A stretch of DNA of 64,000 nucleotides from Balanoglossus misakiensis. Taxonomy: Eukaryota > Animalia > Hemichordata. The position numbers were made by a program, and so were the translations under genes. Positions 1-64,000 of the stretch are shown in pieces. The first letter of the stretch is position 1, and each line of letters begins with the position of its first letter. The notes beneath the pieces are model-generated. The model saw only the letters and a program-made list of their open reading frames with translations. It was not told where the DNA came from and made no database searches. The stretch lies in assembly GCA_040954595.2 (NCBI GenBank), contig CM082579.2, positions 62,001 through 126,000 on the forward strand. The letters are read 5' to 3'.

Positions 1-169
1 TATGTACTGTACATACACTAAATAGAACAGCTGGCCTCTTTAAAACTTCGCCAGTTATGTAATCATTCAGGAATTTGGGAATTTGCTGTGTATATACAAA
101 ATCACAGGGGCTTGCTGCCTAATTTAAACAACTCAATAAAGTAAATACACAAAGCAATCTGACCAGTAG

Positions 170-450
170 TTCTTGAATTACTGAGTTTTGACCAAATTCA
201 CATTTTTCCAGCTAATTTGCATATTTTTGACAATGACAACTTCATTTGAACAAACTCCCATCTACAGCCCAGCCTGCATCTGCACATTAAATATCAAGGT
301 GATACATGCAGCGGTTTTCAAGTTTTTGATGTGGACGGACATACAGACATACATCCATCCATACATCCATCCATCCATCCATACATACATACATACAGAC
401 GCAACCGATCCCATAAGGTCCCATGGTACATACCAATGGGACCTAAAAAA
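170..450 (+). mobile_element. Helentron/HINE (DINE-1-like) non-autonomous element, 3' part
   Basis: (CATA/CATC)n microsatellite at ~340-400 followed by a terminal hairpin aggtcccat...atgggacct (416-444) and an A-run. Left boundary uncertain. Confidence 0.5.
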
Positions 451-850
451 TGACAAATGGAATTGCTACAATTATCAATTCAGACTGTGCTGTCTTCTAC
501 AAAGTTCTCCACCGATCCAGTGTTAAGGTAGGTGGCCATTTCACATAATATGTGCATAAGCTGACAAGACAATAGTTGTTAAAATGATACTACAATTTTA
601 TTCTGTGTCACAAGCAATTGTCACTGACACTATACATGTACCTTCTAGTGTTCTCCCTAGAGCAGTTATAGAGTAGGGGCCCCTATCATTTATGTTTGGA
701 AAACAATAGAAACTTTAAAACAAGGAGTGATAAAATGAAGATAGGCAGCCTCACCATCAAAACTTGCAGTGTAGAACACTTTAAAATGCAAGACTGTGAC
801 TTAAACCTCTGAACACAAACCTCAAAATAAAATGTGTAGTAAATACTTAC

Positions 851-3160
851 ACAATACATCTTGTTGTTTTTTATTAACACTACTACAGCTGTTGTGCCTG
901 CCAGTTCATCTTTCATTATATCATCTAACATTAAGGTAAAGAAGAGATGATTGATATCCTCATGAGCACTAATAGCATCCAGTTAACAATCTTAACATCT
1001 CAAATCAACATTGAGTGGAAAAACTTTCATGTGATCCCTTTTTAATTAAATCACTCTGTAGAATTCCAACCAAATGTCAATTTACCAAAAGCAAGCTGCC
1101 TTTAATTTCCTCTGACACAGTTATATTGTCATATATCATAATGTAAAAGCATGGTCACTCCACGCATGATCATGAAACGCCTTTGTGTAAAGGTGTTAAT
1201 CACTTGGACAATTAAAACAGACCATGTCATCTGTTATGTACTTCCTTCCCCTTGACTAGAATAAAGAAAGGGTTATATACATGCATAATATAAATATCAT
1301 TCACTTTTTTCGTTTATCCTTCCTTTTCTGGCATACAGGTCAAAGAGTTTTGAATTGAGTGAAATAACTTACCTTCAAGCATGTCTTCATCTATTGATAT
1401 GAATCCACCTTTAATAGCTTCACCTATGTCACCTCGTGAATAGGCCGGCTGTTTGAGAATCCTGTTATGTAAATGTTTACCTGCATACTGAGCAACTTTT
1501 GCTCCTGTCAAAAGAGAATTAAGAAAAAGTTGTAAGTATAAAAACAGGGGTGTACACCACAAACCTTTCCAAAAATTTACAAGGGTATTGAATCCATGTG
1601 CATACCATACAATATTTGCCTAGGAGAGATTCATGAAGTTAGAGGTATAAGTCCACCTTGAAAATCTAGTCACACACACCATGGATACTGGAGGGAGTTG
1701 ATCATATAAAGTTTCACTCGGTGGGCCATTACATTTCATCACACATTACGTATACATTCAATTATAATCGGAATATAAACAGTTCACCAGCTTACCTCCA
1801 TGTCCATCATAGACAGCAAAAAATGCTGAATTTTTATCATCTTGCAATGATAAAATATGTGTATGTGCATCTTCCATATCTATTTAAAGCATGTAAGGAA
1901 AACTAAATGACCTGGTTTTGATGATGGTCCAATTTATTTTGGTCTATTATTTTCCTTCACTAGGATGCTCTCCAGAAAGCCGAAATTCAATTAAAGCCCC
2001 AGTATTTCTCGTGTGTATCCATTTTTCATCATCGAAAAATGCCCGTTTTTCCTGTAATTCATCATGGAATACTACATAATGAAGATAGAAGAAAGGTTTG
2101 GGCAACTGTAGCTACGTGCAAGCTGTAAATATTGCCCGTAACACTTGAAATGATGCGCGGGTTTGTTTACAACGGAAATGTTGTACATGTCGATCAGCAA
2201 ACGTGCCACTTTGACATTTTGATGGTCAGACCATTTTCGGATTTGATCTGGTTCCATCGACTGATTTCTCCCATAAAGTTATCTTCCCAAAATTTCGCCG
2301 AATTAGTGCGCATTTCTTCGCTGAGTCGCTTGATTTGGGGCGACAAAACCTCTTCCGCATAGATTCACATTGGAGTGCGCATGCGCACTAGTCACGTGTG
2401 TCAACACTCACGTGACTTTCTGTCCGGACAGAAAGTCATTCTTCACTCGTTATATTGTAAATTGTATGAGTTTATGAGCAGAGCTGGGGATGATGACTGT
2501 TCGATTCAGTATCAATTATCATCTACTTTTAGAAATTATAGATGCCGTTTCAAACAAAATTTTGCCCCTACGAGAAATACTGAGGCTTTAATTACACCAA
2601 TTCTTTGCTCTATTGGGAGGAGTGGTGTTTACAAACTGAAAAGATGACTTTTATTCTCTGTCATATTGTCTCACACAGGTTTTGGCTACCCAGATGAGTG
2701 ATAAAAATTTCATATGCCCAGAATTTCACGAAGAGGCATGAAGTAAAAGCAATAATAAGCCGCTGAGAACTGCACAGTGAATCCCACTGTTTGTTCAACT
2801 TGGGAATATTATCCACTGTACGTTCTGCAAAGTGTTTGTAACAACATTGATAATACTGCTTTCACCATTTTAAAAGCATGACTGACGATAAAAAAAGGAA
2901 AATTTCTCTTGTTTGAAATCAGTACAATTTGATCGCATTTACAGCTTTTATCATCTCTGCCATCTGTTCTATCCAGTCTTGTATCTTCATGAGATTTTAA
3001 AATCAGCTGTGCCTTCATGACAAATACTGTATATCAGTTTCTCTTCTGAAAGGATACTTATTCTCCATCCTTGCATACATGATGATCCAACTTTAAGATT
3101 CTGATTACTATCTCTTGTTGTTTCTTTCGTTGTAACAGGCTCTGATAACGTCTGCCCCAT
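851..3160 (-). CDS. Protein phosphatase 2C (PPM family, Ptc2/Ptc3 / T23F11.1-like), 5' part; continues beyond the left edge
   Basis: Exons 3160-3058, 1879-1796, 1504-1373 and 924-851 join in phase to [14 protein letters not shown]...[19 protein letters not shown]...[17 protein letters not shown]...[31 protein letters not shown], containing the PP2C motifs MQGWR..MEDAH, DGHGG and GTTA. The next motif (GNAGDSR) was not found in 1-850. Confidence 0.93.
1880..3057 (-). other. U12-type (minor spliceosome) GT-AG intron of the PP2C gene
   Basis: 5' splice site GTATCCTTT (3057-3049); branch-like TTCCTTAC at ~1900-1893, just upstream of the AG (1881-1880); no polypyrimidine tract; splicing restores GWRI-N-MEDAH in frame. 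Confidence 0.85.
1995..2587. mobile_element. Kolobok-like MITE (TTAA target site, AG...CT termini) inside the U12 intron
   Basis: ttaa|AGCCCCAGTATTTCTCG at 1991-2011 and CGAGAAATACTGAGGCT|ttaa at 2571-2591 form a 17-bp TIR with one mismatch; interior is CpG-rich. Confidence 0.7.
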
Positions 3161-3585
3161 TACTGAAATAGTAGAAAAGAAAAAAAAATAACAATTATAA
3201 ACCAGATGCTTAGTATAGGTTTGTGACCAAACCCAAGATGTCTCCATGTACATATTGGATTGCATTGTATTTTGACACAAATTGACATGCATATGAACAA
3301 ATCATGTCATGGTACATTTGCCCTTATAAAAAGTTTGAATAAGATCTGTCTAGGCATGTACATATTACAAGTACACATTCATATCAAAACCACACAATGG
3401 CTACCTGGTAGTGATACCCATTTTTTTTTATATAATCCATGAAAATGTACCATACTGATGTATCTAGTTAGAATGAAATTTATCAAAGCATGCATGAGTT
3501 ACAGCTGGAGACAGAACACACACAACATGTAACTGCACTCATGCTATAGAAATACACACAGTCGTTTTTCAACATAAAACATTAC

Positions 3586-3760
3586 CTTTAGGGCAAGTAT
3601 ACCAATCACGGAAGCAAGTAGTCAGATTCATCGCGCGATTCATCAGATGAGCGCAGCGCGACCTCGACCATATTCTATGATGTCAAAGGTCAGGTCATTC
3701 AAAAATGGCGATTGTGTTGTCATCGCATCGCATATGCGCATTTCGCGCTCGTTTAATAGC
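3586..3760 (-). promoter_or_regulatory. Probable promoter and non-coding first exon of the PP2C gene
   Basis: CpG-rich patch; donor AAG|GTAAT at 3586/3585; YY1-like AAAATGGCG at 3702-3710; NRF1-like GCATATGCGCA at ~3730-3740; acceptor 2 nt before the ATG. Confidence 0.5.
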
Positions 3761-4019
3761 TAGTTTCACTCGGCTACAAATATCGACAAACCAAAGAGTT
3801 CTTATTAAAGTCGGTGTAAAATCAGACTTGGATATGATCCAGTAGAAAGGAAAGGTCAGTATTTAACCAAACGGAAATTACGTGGATCGTGTATTTTGTA
3901 CATGACACGAGTACAACATATCAAGTTATCATCTTGAAATAAAGTTGAATGTTGCGATACTTTCAAAACCCCTCGATCGGTACGACTGTGCTTTTAGAAG
4001 CTGGCTTTTATTCAAGCTT

Positions 4020-4160
4020 GTTGGTCGCAAATGATCACAGCGCACAATGCAAGTACCAGTGGTCGCAGAATGCAAATGCTAGCAGTCGCACAATCAAAGT
4101 GCTAGTGGTCGCAGATAGCATTTTCCTCAAAGTGCGACTAGCACTTTCTTGTCGCACAAT
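4020..4160. repeat. Short imperfect ~23-bp tandem repeat (GTCGCA core) with one inverted unit
   Basis: GTCGCA at 4024, 4062, 4085, 4108 and 4151; inverted TGCGACTAGCACTTT at 4133. Confidence 0.5.
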
Positions 4161-4400
4161 GTGTTTTGAGACACCCGTATATACCTGCAAAACAATGTAA
4201 TACAGTTGGGTTGGGTCCCACTAAAATATTGAATGCATTGCAAATATAACTGGAGTATAAACTGGCTTTTTGCATATCTCGGTATCCAAAGCAGATACAG
4301 CCTTGACGTTTGGATGTATGGGGCCATAATGAAAAGCCAAAGTTTTGGGTCACCTGTGACATGTGCTTAAATCATTATTTATGTGCATACCTAATTCTCA

Positions 4401-5002
4401 ATTTGGGTACAATTCGCTCCATATAGCACTCGCCTGACGGCTCGTGCTATATGTCTCGAATTGTACCAAAATCTCGTGTATACCCGCCTGCGGCAGGGGT
4501 TATTGCTTAAATATAGCACTGCTAAAACAGGCCCCTGAACTAGCATGAGGCAGCAAAATGTGCGGTTAAACCACAGTCGCGCGTGTTTAAACCTAATTAA
4601 TAAAATAAAAATACTGTTGAATTAACGGACGTTTTATTTTGGAACTGCTCTGTGGAAATATTTGTCACTTTGCCACGCGCGATGCCCATCTTGTCACTTT
4701 TTGTCGTCTGCTTCATGTTTAATGCTCGATCCCGGCCGCTCGTGTTTACATTCGTCGTCGCCATGTTGGTTCAAGATCGTAATTTCTCTTTCTGACGCCG
4801 TTTCGGTAAGAAAAGGACACTGATATGCCACAAAATCAATTGTTGATATAATATAATAGCAATAACCCCCGCCTCATTCAGGTATTCACTCGATTTGGGT
4901 ACAATTCGCTCCATATAGCACTCGCCTGACGGGTCGTGCTATATGTCTCGAATTGTACCCAAATCTCGCGTATACCCGCCTGCAGCGGGGGTTATTGCTT
5001 AA
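4401..5002. mobile_element. Palindromic non-autonomous element (Crypton-like) with two direct copies of a long hairpin
   Basis: 4401-4510 is near-identical to 4893-5002; 4858-4999 is an imperfect palindrome AGCAATAACCCCCGC...GCGGGGGTTATTGCT with loop CTCGCCTGACGG. The family assignment is inference. Confidence 0.5.
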
Positions 5003-6049
5003 TTCAACCATTTCCAGTTATTGTTTTAACTACTACTCAGAGAGTCTCACATGTGTTGACACTCAAGGATGTCCTATGCAGCAAATCAAAGTGCGGTCAG
5101 GGCGATCCTGTCTGTACTTCAGTTCAAACAGATAAAAAAGGTATGCATCATATGTCAATAGCAGACAAAGCATGGAGCAACCACAGAAAGACCAATAAAA
5201 TCGGCATTCTAAAGACTTTGAATGTGGCATTAAAATATTTCTACATTATTGGAACAAAATTTGCTACTTATCAATACTCGTGTGTCACTCATGGTCGTGA
5301 TAATAATACATTTATTTTATGATATCATTTGCGACATTACATAGTAGTATTGTGACATCAACATGTTTGTGCTAATTTAGAGATGTCATGAGGAAAGGCG
5401 TGAGCGCTGTTTACCAATTTATATATACATGTACTATGTCACTTGTAGACACACGTCGTCTAAGGACGACCACCACTGAACCGCACAAGTTCTGGAGATT
5501 TGTGCACGTCTGTACAGGCAGACGTGCACATCACACCAGAGCAAGTTTTTGACAGCACCATAGGGCCGTCTACGTTTAACCATTTAAATGCAACATGGGT
5601 GGTACAATATTTTGAAAATATGAGTATCCATTTACCTGTGAATACCAATGGTATAACCTGGAATAGTGTCCTACTAAAAATACAAATTCACCTGGATTCC
5701 CTTGGTGAGCCCTCTTTCCAACATACGACCGAATCACTTCTTGTCAAGGGAATACCCCATATACTTCCGCATATTTTGAATATCAAATTTCCTGGTTGAT
5801 CGCCAAGAATCTGCTTTTTCGTTGATTGCCACGCCACCAACGCTCTAAAACTATATTATATCAATATTGCAGAAAACTAGAGGGTTGACAGTACATGATA
5901 ATAAATTAGGAACTTAATTAATTCGGTTTGTTTACATATCAGGCTAATATCACTTCGCGTCAGGTCCGCCATTAGTCGTTAGAGGGGTATATCAACTGAT
6001 GCTTTTACATCAATGAAAAGAACCCAATGTTTTGTGGTTCGCGTTGTAA

Positions 6050-6208
6050 AATGGGTTTTGATTGGCTAAATAATGTCGGATCGGATAACCCGGAAGTAAA
6101 TAGATACAGCATTGGGTTTCGAGAGAAAAGTTGTTGTGGAAGCTCGTGACGTGGCTGACGAAGTGAACGGGGAACTTTTGAAGAGAATTTTGGTGTTTGG
6201 TAGCATAG
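6050..6208 (+). promoter_or_regulatory. Probable FAM114A2 promoter and non-coding first exon
   Basis: Reverse CCAAT box at 6061, ETS site CCGGAAGT at 6090-6097, CpG-rich; donor TAG|GTAAAC at 6208/6209; acceptor ttccag at 7030 before the ATG at 7050. Confidence 0.55.
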
Positions 6209-7049
6209 GTAAACTAACGATAACTTTAACTCTTGTGGAACAGGAGGTGATTGGACGGTTGAGCGCACTGTACAGCTAGGATGTAGTCTAGGCGCAGGTC
6301 CACTTGGTTGGTGCTTGCAGCGAGCATATCATTGTAACTTGTGTGAGACTGTGGGTGATCGGCGACAGCTGTGATTTCGAAACATACAGTGGGTGTGACG
6401 CAGCGCAGTGACTTTTATTTTACTGCTTGCTAAGTGAAGTCCTTTAATACCGGAGTTTGACTTTTGTCCTACTTGTTATGAACGTTCTCGCTCATTAAAA
6501 AAATCAGCGTTTGCAAAGTTGACATTAGTCATTATCTTGCCTGGAACACCATCAATCACACGGTTCACGATAGCTCTCTCATACGTCCCTGCACAGATGA
6601 TCACATTGTCGTAGTCATCCGTACACTACACATGTCTTTTGCATCCCGTGCAGATTGGACAAACAATTATTCCTGGTCACAGAAATATCCATATGGAACA
6701 TCAGATATATTTGCTGCAGTTTTGTAGCCCCACGACTCCCCTTGCCGATTACAAAACATTATCTATATCACTGTATACATACAGTTTGTAGAGCATCCAC
6801 ACTAATACCAGAGCCATCCTTCAATGCTTTCTTACATGTACTATGGATCAGTGAGGACTATGTCATTGACAATGACTTGTGACTAAGGTCACTACTTAAT
6901 TTTGGCTAGACAATAGAATCATTAACATAACAGTTTTATCTATTGTAATGTAAAATCATGTCATCATACCTAGGGAGAACACTGTACTCAGTTTATATTT
7001 TTAAGTTATACCCCTGAAATCTCCTTCCAGGACTAAACCTTGAATAGCC

Positions 7050-10000
7050 ATGGCCAGTAGTGATGAAGAGGGGGCCTTTGAAAGTGCTGATGAAGGAGAA
7101 AGTGAGATGAATGTGAAGGAGACAGGAGAGTCTGATATAAAAGGTGACTCCAAAGACATAATGGAAGTAAAGAGTGAAGGAGAGAAACTTGCAGGGGAAA
7201 AAGCTCAAGAAGACAGCAAAAGAAATGTGTTGCAATCAGGAGAGGAGGGATGTGATGCGGAGAATGAACAATCTGGCAGTGATGCAATAATCACTGCTGC
7301 TGACACCAAGAATCCAACCACAAGTCAGACTGATATAGTTCAGGAGGAGGAGATTGAAAATAGCGCCGAGAAACAATCAAATGAGGGCAGAACAGAGATG
7401 TCTCTAGAAGAACCCATTGGAAATGTTATCTTGGAGAGAACACCTCCTGAGAAGACCATTGCAGAGATAGAACATGAGGAAAAAATACACTGTGCATTGG
7501 ATCAACTAGCTGCAGGTGATGATGGGAAACAAGATGATTCCTCCTTAGCTTCATCATGGGGAGGATGGGGTTCATCTTGGTTGTCATCAGCAACTGCATC
7601 AGTAGCATCAGTGAAACATACTGTAGGTGAGTCGTGTATAGGAGGGACATATGGTTTTGTTGTCGTGTTATCTGACCACATCTGCTTTTGATGGTAGCAT
7701 TTGGAAGTTTGAAGTGGTATTGGTTTTTTGTCTTGATGCAATGTATGAAAATTGGCCTGACACTGTATATGAGGGAAGCAATGCTAAATATGCCTAAAAG
7801 TCACTGGACCTTTTCCTATATTAAAGGTATACAGTCACCTCCAATTTACATATCGCCATATATAGTTGAAATGGCGTATTTGAGTGTTCTAAAGAACGCT
7901 TTATTTTCGCGTGTGCCACCCACTGAAAATCAGTGATTGGTTAGATCTCGATTTACTATGGTAACTGCGGCTAATTTGTATAGGTGACCGTATACCTTTA
8001 AGGGTTTGCATTTCATTTTCCCATATACAATACAAGACCATTAATAGAGTAGCAGTTTAACAGGGTCACCAGTGTATTAACCACGAATGCATTTATTCTC
8101 TTGCTATACATATACATACATACATACAGGTCAGGGATTGACATCTGTGATAGAGAATGTGGAATCATCTTTAGGTATTCCAAGTCCTGATGAATTACAC
8201 AAGTCTGATGATGCGAATCAAGGAAACACAAAAGGTATTTTAGTAGTGTCCAAATATTAAATACTTAAGAAAATATGATTGGGTGGAAAATCAGCTCTTG
8301 AAAATCTACTGACCATGAATTCCATGTACTGTAGCATGATTCCAGTAAGTAAACTCAGCCCATCAGAAAAGGAGACATCAAACACCAACATTTCTCCCTT
8401 TTTTTTAATTTCAAGATGATAAGCATGAAGTGGCTACAAAGATCAAAGCTGAAGAGAAAGAACAGGGTGATACTATGGAGGGCAGTGGTGATGATGATGG
8501 AGGATTCTTTTCAGCTTTTGGAGTATCAGCTTTGACAAGTGCTGTTGAGAAAACTGTAAATGTTTTTTATCATCAATTGTGATATGTCAGTGGAAAGTCC
8601 ACTCTTTGAATTTTATTCCTATGTCACTCAGGAAAATTTGTTGTTCCAGAAGCCTCTGCTTATTTTGAAAAGATTTAGACAACTATGCTTGGAAAGGGTG
8701 TCACTGGATCACCCTGCATCACCAATGGTTGTTAAAACAATCTGAAAAACAGTGCTCCAGATATTTTAAAACTAAGACAAAATAGTATTTTCACAATTGC
8801 CAATCAAACTTTTGATGACAGTTATTGTCATAAGTTAATTTTTTAATAAATTGTAAAGCTGAGAGAAAATATGTTGATCATGATGAAAATTTGGTGGAAA
8901 CATGTCAAAATGACAAGCTGAGGTACCTGTTAACACAATTTTTCAAACTCAACTAATTGGGCGCTCAATGTCCTTTTCATTGTTGACAAATTGTCACCTC
9001 TTAAAGTCATGGCAAAAAGGAATAGTTTCTATGAAAAGGGTAATTTTGATTAAAGTATACTAGCTAAGTACTGTAAACTATATTATTAGGGGACACTAGT
9101 TTCTATGATGATGTTTATAAATATTTTTTTAGAGTGGCGTTTTACTTTATCTTGAACACAGGTCTCTGGAGGGTTGGGTGCTTTGGAAAAAATTGGTAAG
9201 AAGACGATGGATGTCTTACAAGAAGGAGATCCAGGTCTGCGCAAGAAGAGATTCTATTTCAAAGAGGTCACCACAGGCAATAAACCTAATTTGTCTCAGG
9301 TAGGCAGGTTTCTTGTCAGAGCTTTTATTCATGAGGTGCAAAAACACAAATGCAGCTTTGTATAATTTTTCTATGGTGAGATAATCACAGTGATTTATTT
9401 ATTTCTGAATTCCTACTCTGCAGCTTCTGCGAGAAGCCAAGGAGGATGCAGCCAGAGCAGCTGAGATGCAAGCTCAAAATGAAGAGTTGAAGAAAGCACA
9501 TTTTGGATTACTGTTTGATGATTATCAAGGTTTATAGTTACTCATGTTTGCTTTATTTTAGTCCTTTGGTCACTTGGGACAAATGTGGACAAATAGACTT
9601 TAGAGACATCCACAGTAAATTTTCCATTTTCAAGGATAAAATGCGAATTCTTCATTTAAGTAAGAATGGTTGTGAATGTATGGATTACTCCTGCTGGAGG
9701 TTTTACACATCCCTTGAGATGAAATTGTGACTAGTGGAGTTCAATCCCAGATTTGCATTTAGATTAAGAATTACTTGAAACAAGGTTGTTGTAGCATTTC
9801 AATACCCTTTCAGGTCTGGCTCACTTGGAGGCTTTGGAAATGCTTTCCAATCAAAGTGAGAAGAAAGTACAGGCAGTGCTGGGATCCTTGTCAGGTGACC
9901 GATTGGAATCAATGAAGACAGAGTTGATTGAAATAAAAGATGCTTTCCACCTTGATGATGTTGATGAGAGCCAAGGTGGGTGCATCTGTCTGTCTGTGAT

Positions 10001-13000
10001 ATGTCCGTTGATCTTGAAAATGAGGTAAAAGATTGTTTAGATTATAGTAATTCCTAGTTTACATTTTTTCTAGCTTGTGTTAACATACATGATTGAGGAG
10101 CCAGATTGATTCTTGTCTGTATTTAGAAATACAAATGTAATTAAAGCTGCAAGCAGCGTTGGCGGGGCACAAGCGGTTCCCATGGTGACCAGCAAATGCC
10201 AAGGCTGTATCTGCTGGGGATACCAAGATTTGGGAAAGTAGGTCAAAGGTCACCTGAGGTCACCCCAAATTTGGGCAAAAAAATCAAGTCTAGAAACAAG
10301 ACCCCTAGCTCTATTGGTTCGCCTAGAATAAGGTATGCACATAATTAATGAGGTCTTGTGTAAGACTCCATATGTGCTCCATCTGCCCCCCAAAAGCCAG
10401 GACTCTAACTGCTGTGGATGCTGAGATATGGGAAAGTAGATCAAAGGTCATCCAAGGTCACCCAAAATTTGGGCATAAAATTTTGACCCCAGAGTGGGCC
10501 ATGTCCAACTAAAACCAGACCTCTAGCCCTATTGGTTAGCCTGGGATTAGATATGCAGAAAAAGGATGTTTCAGAAATAGGTCAAGGGTCATTGCCAAAA
10601 TTACCAAAATATTTGTGCCATGTCCTGGCAGCATTGGTACCCATGTCCACAAAATTCATGACTGTGGTGCTTTGACAAGAGGAGGTATGGGGAATATGCA
10701 TATATAATTAGTTGTTTTAAAACTGGGTCAAAGGTCATGTGAAAATTGCCCCGAAAAATTGTGACAACTTCCGGTCATATGATGACTCATATCCAAAAAA
10801 AGTATTTCCGTGCTGTCAATATTTTGGCTACAAAACGGAATTTTCATTTTTCAATGGTTTTCCGAAAATCCAACATGGCCGCCATAATGATCGACCAATC
10901 ACAGTGCGCTTCGCAAACTTGATAGACATAGGTTAGGTGACCACATGCCCCAAATCCCGTGACTCGGCAATCGCTGGTTCTGGAGAAGAAGATTTTTAAA
11001 GTTTTAAGTAGTTTTTCAGAAAAACAATTGTAGCAAAAAAACTTTATGTGTGACGTCATGATTTCAATGGGGTAAAATGATGGACAGAAGGTAGGCTACC
11101 TGCACACCAAATTTGAATTGATCGGCCCAGTAGTTTTTGAGAAGGACTCGTTTAACGATTTTCAGGAAATCCAATATGGCCGCCAGGTCACGTGACTAAT
11201 TAAATATTCACGAGCCACTGCACGTCTACTCATTGGCCCCTACCACCCTACCAAGTTTCAGCCCCCTAGGTGCTGCGGTTTTCCAGATGTACAATGACAT
11301 ATTTCTCGGAAGAAGAATAATAATAATAAGAAATATTCCAACAATACCAATAGGGGCACAAGCCCGATAGGCTTGTGCCCCTAATTAATTGATCAGAGGG
11401 ACCTCATTTTTTTCGCAACCCAAGCATTTGAAGAAAATTACTACCTGTAATGTTTTATTTCATGAAATGTAATGTACATGTGTATTCAGGATGCAGACAC
11501 AAAACTCAGTTCAAACACATTCAAACTCTCTCTCACACACACACACCAAAACACACATATAAGTATCCTTTTTATCTGACTAGTCCATTGTTTGTATCAA
11601 CAGAATATTCAAATGATGAAGAATTTGTCAATGCCATTACAGAACATCTTTTCAGTCTTAGCATAGGGGCAACTCCTGATAAACTGACAAAGGTACTTTT
11701 TTTGTGATTACTTACACAGCTGTGATGAAACTTAATACAGATATTATTCACACAGACATGTGAATGTGCTGGGAGACTTAGCAGTGTCAAGTTGTTAATT
11801 ATTATTTTTTTAAACATTTTTTTTAAAACTTGTCTCTCGCCGGTCACACTTTGGTAAGCCGTTTTACACAAATTGCTTTTAATCCATACAAAAAGATACA
11901 TCGGATGGGGCTTTGCATTAAAGTGTTGTATTGTCCACTTTGTCATATTAATTGCCATTTTTTTTGTACAGACGCAAGCCAAAGCACACGAATGGTTAGA
12001 AGAGTGTCAAAAAGAATGGGCAAATAAAGAGAGCCAAGAACAGAAAAAAGATGTGAAGGTAAAATTTTGTCTCTAAGACACACAGTCACATGTACATACA
12101 TGTACATTCATTTTGTCCATGTGATTTGAATACGAGTTAGCCTGTCCAAATCAAAAGATGCTACTAAGGGTCAAAACAAAAATTAAAAATAAATTTCATG
12201 GCTTTTAGTTTATATTTATATTTATGAACATTTTCCAGAGCCATTTTCCAGACACGACTGATTTTATTCCACTATGATTTCTATCAATATGTTCTTAATT
12301 GCCTAGGCAGGAGCTATGTGATTGAAAATAACTTGTTTAATTCAAATAAATCTTATATTTGTTGCTGTTTTAGACAGTATTATTTTTGTGTAGATTTATT
12401 TCAACTGCTCTTTCTATCCACAACTGTCATCATTTCAGGAAATTCACAGTGTTGCCATACAAACCCTGGCAGAGCTAACGGCCAAATCAATCGAGCAATT
12501 CCACAAAGCATCTGAGTTGATGCTGTTACAACAAGAAAAAGGCAAAGAAAAAACGCCAATAGAGAGAGCCACAAGTCTATCTAAGTAAGTAATATACAAA
12601 CTTTTTTAAATCAAAGGAAAAGCAGAAATGAGAACTAATTAGATACCAGAATAGTGACATTTTTGAGATGTATTTGCTTTTCTGTGGTATTCATTTCTAT
12701 TCCAGGAGTGCCTGCTTCAACTTCAAAACATATTCACATATTCCTACCCAGACGAGCACACTCAGTATATGAGGGTGCCATTCTGTACTTTTGTAAAGCA
12801 ATTTCGAATTTATACCAAACAAACCTGGTAATGAATATTGGAACATTATTTACGTATGTATCTACCATACAGGGTGTTTAGTTCAGTAGAAGTAATTTTC
12901 AGTTGTTTTTTTTTATGGCAACTTGGTCTACATTAGATTTATTGCTCAACTCCTTAAATGTGTTGTTTTCCAACAGATTGACAACTGCCCTGGGTTCTGA

Positions 13001-13363
13001 AGTTTCATTTCTATCAACTAAGTTTTGTGAGCGTCTGAATGTTGCTGCAGAATACAATGAAAATCCATCGTCTGTCAATCCTCTCATTACTAATGTGTAT
13101 CTTGAGGTATGTATTTGTACTCTGCCCAGTCTGCCTAAGAAACTACTGTTGTGTTTTATGTGTTACTGGCAACAAGTTGTTCATTAACCAAAGCAAAGAA
13201 ATGTATCATACACAATTTGAAATTCAAAATGCTATAGTTTGAATTTGAATTTATTTTTCAGGCATCCAACAGTGCATCCTACATTCAAGATGCTTTCCAG
13301 CTTGTACTTCCAATTCTTCAAATCGTTGCTATAGAAACCCACAATGCAGCAAGCCAGTCTTGA
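7050..13363 (+). CDS. FAM114A2: FAM114A2/FAM114A1-like Golgi trafficking adaptor, 11 coding exons, ~593 aa
   Basis: Exons 7050-7626, 8130-8234, 8416-8555, 9162-9299, 9424-9529, 9814-9975, 11604-11692, 11972-12058, 12439-12584, 12977-13106, 13262-13363; all GT-AG and phase-consistent (1782 nt). Motifs [53 protein letters not shown] and [25 protein letters not shown] match FAM114A. Confidence 0.93.
7825..7997. mobile_element. Kolobok-like MITE, 173 bp
   Basis: ttaa|AGGTATACAGTCACCT ... AGGTGACCGTATACCT|ttaa: 16-bp TIR with one mismatch and a TTAA duplication. Confidence 0.7.
10139..11385 (+). mobile_element. Helentron-type non-autonomous element (HINE) in a FAM114A2 intron
   Basis: 5' AATTAAAGCTGCAAGCAGCG with GGGGCACAAGC at 10164-10174; internal ~200-bp repeats (10231 and 10429); (AAT)n tract; 3' hairpin TAGGGGCACAAGCC-cgata-GGCTTGTGCCCCTA (11351-11383) that repeats the 5' motif. 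Confidence 0.65.
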
Positions 13364-15011
13364 TCATGTAAAAGGACAATGGTACTCATTGACTAATTTA
13401 ACTCAGGTTGGAAGGACAGGGTTAGAAGGGATCCTTAGAAAGTAAAGTGCAAAGATTGAAAAATGTACACTGGAATATTTTTATTAATTGAAAGCCTTGG
13501 CGAAATGAAGCCTAAAATGTGTTGCAAATGTCTGTTTTCCAGGTTTGATGGCAAATTTAGATTTCATACGGTACCAAGTCAATTTTAAAAAAGTGAGGGT
13601 GAAAAACATCTTGTACTTGTATGAATTCTTGTAGAGCACTCTAGCACTACAATTGGTAGAATGCCAATGCTTAAAAGTCCCATGCCATGCCCTATACAAC
13701 CACGCGTAAAATCACTATTTGGGTCTTGAAGTTAACGTATGTTACTATCTTGCAATGCGTTTTGCCCCTTGTGCTTAGATAACAAGCAAGTAAAAGTGGC
13801 GGGTGGGCGTGTACCCCTAACCCAACTCAGTCGAGTTTTTTCGGCTTTTCGAAGTTCAGTCGAAGGCTTATCTTGATGTGGACAAATAGTCTTTCACATC
13901 TTCGCAAATCCTCTGCCTGTAATGTGAAACAAGGGCTTCCTTTGCTTTGAACACTGTTTATATAGCTTGTCTTTGTCTGTAGACTTAATTACGCATGGAC
14001 CGCTAATTACACCATACTGTTAGCAGAATGGTACACTACAAGGTAGTGTACTTGTTTGTCCATATGCAAATACCTTCGCCTGGCTCGAGTGCGAAGTGGC
14101 TCCCTGATCACAGGCATGAAAAAAGGGGGCAAATTCCGGCATTCGCGCACATTTTTCGGAACCGACACAATAGGCAATGCATAGACAAGTACCTTAGGTG
14201 AGCTTTTGATGTGGAAAAATGAAAACTTTCCAAAGCATGACATGAGACCTTTAAATTGTTACATCTTTTGGGAGATGTACCCGTATATACATTAAATAAC
14301 TTGCCAATCCAGACAACTTGCCAACCAAGAAGTGTACTGGTAATAGGAATGATATACACACAAGTACATTGTATTAGCTGAATCTCAGCCATTCAACCTA
14401 TAGCTTCTGTATACATATTCACCTTATGACGCCACAATACTGCCCAAGTCACAAGCAGTCTACTGTTGTGCTATTATCCCATGTCACAGGTTTCTGTGAT
14501 TTCTAAATGTACATGTATTTATCTTTCGGGCAATACACGAATCAGACATGAGTTGATACAGATTTTTTCAGCAAATTCATAGAATACGGTCAGTCAACCT
14601 CTGTGATTGTAATATTTCACATTTCAAATTGTACTTCTAGTTTCTTAGTATCTAAATGAGCATGCAATAAAATTACACATTACCGCTGTGCTTCATTTCA
14701 TCTCGTATGATTCTTTCATTTCACCCAGTGTTGGTATCAGTGGAATCATTACCTTCAAAGTACAAATACTCCCACTACAGGTTGTAAAAGAGATTTGAGT
14801 ACAATTCACGATCATCGATGTACAGCACAATTCGAAATAGTGTTGGTAACAGACTACTTTATACAGTATGAAACTGTATACTGATGTATCCCAGCAACTA
14901 AGGATACAGCAAGGATATAGAAAGTAACCAGATGAATATTTTGAGCCTATGACATGGTTTGATCCGTTAACAGGAAAATGGTGATTTAAGGAAATACCGA
15001 TACCAACCGTT

Positions 15012-18000
15012 TTATCTTTCCAACACAGTCAGTTCCTGAATGCTTCCATCAGTCTGCATTTTCAAATACAGATCATTTGCATATGCCGTCATATAATCTT
15101 CACCACTGACTCTCCTGCTTGACAGAGTCAACAGAAATTCCCACTCCTTTTCCGACCTCTTTCTTACATCAACCCTTTTTGATGTTTTCTGCATCTGAGT
15201 CACAGTCTGCATCTGTGTAGAACCTGATTCTTCTCGACTCTGAATCGGATGATCTTTACTTTCACCCCGAGCTGCCTTGATGAAATCCCCACATCTGCCC
15301 AGGGTGCATTCTAACTCTGATCTTAATTTGCTGAGCGAAGAACGAATTCCTTTCTTGACATCCTTTTTTGAGCAGGCTGGCATGATTTCAATGTCTTCAG
15401 CTAGATTCTCACACAGTGCATGTACTGCCAGGATAAATTGCGTTTCATTTCTAAAAGATAAATCAAAAGATTAAATTAAAGCCAGTGTCACCCAACATGA
15501 GTTGAAGAGTTTAACTGGGAGAGTTTAACTGGTTTATTCTCCAATTGTACCTTCCAAGCTCATAATCAATAAATCACAATCATATAACCTCTTCCTTACT
15601 CACCTTGTACATAACCTCAATAACACATTATTGAATGCAATGTATTGAAGACAGACTCTCACCCCATTCAGTGTACCCTTTGTGCAGACATAACCCTGGT
15701 TACCAGGTATTGCCTGGAATCCCATCAACCCTTGCACGACCTGTGGCAGGGATGTCAAATTGGTGAACTTTGAGACAACTTGCAATGTTGAGGAAAACTG
15801 AAGGCAATGGAGAGATTTCTGTGCGATCCCACATTCACTCACTGAAACAGAATAAAAAACAGCAAAACTATCAGACACATTCAAAATACTTATTTACAGG
15901 TGACTACAAGTCATGATGACATAGACATTGTTTTACCTGTCTTTGAAAAATTATGTTAATGGTGGAGTGAATGGCAATGTACAGTGTACACATCACACGT
16001 AGAATGTAAGGCCTTACAATGCATGGATCTAACATGTCAAGCTTAAAATTAATTTATGCCCAAACTGAAAAATCAACTTCTTCTCATGGAAACTTTATAT
16101 AAAATGACACCCAATATTAATCAAGAAAAAACGAATATTGAGATTTTTACCTGACATTAAGGACAGAGTGTTGTGTTCCAATGAGAATTTCCCAGCAAGA
16201 ACATCAGCAGTTGTCAATAATGCACTTCCAATACATGCAAATTGTTTACCACCACCTTCTTCATGATCGATCATAACACTGTCATCCTGTCTCACGTGAA
16301 AAGACCAATGTAAAATCATTCTGCAAGAACACTGCCCCCAGTGACAGAACTGTGGCAAGATTGTCATGGCAACCACACCTTTCTGTTGACCTGGGAAAAA
16401 CATCACTTCAGCCTCGACTTCTGATTTCAATCGTTTTTTCAGTTGAAAGTTGTCAGCTTCTTCTGCATCTTTGAACCTTCTGTCATGAAACAACGTTGCA
16501 CTAGAAGTTTGGCTTGATGATGTAGATTCGTGTTGGCAAATGGAATCTGTAGCTGGTACCAGTGACAGACTCAAATCTGTCATTTTTCTGTGAATACACC
16601 ACAGCCAAGAAGTAATATCAATGACACTATGTTCCCATTTAAAAGCAATCAGGCAAGTGGCTTGGAGAAGACATTTTGACCAGAAATAAATTAAAGGAGT
16701 TTGGAAATGCTAAGAATTCCAGATATCAGAATAAAGAAGAGTGCATGGGTATCCTACAAATATTATTTGTATCACACAATTGTTTAGATCAATAAAATAT
16801 CTGATTTACCTGCCACTTGTGTTCTCCACAATCACACCAATCACCCATTTGTCCTCAATGATATGTTGCCAAGAGTGCTTGACTTCAATGACTTTTGACC
16901 CACTGTCAGACGCAGCAAGTCCACACGTCTCCCCAGGCATTTGAATGTAACTGTACAGACAGACCTGAGAATAAGAGAAATACAATTGGCAGCTAGGAAT
17001 ATACAACATACCACTTTTGATAATCTATTATTCTGAAGCAGAACTTAGATCTACTTTCATCCAAGGAGTCCAAGATACAAGATTACTGTAGAAAGTATAG
17101 ATAAACAAAGTATTAAATAAAAAAATATGATTTCTGACTAACCTTACTGTTGTGTCCAATGATGTCAATTTCTTTGTTTTCTGAAGTCATTTTCAATAAT
17201 GATTGACAGGTCTTTCTGATCACATGATTTTTCCCTTCTTGCAGCAATTCTGCTTCCCTGACAGAAGCCAGTCTAGCCTTCAATGGAAAAGGTTGGATGT
17301 ACAGTATATGACTATAGGTAAAAAGCGTAGTTGAAAAGCCTGATTTGAATCACACGGTGTTCAATATGGTGAAATCAATGTTACACCCTGGCAGTGTTTC
17401 TGTCTGTTCTGATGCTCGAACAAAAATCTTAATTTTGTGGCAGCAATAATCCCCCCAAAATAAACAAGAAATTAAAATGTATTCATGATAATATTAAACT
17501 ATATTCATGATCAGGCCATATTTGACTTGATATATTCAAGAAGTAAATGCACATCACTATTATTCACCTTAAGTCTTGACTCTAATGCTTGTATTGGTTT
17601 ACATAGATTGGATGACTGGTCATTGTTTCTGATCTTCCCATCATCACTGCATGAATTCTGTGGTGATAAACAGAACCTCCATGGTGAAATCATGTTATCC
17701 TTATTGACATGTCAACTTTTCATTTTCAGTTATCTTTTTGGATGCACTGAGACTTAAAACACCCTTGCCCTGTTAAACACCAATGACAGAATACTTCATT
17801 AATTATTATGAGAGGGTAGACTTAAAAATCATTGTAAGTTGGAAAGCTTTACACTAGAGTATACATATGGTACTGGTACTAGGCTTAACTCACCTGATTT
17901 GAGATGTGGTACAACTGTAAATCAGTGAGTGTAAATGTCTGCAATGGGTTCACTGTAGCTGAGGTGCCAGACAACAATAATATTTGGTCACTACCATAAC

Positions 18001-19686
18001 ACAAGAAATCATCTACCAATATCCTGTCAGCAGTCTCCCAGGTTTTAGCAATCTTTAAAAAAAAATAAAAGAGACATTTCACCCTCTCCAACAGACAGCA
18101 AAGTTGCACTGTATACCTTATTATGGTCGACAACATAGGCATATGGATCAGGAAACTAAAATTATAATTCCTGTTCCTATGCCAGACTGTTTTGTTGTGT
18201 GACCATAAGAATCTAGTATTACGTCACCAGATCTATGCAAACAGAACTTGTGTAAAAAACATTGAAAGTAAATGCAAATGAATACATTTTCATAAACTCC
18301 TTGAAGTAGTCCTTCCATCATGATCAAGTTACTTCAATTGACATGAAAAGATAAAATAAAAGAGACATTTCACCCTCTCCAACAGACAGCAAAGTTGCAC
18401 TGTATACCTTATTATGGCCGACAACATAGGCATATGGATCAGGAAACTAAAATTATAATTCCTGTTCCTATGCCAGACTGTTTTGTTGTGTGACCATAAG
18501 AATCTAGTATTACGTCACCAGATCTATGCAAACAGAACTTGTGTTTAAAACATTGAAAGTAAATGCAAATGAATACATTTTCATTCACTCCTTGAAGTAG
18601 TCCTTCCATCATGATCAAGTTACTTCAATTGACATGAAAAGATAAAATGGAGTACATGAGTAGAGGAAAAGATTCAATTGTACATACTTCAAAGGATTTC
18701 TGCCAGACAGCACAACACTTGTTGGTAACAGATTTCACCAGAATGAGGACATCTTGAGAAACAAGAACACAGTTGATTTCACAGAGGTCGGAAAATGGGA
18801 GAGGACAACATTTTGATAATTGCCCATCTGTAAACTGCAGCAGCTGACCTTGTGTTGTACCAACAATTGTCACATTTTTAGCATTCTCTGTATGTGTGTA
18901 TTGGTCCATGTGGTTATTTCCAGATTTACATACATTCAGACATGATACAATATCTGCATATGCATGTGGAACAAAATCTGTTCCGTTCAAGTAAGGGTTA
19001 CAGCCATCTTGTCCCTGATCACCCATTGAATTGATGTTTATAACAGTCCATTCATGGCCCCAAATACTCTTTTTTGTTGATCTGGATATTGCTTCTTCTG
19101 TATCCATGGTATTTGATTCCCTGGCATCTCTTGCTCCCATGACAACAAGCTGACCACTTGTAACCATGGCAGAGAAGAATGAAAAAGGTCTAGGCAAGAG
19201 GAATTTGTTAATGTACATCACTCCATCTTGAGTACAGGATGATGTATAATATAGTCTTGTGCCATGAGTCCAACAAACCAAAGGTCCATCACAAATCTGA
19301 AGGCCTTTTCCTAATTTCTCTGTGCATCTGAATTTTCCAACAGGCACAAATCTCTTTCTTTCAAATGATATCAACAGTAACAAATAAACTTGCTGATTTA
19401 TACTCTCTACATCCCCAGTAACTCTGCATTTCATTGCTTTAGTTAGCACACATGGTACCCTAAGTCCTGTCTGATTTTCTACAACGGTTCTACATGAGAT
19501 CAACTTCAGGTTCACATTTGGCAGATTCGACGTTAGTCTAATATCTTCTCTTTCTCGGAACTCTCTGAGATTCTTGTCATAGTTAAAGGAAGATGCTAAG
19601 ATTTCTCCTGTTGCTGTTGTGGAAATCTTCACGACACCACCGTTGTACGCCAGCAGGTCAAAGTCTTCTTCTCTGCCTACAGCCAT
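15012..19686 (-). CDS. FANCB: Fanconi anemia group B protein, 8 coding exons, ~883 aa
   Basis: Exons 19686-18688, 18052-17894, 17657-17568, 17277-17143, 16964-16810, 16587-16151, 15841-15604, 15450-15012; phase-consistent (2652 nt). N-terminal LLAYNGGV (human LLCYNGEV), ILVDDFLCYGSDQILLL (human LIDDFIGSGTEQVLLL), WQHIIEDKWVIGV; large first coding exon as in vertebrates. Confidence 0.85.
18062..18648. repeat. ~291-bp near-perfect tandem duplication in FANCB intron 1
   Basis: GAGACATTTCACCCTCTCC at 18071 and 18362; the copies differ at only a few positions (ggtcga/ggccga, gtaaaa/gtttaa, cataaact/cattcact). Confidence 0.9.
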
Positions 19687-19699
19687 GTCACTTTCTTCA

Positions 19700-19870
19700 T
19701 AGGTTATTTTTTCCGAATCAAATTATTTCGATTTCGTTTTAGCAATATCGCGCACACAGGCTAGACTTACGCTCCTGCATGGTCGAACTTTGACCCCAGT
19801 CAGTCAGTGCGCCCCCTGTAGTTGACCAGGTGATGATAGCTTGCCCCTCCAGAGGGCGCCGTCAATGACC
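19700..19870 (-). promoter_or_regulatory. Probable FANCB promoter with two CTCF-like motifs
   Basis: GC/CpG-rich patch directly upstream of the ATG; GCGCCCCCTGTAGT (19809-19822, motif on the minus strand) and CCTCCAGAGGGCGC (19846-19859). Confidence 0.45.
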
Positions 19871-20519
19871 TTTGGCTTCTCAGTGACACGGTAAAGTGGA
19901 ATGACAAAATGCAAGCAAAAACCCAAGGGACCCGTTCAAAACCAATCAGTTCATCCTTTATCCCTTCAATAAAATAATGAAAAAAAAAAGAAATATAATT
20001 AGAATGACTTTATTTTTTATAAGAAATGGAAAACTGGTCTTTTTGTCATTCACAGTAAAATGTACATAGAGTAAACAAACATTACAACAAAATTCTGTTG
20101 GTCAACAGCACAAAAAAGTGATTACATGTGTAACAAAGTAATTTAACCTTACAATATATGACAGTAATTATTCGAAAATTTAAAAAAATTGATATTGTTG
20201 ATGGAATAAAAGTGCACTGTATTTGTTTTAGACATCTCTATTTGCTTGAAATCTGCGCCTAGTTTCTAAAAATATGCCAATGGTTGGAGTTACCCATACT
20301 TTTGGGGGGGGGGGGGGGGTTACTTCAATAATGACAAAAAGCTACAATTCCTGAAAGTGTCTGTTTTGCGTGTTCATCCTTAAAGTTCAGTAGGAAAATT
20401 ATGGTTATGGCAATTGCTGGACAAAACGGGGTCAATGTCACAAAAAACGTTATTTGATGTTTCCCTTCTTTGACAGCAAGCAAATACATTTAGTAACTGC
20501 ACACCCATTGCTATTTCTG

Positions 20520-23500
20520 CTATGGGCCACTAAGACCTATCCTTACACTGGGTTCTGACAAAACATTCTCTGATTGGGACTCCTGCCATGAAGCCATTGT
20601 AGAAGTTCCATCTGGTGATCTACCCACTTCTTTCCGACCTTCCATAAGTAGATTGAAAATTTGTAAATGGTAATAGATTGCCAACAAGAACAGTACTACA
20701 CCAGCAATGATAAACAACTTTAGGATCTTTAAAATACTTTCAAGGCGGTGTTCTATCCTCCTGTTGTGGTCCACAAGTTGCCCCAGCTGTAAAGAAAAAA
20801 ATAGTCATAATATGGTAGGTTTCAATCCAGCTCTATGATTGGCTGGGGCCGGGGTTTATAATACTATTCTTAACTAGAGGACCTGGACCCTGAACAGTGA
20901 ATTATTAAAATATAACTGAAATAGAACACGTAGAAATGCACACACCTGAATAGAACACATTTAATAAATTTTATGGATGTGTACGCAGAACATAAAACGG
21001 TAAACTGCACGACCTTGTGTTCAAGTGTCTCTTCCCATAGCATAACTATTCTTGATATCATGTTAAGAGACACACGAACACACACAAAATAGCCAGACAA
21101 ACATTAGCTCAAGAGTGCCATTAATGCCATACAATATTCTGTCTATCTGACCACTTGTTACAGTAATGAGGACAACACATTTACAAAATGTACACTCACC
21201 TTTGTTGTGAGTCTACTAACTTCTGTCTGTAAAGTTTCAATATCTGCTGGTTTTTTTGTTGCTTCACGACTTGGTTGTGGTACTACTCTATAGCTGCATC
21301 TCAATCTACACATTGAGAACAAATTGAACTCTTTAAATTATTATGTATGGTCATTATAACATGGGGCCCAAGGGCAGCAAAGTCCTTTGGACAAATATGT
21401 ATGCTTATTGAAAACTACTTTTGTGACAACAGGGTCTAGCCACTGGTTCAGGTACATAACCAATCTGCTATGCTTCCCATGGGCATCACTTCGTTGTTTA
21501 CTGTAACCTTTTACCGTACCTTAGACTCTCACACAGCCCCCACTTGCCGCCTATGCAGGCTTATGGTCTGATTGCATGTGTGCCCGCTATTCAACACCAT
21601 AAGGTGCTTCTCCTTTGCTTTGAGGGCGCATCAGTGAAGAGCCTTGTATGTAGCAAAGCTTGGGCGTGAGAGAGTCTGGCCTTACCTATGCTCTACTACA
21701 CTTGATGAAGGCACTTGCTTCCAGAAGGCTTGCAGAGCTGATGAAGATCTCACACCATCCTGAACTTGAGTTGAAAGAACCAGAAATTTCTCTTTCCTCA
21801 GTGTATATTCATGTCCTGTGATGAATAAGCTTGAATTACTGTTTTGAAAGCCACATATGTTGGGAATCATTTTCCCTCTCCAGTTCTTGTCTATTTGTTT
21901 GTCTGTCTGTCTGTCTGACTCTCTGTCTGTTCCTCCTCTCCCTCTAAACATGTCTAAATTAAAATTATTTTGTAAGTATACCTTCTTGCAGATGAACATT
22001 GATATCAACACTTTGTCCAGTAGCAATGGGCCCAGCACTGGGCCTGACCCGGAATATCTCAGGTGCTGTAGTCTTCACCTGCAATCATAGCAATATCTAA
22101 TCAATTCAATATTCCAGTCAAAGTTAGTACTTACAAAGGAAAAGCAGCTTTCAATCATACTTTGATAAAGAAAGATCAGATACTTTGGTTGGCTACATTG
22201 AATGAAATCAGTTTCCATCTTCAAGAACCAATGAATCCTGAATCCTGATAGGTTATGTTAAAAAAAAGCAGACATACATGTAGTCAACCAATCAGTAATC
22301 ACATTCTGTAACTTGGATTGTGCAACTACCTTAAATGCAACTAGTCCAGTTGTGCTGTTTGTCAGTGAAATCACAGCTGTGGCTTCTTTGTTGTGCTCAT
22401 GACTTGTAAACTCTAATTCATCCCCTGGACTATGATATGCAAAATAGAAACAAATGAATGTGAATGAATTATTGTCTCTGTTTGATAACTTGATTAATAT
22501 AAAGACATTGGAGGAAATCATGGTGGAATGAAATCATTCAAGGCATATCTGCAGAATGGATCTGATAATACATCCAGCACAGTATCAACCATATTGGAAC
22601 ACATCACAAACATTCACTGACAAATACTTCTATATACATCATTATTTCTCAGTAAGTTTCCTTGGCCATGCAAAGGAGTTTCACAGTTACAACATGACAT
22701 TAAAATCTCAAAACCAGCTGACAACAACTATTATCATTCTATTAATCCAACTGGGACTGTTTCATCAATAATGACTTCTTTAACAGTAATAGAGGAAAGA
22801 GAAACAAACATCGCAGTGTCAGTGATGATGTGAAATATTTTACTCTGTAAAATACAATCAGAATTATCAGAAAATTGAAGAAGGATGAGAGAACCTCATC
22901 AAAATGAAATGGATTGCTTACGTGATAGTTAGAAGTGGACCCTGGCTGGACTCGCTTGTGCGTCTGTGTCGCTTTGGACGAGAATGATGGCTGGATGTCT
23001 GCATAAACAACATCATTTATTTAATGTGTAGAGGAAAAAGAATTTGGGCCACAGTATCCCATCTCATTGTTCTTCAAACAGAGAGCTTTCTACTGTTGGC
23101 TACGTTCAGTGATGTTGCAGGAGAAAGCAGGGTCTACAAATGATTAAATTCTGAGATCGTTCTTTCCACGTACTGCCAAACACCGTCTGATCTGCACCTA
23201 GTAGTTGCATTTTCTTTGCTGACACACTGAAAAATGCTTGACTTAACATGAGCTTGTGACCAATGACACACATAGAACATACAGATACTGTGCAGCCTTC
23301 ATGAAGGCATTCTGCTGTAATTGCAAAATAAAAAGCTGATCAGTGTGACACGCAGTGAGATGAGACTTGCCTCTTTAATTTGTGATGATGGTGGTGGTGA
23401 TGATATCAATGTGTCTATATTATCTGCACTGTGACTTTTACTCATGGTTACCTTCTCAGAAGATTCTTTGTCATCAGCAAAATGCACCTGAAAAGCACAA

Positions 23501-26500
23501 CAACATGGTGATTTAAGCCTTCTAACCTTCCCTACAATTTATACATTTTATATAGGAATGATCCAACTGTTCTGAATGCCAAATGCATGTCTTACGGTGT
23601 TTAGAGATAAGCCAGCTTTTCCAATAAATTTGCATAAACTTCAGTAATATATACAATGCGGTGGACTGAACACTGAAATTTAATAATTGTCAGACAGGAG
23701 CTGACAGACAATAAGCCCGCCTAGTTGACAGAAGAGCTTCTGTGGTTGGGGGGAGGGGAAATATAAATATCCTAATGGTCTAAAAGATCCAGCAGGTAGG
23801 TTAATGCTGATAGAATTATAGGTGTATATGTATAGATATGTACCCTTCTCCTGACAGTGGTTGATTTATCACCATTATCTCCATTTCCCATCGCGAGGCC
23901 CTGGTCTTCACTTGGTTCTGTTGATGTTGTAATGATTGATCTACCTGCATCCACTTCTTCTTCCATTTCCACAGTTTCCTGATATTCTCTGGGGGGTGTG
24001 GGTTCATATTTCCACTCATATGTATCCTGGATTTCAATGAACAGGAATGACATGATGTCAATAAGAGCTGCTTGAAGTCATGTTGTACAGCAACCAATTC
24101 TATTTGAGTTCATATTGCATGTCATGTATGGATGTGATACATCAAAATGGAGGAGTAGTGTCATTGATCCAATCTGTATCTTTGATTCTCACTTACTGTT
24201 CCTCCCATATGAGGTGGTAGTGTATCCTTATCAACAGTCTCATGAACATTACTCTTGCCAATAAAACGAACTTTCTTTCTGGCTTCTTCAGATAACCAAT
24301 TCTGAATCACCTTCCAAGCAGCTACAAAGAAAATGTTTGCTAATGTCACATAAAGCCCCACAATTGGTAATTGTTGACGTATTTTCACTGTGAAAATGAT
24401 GTCTTATGAAAAAATAAATATCATTGTTGGTGCTGTAATGACCTACAAGCGACAAATATTGTTAGAGCATTTTATTCTGAGCACATTTGTTGACAGCATC
24501 CATTGAACGCCTGGACAATTACAAGTATGCAACTGGTGTACAATTTCATGCTGTCAGCGTGCTCGATGCAATCATCACCTATTGGTCTTGTAGAATTCAC
24601 AAAACATTTAAGGCAATGGCCAATGGAAATGTGCTTGAGTGTTTATACATGTATTTATAACTAAAATTGATAAGTCTTTTGCGTGGATGCATTATGCTTG
24701 ATAGGCAAATCTACATTAATTTATGTAATTATGTAAATTGTAAGAAACATGTACTATCAGTACTCACCATTGAGAATCCATGGCATTTCATAGATCAACA
24801 TAACAGCTACAATAAGAAAAGAAAGCATTCTTTGTCATTTGTTAAGTTGCCTAGCAACTTGGCATACTTTAGCTCTTTCTGGATTCAGTAATAATGATGC
24901 ACATCTTTTCAATTCTAATACAGACTGATTCTGCTTAACAGGTCACAATACAGACGCAATTCCAAATTCTACAGATGCAATAAACATGACGTTGTAAAAA
25001 CTTACACAGCATATTTGGATAGTAATGCTTGAAGCTTGTGATTAAGAACTTGACAAAGTCGAGATCCTGTTGGTAAATGATTGACAAGATAAATACATGT
25101 GAATGGATTTTGATGAAATTAATTGAAATAATTCTGTAACTTATCACACTTGGTAAAGACCCAATGCACAGTCCTTAACCCTTTCACCACAATGATTCAA
25201 TCCACACTCATTGTTTCCTAAGGTGAGGTTGGATCTCTAAAGATGGAGCTGGGGGTGAAAGGGCTAAGCAAGGGTTGAAAGAAAGTCCATTCTGATATCA
25301 AAGTAATGATCTAATTTCTGAATCCTGAATGATTTCTTTCAAGTTCAGAATGATTTGTGGGCCTGTAATACACTCACCATGTTCTGAAGACCAGTCTGAG
25401 TTGCATCTTGAAGAACAGTAACTTTCTCGCCGGGATATTCTATGCTGAACTTCTCCAACCAGTAAATCAGGAATTTCTTGATGATTAATTGTTTCTTAGA
25501 ATCTTTCTTGTACCTTCTTCCAACAAACCACACTGGGTAATATAAATGAATTGAAAAGAATGTGAAAAACCTGCATACGAAGATCTGACATGAAACTAAT
25601 ACTAAAATTTCAAAAGCTCTAAATTGTTGGGTTCTTTTTAAACTCATAAGAGCCACTGAGAGAAATAATCAATTCCACCTACAGATATGGTTGCCACTTT
25701 TATCTCTGCCATGTGGGAATATGCCACCCATTTCCCATATTTCTTGGGGAAATGTTTCTTCACTGATTTCTGTAAGAAACATTCATATTACTATAATATG
25801 CTTGGGACAGAAAGTTAGATGTGATACTGAAGTATACTAATTGGTAGGTAACAGTTGTAAATGAAATAGAATTGACGAAGAAACAATAAATAAATAAATG
25901 ACTATACAAAGTGGTCAGTGATGTCACACAAATGCTTGAGTGTGGAGTGTTTGCCTGGATAACAAAAAGGTCTTGTCAAAAAAATCAGCATCAGTTCAGA
26001 CCCTTCTTGTCGCAAGTTTAGCATTTTTTTCAAAACAGGAGAGTCTTTTCAATGTCCACACACTTTAACCCTAACGCTGCCAAGTCAGTATGAACTGGTT
26101 TGATTTCCAGGGTGCCTAGAATCCGGGCTCCCAGGCCCGTTAGGCTGCCAAGTGTGTGTTAATCAGTAGGGCCTATACATGACCCTCAGACCAATACAGT
26201 ACAAACCAGTACGATTTGGTACATTTTTCAGGGGGCTCAGACTGCCAAGTGTGTATAAGTACGTATGAGAGCCATGTCAAGACAGTCAAAATACGTTTCA
26301 GAAGAAAAAGTGGCAAATACGTATTCTAAGGGACTTGACACTCTAACCAGATATGACCCCCAGTAGCAATAGGGTTAAACACTTCAAGTCTTTTAATCAA
26401 ACATTTAATCACTCACCATACACTGCAAATTCTTTTCTAAATTTTAAGCAGTCATGTACTATTTCAAGTGCAATGTCATAATTTCCTTTTGTGTGTTTCA

Positions 26501-29047
26501 AAAAAAGCTTGACATAGAAATCATCACTTCTGATTTTTTCAACATCTCTGTCATTATAGACACCTTTGGAAATATCCTCTGAAATAAAAAGTGAAAAGTA
26601 CAAAGGTTATATTCAGCAGATTTTGGGAAAGTAATATCAATACTGTATTAGTATATCCAAACAGGACACTTAAAAACATCTTTCCCACGTACCTTCACAC
26701 AACACCTACAAAACCATAACTGTGCAAACTGAATGACTTCTTCTGCCTCATGTTTGACAATAATTTGACCTGTATATGCTCATCATAATACACTAATAGT
26801 GTACTAATTTTGAATGTAATACATTCACTAATGACTCTGGACAAATTGGCCAGTCCTGGGAGCCATATTGGATCCTTGTGTGTTGCAAAGTGCATTGTGC
26901 ATCACAGCACTAACCTGCATGCTTCTCAAGGAAGTGATTTCTTAGCTCTGAAAATCTTCCTGTAAATTCCTGTGGAGGAGACAGGTTATCAGTGTCAGAG
27001 TTCCAAGATCTCTATACACTAATACAGACTGTGGTAAAGTCAATCTGATTAAAATCAGATGTAGGTTTGACTTTATCTTTACCTTTGTTGATTCTTCCAG
27101 TCTTGGCTGTTCTTCTCTCGGAGATGCAGTGTGGCACTTCTTCAAGAAAGAACAGCCAAGGATCAGCAAAGGTAAATATCCAGCCAACCGTGGTGGTGGT
27201 GGTGTAGCCGCAGAGGCAGGGCGAGGAGTAGCTGCAATGATTGTAGCTCTGGACTTATGCGCTGTTTGGGTCTACGCTGCTCTCCGTCCCCCACAGCTAT
27301 GGAGCCATGCGTAGGAAATCCTGTTGGGTTGCGGAGCAAAATGATTCGCACCGATTTTCAAACAATAAACTACATGAACATGTACATAATGTTGTCAGAA
27401 ATAAAGATCGAACGAAAATTTCACAAATGGGAACCTACTTGACGTGTTTGTCGCCGAATCGTAAACGTCGTTAACGCAGCGCCGTAAAACTGGTGACCCT
27501 CCCATACAAACACGCCGAGTAAAACACGTGTCGATCACATGACTTAAATGAAGGTGAACGTCCATGCAAACATGAAAAACTTGAAAATCGGTGCGAATCA
27601 TTTTGCTCCGCAACCCAACAGGATTTCCTACGCATGGCTCCATAGCTGTGGGGGACGGAGAGCAGCGTAGACCCAAACAGCGCATAAGTCCAGAGCTACA
27701 ATGATTGTAGCGGCCAGTGCTGCTTGGTTGACTGATGTGCAGCATAACCTTATGTTGCTGCAGTTTGCAGCCCCTCCATCTCCCCTGGACGATTTTTGGT
27801 TTTGCGGGGAGAGGGCGGGGCTGCAGGTCCCAGCTATTCTAAACCGCATAACGAGCGACCGGGATTTGGGCCCGGAGCGAATTTCTACACTCCAGACATC
27901 TCCAGTCTACAATTTTCCACAATTTTTTCGCCAAATCGGTCCCGGGACCCATTCAGCGCTTACCTGGCAAAGGATGTCGCGGTATTTGTCGATTTTGCCT
28001 ACGTTTTCCCCAGTTATTCAACTTCGATCGGCAATGGGTTTCAAAACAGCCGCCATCTTGACTTGTATATTTCAAGTATTCTTATATATAATTCCCCCGT
28101 ATTTCGAACGAGTGTGCCTGCGTCGCGGACGAGTGATTCCCCGTATAGCGGCCGTATCCCTCCGAGCCGCAGGCGAGGAGGGATACAGCTATACGGGGAA
28201 TCACGAGTTCGCGACGCAGGTACACGAGTGAGGAATACGGGGGAATTATATGTTTATCACATACATAGATCCGCTAATTTTGATTTTCAAATAAATCTCT
28301 TTGTGGTTGCGATAAAATTTGGAACTATTTTGTGCAAAATTGTTATGCGGTCTATCTGTCAGGTGACTGAGGTCACGACCTGGACGATTCTGGTTTTGGC
28401 GAGGACCCGTCTGTCGTGCGTCAGCTGGATTTCATCGTCCGTCAAGGTTTCACTGGAGCAGGAAACCTTTCTTGTGCCTTTTGCTTTATGACTAGACCGT
28501 TTTGCTCTAATCGTCGCATCAAAACTTTTGCGAATACTAAGTTTTGTACCTGTCGCTCGTTCGACAACGCGACGACTTTGGCTCAGCACTGACGACCTCG
28601 CGACAGTTTTGGTGCCGGTTGGTGCGATAAAAATGTACACAGGTAAAACTAATCGTCGATCGTCCATATTTACACATACGAAACATTTTATTTATCTTTG
28701 CTTATTTTTTAATATCGAAATAAAACCAACAATTGCACTGAATTTTGTCGCCCTAAGAGGACTTTGTTTACAAGTATAAAATAGTTCCGTTTGGTGACGT
28801 CAGAGGGATGGGTATTACAATAACGCTTGGTGCAAATTTACCTACGTCTGACGTCATACTATGGTATATGCGGAGCTATGTATGTGATAAAAGGAGGTAA
28901 CACGCGTATACGTAGTCATCGCGCCTTCTCGCAAGTTACTATATGATCGACAACGCTGACATACATTTGTGGAAAATATACCGAAATAAATTCTCCTTCA
29001 GTTTTCTGTAATATCCCTACCTCTCCATCAGCTGATACTTCCGCCAT
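20520..29047 (-). CDS. MOSPD2: Motile sperm domain-containing protein 2 (CRAL-TRIO + MSP + TM), 16 coding exons, ~595 aa
   Basis: Exons 29047-29021, 26969-26915, 26578-26417, 25769-25683, 25532-25378, 25066-25006, 24806-24768, 24321-24197, 24026-23844, 23487-23371, 22998-22922, 22429-22330, 22078-21982, 21815-21686, 21305-21200, 20786-20520 (1788 nt, in phase). Motifs DLDFVKFLITSFKHYYP, IYEMPWILNAAWKVIQNWL, LPPHMGGTD, the MSP signature AFKVKTTAPEIFRVRPS and a C-terminal TM helix. Confidence 0.93.
22999..23370 (-). other. Probable GC-AG intron in MOSPD2
   Basis: Donor GAG|GCAAGT gives a 117-nt phase-0 exon joining in frame to the next exon; no good GT donor was seen before the stop. Confidence 0.65.
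25179..25263. mobile_element. Tiny piggyBac-like MITE
   Basis: ttaa|CCCTTTCACC ... GGTGAAAGGG|ctaa: 10-bp TIR with a degenerate TTAA site on the right. Confidence 0.5.
26069..26374. mobile_element. piggyBac-like MITE
   Basis: ttaa|CCCTAACGCTGC ... GTAGCAATAGGG|ttaa: CCC...GGG termini with TTAA duplication, imperfect TIR; internal CTGCCAAGT repeated three times. Confidence 0.5.
27241..27701. repeat. 121-bp perfect inverted repeat with ~220-bp spacer in MOSPD2 intron 1
   Basis: 27241-27361 is the exact reverse complement of 27581-27701; the ORF track shows the same peptides on both strands. Confidence 0.92.
28086..28560. mobile_element. Palindromic Crypton-like element relic
   Basis: ~165-bp hairpin at 28086-28251 (ATATAATTCCCCCGTATT...AATACGGGGGAATTATAT, loop GAGCCGCAGGCGA); the adjacent minus-strand peptide ETLTDDEIQLTHDRRVLAKT weakly resembles Crypton N-termini. 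Confidence 0.45.
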
Positions 29048-29165
29048 CTCATTTGTAGCTGTGCACTGCTGAGGTCAGGCTCAGGTCACGCACATACTGT
29101 CCCTAAACGCACGAGGGCGCTCTATATGCACCTGCCCCCAACCCGGACCCCGCCCCTCCATGGCT
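29048..29165 (-). promoter_or_regulatory. Probable MOSPD2 promoter / 5' UTR
   Basis: GC box CCCGCCCC at ~29148-29156, CpG-rich, directly upstream of the start gagATGGCG. Confidence 0.5.
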
Positions 29166-32100
29166 CATATCAGTCCCCACCGCAGTACTTGGACCGTAAG
29201 CATAGTCTATGGCCAAATACATTGAAAGTGACATCAAATCGAGTCCAGCAATAGTTATCATAAAAGGGTTAAAGCGAATCACTAAATCCAAGAATGTATG
29301 AAAAATGTCAATTATAATGTGGTGGTACTGGTACATGTACGCACCAGGTGTCCGGTATTGTATAAAGGGGTGGGCCATTTGTTATGGGGGGGGGGGGTCT
29401 TTGTGATTTCAAAACAGATCCTTGAAGAATGTGTGCAAAAAAAAGTTGTCAGAAGTCATCAAGTTCAAAAAAACATAATTATACCCAGATCCGTTGAGGG
29501 CGCAACAGTGTACAACATGCAAAGAGGAGTACCCGAGTGTTAGGCGTCCGACTGATTTTGCAGATTCGCTCTACATGGAGTCCATTAATTCAATTTTAGT
29601 AAAGTCCACTCTTTAATAGTCGATTTATATGGAAAGTTCATGAATAAATGGTAGAAAGCACCTCTGGGACGAATTTGAAAACCTCTGGCATTCTTTAAAA
29701 TAAAGTCATGTTCAAATTATATACTCTACTGCTTGTTAATAATATTCATTTTAACATTTGCTGCCACTGAATATGCTAGGTTCTGCCATACTGTATGTAT
29801 TATTTTGTCTGAAAAAAGAATCAAGCTTTGTCAATTTATCAATAGGGGAAGAGATGAAGCACACGAAAATGCATACAAACATCCACATGTCAATATATGC
29901 ACTGAAAACAATATCACAATTACAACAAAACCATTTGTGTACATGGCTTGAAAAATAAATCATTTTTTTATTTCTGAATCACTCTAAAATTTCCAATTCT
30001 AATTCAATTCAACTACAAATTTATGACATCTTTGCAACACAATCGCTATGTAAATTGTCTCCAGCTTTACAAAACAAACCATGATTATCTAATTGAACTC
30101 TCAAGACATATGTGGTATATTTGGTATATCCAACAATTATATGCACTGATCAAGTATGTGGAACTATAGAATAGAATCTACTCATCAACAAGATGGTGGA
30201 ACAATCAAGTGTATCATCAAATGCAGCACGTTTCATGTCATATTTTGGAGCACTCCATGGCTGTATTTATTACTTACAGAAAGATAATGATAAAAGGTTG
30301 TTTGGAACTACAAAAGTACTTTTCTACCCATATAGTATTAAAGTCACAAATCAAAAATGAGATAGCCTAATTCAAGTGCCACTGTAGTCACTTTTTCAAG
30401 GCAACTCTGCTGATAAATTCCTATTGCTGTTTAAAAACAGCACCTCATGGAAAGCTTGTTACAGGGCACCATATGAAACACTTTTTTCTACATGTTGTCC
30501 ACGGTGGAGGTTATGGGTATGTGATGTGAATCTACTGAACTGCAGAATGCACCCAGAGTACCTACTAGTTTCCAAATTTAATGCCTTATGGAATAATAAA
30601 ACATGACAATCATTTTTTTAAATTTTGATTTGATATCAGTATAAACCACATTTGCTAAATACATTTATGTTTCAGGAATTTGGCACCAGGTTTAATGTTA
30701 GTTTATTACCAAGATTATACATAACTTTTGTACCCTTTGCCATAGTGTCTGAGACATATATTAATGTGAGACAAGGGTCAGTAGAGTTGACTCGACGAAA
30801 TGAATATGGGGAAAATGTTAATGTTTCTAGCTTTTCGAGTAAAAATTTGCATGCTGCATTCACAAGTCACAAAGCCAGTATCACATCAACATACCATTAC
30901 CAATTATTAACGTTAGCAAGTTTATGTTGCATTAAGATCTTGGAGAATCTTTTGACAATGCATTAGTTGATTAGCATGATGTTCATACTAAAATGCTTAC
31001 ATGTCACAGATAGTTTCTCAAGCAATGCTGAATTGAATATGTTCCACCACTTTGCAGAGCAGGAAAATCAAAACACATCACAATTATCTTAAAACATCAG
31101 GTACAGAAAAGTTACCTCGACATGTTGGTAAAACATAGCATCAGAATTTTACAGAAAAACATTTCCAAGCTTTTCCAAGTGATTGTACTGAAACAGATTC
31201 CTTCTTTTTAAAAAGCAGCTGCTATAGTTACAATTTTAAAATGTTTCTATTTGTGCAATCAGAAAAAAATGGCAAAGTTTTGAATTTGCGTTTTTAAACA
31301 GAACAGAGGGCAAAAACACTCTACATCACTTTTCAAATGGCTTCAGCTTTATTATCAAGGAAATTTACTTGAACATATTGGATGATACAACATTGCAGTG
31401 TTATTAATCACTGCAATATCTGACATGTAACAAGGTCCTTGGAAACCATCAAACTAATACACAAGCACCATAAAGTAAACCTCAGTCCACTACATGGTCA
31501 AGTATTGTAAGGCCCCACATTTCTTTTTTTCTATACATTTTATATAAACTACAACACTTCCTATGCCTTTGTTTATTTTCTTCTCTTGGTAAATTTTGTA
31601 TGACAATGATGATGGGAATTTGATAACTAAAGTGGTTTGGGGTGAGTGACTCGACTCTGGTGCTCTCCAGGAGTGTGGTACAAATGTAGTTCACTTCATT
31701 TGTCATTTCTGGAAACTTTAATACTTCTGTAAATATAAAACAATTAAAGATAAGTTTTGTTTCTCACTGTTGATATTGCCATTCTGTAACAATACAATTT
31801 TAACTGTTTCTCTTTGAGAACATGTTTAAAGTGAATTTCCATGACTGGGTTACACTGAGTGCAATTTATCAAAAATAGACTATCACAGTATACAGCCATG
31901 ATACAGTCAGAATGTTTTACAAAACAACAAACTATCCTTAAACATTCATAATCTCAAACTAACTTCGTTTAAAATTTTGTTTTGATTTACATGATCATGT
32001 TGAAATTTACATAGAGCAGAAAACCCCAAATGAAAAGTGCAAAACTTTACACAGCTCTATTGATGAATGGATTGTTTAAAACAATCAGAGGCAAAGTGCA

Positions 32101-33858
32101 TAATCTGGAAAAATGTAGCCCAATTATTTCACATATCTGGATTTCAAATTAAACCAAACTCATAATTCCAAGCAATGTGGATATCAAATTTCTCTTTGAT
32201 CTTTTAAATCTGAGTACTTAAAATTTTGCAATGAATTGGGAAACACACACAAAAAGGGGTGCAAAAATGTCAAGGATCGAAAAAAATGTACATTCATCAG
32301 GTAACTCTTTGAACCCAGCTCAGAAGAACACTTTTGAATATGTCATTGGTCACAATGCAACTAGGGCACAATGGGTTAAAAAAGAGAAATTATTTGCAAC
32401 TTGATCTTATCATATTGTATAACACAGGTTGGTATGTACAAGACTGAACTAATTTTTTGAGGAAAAAATTCACCAAAATGCAAACCCAACTCTACTAGTC
32501 TATTTATACACATAAGTCATTTTGAACAACATCTTGAAATGCAGAACTCATAACCTTCCAAACATTTACAATACAGTTGCCATGGTAATACAGCTGAACA
32601 TCTCTAATACTGAATTCATGCAACAGTAAACAATGCAATTTTTGAAATATATTTCTACATTAATTCTGATACAAGCATTATTCATGATAGTAACAAAGCA
32701 ACTGGTGGATAATGAATAAGTAGTCAACTTTTAGATCATCATGGAAAGTTAAACGTTTGCACAAAGAAATTGTAAATAAAAGCATATCACATTAATTTCT
32801 TAAGCAATGTTAGCATAAGAGAGCTGCCAAAAATTTGACAGGTATCCATGGAATCCAATACTCAAAACACAAAAGTTGTTATCTAGAAAGTACCGTATAT
32901 AGGTGTGTATTAGAGATGAACAATGGCTGCAATGTAGATATCTTGTCAATGCTGAGGACCAAACAATTATTTTTGTATGGTACATGTAATGGTAGTATGT
33001 GAAGAAACAGTGATTTTTATTGTAAAATATAGCAATTTTTATGTATGACCAGATAGGTACATGCTCTTAAATGTATTCTTTTACTTTAATACCTATTAAA
33101 GTTTCTACAATGCAAAAAATGATCAGCTAATAACTGTCAAATATTTCTTGAGTACTTTTTTGTTCTAAAATTTTGTTCTGGCCCATTTCAGCCATTCTGG
33201 TTAAAACAATACCCTGACCTCTAAAAGACAGAGAAAGTTGAGAGTCCTCCATTCATCAAAAACACTTGGCAGCTTTTTTTTTTCATTGCCACAAGGGTGT
33301 TGTGCAAGTTCAAAGTCAACCTTATCACAGTTCACATCATGTCATCATTGTAGGTGAGGGAATATTTGTACTGTATACATGTACTTGCACGATGACATGA
33401 TATGAACTGATGTTGATTTTGTTCTTGAAAAACAAGCCTCTCTGTGCATGCAGTTTTGCAGTGTTGGAGCTTGCAGTAATAAAAATTACACAAAAGTTCT
33501 TCTAGTATTAGTTACTCTATGTCTAGTACATTTTGCAGTACTCTTAATATCTAAAAAATAAACAAAAGACAACCCTTCAAATCTAAAGTAAAAAACAACA
33601 ACATTCCATTATATACCTTATCACCCTTTCCCACAAGTATCATGTGAAAAAACAACCAACTCAAAATAGTGCATGCAGACTTGTTTCTCTGGTAAAGAAA
33701 CTACAGAACTGATATACTGATTGCTTCAGGTGCAAAGGAAACTAATTGAGATTTCAAAGTGAAGGAGCGTGCGTCAGTCTAAAGAGTGTAGAAAGACAAA
33801 TGTCTAAAGTTACTCTTAACTCATGCAAATACAGTCACATGCATTCTAGAGCAAAAGA

Positions 33859-36800
33859 TTAGCATGAAGCATCTTGATGAGGAGGTTCATCCTTCTTTTT
33901 AGGTGTGCTAGTCATTTGGGAAGTGATTTTCTCAATTTCCTTGTCATCTGGAGAGCAGGGTTTTGCTTCAATGTACCAGTCATGCATGGACAATGCCAGA
34001 GAGTGGGAATGCATGTCAGGTGGTGCAGACCTACGCTTGGGATTGTCACGTGCATAGATTCCAGAACTGCTGCCAGTGGGCGCCATTTCTCCTGGTGTTG
34101 GTGTCTCATTTTTCCAAAATGGTGTGTTGAACAAATAGAATGGTTTTGTACTGGTTGTCAGTTTTTCTTTGATGCGTTCTTTTCTTTTTCCAGCTGTAGT
34201 GACACTAATGTACTCTTCAAAGCTCTCTTCCAGTGTCTTAAGCCGTGGACGATGTGAACCGTATATTGACATGGCTGATGTATCTGAGTGACGGTGTGGA
34301 TTGGATGCAGAGGCACTTCTTCTGAGAGGGGGTCGACGCTTGGCTTCTGCAGCTGCCTCCTGTTCACCAGGAAAACCTTGTACTGACTGTGATTGCTTTG
34401 AATTAAACAGCTTCCTTTTCTCAATAGCTTCACCATGAGATGGTGATGTTGGTGCTGAATTCACATCTCTTGAGACGTGAGCTTTATCTTTTTCTGTGTG
34501 TTGTGATGCTGATGATGTACTGTTTCTCCTGGCTGATTCATTCATTGCTGATGTAGTGTTCACAGTTTTCTCCTTGCTTTGTTCCTCATTTTCTTGTTCA
34601 TCCTGTGATGGATTCTGTGGTATGCTGCTCCCGACTGAACTTCGCCTCTCGCTGCTTGATCCAATAGTGGCATCCACACTACTACTTCTCTCTCTGGATG
34701 CCCCGTATTTCTCATCCATGCCCTCTACGATATCAGAAATCTGAACACCACTCTTTGTGGCCTGGTTGGAATCTTCATTGTTCCCACCTTCCTGTTCACT
34801 GGATCCTTTGGAACTGGTGGACATTTGACTTCCTGTACGTCTGCTGCCTGGAATACTCTCCTGACTGCTATCCAGGAATTTGAAGAGTTTATCAACTTCT
34901 CTCCCTTTTCTCTCAGCAGTGGAATACAGTTTCTCATCAGCCAGCAACTTGGTTCTTGCAGGCGTACTGTTCTGCAGCATTTCATTTTCACTAATATGCA
35001 ATTCTTCACTAACTAAATCTTCTGCCATCACATCTCTCCTGTTGCTGAAACCATTTTCCTCATCATGATCCTCTTTTCTTGTTGGACAAGTATTGTCCTC
35101 ATCTTTATCAATCAGTGGAATATCTTCATCAGCTATATCCAGGCTCTCGTTACTCCTTGTGAACTTGGGACGCATTTTTGACTTTGACTTGCTCTTTCTG
35201 CTCTCAACTGGAGTCATCAGTGGTGACATTTCATTGTCTGCATCTTCACCTTTCTTGGTTAGACTTTCTCTGCTGAATGATAGCTTACTTTTGAGTTTTT
35301 GCAGCTCCTCCAGGAATTGGGAGTTATTTTTGTCATCTGCAAACTGAGCTGAGAGATCTGACTTGTCCTGAATATTCTGTAAACTCTCGGCGCTGGAAAA
35401 GTCACTGATATACGACATAGTATACTGAGTGTTGCTGACTTTCCCACTTGGTTTCCTTGCTTTGCCTCTTCCCTTGCTTGGCAGAAGATCAGATTCTATG
35501 TCAAAATCGGATTTCTTCACCTTGACACTTTCTTGGGGTTTGTCTTCTTTGGTTTGTTTTGCTGCAAGGGAGTCTTTGGCACTGAAGTTGACATTATTGT
35601 GTGCCGGGAAAGGCTCCATTTCAAGGTCGTCAGACTCATCTGAAAGACTCTTCACAACAACTGATTTTCCAGGAATCTTTTTCTTTACTTCGTCTTTATC
35701 ACTCACTCTTGCACCATTCTCCTTCTTGGTTTCATCTTTCTGGGTCCCTTTTGTCCCCAATGTCTTACACTGTAACTTGTCTATCTGTACATTGACATGA
35801 TGCACATGTTGACTGTTGCCGCTATCAAAGGAGTGTCCATTCTGGCTGAAAGGCCCATCAGGTGGATTAGCTGTTGGCGACTCATCAAGCTTTGGTGATC
35901 CCCTGGCTACTGATGTGTTCCCCAACACCCCACTGATATGCCTCAGCTCTTCATAGCTCAGATTCAGAAAGTTATCTGGACCAGGAACCCTTAGATGTCC
36001 ATTCTCCATCTCTTCCATCTCTTGTAGCGTTGTTGCCGTGGGCAAGACACTTCCATCGCAGAAATCCCCACATCTCATTGTTTCCTGTTCTCTCATCCGC
36101 ATCACCATGGCACGAAATAGTTGCCAGTCTCCAAAGGTCATACCCAGTACCTTCTTCAACTCATCCAGGTCGCATTGCAGCAAGACATGCCCATTGATGT
36201 TGTTCTCAGCTACTTTAGCCTGGTACTTGGGAATCATGTGTGGATCTAAGCCTTCAAGTGATAGAAGACGATCACATACATCCTTGATTGCCATTCCATC
36301 AGATCCCCCATCACTGGTTGGACTCAACAATTCATTTCCGATAAGTGGTTGCTAAAAAAGACAAAGTTGATTGTAATGAGCAATTACTCAAAGTCAATTA
36401 AGAGATTAATACTTTTAATGACCTTTACCGTATTTCTCAATGGTTATTTAAAGTAAAAAAATGTACCCTCTTGGTAACTGACTTTGTTGTGCTGTACACT
36501 GCATGCAAACACCTTGTGGTATAATCGTTGTCAGACTGCTTCTATCTTACCACTTATAGCGTCTTACAAATATTTTTAACTAGTATTAGATCATTAATTA
36601 AATGTCCTTTTTTCAAATGGTTTTACTTTGAATTCAATGAATCATAGATTACTACCATCAATTCTTACCTGTGGTGTATATGCACTCAAGTGAGTTCCAC
36701 CTGGTCCAGGAAAACTCATCCTCTTCCAGCCACCACGAGTGAAATTATTACTGTAAGCCCCTCCATACCAGGATCCATGGGGGGACACGACACCACCACC

Positions 36801-39800
36801 ACCCCCTCCACCGCCCCCTGGGGTATAGGGGTTTGCTAGTAAAACACTTCCATCATGAGTCTGATGTAAATCTATATAAAATATAACAAAATATCGAAAA
36901 ATATGTCATCAGAATGTTGTTGTTTTTTCTTTGATCAGAAGATGTCTATTTGATATAATACATGAGAAGACAGACAACATCTGATCCCTGGAGATAAAAA
37001 GGTCTTTTTATGCTCAAAATAATATTTTTGAAAGCAGAAGATTATCTTCCCACACAAACATGGATAGTTCAAATGTCATACAGAAGCTTAAATTCTTTGT
37101 GATATATACTTCATTATCTTCCAAAATTGATTCCTCTGTGACTGCTGAAAAGTTCATATTAGTCTGTCTGGATGAGATTACCAGCTAATAGAGTGATTCT
37201 GGAACTTTGGCATTTTCATTGGAATTTCCGGTATGTCCTTACAAGAACTGCAATTAAACTGCTGTTCAATCTCATCAAGTGACGCCTACTCTATGTACAA
37301 AAAATCATTCTAGCTTTCAAATCTTTTCCAGTGTTTAATTCCACCCAGTTATCGATTTACTGATTATTTAGCAAGGAATCTGACGACAGTATACATCAAC
37401 GAATTACCTACTCATTAGAACAGATTTGTTCCTTAATGTCATAAGAGTTTACTTGTATACTTTGATAGACCTGAAACTGAGTCATGTATATTGGACATAT
37501 AGTTGTCAAATATGTCATACTTCCCTTTGTCTAAGCTCTCACATTTATAAAAAGACAGCAATCACCATCAAGTACCTTTCTCATGACAGCTAAAGCGCAT
37601 TTGCGAGAGACTAAATCATGCATTATGCTAACAATCTTTGATGCATAGTTTAATACCTCCTCAGTCTGTACATTTCATTATACAGTCTCTGTTCACCTAT
37701 TGCTAGTTAAGATGGCATGTCCAATTCTTTTCAAACACCCACCAATATAGGACTGATGTTCACCAGGGTTTTGCCATTGTACATGCACACAGCCAAACCA
37801 GAAAAAAAACTAACTCTAATTGACTTCTGAAGAAAACACGAACTCATAGCAAGAATGCAGTGGGGAGGTCTCAAGAGAATGGTTTTCTTGAGGGCATTTT
37901 CACCTTTCATTGCATCCTACTTCACTTTGACAATTAAGCTGGTTGACTTAGCTCCCAGCAATCCCACTACTTTCTGGAAAATCTGAAATGAAAGCGCGTC
38001 TTTCAAGAATGGTTGTACAAAATCACATCTGAATGCTGGGTAATTTAGCCACATACTTCCTGAATTCTACTGGAGATGCTGCTGATAGCAATCAGGATTT
38101 AACATCTGATTTGATGCCAAGATGCCAATCTATATGATGGCACACATCTTCTACTATGGTTTCACTCTCTTGGGGTCAAAACTTATCAGTTAGACTAAAG
38201 CATGACATGATGTTAGCAGCTTCAGCATTCAAGAGTAATTGCCCCCAAAATTACCACCTATAATGCTCAGATTACCAAGCACAAGACTTTCAGCCAGTCT
38301 CCAAATATAAATTGTTGATTTTGGTCACAAGACGAACTGGATACTGGTCTGAGAAGTTCAGTTATTCACATGGAGTCACTCTGTTTTCAGAGTATTTGAC
38401 TTTCATGGTCAAAAGTTACAGATCTAAAGTACAGCCTTAAAAATGGTGAAAGTGAGGTCTAAAAATGGGGGGGGGGATCTTTTAACTTCAACATCGTTAT
38501 AATTGCATCATGAATATGTTGCTATTGCCCAAAGGTCAGGCAATCACATCTGATGACATCATAAATCCACATCCAATGGCAGTATCAATTAAGCAAGTGG
38601 TCAATACACTATTTCTGAAGACACAAATATCAACCGATTTATACAATTTAAAATACATGTAGATATTCTTGAGAAAAAAATATTGTAATTAATGCCATAT
38701 TTTCTCTCAATATTACCAATATTAAAATAAGGGGTACTTCCAAACAGGCAAGTTAATTTACAGCCCTGGCAGAATCCTTGTCAAATTGAGCAGACGATAC
38801 AACTCTGATGATAAGAGAGAGAGAGAGACTGGTACTGCCGTAGGGAGCAATCAAGATGAAATCATAGCAACGTCTCAATGGCAGACAAAACTCAATTTCC
38901 TAGCTGGAAAATTGGAAGTGTTTGCGGCAAATTACAGAACTGAAATCATGCTGATTGCATCAGTCCTTTGATTGACTATTTGCTGATGATTGCTTGCAGA
39001 CATGAGAAGGAAAAGGAAAAATCGAGAAAGAAGGAGTGATTTTGTGCTGATAAAGAGATCATAAATTTCCCCAAATAGCCAGGTAGACTCACAAGGTGTA
39101 TTCACAAGCTGTGAACCATTACAAAACATTTTTGAGTGTGGTATGGTAAGTATTTTGAAAGTTGACATGAATTTATTTTCTAAAAGTGTCAGATACCAGC
39201 ATTTTGCTTAATTGACAAAGCTTTTTTTTATCAATTGAAGGTGCTTCACCCAAGGAAAGGTCAGTTTTATGGAGGCATATCCAATCATGAGAAAGTATCT
39301 CTATAATGTGTGAACTATGAAGTAATAACTAATCATTGAATGTTTTGTCTGGGTTCAATATGAAGGAATAAAGAAAAATTATCACAGTGCAAAAATGTGG
39401 GAATAAATAGAGAACCCAGTTTGATTTCATATGGAAACATATGCCACAAGGTGTTACAAAACACTGTAATGCACTCAAAGTGCAATTTTTGCTTCATAGA
39501 GAAGGTCTATTTGAATACAGAAACAGCTAGATGTGCTACTTTATTTTCAAAGAAACTGGAAACAGTTGACAATGGCAGTAACATATGTTAGTAGCATATC
39601 TCAAGGCAATTTACCATTCACATTAGTTCTCACTTACACGCAAATCTACATTTAAAGCCAGACTTCATGTCTCCTAGACATTATCCTCAAAAATAGGCAT
39701 ACCTATGAAACATTAAACTCTATCACCCGGGATTCCCATTAAGAAACAAAATCTCTCAGTTGGTACTCAAGCATTCACCATTCCCTGGTGGTTCAACTCA

Positions 39801-42800
39801 TTTTTCTGTCAGATTTCATTCAATTTCATCACACAGCTTCAATATTAGCATGAGTGCCCTATTACCCATTGATTCATCAAAACACAGCAGTAACCTGTAA
39901 ATGTTTTCAGATCATGAATAACATTTACAATACACAAATCTGTATTTCTTGACTTAGCTTGTGACATTGACAATAACAGTCACATCACATGTTCACACTT
40001 AAACCAAATTTGTTGGGTATTGGATTTTGGAGGGTGGGGTGGGGGTGGGGTTAACTATGGAGAGAACCATGACAAAACCTACTACAAATATCAATCTCAG
40101 AGAAGAGCTTGTGTCTATGGCATTAACTGGTTAAATGAAGTGACATAGAGTTTTTACTTGTGGCGGTAAACCTGCTTGCTTGACATCACTTCCACGTCAT
40201 GGACATCATATATCAAGACGGTTCAAGATGGATGAGATTGAACTTGCCTAATGGCAAACCTGTCATGTGCAGTCACAAAAAAACTTTTAGTTTCACAAAC
40301 GGGTACTCAATTTTCCTGAACAAGAAGAAATTACACCATGATTTGCCTTTAGCTGATTAATCTGCAGGACAAATTGCCTGTATGCTATCAAACCCTTGGC
40401 CAAGATTATCACTAATTACATCGCCCCAGGGAGCTGATACATAATATAGCAGAAATAACTCGAGTTGACTGAGAAGTTGAAATTGAATTGTTGGTAATGA
40501 AAACACTTTTCATCATTTGTTTTTATCCTTAGGGTTAACAATCATGTATCTGCCCTTGTTACATGTGTTATGATGCCACAAAAAATCTCATCCACTGTAT
40601 ATATTGTTTCCCATTTAGTCCGCTATGTTTTAGGTGTCCATTATAGCACAGATATTGTTATGAACACAATCTATCTATACTTTAAATGGTAAAAAATCTT
40701 TCTCTTAAAATGACATAATGTACTAGTGCACCAGAAGATTTGTAAGCTCTACACAATAACTTTTTGATCAAACAATTATCTTGTGCAATATAAAAGTCGT
40801 ATAAATGACACACAACTGAATAATACAATTTTTGCACTATAACATTCTGTCTGGGCAGTCTTACGTGTAGACCTAGTCACTGTAGTCATTAGTGATCAAT
40901 CTGATGACATGTATGTATGTCAGATGATAGAGACATCATAGGATTTAAGCTTAGTCTTTGCTATTTCTTCAGTGTTGTACAGCACTGAGCTTGGCAGAGA
41001 ATCATTCCCAAGCTCACTCTAATCTTGTTTCAAGTGTGTTTGATCTGCTACTTTTAGTTTTTTTTTTTTTTTTTTTTTTTTTTTGGGGGGGGGGGGGGAA
41101 TCTTAACAAAATCAAAAGATCCTTTCATTAGAAGATTACAGTGGGGGGATTTGGATTTTAGTTTCCACTACAGCATTTCTGTAAGCCATATGAAAAAGAC
41201 AATGTGCAGATGGACTTATAAACACAAAAAGTGTGTTTATACATGTACTTCTCTTTGATTATCATTATAAACTATTTCTTCCAGCAAGGAGGAAGTAGCT
41301 AATGATCACTTATAAATGCAGTGTGGGTATTAAGAATTTTCAATTTGGTAGATGTATAGACTGCCATTTAATGTACAGACAACACTGGCATTTCCTCTCA
41401 TCTCCTTATAACTAATATAAGGTTACAGTGGCAGGAGAATGTGCTCATTAAGATGATATGAAGAAAGCGATACAACTTTGTGTTGGCATGCAAGAACAGT
41501 ATCGATTGGCAATCCCTAGAAAACAACTCCTAGTCCTATCTGATAATGTTTTAAAGAAAAACTTATATTTGTAATGATTAGTATTTTCCATCAGTGCCAT
41601 GCAAAATTACAAGATGCTGAGTTGTACACATGTTCACTGACAGATAAAAAACAGAATTGTTGAACTTTCCGTGGTATTCTTGTCATAATTCAAACTTAAA
41701 TAACATCTAAGAGACAAGGTAGCTAAAACAATTAATACATTTAATATACTTTGCATAGGGTGTGTTATCGAAGGCCAACAAATGATGCTGTCAATGCCTA
41801 GACATTTTACTCTACAGCTCTTATCATAAGTCTTTCCTTGAATTTCCTGTGTCTTCATTTGTATGCTACACCTATGGTCATGTCTTGTCTGCTTGGCTGA
41901 TTTCAAACTCCTTCAGAATGCCTTTGCTCACAGCCAGTGAGTACTGATATTGACAAGAGGTGAAAACTCTCACTATTCTCTATAAAACTCAGCTATCTTC
42001 AATCCACACTCTACATGTCAGACAATTTTGTCATCACAGACAAGCACACAGCTGATGATTTTCATAATTCCTGATATCTTAATTTTGCTTTCCCTGTCGT
42101 TTGATTATGCATTCAATTTGTATATTCATATTCTGGGGCAAATTTAACAGTGCATTATGCTCTATTTAACCATAAATTAAAACAGGCTCTCAACCATGTG
42201 CAGACCCATGGCTGCCTGGGCTCTGACATACAGCTTATGCAAATACACCAAGCCCTGACCTCTCACCCATGTACACGTATGGCTGTATTTTGTGCAATTA
42301 CCATAAAGGTGCGTTTGTCTGAATCTTGAACTGAAGACACTGCTGACATACAGGGACATTTTGATGTTACTATTGGGACATTGATATTTCCTTTTCCAAG
42401 AAATGTACACACACAACACTGATTACTGAAACATGTCTATGTCAACCATGTCTCCATTTCTTCTCAAGAGAATACTGATGTACAAGTAAAACACACAAAA
42501 AAGAGAAATCTGAGAGAAAGCGGTCTCCTGAAAGGGCAGAACAGTACAAACATTATCCTCATGTCTGCATCTCAATGTTTGATGCACTGGAAAATGTATA
42601 CATGCGAAGGCCACTAGTTAAGTTTAGAGTGCTCATCATATCAAATGTAAAATGACAATTTGTCAAATTGAAATTCCTTTTATGGGGCAATGTCAATCTT
42701 TTGCCTATCGTGATTGGCCAAATGTTTTCTTGATGCAATTCACACTGTCTCCAGGCTAGGTCATATACATTTGCATACAAGTCAACAGGTACGTGTATGC

Positions 42801-45800
42801 TTGATGTCAAGCCTTCCATGCCATTGATATGGGAATATGAATCTGCTCCACAAACAATGCCAGCTGTATGTCAACACTGTTCCCCAACCCTCAGTAAACA
42901 CTTCTTCTCCATTACACAGGTTTTAGACCTTGCAGCACAGTTACTATCACAGCATGAAGGTGTGGACCACTTGATGTCCTTATGAACTCCCTAAAATGCT
43001 TCATTTCTACAAGTCATGTTATTTGGGGTCAACTTTGTGAAATTTCCCCGAGGGTACTGATATTGTCTTTGTTTTCCAAGGGACAACATTTGAGCCAATT
43101 TAATAGAATGGAAAGGGGGTCCCAGTCAAGTCTGTATTTAATGTCCGGGGTCATTCATTTTGTGGCACTTTAGATATAAAGTCTAAACTGAAAAAAAACA
43201 ACTGGTCAATATACTAATGACTTCTCCCAAACCTGCTGAAACGGAAAGCATTGCAACATCTAATTAATGTAATTGCTTTTAAGGTATAATGTATAACGGG
43301 CATGTGTCCTACATGTACATTTGTAAAAAAAATAAGTTCACAGAACTGTTTGAACACAATGTGAGCATTGTCATTCATTGACAGTGAAGCTATTCCATCA
43401 TTTGCAAGGACGTTAGTAGGTTTTCTAGTATGCCCTGCACATATATGTTACATTGGACATGAAAAATTACAGCTGGATTTCTGCCATTCTGGTGAAGAAT
43501 GTGTGAAAACTTATCCTGAGAATTTTAGTAGTACATTGCTCCAGTTCTGACAAATCACAGTTTATACAACTTATGTTTGTTAAAAAAAGACAAGAAAATG
43601 AGCTGTTCTTATAGTGCTAGAACATTTTGTACAAAGTGACAAAACTTGCTTTGGTAATAAACTGCATTCCACACTGTAAGTACATGTACTGTGAACGCTG
43701 AATTTGACCTGACATTCTTGATTTTTTCAACAACCTATCATGGCTTCGAAGGGGAAATAAGAAACCCATTGTTTCCTTTGTAGGCCATAGCAGAGATAAC
43801 AAAATATAATTGATGTGTGGGTGTGTGGATAAGGTACATAAAGTCAGCTTGTTATTCACTGGCAACCAGTACTTGTTGTCAGAGTTCAAATATTTGACGA
43901 CAGTGACTTATGTAGGGAATAAATGAAACCTGTTGAATTTCACAGACATACAATAAAATCTTCAAAATTTATAAGTTCAAAATTCCCCAAAACAGAGTGT
44001 AAAGTTTAACCAAGTGTTTTCAATGAAAGTGGCTGAAGCTGTGTGTGGCATCAGAATTCTCTTACAAAACACGTACCATATCAGACACAGGCTTCCACAC
44101 AAAAAATGTACATCTGTGTGAATGAGAGATAAGATACAGGTTTTATTTTAGGACCACAGAGAGCAGAGAGGTACCACAAAAGAGCAATCAGCAGTTTCAT
44201 TGGTATGTCTGATTTCCTACTCAGCATTCCTCTTAATGGATTTGTAATCATAAACCCAACATTCACTGCATGGTGGGGAATCATTAAGCTGATTTGCCAG
44301 CTTTTTGTTGCTGGATTTTTATCTTCTTACACTTTCTCTATGCGGGAGTGCTCATTTCTACTACAGTAACATACATTGTTTTAATCTTGTCAAACACTGC
44401 CACTTTGTGATGTGTTTTGTGCATTTCTGAAAAAAAGTTGAATTTCAGAACTGCATCCAAGCATCTCAATGGGATAATTGAATTGAATTACGGCTTTGTA
44501 CTTTACTGAGAATAGAATCACAAAGGTAACACTTTAAACTTTGACTGTAGAAATTACTCTGGGGAATTCATTTCAGAAAAATGTACGGTGAGAAACTTTG
44601 CTACAGTATGTTAGAGTCTGTTCAGCATCATTCGTTTTATAACGAAACAAAACATAATGTATTCATGATCACTTGTTTTTCCCATTGAGATCAGCTACAT
44701 TTTGATTACCAGTAGATTTTATAATTTTGTTCTCTAGCCAAATAAATAGAGAAATTATACTCTTGGTCATATTTGATGTGAGTAATTTGCTCATGGTTTT
44801 GTCACACAAGCTATCAACTACTGAAATCCTTAACCTGCAGAAATTGTCTGGTGCTCTGGCACGCCTGTAACATCTTAACCAATTTTCTGTTGCATGGAAA
44901 AAGAGACATTGAATAATTTATACAAGATGAAAAATTGCTGAGTGGATTCCAAGAAAGGCAACACAAACTTGGTGCTCATGTATCATCTGTTATAAAATAA
45001 ATGGAGTCAACAATCTATTCTGGTTGAAACATTCTCTTCTACTGCACTCCACTGAAACAGTTGTTTTAAATCATATGCAGTAATTACCGTAGCTAGCTAG
45101 GTTTGAGAAGTGACAGGGTATTTTGAAGGTACCAACTTAAAAGTTAATTTTGAAAAATATTTTAATGAGCAAGACATTCTGGCTGGATGTTAATCAATGT
45201 TTTAAAAATTTACTGAGGGGATGTCAACAATGCAAGAGCACCAAATTCTTACGAGACCCTCATTTTCATAAATCATATCTAAACTTCTTTTAAATATTTA
45301 TGTCACTCCTGGAAATATGAGAAAAGCCTAGGATTTGGAATCATTCAATAATTTTCAGCCAGAGTTATTTATATGACCTAAATGCACTTTTGTTGTCTGA
45401 AATTTCATTCCATTTCTATAATTTTTTTCTTTTTCAGTAAAGTCATGCCATTCTGATTATCGATTTCAACTCATCTAGTTACAATATTATATGATTTTCA
45501 CTAGAAAGTACCTACAAATTTGTAGCAAGCTTCCGCAGGCGAGGTGAGGTGAGGCAAGTGACCTGTTGTGACCTGGTCTGACCTAAGACTGTTGAGGATC
45601 CATCATCAACCTATCATATTTTCCAGGATTCTAATTTGGATAGTACAGCACATCAGCACGGTATACCGTGTATCATGTTTTATGTCAATTTTAATGTCTT
45701 GTCCTCTTGAACTTCTGCACATCAACAAAAATCACAAATCTGACCCTGGTATTATATTTTATCTTTCAGTTTGCATATATGCCAAGATTACACTACTGAT

Positions 45801-48800
45801 GAAAAAGTCAGACTGCCCTGTAACGCAGATCTTCAGACATTCAGCAAACCATTACTTATTATTACTTTTTTTCAAGATAGCGCTTGGTATATATTGAGTA
45901 TGAAATGTTTTGTTAACACATCACACGCAATCAACTCATAGTCCTAAAAATACACCAAAGTTGTTTTTTTCAACTACATGTACATGTACCAGTGTATACC
46001 TGTACAAATATCTCATAAAACATTACCTCTCAGTAATCATTCCTATGAGACACATAAATCAAGTATGTTTCTTCTCTGACATTACTTCATAAATGGAACT
46101 GGAAGTGATGTCACTTTATATGCAGTGTAATTACCTGCACTTTAGGTATATTTACTGAACACTGTCTTATTACAATTTTTTTTTGTACAACTCAAAACCA
46201 ATCCTTGACTTAAATTTTTTTTTGCACCTGGTGAAAACAGCAAAGGGGATATGTTCCATTTAGAGACCTCCATTCAGTGTTGCAGAACATGAAGTAAAGT
46301 GGTTTGTCTCATTTTTTTGGTTCTGGTTTCCAATTCATGGGGTGAATCCAACACGATTTGCATTAAAATGAAAGGGACCACTGCTCCGTGAAATTCCCAC
46401 ACAGGGTGTTTTAATTCAATGACTGCAGCTGGCCTCAGTTAGTGTACCATAAACATCTAACTGCAGATGTCAGCATTTTGCAAGTGTGTCAGGACACAAA
46501 ACTCTGTAATGTATCATGACAAAAGTGTAGCTCACCAACTTATCACACAATAACTATTTAATATTAGTATTAAAATCACAGACCATCTCCTACTATGACT
46601 AAATTGCTCCTAATATCAAAAGAATTCAACACGATGTGAAAACATGACTCTTCTGCCAAATTAAACTAGAGTGACATATATAGTCTTGTAATTTAATCAG
46701 AAATGAAATAGATGCTTCGGGTAGAGTCGGAGGTTTACTTTATCAATGACCTTATAACATTCATCTTGATATTATAATTGCATTGACCTGAGTGGGTCAT
46801 CTGTGTATGCCAATCTACAGACCAAGATACTTCCTGTCTTTCTACATAAAGATTTCCAGTAATCAATTCTTGACTCGAAATTTTGCTCAATTAATTGAGT
46901 CTGTACTTGATAGGCATTGATTAGCTTAACTATGAATCATAATAATAACCAACATGGTAAAATGAAATCATCGTTTTTGTATAAAGGTCATAAAATTATA
47001 TGGCAGCCACTCTAATCACCTGGTTTCTACTGAAGTGAACGCTATCCCTCTGACATCTCATCCTCCGTGTTTGAAATTACATCATCCATACATGCGAATC
47101 AAATCCTGACAATAATAAATTTATGGCGATAAATGAAGTGGTGAGCTTGTTGTTGAAGTTGAAAAGTTATAATTAAATACTGAAGTTTACATTTGCTAAT
47201 GTTAAGTATACACCATGTAATCAAAGATAACACTTGTCAAAATTTATTGCACTCCAGCAGTGTGAGCATTTAAGAAAATCAGTGACTACATGGACTTGCA
47301 CACCTGGTACAGATACCCACTGTTTTAATATCATTAGGTATAAACTCATGCTGACAGCTAAATTTCCAATATGACTAATTCATCGAAATAGAACTGACAG
47401 ATTTACGCGACAATCATTAACCAACAGCCACACACCAAATTGCTCATTTCACAATCCCGACACCTCAGACGGCATAATTCTCTGTAATCATTGTAAAAAT
47501 TCACCTGAATACCAGAGATGGAGCTGTTCCATACCCAAAGCACTGACTCTAAACATCAGACCATCCAAAACATAGCATACTGAGTAAAATCTTTTTTCTC
47601 CTATCTTGGCCAGAAAATACAAAATGTTCCTGGTTATTCAAGTGACCCATTTGATATGCCAGGCCTTCTACGTTCTACTGCACTTAAGACTAGATGTATT
47701 TATATGCAAAGCTGATTGGATTTGTGAGTTCAGTGTATTGTTTTGTTTTGTTTTGTCTGCAGAGGAATTCAGGTCCAACGCATATAAGATTCACCTTGGA
47801 ACTAAAAGTAAGCCATGGCACACACTGTAACGGTATGCAAAGAACTGCCCAGTTTTTATATTTGCCCGGGGCAAACCTGCTATTAACTAACTCAATATTG
47901 GGGAGCAAAGAGTATAATGAGACATCTAGATAAAATTAAGCTCCTTCTATTTAGCTTGAGAGCCTCCATTAATATCTGCAGACTTCACCTCATGACCTTT
48001 ACTCTGAAGGGCTGACTGATTCAAATTGTCTTTCAAAATAAAACATTACGCAAACATCTGCAGAGAACAATCATCATCATGTCTGCGAAAATCCCAGAGT
48101 CCTTTCTGCATAGGAACTGAGATGTTTATCTTATTAATACTATAGTGCAGTGTTATGATTGGACAACAATACTCTGTCTGCCAAGGTTTGTAATTTGGTC
48201 AAAGCCCCAGTTACACTGAATAATATCTGAGAGAAGAAACTAAACTGTGACTAGTGTAATAAAGTGAAATAATTTGTGTAAGTAGAAAATTGATAGATAC
48301 CTTTAGCCCATGATGGAGGGCGGTTCCTTCGGGCTTGGGGCAATTTCTTTAGCTCCCCGTACTTGTTATTCATATCATCAACCACAAAATATTGCGTGTC
48401 TCGAAAACGCAATTTGTTGTGTAGCACAAACATTTTATCCTTCCATGAGTGGAATTTGACTATCACAGCTCGCGTGTATCCATCTTTGGGTTTACCTACA
48501 CGATAGACACATTCAATTGTCTTAGGTCCAATGACCATTCCTAAATGATGACTTAGAATACTGCCAACTTTGGGTTCATCTTCCTGGTGGTCCTCTTCAA
48601 TTCCAAAAATCCTGATGTTGTTACACCGAGATAAACTGTCTAATACCTCTGATTGTCCATTCACCATTTTCTTCAACTCTGCATTCTCTTTCTTCAATTG
48701 ATACACCTCTTCCTCCAGTGTTTTTTGTATGTCCTGAAATTGTCCAATTTCTGTCTGCTGGCTTTCCAGTCGACTACTCAACTCAATTATATTCTCTTTG

Positions 48801-51800
48801 CTAGACTGCACCATCTCCAACACTTTAGACATGTTCATGGACAAAGAATTCAATTCTTCAGCTGAAGCTGATTTCTTGTGTTTTGACTTGAATGGCCCTG
48901 GATTTTGCTCCACATCGCCAGCACACAACAAGATCAGCAGGAGAGCCATCACCAGACACAGGTTATGTTTGTTGTCTATGAAAAGCATCAATGAGGTCAT
49001 CAGATTGCCAAATACCAGAACAGAGTCATATCCTGCCCGCTGATAAAATATTTGCCTCACCTGAATTACACATGAATTGTTCTCTTCATGATCAAATACA
49101 AGGGAAGTCATTGTCCTCCAATCAGATGAGAAACCTCCAGCGGGATCTGTTAGCCGTAGACTGAGGTACTGTTTGTGCAACATTTCTGCACCAATACTTT
49201 GAATGTCAACCTGAGACATGTTTAAATATCACAGAAAAAAGTGTGTAACATGTACTACTATAAGGCACTCAAACACAACGCATGTATCCAATATCTTCAT
49301 ACAGGCATATTGTATACCACCTGTTAATTACCAGTAATTGATCATGGCTATCTCTGTAACATCAATTTTCAGACTCCTCTTTTCATCTCCAGCTGTGTTG
49401 CAGCAGTTGACAGATCACGAGTCTTTTCAACCTGTAAAAATATACCTGCAGTGTACGCTTTTGGCAGACCGACGATGATATCAGGTGTACGCTGTGTATA
49501 GATCATACAAACTGCATGTGTCTGCATACCACAGTCGATTGTTACTTCATTTCGAATTACCGCTGGTGGCTTACATAACCATCCTCTACAATGCTGGTTG
49601 AAACAGTAGAGTCTCAAACATCTATTTTATCACAAGGTGACAAAGTAGCCAGTCAGAAAATGCCAAGGCCGCCAGTTCTCTGTTAAAAGTGAACTTTGGC
49701 AGTACGTTGAAAGAATCCCTAGGTCTGTCCGCATTTTTAAACTGGCTACTCGCTTTGGCGGGCCAACTTTAAACACACACCTGTGACAAACATTGATAAC
49801 GTTCTCATAATATTCACTAGCCAGCTAAGGGTGCTTGACATATAGTCAGCTTGCACTGGTTAATAATAAGACAACACCATGACTCAATTTGTTTAATATT
49901 AACAGATTCGGCTAGTGTGATAAAGTATTCTGCAATACAATCTTGGACTACACAAAAACAGACACACATTGACTAAATCCATGAAAGAATGCCCACATAA
50001 TTATAAAGTCCCTGTGCATTGTTTCTCTTGTGCTTGGAAATTAAGTTGTATTTGCATATTGATTGTTAACTACTATAGAGGCCGGTGCCCTCTGCCTGTC
50101 TCTCTTTCTCTCTCTCTGTCTGCCTGTCTCTGTCATATTCATCAATATCACAAAGAAGTGAACAACTCTTGTGTGGCTTCATAGAATATGGGTCTGTCTA
50201 TCCAGCGGCTGTATATAGGAACCTTATATGAATTGACTTAGGAAACAAATTAATTTGTAATTCATGAAGGATCCAGGCTGTAACTCAATCACTAAATTTT
50301 CTTTCTTTCTCTGAAGATATAGTGACTAGTGTGCTGTGTTGTGTTGTGTTGTGCACTTCAGTGTTGCGTTGAATGGCATTGCACAACAGCAGATTACCTT
50401 ACATAAAATTAAATTCTCTAAAGCATAATTTATGAAGGTAATTGGGACTGTAAATTGTCATGTCTCCGTACACTAATCATGATCTCCTTACACGAGCACT
50501 GTACAAGTGTACATTTTTGCCAGCAAATTATATTACTGTCCCTTGAAATGTTTATAGTTTCCTGATAAATATTAATCTCCATTCAATGGCATGCTTTGAT
50601 TTAATATCAAAGTTTGCCTTTGATATTCCATTGAAAAACCTAATCATTTTATACTACATAATGCACTGCTTAAATTAGCTTATAGAATCAGAAAGACTAT
50701 TCATATATCCGACTAAATGAAATTATTTCAGTTAACAAACATGTTTATTTCTATTTTGGAGGAAATATCATTCTCTGATGAATTATTGCTTGGTATTACA
50801 TGTCATTAGCATTCACGAAACCTGTCAGGTATTTATCAGAAAACCAGGAAAGATTCACACATAAAATCCCATGTAATATTACTAATCAAGAAAATAGAAT
50901 CATTACAATACAGCAATTTGGCAATACATTGAATAAAGGTCAATGGAGGATGTAGAAGTGTCACTCTGGGTCAAAGTGCATGAGAAAATTATGTGGGAAC
51001 TGGTAATACATGCAGGTTGATGTAAATTTATAACCTGCAGCTTTCTTTCTCACATAACTCACACTAACATTGAGGAACTATTACCTAATTGATATTTTGA
51101 TGATTTTATAAGTGCTTGGTACTGTGACATGAATGAATGAATGAATGAATGAATGAATGAATGAATGAATGAATGAATGAATGAATGAATGAATGAATGA
51201 ATGAATGAATGAATGAATGAACTGTTGCCTTATTGCATTCTGTGTACTTTATAGGTGGGGGATTCACCTCCCTCAAGTGCCATTTTGTCAGGTAATCAGG
51301 TTATGTATCTAACTTTTGAATTGCAAACAAGCAAGACAAAAGTACACAACAATTACATGCGAGAACTGCTGAATGTCAGGGGTAAATTGTCATAAAATGG
51401 TAAAACATAGAAATATACCAGGTTCACATCAATTTACAATTTATGCCATCCCTACACAGGTGTAAGTTTTAAGTCGGCTATTAACCAATTTGGACACTGG
51501 ACCAGAGAGCCGGACTTATTTAGTCAAGGGATTGAAGGGGGAGGGGAGGGGGGGGGGGATGTGAGATCTGGCCTAACACATCATGATCAGTCAGCGTTAA
51601 ACAGTAGTGTGAACTCATTTATACTGTCCCTAGTCACAGCTGGAGCAAAGAAAAGACTACTGTTAATTACACATGACCTTAGTCAGGTACCAACTTCACC
51701 TCTGTATTAAAGAGCAGAAAAACATTAAGAGAAGATTTTTAGCTGTGACCTGGTCCTAGATACATTTTATGTAACGTAAACGATACTATAACAAGGTGGT

Positions 51801-54800
51801 ATTTTTATACCACTGCAGCTACGCAATATGTCAATCTGTGAGACCTTGTATGTCACCTGCATCTGTTGTCGCATTTTGGATGTTTGAAAAGCTGTTGGAG
51901 ATTTCTCTACCACTAAATATGTTATAAGCAGATTAGTAATGAACACTGGAATTTTTTGTACATGTATAACTATAAATTTTTAAAATAATGTTGTTTAGAT
52001 TTCATATCAAGTAAAGTCATACTGTAGATTAATCGCAATACACCTGGACTGTATTTTTCCTATCTGGGCATTTGGATGGAAAACCTGCAGTTACGCTGTA
52101 TACAACTATGGGGGTTAAATATATGTGATGCGTTTTACTGGTTGTATTTAAGGTGATTTAGCAGACCACATCAAGCAATTCATGCAGCTGACAAGAACAT
52201 TTCCAACATCATTTTAATCTTACTGGGACCTGCAGTATTCCACTGATTTACCGACTGTTTGGGCGTACTCCCTGATATAATGTCAAATATTGATAAATAA
52301 CTTCACGGCTATATGTCTGCTCTTAACTAAAACCAAGTACTTAAAGGAAATATCTTTCCTTAGAGAATAAGGCAAGGTCATTTGGTGTACCCTGAGCAGT
52401 TTATTCCCTCTAGGACAAACTATACTCATCAGGAATTCTCCATACATAGAACAGCCAGGACCAAATGTAGGTACATGTGTACTATTACTACATGTTACCA
52501 TATTTCTATCCTCAATCAGGACACAGGAATTGAAACCTATCCATTTTAATGACCTCTTAATGACCTCAAATCCTGGTACTGTAACATCCAGTTGCCTGAT
52601 CCATGTCATTTTTGCCAGTCATACTCCACGGAAATGACCCTCCAAACATTTACATCTATTGTGCTCATGGCACTACTCCCACTCTGAATCAATAATAATA
52701 ATTTGAAATTTCTACACCTCCACTGTACCTTTCAAATGTTTCTGTCAAACACTGCAACAAATTACACCAAAGTTGTTTGACATAACTTTCTTGCTGAGCA
52801 AATGTTGCCTATTATAATCAGAGAATTTGTTTCAAGAAGGATTAACTGTTTGACCAAGTTAACATGCCTGGTGATTGCTTCATCCTATGATCTTACTCCA
52901 TGCATTATTCACAGAATTACATGTACATTGTAATTGAACAGGCTCTATATAGGATTTGTCTCAAGTTTAATTGAAATATAGAATTGAAAGTAGAGAAGCG
53001 GGATTGATGAAAACAAAATCCAATTATACTTCTTGTACTTAGTGTAAACACATTTCTAATTAGAGTTGATAGAAGTTTGTTGTAAAATAAGTTACATTGG
53101 GATTTTCAATTTACTCAAGATACTAGTAAATCTGAAGATATTTGAAAGACAGGTAAGGTTATCATATTTTCAGTCACATGTATACATAACTGACAATGAA
53201 ACAGAGATAGTATGCAAGATGAAGCTGTCAAAGGGATTTGTAAAAGGCAGTTTATCCAATGCAATGATCATGACAAACCTCTTAATGAGAAATGTATTCG
53301 ATTCACCCATGTCAGGACACTGATACTCTCTCTGGAAGTTTCTCTTATCTCCTTTAGGAATGATACTGCAACCAATTTCCCAGGATAATCCCTGAGAAAA
53401 TGGAGTATCTTGGAGTATTATCACAGATGGGAACTCTTCAATGACCAGTCTTTGTTAAAGCGGCAATCCTCTGTACAGTTATGTAAATAACTGACTGGGA
53501 TGAGTTCATCATTGAGATGGCTTTGAGATGATGCCCTGTGCAGCTTACTTTGTGAGATCTCACAAACATCCTAGTCAATGACTCTTCACAGCTCAACACA
53601 TTCTTTATCTTTCATGTACAGCATCACTCATATCAAGGTATATACTACAATCCATTCAGTACAGCCATAATGATATGAAGTCTGAACTTTTTACCTATTC
53701 AGTAATCACATGTTACCCATCAGAGGTATGGTTGGTGGTTATGAGAATGTGAAAGGTTATAAAATTAACTGACATGAAAAACAATACAGCTGAGGGTGGG
53801 TAAGGAGGATGCTATTCCTGGCTATTATGGATCTTTCTGTGCATTTAGTACAGGAAGATAGTCCAGCTTGGTTCAAACATTTTTATTTCAAAAAGACAAT
53901 TCACTGTCATAAGTTCATAATCTGTAACAATTCAGACAACCGGTACGTTGACTTCAGCACTTGCTTGTCTCCCCTCGTCATGTGAGAAAATTGCTTTCTA
54001 AATGGTTCATACCTTACTATACTAACATTGTCACAAGTACATTTCCACCACAAACCAATATTGCATGTTTCTAGTGAACAGATTATCACATTTTATTATT
54101 CACCAGGCGGCATCAGTGATGGTTAGAATGGGAAAAAGCTCCTGTTATTTCCAACTGACTTACGATCATGAAAATCAATTTCATGATTTAGTTTTCAATT
54201 TAATATAGAAGATTATACCAAATAATCACCTGTATTACAAAACTGTCTTGAATAGAAGCTTGATATTACCAACTTAAGCAGCAAATTTAAAACCGATCTT
54301 ATGGGACAGACATTATATCATTTAATAATGTTGAATAAAGATAAACCCAGCAGAATTGCTGATACCTTTTGTGTTCCATGCCATGTAGGATAAGCAGACA
54401 ATTAACCAGACTCTCTTCAAAGGTACCATAGTAAGATTATCATATCATGTAATTTCTATGGATAAAGTTTGCTGATGTGCATGCACCTAACAACTTGGAA
54501 GCAACCATTCCTGCCAAGCAATGAGAGATATTTAGCATCTTCACCGGGTTCTTACACATTTCCCAGAAGGGATGCAAAGATAATGATTCTACTTTAAGAA
54601 CAACTACCCCTCAGCAAGTCTTTCTAGATCTATTTTGTTTAATTGATTCACTGCATTATTTTATTCACTATTTTGATTACACAGGATTCATCCAACACAG
54701 CCAAATGGTGATTATTATAGAAATTGACATGTTGTGTATACATATGATAAAAAGCTATGATCAATCAACATACATTTGAATGCAAGTTTGGGTAATTTCT

Positions 54801-57800
54801 GCCACAGTGATTGTATTTGAGGCACACAGATCTCCAGATATATCAGTGCATTGTTCAATTTACCACTAATAACTGTGTTGCACATTATCACTGAACCAAA
54901 AGTGAAATCCTAGTCATGGCAACATCCTTCAATTGCATAGAGAGATTACAGCAAGGCTTTGGTTTATCAGTGTTAGCACACCTTACATGGGAACAGAGAT
55001 TAAATTCTCCTTTACTCCAAGTCAGTAATAACTGGCAACTTTGCAAAATGCTACCTTGATGATATCACCATGGTAACACCTTGGTGTTGCACGGTGCAGT
55101 AGAGAAGACTGTGCTACTCTTAATACCATGACATTTCCAATGTTGCACTGAGTAGATGATAAGTCACATAAGCACAAGCTGTGTAGCCATGAGCGGAGTT
55201 AAAGTATCAATTATACAAAGCTGTCAATCATATGCTGATGTATGAAATGTGATTACAGTATGTTAGTGCAATGAATATCTGCCAGAACTGAGAGCATTTT
55301 TAAATCCAACTTTCCGCAAAGTATTTTACTTTAGTATGTTCAAGTCACATTGTTACCATGCCTTTATCTAACAAAACAGTTTATAAAAGGAAATCTGTGA
55401 AATTTTTAAAATGACTTTCTTCATTTCATAACACCCTCTTCTCCAATGAAGAGGTCACATATAGACTAGTCCAACAGCTGGTGACATAACCACTCTATGA
55501 TGAAAAATATCATCTGTTAGCTACTGAATACAAAACTACAGATGTGATATACGGCACATTTAAATACAAAAGAATATTTGTAATAATACAATAAAGGCCC
55601 TTATATTGTTTTTCACATCCAACATTATGATCTGATCATGTTTCATCACACATGAAAGAAGACTAACAAATATTGGAAATACATCAAGTTAACCTGTGGG
55701 GACAAGTTCGCGTACTAAGAAATGTGATCTTTGGCCAATTGCTGAAGTAAAGGTCACATGACTACAGCTATATCTTTGTGGGATACCAAGAGGAACTGCA
55801 ATAATTGGTCAGGAAGGCCTGGTAACACTGTATATGTAACAATGCAGGGTTTAATACCATAATTGATCAGGAAGGCCTGGTAACATGATTTGCAACATTC
55901 ACTGCACAATCACTCTCTTCAGCAGAAAAAGTGTCAACTGTTGGTGACCTATCCAGCACATTAGACAATAAGTTTAGGTTTTGTTCTCACATGTGACTTT
56001 GATAGTATGTCAATGGGTCAGAAAACTTTTATCAAACCAATTGTAAGTATTTTAATCATGAAATGACTCATCTCCACTGAATGACAGAGCTATCAAGATG
56101 TCTAGTTACCTATTGTCATGTGACAGAGATAGTGTGTTTCTGCATAGTACATGTATGTGCATCACGACTGTCTGATGTCAAAGGCAACTTTCAATACACA
56201 ATATAAATACAACATTTCTTAATCCCCCCACATTTTCCCAGAGGACAGAAAAACTAACATACAATACATTTGATAAATGCCACCACACAGACATAATTTG
56301 TCTTCCATCTTGTGCTGTAATGGTGTCCACAAAGAATATGATAATTCAATAAACTGGAATGGACATGTGTGCTCGTAACTTGCACAAAGTAATATACACA
56401 TGAACTGGCTGAGTTTATTGGTGAGAGCAAATAAAATTGCTTGCCAGTAAAATAATTGAAACTGCCAATACTAAAAGTAAAGGTCCCATGAGACTGATGT
56501 AATTTTGTCAGATAACTCAACTTTTTTATCACCAGCAGTAAAATCTCTGAATGGAAAGTAAATGCATTATGAATGTACTTGCAAGAGTTCTCCAGCGAAT
56601 TAAGTTTGTGTATGTTTCTGCCAATTGAATTACTGCAATTAAATTCTCCACCTTAAGCTAATTCCCTGTGCACAAATTATTCTCCATTTAAAAAGGATAT
56701 TGACAATTGAAATAGTACAGAACTTATGGTACTTAAAGCAGTTCTATTTTGGTGGCTTTTATTATATATTAAGTAGACATAAAGATATATTTTGAATGTG
56801 GGTAGAAGCATGGTTAAAATACATGACAATTTCCATAGAAATCAAGAAATCATTTTATTGGTATATAACTTGACAAAGAATAAATATAATTTAAATCACT
56901 CCCCCTCCCTCCCTCACCAATATACTCACCCACAATGTATAGCACTACAGAAACAAGTAGATGAATAAATCCACATTCCAAATCTATCGGAACGTACTGC
57001 AAAGAGTCACTTTACTACCAGGTAATAAATATTATCTCACACTGAGAGTACTCTGTCCTACTTCATAGTTAAACCTTTCTTTCTCATTCTTCATTGGATG
57101 AATACCCACAGAGAAACCCTCAGATACATGTTACACAGAGTGGTTCCCTCTAAAGAATATTGTTCGGATGTACACTGAATGCCAGAAACAGGGATATCCT
57201 ATGCCCTCAGGGTTTCAGAGTGATATTTATCAAATTTAAATCTCTCTTTGACAGAGTCTGCTGAAAGCTTTCTTTTCATGACTTAGCTACGAAAACATTA
57301 AAAGATTAACAGAAACTCGGTAATCAGACCTGTTTGCCAGCAGAGCATCAAAATGCAACTCAGAATACATTAATTCAAAAAATTGTACTGGCTTTATTCT
57401 CTCTTCACTACAAAAGGAACTATAACTACAGCAACCACACCCACCCCTTGTTCTCTTGACGTCATTTGATCAAATATATGAAAACAATGGGGTTGAGAAG
57501 TTGCAGGAGTTTACGTTGAAAAATAATTCAAGTGATCAAGCTGTTTGGATCATACAAAACAAGTAGCAAGGGATGTTGATGGCAAGATCACCACCCAATG
57601 TAGGTCTCAAAACGGAATTGGGAAGCACTGTCACAGCAACTCCCCACATTACATTAGTTATTATAATTGTTCAGCTTAGAGATGCGGGCAGTTACAATAT
57701 ATCTCAACTGTCGCTTAGCTTTAGGTATCATAGATGGTGTTGGGAGATGGTTGCTGTGGAAACTGTAATGGTGGAAATGATATGTGGTTGTCAAGCGGGG

Positions 57801-60800
57801 CTTGTTTTTCATCAGAATTATCTCTTGGGTGAGAAAGGAAACTGCTTTCTGAATATGCATGATTGATGAGGGTTCACAATTTCTACAGTGTTTAAAAGTG
57901 AATACACCAGGACATCATATGTTGATCCAGAGACATTTAGATGCAATCTGCGATCATCATCTTTCATTTTTGAGTAGCAAGGCCATGACATTACAAAGAT
58001 ATGATTGAACATTTCAAGGAAACGTTTAAAATGAGATCATTATCTGAGAATGCTCTCTCTCTTTTCTGCGTATTCACCAATATTAAAATTGCCAATACCT
58101 ATCCTTTATTCTCTTCTTCCAACAGAGACAAATCTGAATTTTTCCTCTTTTCCTGAACTCACAATTGTTTACTGCTTCAATCATTGATTGTGGCATGGCT
58201 ATTTACTGCAGTTTGTAGCCTGAGGCATTCTCTGAGAAAGCTTGCCAGTAATTCACTGGCCTTTCAAACCTTACTTTGCTATATCGATTGTGATAGAAAC
58301 TTTCATATCAAAGGTTCAATTTTTGAATGGAATTATTCCACAGGAGCTTTTTGTTAAAATATTTCTAATCACATAAAAACTGGATCGATGCACAATACAA
58401 TACAGGATTAACAATGCACGTCACAGACATTAATCTTGGGAAATTCATTTTTTATCCACATATATTTACACAACAAGACACAAACAAAACAAAAAAGACA
58501 GACAGACAGACAGACAGACAGACAGGATGAATTCCTATAGATGGAAAGATCTCAACAGACACAAACACTGAATAAACACACACACAAAGCTTTCATTTCT
58601 ATTTGCCAAAAGTAAATCAACTAAATGTTTCACTATCTCTGCATTTCACAACCTCATGGATAGCTCTCTGAATTTTTTTCAGATATTTAATTTAATGATA
58701 CAGTCATCTATATGTGTGTTTATGATTATTGATTTTAAAATATATGAATTGATTTACATGTAACCTTTATCTTAATCATACTGTAATATTAGATAAGTAA
58801 GGGCCATGAACACGACTTCTTAGAATTAATTACTATTCCATGGTCCTCACAAGTGTGATGTACTGGTATGTCTGTTTTCTTCTCATTCCTGGTATAGAAA
58901 CTGTATTCTTTCCTTCCATTGTAAGATGCATAATCACCTGATGTGGTTGACTACAGCAGAATGGAAGCATTTTTTATAAATGTCTCAACCTAAGCTACTG
59001 AACTCAACTGGTGAATCTCTGATCCATTCACTACCAATATGATTTCTACATGTTCATTGTCACATTAATTACCTACTTTGACTTTGAAAGCATGAGGGTA
59101 ATTTTTCAGATGAACCCAGGCCAAAAGGAAATTAAAAGAGAGATAATACAATTTTAATGTTTTCACTGATGGAATTACATTGGATTGTTCTCATAGCTGC
59201 TACTAAGCTATGACCTACAGCCTACATAAACACAAAATTAAAACCAACATCCTTGGGATCCATGAAATAAACAAATGTATTGTTGCCATTTGGTAAAAAT
59301 GTGTAGTCATACATCATATTGTTGCTTATTTGTGTAGTTCAGTCAGTTCCCTAAAATCGCAGATGGCTTTAGCATGGAGTGCAGGGCAGAATGTATTTCT
59401 TATTTCTGTAAAACTTTGGAAGAGGAGATTCAAAATCATTTCATGTGAGACAGTTGGATTGTAATTCAAGCCAAAGAGAGCAAGAGTTTGTGCAGTTCAT
59501 GTATAGAAAAAAAAATTGTTTACTGATTTTTATTTCACCATAGCATGATGTTTTAGCAGTAACTGTTTCATCGTATATATATTTTTTGAAATCACTTAGT
59601 CACCACAGAATCTTCTGTTGAATGTGAAATGCCATGGCACGCCACAAAGCTGTCAGTAGACTGGTTCCTTAAGCCATGTTCACAGATCCATAATTCATGA
59701 TGGTGATTTGATTAGGTTAGCTTAGCTGGAAAAGAATTGCCTAGCACCAAATCTGCATTTATGATGTTCTCCAAGATGTGTCTGATAAGGCAAAAACAAC
59801 ATTTTGCATTTTACCCTAGAAACATCACGGCATACACAACTCGGTGAAAATTCTCATAATTTTGCCACAGCTTTGATTTAAAAATTGCACTTTCAAACCA
59901 TTTACAATTTCAAGAAAAATCTGGATTATTTCCATTTACAGTCTGATATAAATCCTAAAAGTGATCTTTTACTCTTCCATGCCACAGGCAAATATTTGTA
60001 AAAAAAGATCTAATGTAACATGCAACGATGGCAGATTTCAGCTAAATGCACTCACGACTGCTCCAGGCCAAAGTAATACAACTAAATGAGTAGATATCAA
60101 ATGTTATTAGGTGTCCTGTCTGAGCAATCAGTACAGGCGTTAATAAATTTTGCTGTCCCATCTGTATGCTAAATTGGTTGTGTCAATGCTATTAGGTCTT
60201 TGAAGGGTATGTTATAGTTTATACCCAGCGCTGTCCAGCATTCTCCAATCTACAGCAGACATTTCCTGATTTTGTAACGTCAGTGCTGTATAAATAAATT
60301 GCATATGACATGTGCAGTGACCCATTTGGTGTACTGGTGGACTGCATAGCGCCATCTATAACCATACATGGTAACCCTTTTGTTTTTATGATCTACCAAG
60401 TGCTCTGCTCACATATTCCACTGTGTGCCTATGCAAAAGGTTGATAACAGATTCATACCAGCAGATGCTAAGAGCATGAAATATATAGTCATAACTGAAA
60501 GAAGTAATATATACAGTGTACAACTATCGCAACAAAATATTTGGATGAGTAAGACCTGGTAAAATACACAACACTAAACTAGAATATCACAGAGAACAGA
60601 AAAACAGAAAGATGGTAACACTACATATGTCATTGGCAAGCACATATGACACACACACACAACAAACATCCGACTGATGTCCTACCTGTAATCATTTTCC
60701 GTAACCATGGATCCAAGTTAACAGTGCAGGGTAACAGCTTTCTCATGTCTCCAACTCTGAGTATTGGAAAGCCTTTGGTGAGATAGACATGAAACCCACG

Positions 60801-63800
60801 TACATCAGCATCAATTTCTAACAATGGTTCTATATCTTTAGTAGGGGGGATTTTATCTGCAACTCTGTAACATATGCAAAAATAAATAAAAATGTACATG
60901 TCACATCATACTTGGATGTCATACAAATGTAACTGATTTGACATTGAACTATTTGTCACTCACTTTTCATAGATACTTTTGAGAGATTGATGATCTTCCA
61001 GAGTATTTTCATGCTCTTCAAAATAATAAATAAGCCACGATGTTCTGTAAGGCCACTGTTCTGTCATGTTGATCCAGGCAGCCAAAGTGTGCCAGCTGAA
61101 CTCTATATTGTGTGCTCTAAGGAGTCGGCCTGAAATAAAAATCAAGTTAATCTTTGTGATTGTGTACAATATGTTAAATAATATGTCTCTGCAATGATTA
61201 TACTTTGCAGAAGGATTTTATCTGCTTCAACTTTAAACTTTCAGAATTTATCACGCAGGACATGCTTCAAGAATTCTAACTGCACTTTGGTGAATGCAAC
61301 ACACAGAGTGAAAGTTGATTCAGAAGGAAGATGAGTCCCAGCCACCAAGCCACCCAATGGTGAATGTCTCACAAAAGTGAAAATGATCAAACATACACAC
61401 CTGTAATAGACACAATATTAAGCAATCTTCTCATTCCCCTTGGATTCAGGTCAACAAACTGCTCACTCTTGGCCAAAATCTTGGTCAAGTCAAACATGGT
61501 TGAGACCTGACGACTGTATGTTCTTTCCTTGAGGAGTTTCCGAGCTGTTTCAGTCCTCACTTGTTGTCGATTATGTACTGAGGTGAGTGATGAATGCCTG
61601 GATGTAGCTCTAGATAAAGGTCTGTTTGCATCTACTGTTGTTCCTACAACCTGCAAAGATAAAAAAATGATAATCTTTGTCATGACTACGTTCAAACACA
61701 TGACCACAAAAAATTCAGAAATATCAATCCACTGTAAAGGTGCAGAAGTCATGATCAATACAGTTACATGTACAAAGCTTGTCACCTTTTACTAACTTTT
61801 TTCATGAATTTATCTTTGTTAATAATACAAAGTTATTTGTCGTGTTTGGCTTCTGGACACATGCTGACACTTCAGATGACCGTAAATCATTTCCATCCTC
61901 CATCTGAATGATGGAATGATTTTGGGATTATAGGTAAATCCCACAAGAGGAAATCATCACAGTAGAAACAAAGCTAGGTTCAGAAATAATGATGACTGGA
62001 GTAGGCCTATACCAGAAATTCACGCATGATCCAAATTTCTATTCAACATGTGTATGATTATGTTAACACTGATATAACCATTCTTTCAAATAAAGAAGGA
62101 GTCAAGTTCTTCCAATGACAAAACATCCGTACCTCTCCAACATGGTTGCCAATCATTGCAGGAGAATGATCTTCAAAGTCATCATCTTCTTCCATTTTAC
62201 GTACACCACTTTCAAGATAGAATGGTAACTGTACTATATTTTTCAAGTAGTCATATCCGCTTATGTTGGAGTCTCTAAAGACACTGTCAAAATTTATCTC
62301 TATGGCCTTAATAATGATATGTGGATCAATAGCAAGGACAGTTATGAATGGACTCTGGTATCCTGAAAACAGAATATTTACTGTCTCCAAAACTTGCAGG
62401 ACTTTGGCTTGCTCGCAGCTGTCCAGCCCATCAACAATGACCACCAGCCTTGTCTGCATTTTGGCAAAAGCATCAATGCACTTCACCATCTCACCCATGA
62501 GTTCCACTTCACGTTTTAACACACGCATAAAGCCTTCAAGACGCAACTGGTTAAGATTCTTGGCTGCCTTGAGGACTCGCTTCTTTTGAGATCTGACCAG
62601 AGAATACAAGATCTGACCCAGCGTCTTGATATTGGTGAGTAACACAATGCCAACTACTGACAGTAATCCTATGAGTACACCATTGATGACATGGTTATCA
62701 TTGATGCCTTTGTTTATTCCAATGAGAATAAGACCAGTAATTATACATAGGATAACAGTCAACACTACAATAAATACTGGTAGGCAGCATATTCTTCGGA
62801 AATATCCTGTATGAACACCTAAAAAATGAAGATATCCTGTATTATTACCAGGAAAACAGAAATCTCCTGTTTGATTATTGCATGCCAAAAAGGACAAAAA
62901 CAGTGACATATACTGCATTCTGGAAATGTATTGGGCAATTCTCTCTGTCTTTCTCCCTCCCTCCCTCCCCCCTCTCACCTTGCTCAGCTTTACTTTTGAA
63001 AACCCTGTACAGCCTGGTTACCAGGAAACCAAATTCATCCTCTGTAGCATCACATAGAGCACCTATCATCCTAGCCAATGAGACCTCTCCACCAACACTG
63101 GTCAGCCTGCTATAGTCTGTAAATAAAAATCTTTAAAAAAAACACAAGAAAGTCTTCATATATATGGACATGTGTTCATTTGCAAGGGTTAAAATACAAT
63201 ATGATAATTATTGTTTAAGCAGTGAATTTAGTCTTACCGTATTGGCAGTGCACGAGTTGTGCTTGAAGGCAGTGTTGGGGGGTTGCAAAAACACACTTTA
63301 AGCAGCAAGGCTAAGTAACCTAACTGTTTGGCCAGGATGGTGCTAAAAGATCGTAGTGTCCTCCATTGTCTCTTCTTGGATGCAAAATGTAAAATAACTG
63401 CCAGTACAGGAAAACAGAGAAAGGGAATGGGTTATTTCTAACACTTTTACCCCTTGGCAGACATTTATGTATATTGTGGACTGATCAACAGTCCGGGTAT
63501 GGTAAACCCTTTTATTTTCCTTTTTGCAGGAAGCAGACTGATCAGCTACATACATAAACAAGGTAGATGAACTAATTCCATAGTTACTGTATTTCTCCAC
63601 AGTAAATGCCCATATAGCTAGCTACAAGGTTCAGTAGAGCACTTACCAAGCAACAACAGCAATATGGCAGCTGAAGTGATACCAAGGGCTACTCCTAATA
63701 CGTAACCTACAGTGAGTCCCAAAGTGAGACCAACAATGATACCAAATAAGATTGCAATAATGGCTGATAACCAGGAGAATCTGTACAATGGTTCTACATC

Positions 63801-63826
63801 TTGCTCTGCAAAAAGTCTCATCTCAT
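33859..63826 (-). CDS. KIDINS220: Kinase D-interacting substrate of 220 kDa (KIDINS220/ARMS), 3' portion: TM region, KAP P-loop NTPase, SAM-like domain and long disordered tail
   Basis: Exons 63826-63647, 63397-63238, 63130-62979, 62818-62133, 61650-61401, 61129-60964, 60864-60686, 36871-36669, 36351-33859, in phase. Motifs RFLFTDYSRLTSVGGE, QTRLVVIVDGLDSCEQAKVLQVL, GYDYLKNIVQLPFYL, NPRGMRRLLNIVSITGRLLR, WINMTEQWPYRTSW, LPCTVNLDP and [29 protein letters not shown]. The ankyrin repeats lie beyond the right edge. Confidence 0.95.
48251..49219 (-). CDS. Solitary non-LTR retrotransposon ORF1-like protein (coiled coil + L1-type RRM) preceded by a 2A-like peptide, nested in a KIDINS220 intron
   Basis: Uninterrupted 322-aa ORF: LLLILLCAGDVEQNPGP, then a heptad-rich segment, then SRCNNIRIFGIEED, IECVYRVGK and RAVIVKFHSWKDK, as in Transposase_22/L1-ORF1-type RRMs. 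No endonuclease or RT ORF is seen downstream. Confidence 0.75.
   Translation of the reverse strand: MSQVDIQSIGAEMLHKQYLSLRLTDPAGGFSSDWRTMTSLVFDHEENNSCVIQVRQIFYQRAGYDSVLVFGNLMTSLMLFIDNKHNLCLVMALLLILLCAGDVEQNPGPFKSKHKKSASAEELNSLSMNMSKVLEMVQSSKENIIELSSRLESQQTEIGQFQDIQKTLEEEVYQLKKENAELKKMVNGQSEVLDSLSRCNNIRIFGIEEDHQEDEPKVGSILSHHLGMVIGPKTIECVYRVGKPKDGYTRAVIVKFHSWKDKMFVLHNKLRFRDTQYFVVDDMNNKYGELKKLPQARRNRPPSWAKGIYQFSTYTNYFTLLH
48893..48919 (-). other. 2A-like ribosomal skipping (StopGo) motif GDVEQNPG|P
   Basis: Exact match to the D(V/I)ExNPGP consensus at residues 101-109 of the ORF, with an upstream hydrophobic tract. Confidence 0.8.
51129..51221 (+). repeat. (ATGA)n microsatellite, ~23 units
   Basis: Perfect tetranucleotide run. 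Confidence 0.97.
58497..58524 (+). repeat. (GACA)7 microsatellite
   Basis: Perfect tetranucleotide run. Confidence 0.9.
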
Positions 63827-64000
63827 CTGTCAAAGAAGAAAAAAAGTTACAATGAAAAGTGGCAACATATTAAAAGTGTTAATCTTAAAAGCAAAACAGC
63901 TGTCTTAAATCTTCTGTCTGTCTGTTTCTCTATCTGCATTCTCTCTTCTTGGTTCCCTCCCTCTTTGTTACATACATAACACATACAGACATGCATGCAT

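Follow-up and report, generated by a model that had tools for sequence, protein, structure and literature searches.

The window analysed here comprises 64,000 nt of Balanoglossus misakiensis DNA (CM082579.2, assembly GCA_040954595.2, positions 62,001–126,000, forward strand). Within a KIDINS220 intron of 23,814 nt (60685–36872), a 322-aa ORF extends from ATG to stop at 49219–48251 on the minus strand, which is also the host strand. A previous sequence-only reading had described it as the sole long, uninterrupted ORF of this intron, in agreement with the finding that the next stop-free stretch spans 132 codons and that none of 200 Markov simulations of the intron attained 322 codons (maximum 232). 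The host-like base composition claimed in the same reading also holds, as the GC content of the ORF is 40.6% and that of the host exons is 39.6–44.4%; codon usage does not distinguish exon from intron DNA. The description of a solitary intact gene is accurate for the open 322-aa ORF and is not borne out for its free-standing status, given a splice donor at 48300 near its end and a putative 85-nt intron inside it. The ORF is most likely an exon of KIDINS220. The features of the locus, all on the minus strand, are as follows.

60686–60864, minus: upstream KIDINS220 exon, ending in phase 1, located by tblastn with the Glandiceps protein
49401–49800, minus: weak CpG peak, candidate internal promoter (13 CpG per 400 nt; intron mean 3.2)
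49061–49219, minus: 5′ part of the open frame, a non-conserved leader or untranslated exon
48976–49060, minus: candidate 85-nt intron within the 322-aa ORF, deduced from its splice sites
Before 48975, minus: candidate acceptor, the presumed 5′ end of the ORF1-derived exon
48301–48975, minus: likely ORF1-derived exon of 675 nt, phase 1 at both ends, with 2A-like leader, basic linker, coiled coil, RRM, and short basic stub
48893–48952, minus: 2A-like 20-mer (residues 90–109), a leucine-rich helix and GDVEQNPG/P core
48848–48895, minus: basic linker past the predicted skip site (residues 109–124), 16 of 16 residues identical to Saccoglossus kowalevskii
48629–48847, minus: coiled coil (residues 125–197), a single long helix in the predicted structure (pLDDT >90)
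48374–48628, minus: L1-ORF1p-type RRM (residues 198–282), profile match to human ORF1p 2yko, E 6.5e-16
48302–48373, minus: basic stub of 24 residues in place of the C-terminal domain (CTD), 25 of 26 residues identical to S. kowalevskii over 281–306
48300, minus: donor at the 3′ end of the ORF1-derived exon, at the point where the S. kowalevskii model passes into the next KIDINS220 exon
48251–48300, minus: the splice donor, then intron sequence read through as far as the stop; similarity to S. kowalevskii ends here
36669–36871, minus: downstream KIDINS220 exon encoding a Gly/Pro-rich linker, entered in phase 1 and left in phase 0
33859–36351, minus: last KIDINS220 exon, 830 aa, with a SAM-like domain (PF23307, E 1.2e-30) followed by a long tail

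The assignment of a coiled coil followed by an L1-ORF1-type RRM is confirmed by the comparison with L1 ORF1p that had been proposed as a check. Human ORF1p is matched by profile and is the closest entry by structure (2yko_B; 122 residues superposed at Z 11.0 and rmsd 2.6); it also heads the Foldseek and VIA matches of the module, and the match stops at ORF1p residue 261. The coiled coil has hydrophobic residues at 16 of 21 a/d positions in its best register. Among the features of type II ORF1p (L1-type, Transposase_22), a coiled coil before the RRM and a single RRM are present and the CTD is absent, and all seven near-invariant alignment residues of 2A-bearing type II ORF1p are retained. Identity to the 2A-bearing ORF1p of invertebrate LINEs is 25–47% in the RRM region, and a 2A-like motif occurs in 67 of 148 other matches. 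Searches with the single sequence gave no match to PF02994 in Pfam and returned only generic coiled coils from Pfam and the PDB. The ESM Atlas yielded unnamed eukaryotic clusters and a Baculo_FP_2nd cluster at 0.89–0.90, a mere lead. The ORF derives from a LINE ORF1, the donor clade being L2, CR1, L1 or another.

Little else of the element remains. From the RRM to the donor there are 24 residues, versus a median of 56 from the RRM to the end in relatives (at least 40 in 114 of 130), and the net charge of the RRM is +2, versus a median of +6. The proposal that an unrelated tail replaces the CTD is not sustained: the last 16 residues of the ORF lie beyond donor 48300, where conservation ceases, and since similarity ends at a donor whose phase suits the next exon, the tail is intron read-through. 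The reported lack of an ORF2 remnant, tail, or target-site duplication is reproduced, with no APE/RT Pfam family matched by any of 87 minus-strand fragments of at least 45 aa and no 3′ tail or target-site duplication near the ORF. An (ATGA)n array at 51129–51221 lies on the 5′ side and is thus not the tail of this element. Among 1.9 million records of DNA run X1, one contig aligns at ≥80%, and the DNA contigs examined contain no second copy of the module.

The only close match among 1.84 billion protein representatives is XP_006820261.1 (E 7.9e-121, 81% identity), a predicted S. kowalevskii RefSeq model of 1074 aa named 'KIDINS220-like isoform X1', followed by real matches of 23–41% identity. 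The model begins with the module and maps to the window as three collinear blocks (49018–48290, 36872–36678, and 36351–33862), such that the 2A, coiled coil, and RRM are joined to the next KIDINS220 exons with the donor at the same residue. The same exon in the same host gene is accordingly represented by one relative, seen through its predicted protein. Past the 2A motif 171 of 198 residues (86%) are identical without indels, compared with 457 of 731 (62.5%) in the host last exon (Fisher p 2e-11). Identity is 49/70 in the coiled coil (residues 125–194) and 81/86 in the RRM (195–280), and over residues 195–306 it reaches 106/112 versus 86/100 in the SAM region (p 0.036). That the RRM is more conserved than the host SAM region suggests that it likely does something specific. 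In 20 Saccoglossus codons, counted by eye, 6 of 13 identical-residue codons differ silently. The tree distance between the two modules is 0.08, and 1.71 to the nearest relative; both species carry C199, C237, and Y239 in place of the R, R, and H of relatives, a combination found in none of 131 relatives. Judged from these alignments, conservation of the module across two distantly related acorn worms is strong.

Conservation is confined to the module. The first 82 codons of the ORF show no significant conservation, and the leaders before the 2A motif in Balanoglossus and Saccoglossus show no significant likeness (691 of 3000 shuffles score as high). Homology of the leader to 48 element leaders was considered and rejected, the best cases (0 and 1 of 200 shuffles) not being significant over 48 tests. 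Word-based protein searches returned none of 650 candidates near the ORF length and, among 1064 at 565–2000 aa, XP_006820261.1 alone; at 1881–5000 aa they returned 6 of 3042, and the module is absent from the one acorn-worm protein examined. A metagenome scan produced 147 pattern matches, none confirmed. Annotated proteins and metagenome contigs contain no exon-bearing isoform from Glandiceps or a third species; the form skipping the module is annotated in Glandiceps talaboti (XP_077984408.1). A host-protein tree with lamprey and fish outgroups does not resolve the three acorn worms.

Because the DNA contigs show no second copy, the module recurs within KIDINS220 of a distant acorn worm, and its conservation far exceeds that of the host last exon, domestication of a LINE ORF1 is well supported at the sequence level. 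The earlier claim of a domesticated host protein thus stands as to domestication, on single copy in contigs and on conservation, and gives way as to a stand-alone gene resembling L1TD1, the evidence pointing to a fusion exon resembling Lyosin. That the exon is spliced into KIDINS220 and under selection is very probable. Donor 48300 is in phase 1, matching the acceptor of the KIDINS220 exon starting at 36871. The locus thus has the exon structure of a Lyosin-type isoform: an ORF1-derived exon of >200 codons within a host intron, whose GT donor keeps the reading frame into the host exons. The acceptor at 48975 ranks in the top 8 of 749 YAG sites and has an AG-free zone of 55 nt. The candidate 85-nt intron opens with the one MAG/GTRAG donor present in sense orientation anywhere in the 23.8-kb intron. 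A further candidate acceptor precedes 49210, and ATG 49073 would be in frame once the 85-nt intron is removed. The interpretation favored here, held with some confidence, is that the LINE ORF1 fragment gives KIDINS220 an alternative first coding exon, with donor 48300 leading into the final two exons of the gene; the splice to the exon at 36871 is taken from one predicted gene model in another species. If the exon is spliced into KIDINS220, it is likely a first exon rather than a cassette only.

The 2A motif, GDVEQNPGP at residues 101–109, has the D[V/I]ExNPGP core and is preceded by a hydrophobic helix, with five leucines at −19 to −10. The core is kept in S. kowalevskii at 8 of 9 residues, with four of those codons silently changed. 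In a human-cell screen the Saccoglossus 20-mer was graded 'Nonskipping Only' (PMC13405545 supplement), whereas all three library peptides with the LLCAGD[V/I]E core of B. misakiensis were graded as skipping (PMC13405545). As its authors acknowledge, the screen was limited to human cells and to peptides of 20 residues, and its library did not include the Balanoglossus peptide. Skipping in B. misakiensis seems somewhat probable. Alternatively, the fusion may be real with a 2A that skips no more, its hydrophobic leader being retained as a signal or anchor or cutting protein output, a tentative possibility. The nonskipping Saccoglossus peptide is consistent with this, as are sea-urchin NLR 2As that serve as signal sequences too (PMC4981915), and the lowered protein levels caused by 70% of the tested ORF1p-linked 2As (PMC13405545); the core retained in both species despite silent codon changes, the three skipping peptides, and the restriction of the screen to 20-mers in human cells speak against it.

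A cassette exon is a different arrangement, in which exon 48975–48301 would lie within the full-length KIDINS220 mRNA and the 2A would split the protein into a membrane ankyrin/KAP half and a soluble ORF1-SAM-tail half. With 675 nt and phase 1 at both ends, the exon is in frame with donor 60686 and acceptor 36871, its acceptor has the rank and AG-free zone given above, conservation begins only within it, and mammalian Kidins220 has a cassette region at exons 24–29 (PMC4470590). Nevertheless, a frame fit is expected by chance in 1 of 3 cases, the strong donor 85 nt upstream of the acceptor points to a local upstream exon, the Saccoglossus model begins with the module under a name carrying no 'partial' label, its 2A peptide is nonskipping, and each of the four known ORF1p fusion exons of vertebrates is either a first or a last exon (PMC12129022), so that a cassette is unlikely. 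Quite improbable is the specific form in which a retrotransposon cassette exon with a working 2A would, by splice choice, split KIDINS220 during translation into a membrane ankyrin/NTPase half and a soluble trimeric ORF1-SAM half, an arrangement kept for >300 million years. If true, it would be natural ribosome skipping within a conserved animal gene, turning a membrane scaffold into two halves. A stand-alone nested gene like L1TD1, encoding a 322-aa RNA-binding protein possibly active in transposon control, is very unlikely. No stop interrupts the frame over the 85 codons that precede the candidate acceptor at 48975 (chance ∼0.004), an AATAAA lies at 47248, 1 kb past the stop, and a read-through form could coexist with the fusion; however, conservation stops at the donor and not at a conserved stop of its own, and the Saccoglossus model runs on into KIDINS220. 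The suggested role in transposon control finds no support: the CTD is missing, the RRM has a lower basic charge than that of element-like relatives, the sequence is near-frozen rather than fast-evolving, and Lyosin and human L1TD1 left L1 unsuppressed in reporter assays (PMC12129022). Finally, the locus might be a neutral fossil or a recent active-LINE insertion and the Saccoglossus fusion a gene-prediction artefact. Gene predictors do merge intronic ORFs with host exons, but the 86% identity without indels between species with 62.5%-identical host last exons, the shared derived residues, the lack of a second copy, ORF2, tail, or target-site duplication, and the donor at the same residue in both species make this highly improbable.

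A model for the fusion first exon builds on a base regarded as established, namely LINE ORF1 origin, loss of ORF2 and the CTD, conservation, and an in-phase donor and acceptor. An internal promoter near 49.4–49.8 kb may start a short transcript, in which the ORF1 exon would be joined at 48300 to KIDINS220 exon 36871. The ribosome is predicted to make a short hydrophobic leader and to skip at the 2A in at least some events, releasing a protein of ∼1,096 aa (198 ORF1, 68 linker, and 830 SAM and tail). Lacking the ankyrin, KAP NTPase, and membrane portions, this protein would be a soluble KIDINS220 form. The coiled coil may trimerise, by analogy to ORF1p, which would cluster three SAM domains and tails and make the module an oligomerising, localising handle. 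Ordinary RNA-chaperone activity is probably lost, and the conserved basic stretches may bind RNA or import factors. Against the model, the CpG peak that marks the candidate promoter is weak (o/e 0.71, below the 1.2–1.7 of the window's strong islands), the fusion orthologue is a predicted model of one species, and acceptor 48975 equally suits a cassette exon.

Lyosin (L1 ORF1p-MYL4), a reptile fusion, is the closest known case, and with L1-RFX5, NUP42-L1, and USP4-L1 belongs to the ORF1p fusion isoforms found in a screen of vertebrate RefSeq only (Kitao et al., 2025, PMC12129022). The ORF1 exons of Lyosin and L1-RFX5 are first exons, Lyosin lacks the CTD, and selection on the ORF1 exons of these isoforms is weaker than on the host exon, with a dN/dS in Lyosin of 0.41–0.54 versus <0.04 (PMC12129022). 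As in Lyosin, an ORF1-derived exon in a host intron retains the coiled coil and RRM and lacks the CTD; it would likewise be spliced to host exons with the frame preserved and take the place of the host N-terminus. Unlike the vertebrate fusions, the host is an invertebrate, the module is more conserved than the host last exon, a 2A motif is present, and the exon could also fit as a frame-neutral cassette. L1TD1 is likewise a domesticated type II ORF1 without ORF2; it stands apart from any host gene, has evolved under positive selection, and has been lost repeatedly (PMC12129022), whereas here the module is likely a fusion exon with a near-invariant RRM. The order 2A, coiled coil, RRM is shared with 2A-bearing type II ORF1p of invertebrate LINEs (ticks, limpet, L2A-1_NVe; PMC13405545, PMC3708506, PMC4120745), from which the module differs in its truncated CTD, the absence of ORF2 and of copies, and Arg-to-Cys changes at two family-conserved sites. 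A 2A-like motif in a cellular gene product is also found in sea-urchin NLRs (signal-2As; PMC4981915) and in teleost RapGEF and sponge ankyrin-like proteins (PMC13405545); unlike in those, the 2A arrived here with its ORF1 module, leaving its retrotransposon origin visible. LINE proteins are rarely domesticated, and every ORF1p fusion exon described so far comes from a vertebrate and is loosely constrained. New here are an invertebrate deuterostome host, conservation much stronger than in Lyosin, and a retained 2A motif, and the KIDINS220 fusion is probably older than Lyosin. As a laboratory model for which RNA data are public, S. kowalevskii allows a test of whether animals exploit ribosome skipping in genes of their own.

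A bacterial promoter scan was set aside as irrelevant to animal DNA. A loose end at 49093 in sequencing run X2 opens with GATC and is probably a library ligation joint.

The 322-aa open reading frame (ORF) described in the sequence-only reading is present in a KIDINS220 intron, between a KAP NTPase exon upstream and a SAM-like exon downstream (Pfam) on the same strand. The sites referred to are:

60685-36872, minus strand: KIDINS220 intron carrying the ORF, 23,814 nt
49219-48251, minus strand: 322-aa ORF
49060 and 48975, minus strand: donor and acceptor of a candidate small intron
48975-48301, minus strand: candidate exon of 675 nt, both boundaries in phase 1
48300 and 36871, minus strand: donor after the module and acceptor of the next exon, both phase 1

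A frame of 322 codons was reached in none of 200 third-order Markov simulations of the intron, whose second-longest stop-free frame has 132 codons. Base composition is host-like, as had been claimed, the GC by codon position of the ORF (0.48/0.31/0.43) being near that of the KAP exon (0.47/0.32/0.40), and the sole variant within the ORF (48392) is silent. The reported lack of an ORF2 remnant, tail and target-site duplication also stands: none of the 87 minus-strand intron fragments of at least 45 aa matches an APE or RT family, four having unrelated Pfam matches at chance level, and neither tail nor duplication was found near the ORF. Relatives' proteins compared with the window (tblastn) gave 160 matches inside the ORF and none outside it. 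In run X1, a DNA contig run compared with the window, one contig among 1.9 million records aligned to 48100-49900 at ≥80%, and no close copy of the ORF region was found within these filtered contigs of one sample, which may be the source of the window itself, a result distinct from a genome-wide count. In contrast, a short interspersed repeat at 42068-42173 is matched in both run X1 and run X2 by several loose-ended contigs, whose identity to it is 85-90%. A perfect (ATGA)23 microsatellite at 51129-51221, lying 1.9 kb from the ORF in the 5' direction, may represent another element's tail.

The single ORF sequence matches generic coiled coils only (Pfam and PDB searches); phmmer returned 1617 matches at E ≤ 0.001 among 1.84 billion representatives. 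From the 150 matches listed, P0003, a low-complexity repeat protein, was dropped, and 67 of the 148 others (P0002, treated below, and P0003 apart) carry a 2A-like motif. A profile of residues 83-306 aligned with 132 of the 150 listed matches, 18 long or multi-stretch ones being excluded, finds human LINE-1 ORF1p (E 6.5e-16), and ORF1p is the top match of the predicted structure (mean pLDDT 86.5) in both Foldseek and VIA-align (Z 11.0, rmsd 2.6, 122 residues). The ORF-derived protein is a type II ORF1; because this type is reported from L1, CR1, L2 and R1 elements (PMC4120745), the donor LINE clade cannot be named. Tick and limpet ORF1p sequences are reported to carry 2A motifs ahead of the coiled coil (PMC13405545), as does one L2A element of a sea anemone (PMC3708506).

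Far above all other phmmer matches (E 7.9e-121) stands P0002, the Saccoglossus kowalevskii RefSeq model XP_006820261.1, 'KIDINS220-like isoform X1', in which the 2A-ORF1 module comes first and is followed by KIDINS220 linker, SAM domain and tail. Its alignment to the window falls into three collinear blocks, the first of which loses similarity after Lys306, where the window has the GT donor 48300. Since similarity stops at this donor, which is phase-matched to acceptor 36871, what had been taken for an unrelated tail replacing the ORF1 C-terminal domain (CTD) is intron read-through. The CTD of the module is cut: conserved Asp282 is followed by 24 residues, where 130 relatives have a median of 56. 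In the Glandiceps talaboti model XP_077984408.1 the module is skipped, the upstream exon being joined directly to the downstream one. Among annotated proteins and metagenome contigs, neither Glandiceps nor any further species yielded a protein with the module exon, which counts against its universality.

Donor 49060 is the only MAG/GTRAG donor on the sense strand of the intron, and acceptor 48975, 85 nt past it, is among the best 8 of 749 YAG sites; their pairing suggests a small intron inside the ORF and the 675-nt exon. This candidate exon could belong to a local first-exon arrangement, with translation starting at ATG 48949 or, once the small intron is removed, at ATG 49073; it is equally compatible with the upstream KIDINS220 donor at 60686, as a cassette within the full-length mRNA. 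Against the small intron, the frame is open for 85 codons upstream of the acceptor (chance ~0.004), but the leader there is not significantly similar to that of Saccoglossus. The highest CpG count of the intron, at 49401-49800, is a weak promoter hint. A first exon is favoured over a cassette on two grounds: this is where the Saccoglossus model begins, and known vertebrate cases all involve a first or last exon; the same start could also come from a broken Saccoglossus assembly. Within the candidate promoter region lies a 20-nt inverted repeat (49644-49750, 85% complementary, 67 nt apart), and near it, at about 49755-49765, what we take to be an E2F-like word.

If the 2A skips, the first-exon and cassette models would yield an identical downstream product of about 1,096 aa, in which the ORF1 module is followed by linker, SAM domain and tail, while the ankyrin repeats, NTPase and membrane segments are lacking. 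The 2A has a canonical core, kept in both species, and its helix contains five leucines. Skipping appears plausible in B. misakiensis and doubtful in Saccoglossus, since in a reported screen all three peptides with the LLCAGD[V/I]E core of B. misakiensis skipped, two with reduced output, and the Saccoglossus 20-mer was classed 'Nonskipping Only' (PMC13405545); 2A activity reportedly depends on upstream context (PMC12846837), and unskipped 2As can serve as signal sequences (PMC4981915).

After the 2A, 171 of 198 residues are identical to Saccoglossus without indels (linker 16/16, coiled coil 49/70, RRM 81/86, stub 25/26); the last KIDINS220 exon is identical at 457/731 residues, and at 86 of its first 100. 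The Saccoglossus DNA compared was a 60-nt 2A stretch from the supplement of PMC13405545, a screen described as using native coding sequences; its row, which bears no organism label, was assigned by identity to P0002 residues 33-52. Where the encoded residue is identical, six of 13 codons carry silent differences (counted by eye), and silent sites are therefore heavily diverged. Three changes at family-conserved sites are common to both acorn worms and combined in 0/131 relatives, and a 45-row tree places the two modules as sisters (distance 0.08; nearest relative 1.71), which together suggest that their common ancestor acquired the module in a single insertion. Last exons are about equally distant among the three species (window-Saccoglossus 62.5%, window-Glandiceps 64.7%, Saccoglossus-Glandiceps 63.0%), so that the window represents a third acorn worm. 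The Ptychodera/Schizocardium split is reported to date back over 370 million years (PMC11175523), and the module exon may have an age of that order.

ORF1p is reported to trimerise via its coiled coil and to require RRM and CTD for RNA binding (PMC12129022). Because the CTD is absent and RRM net charge is +2 versus a median of +6 in relatives, the module would be expected to oligomerise and localise rather than chaperone RNA; the invariant basic stretches on either side may still bind RNA or import factors. The C-terminal half of mammalian Kidins220 is described as binding many partners (PMC4789535). The proposed transposon-control role finds no support, since the module is nearly frozen and Lyosin, an L1 ORF1p-MYL4 fusion of reptiles, reportedly leaves L1 mobility unaffected (PMC12129022). 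At the KIDINS220 C-terminus (33859-33873, minus strand, in the window), the three acorn-worm proteins compared all end in Cys (DASC, DTHC, ETPC), versus ESIL in fish.

Fusions of this kind are known from Lyosin and three further reported vertebrate ORF1p fusion isoforms (PMC12129022). Unlike these, the B. misakiensis module is invertebrate, unusually conserved and 2A-bearing, a combination that is new, and it may fit as a cassette. No KIDINS220-ORF1 fusion was found in the literature searched, which included 2A papers and supplements and left most subscription papers and theses outside; the Saccoglossus fusion protein stands in RefSeq under a plain KIDINS220 name.

Elsewhere in the window, exon-like ORFs at 15012-19722 (minus strand) presumably resemble FANCB, with no Pfam match for 18625-19722 and 15012-15470. 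A CpG island at 27201-29200 (o/e up to 1.7) probably holds the promoter of this FANCB-like gene, and a 247-codon stop-free frame inside it (27748-28491, plus strand; no Pfam match) is probably a high-GC by-product. An exon at 7044-7691 (plus strand) has a weak DUF719 match (Pfam, E 0.02) and presumably belongs to a FAM114-like gene.
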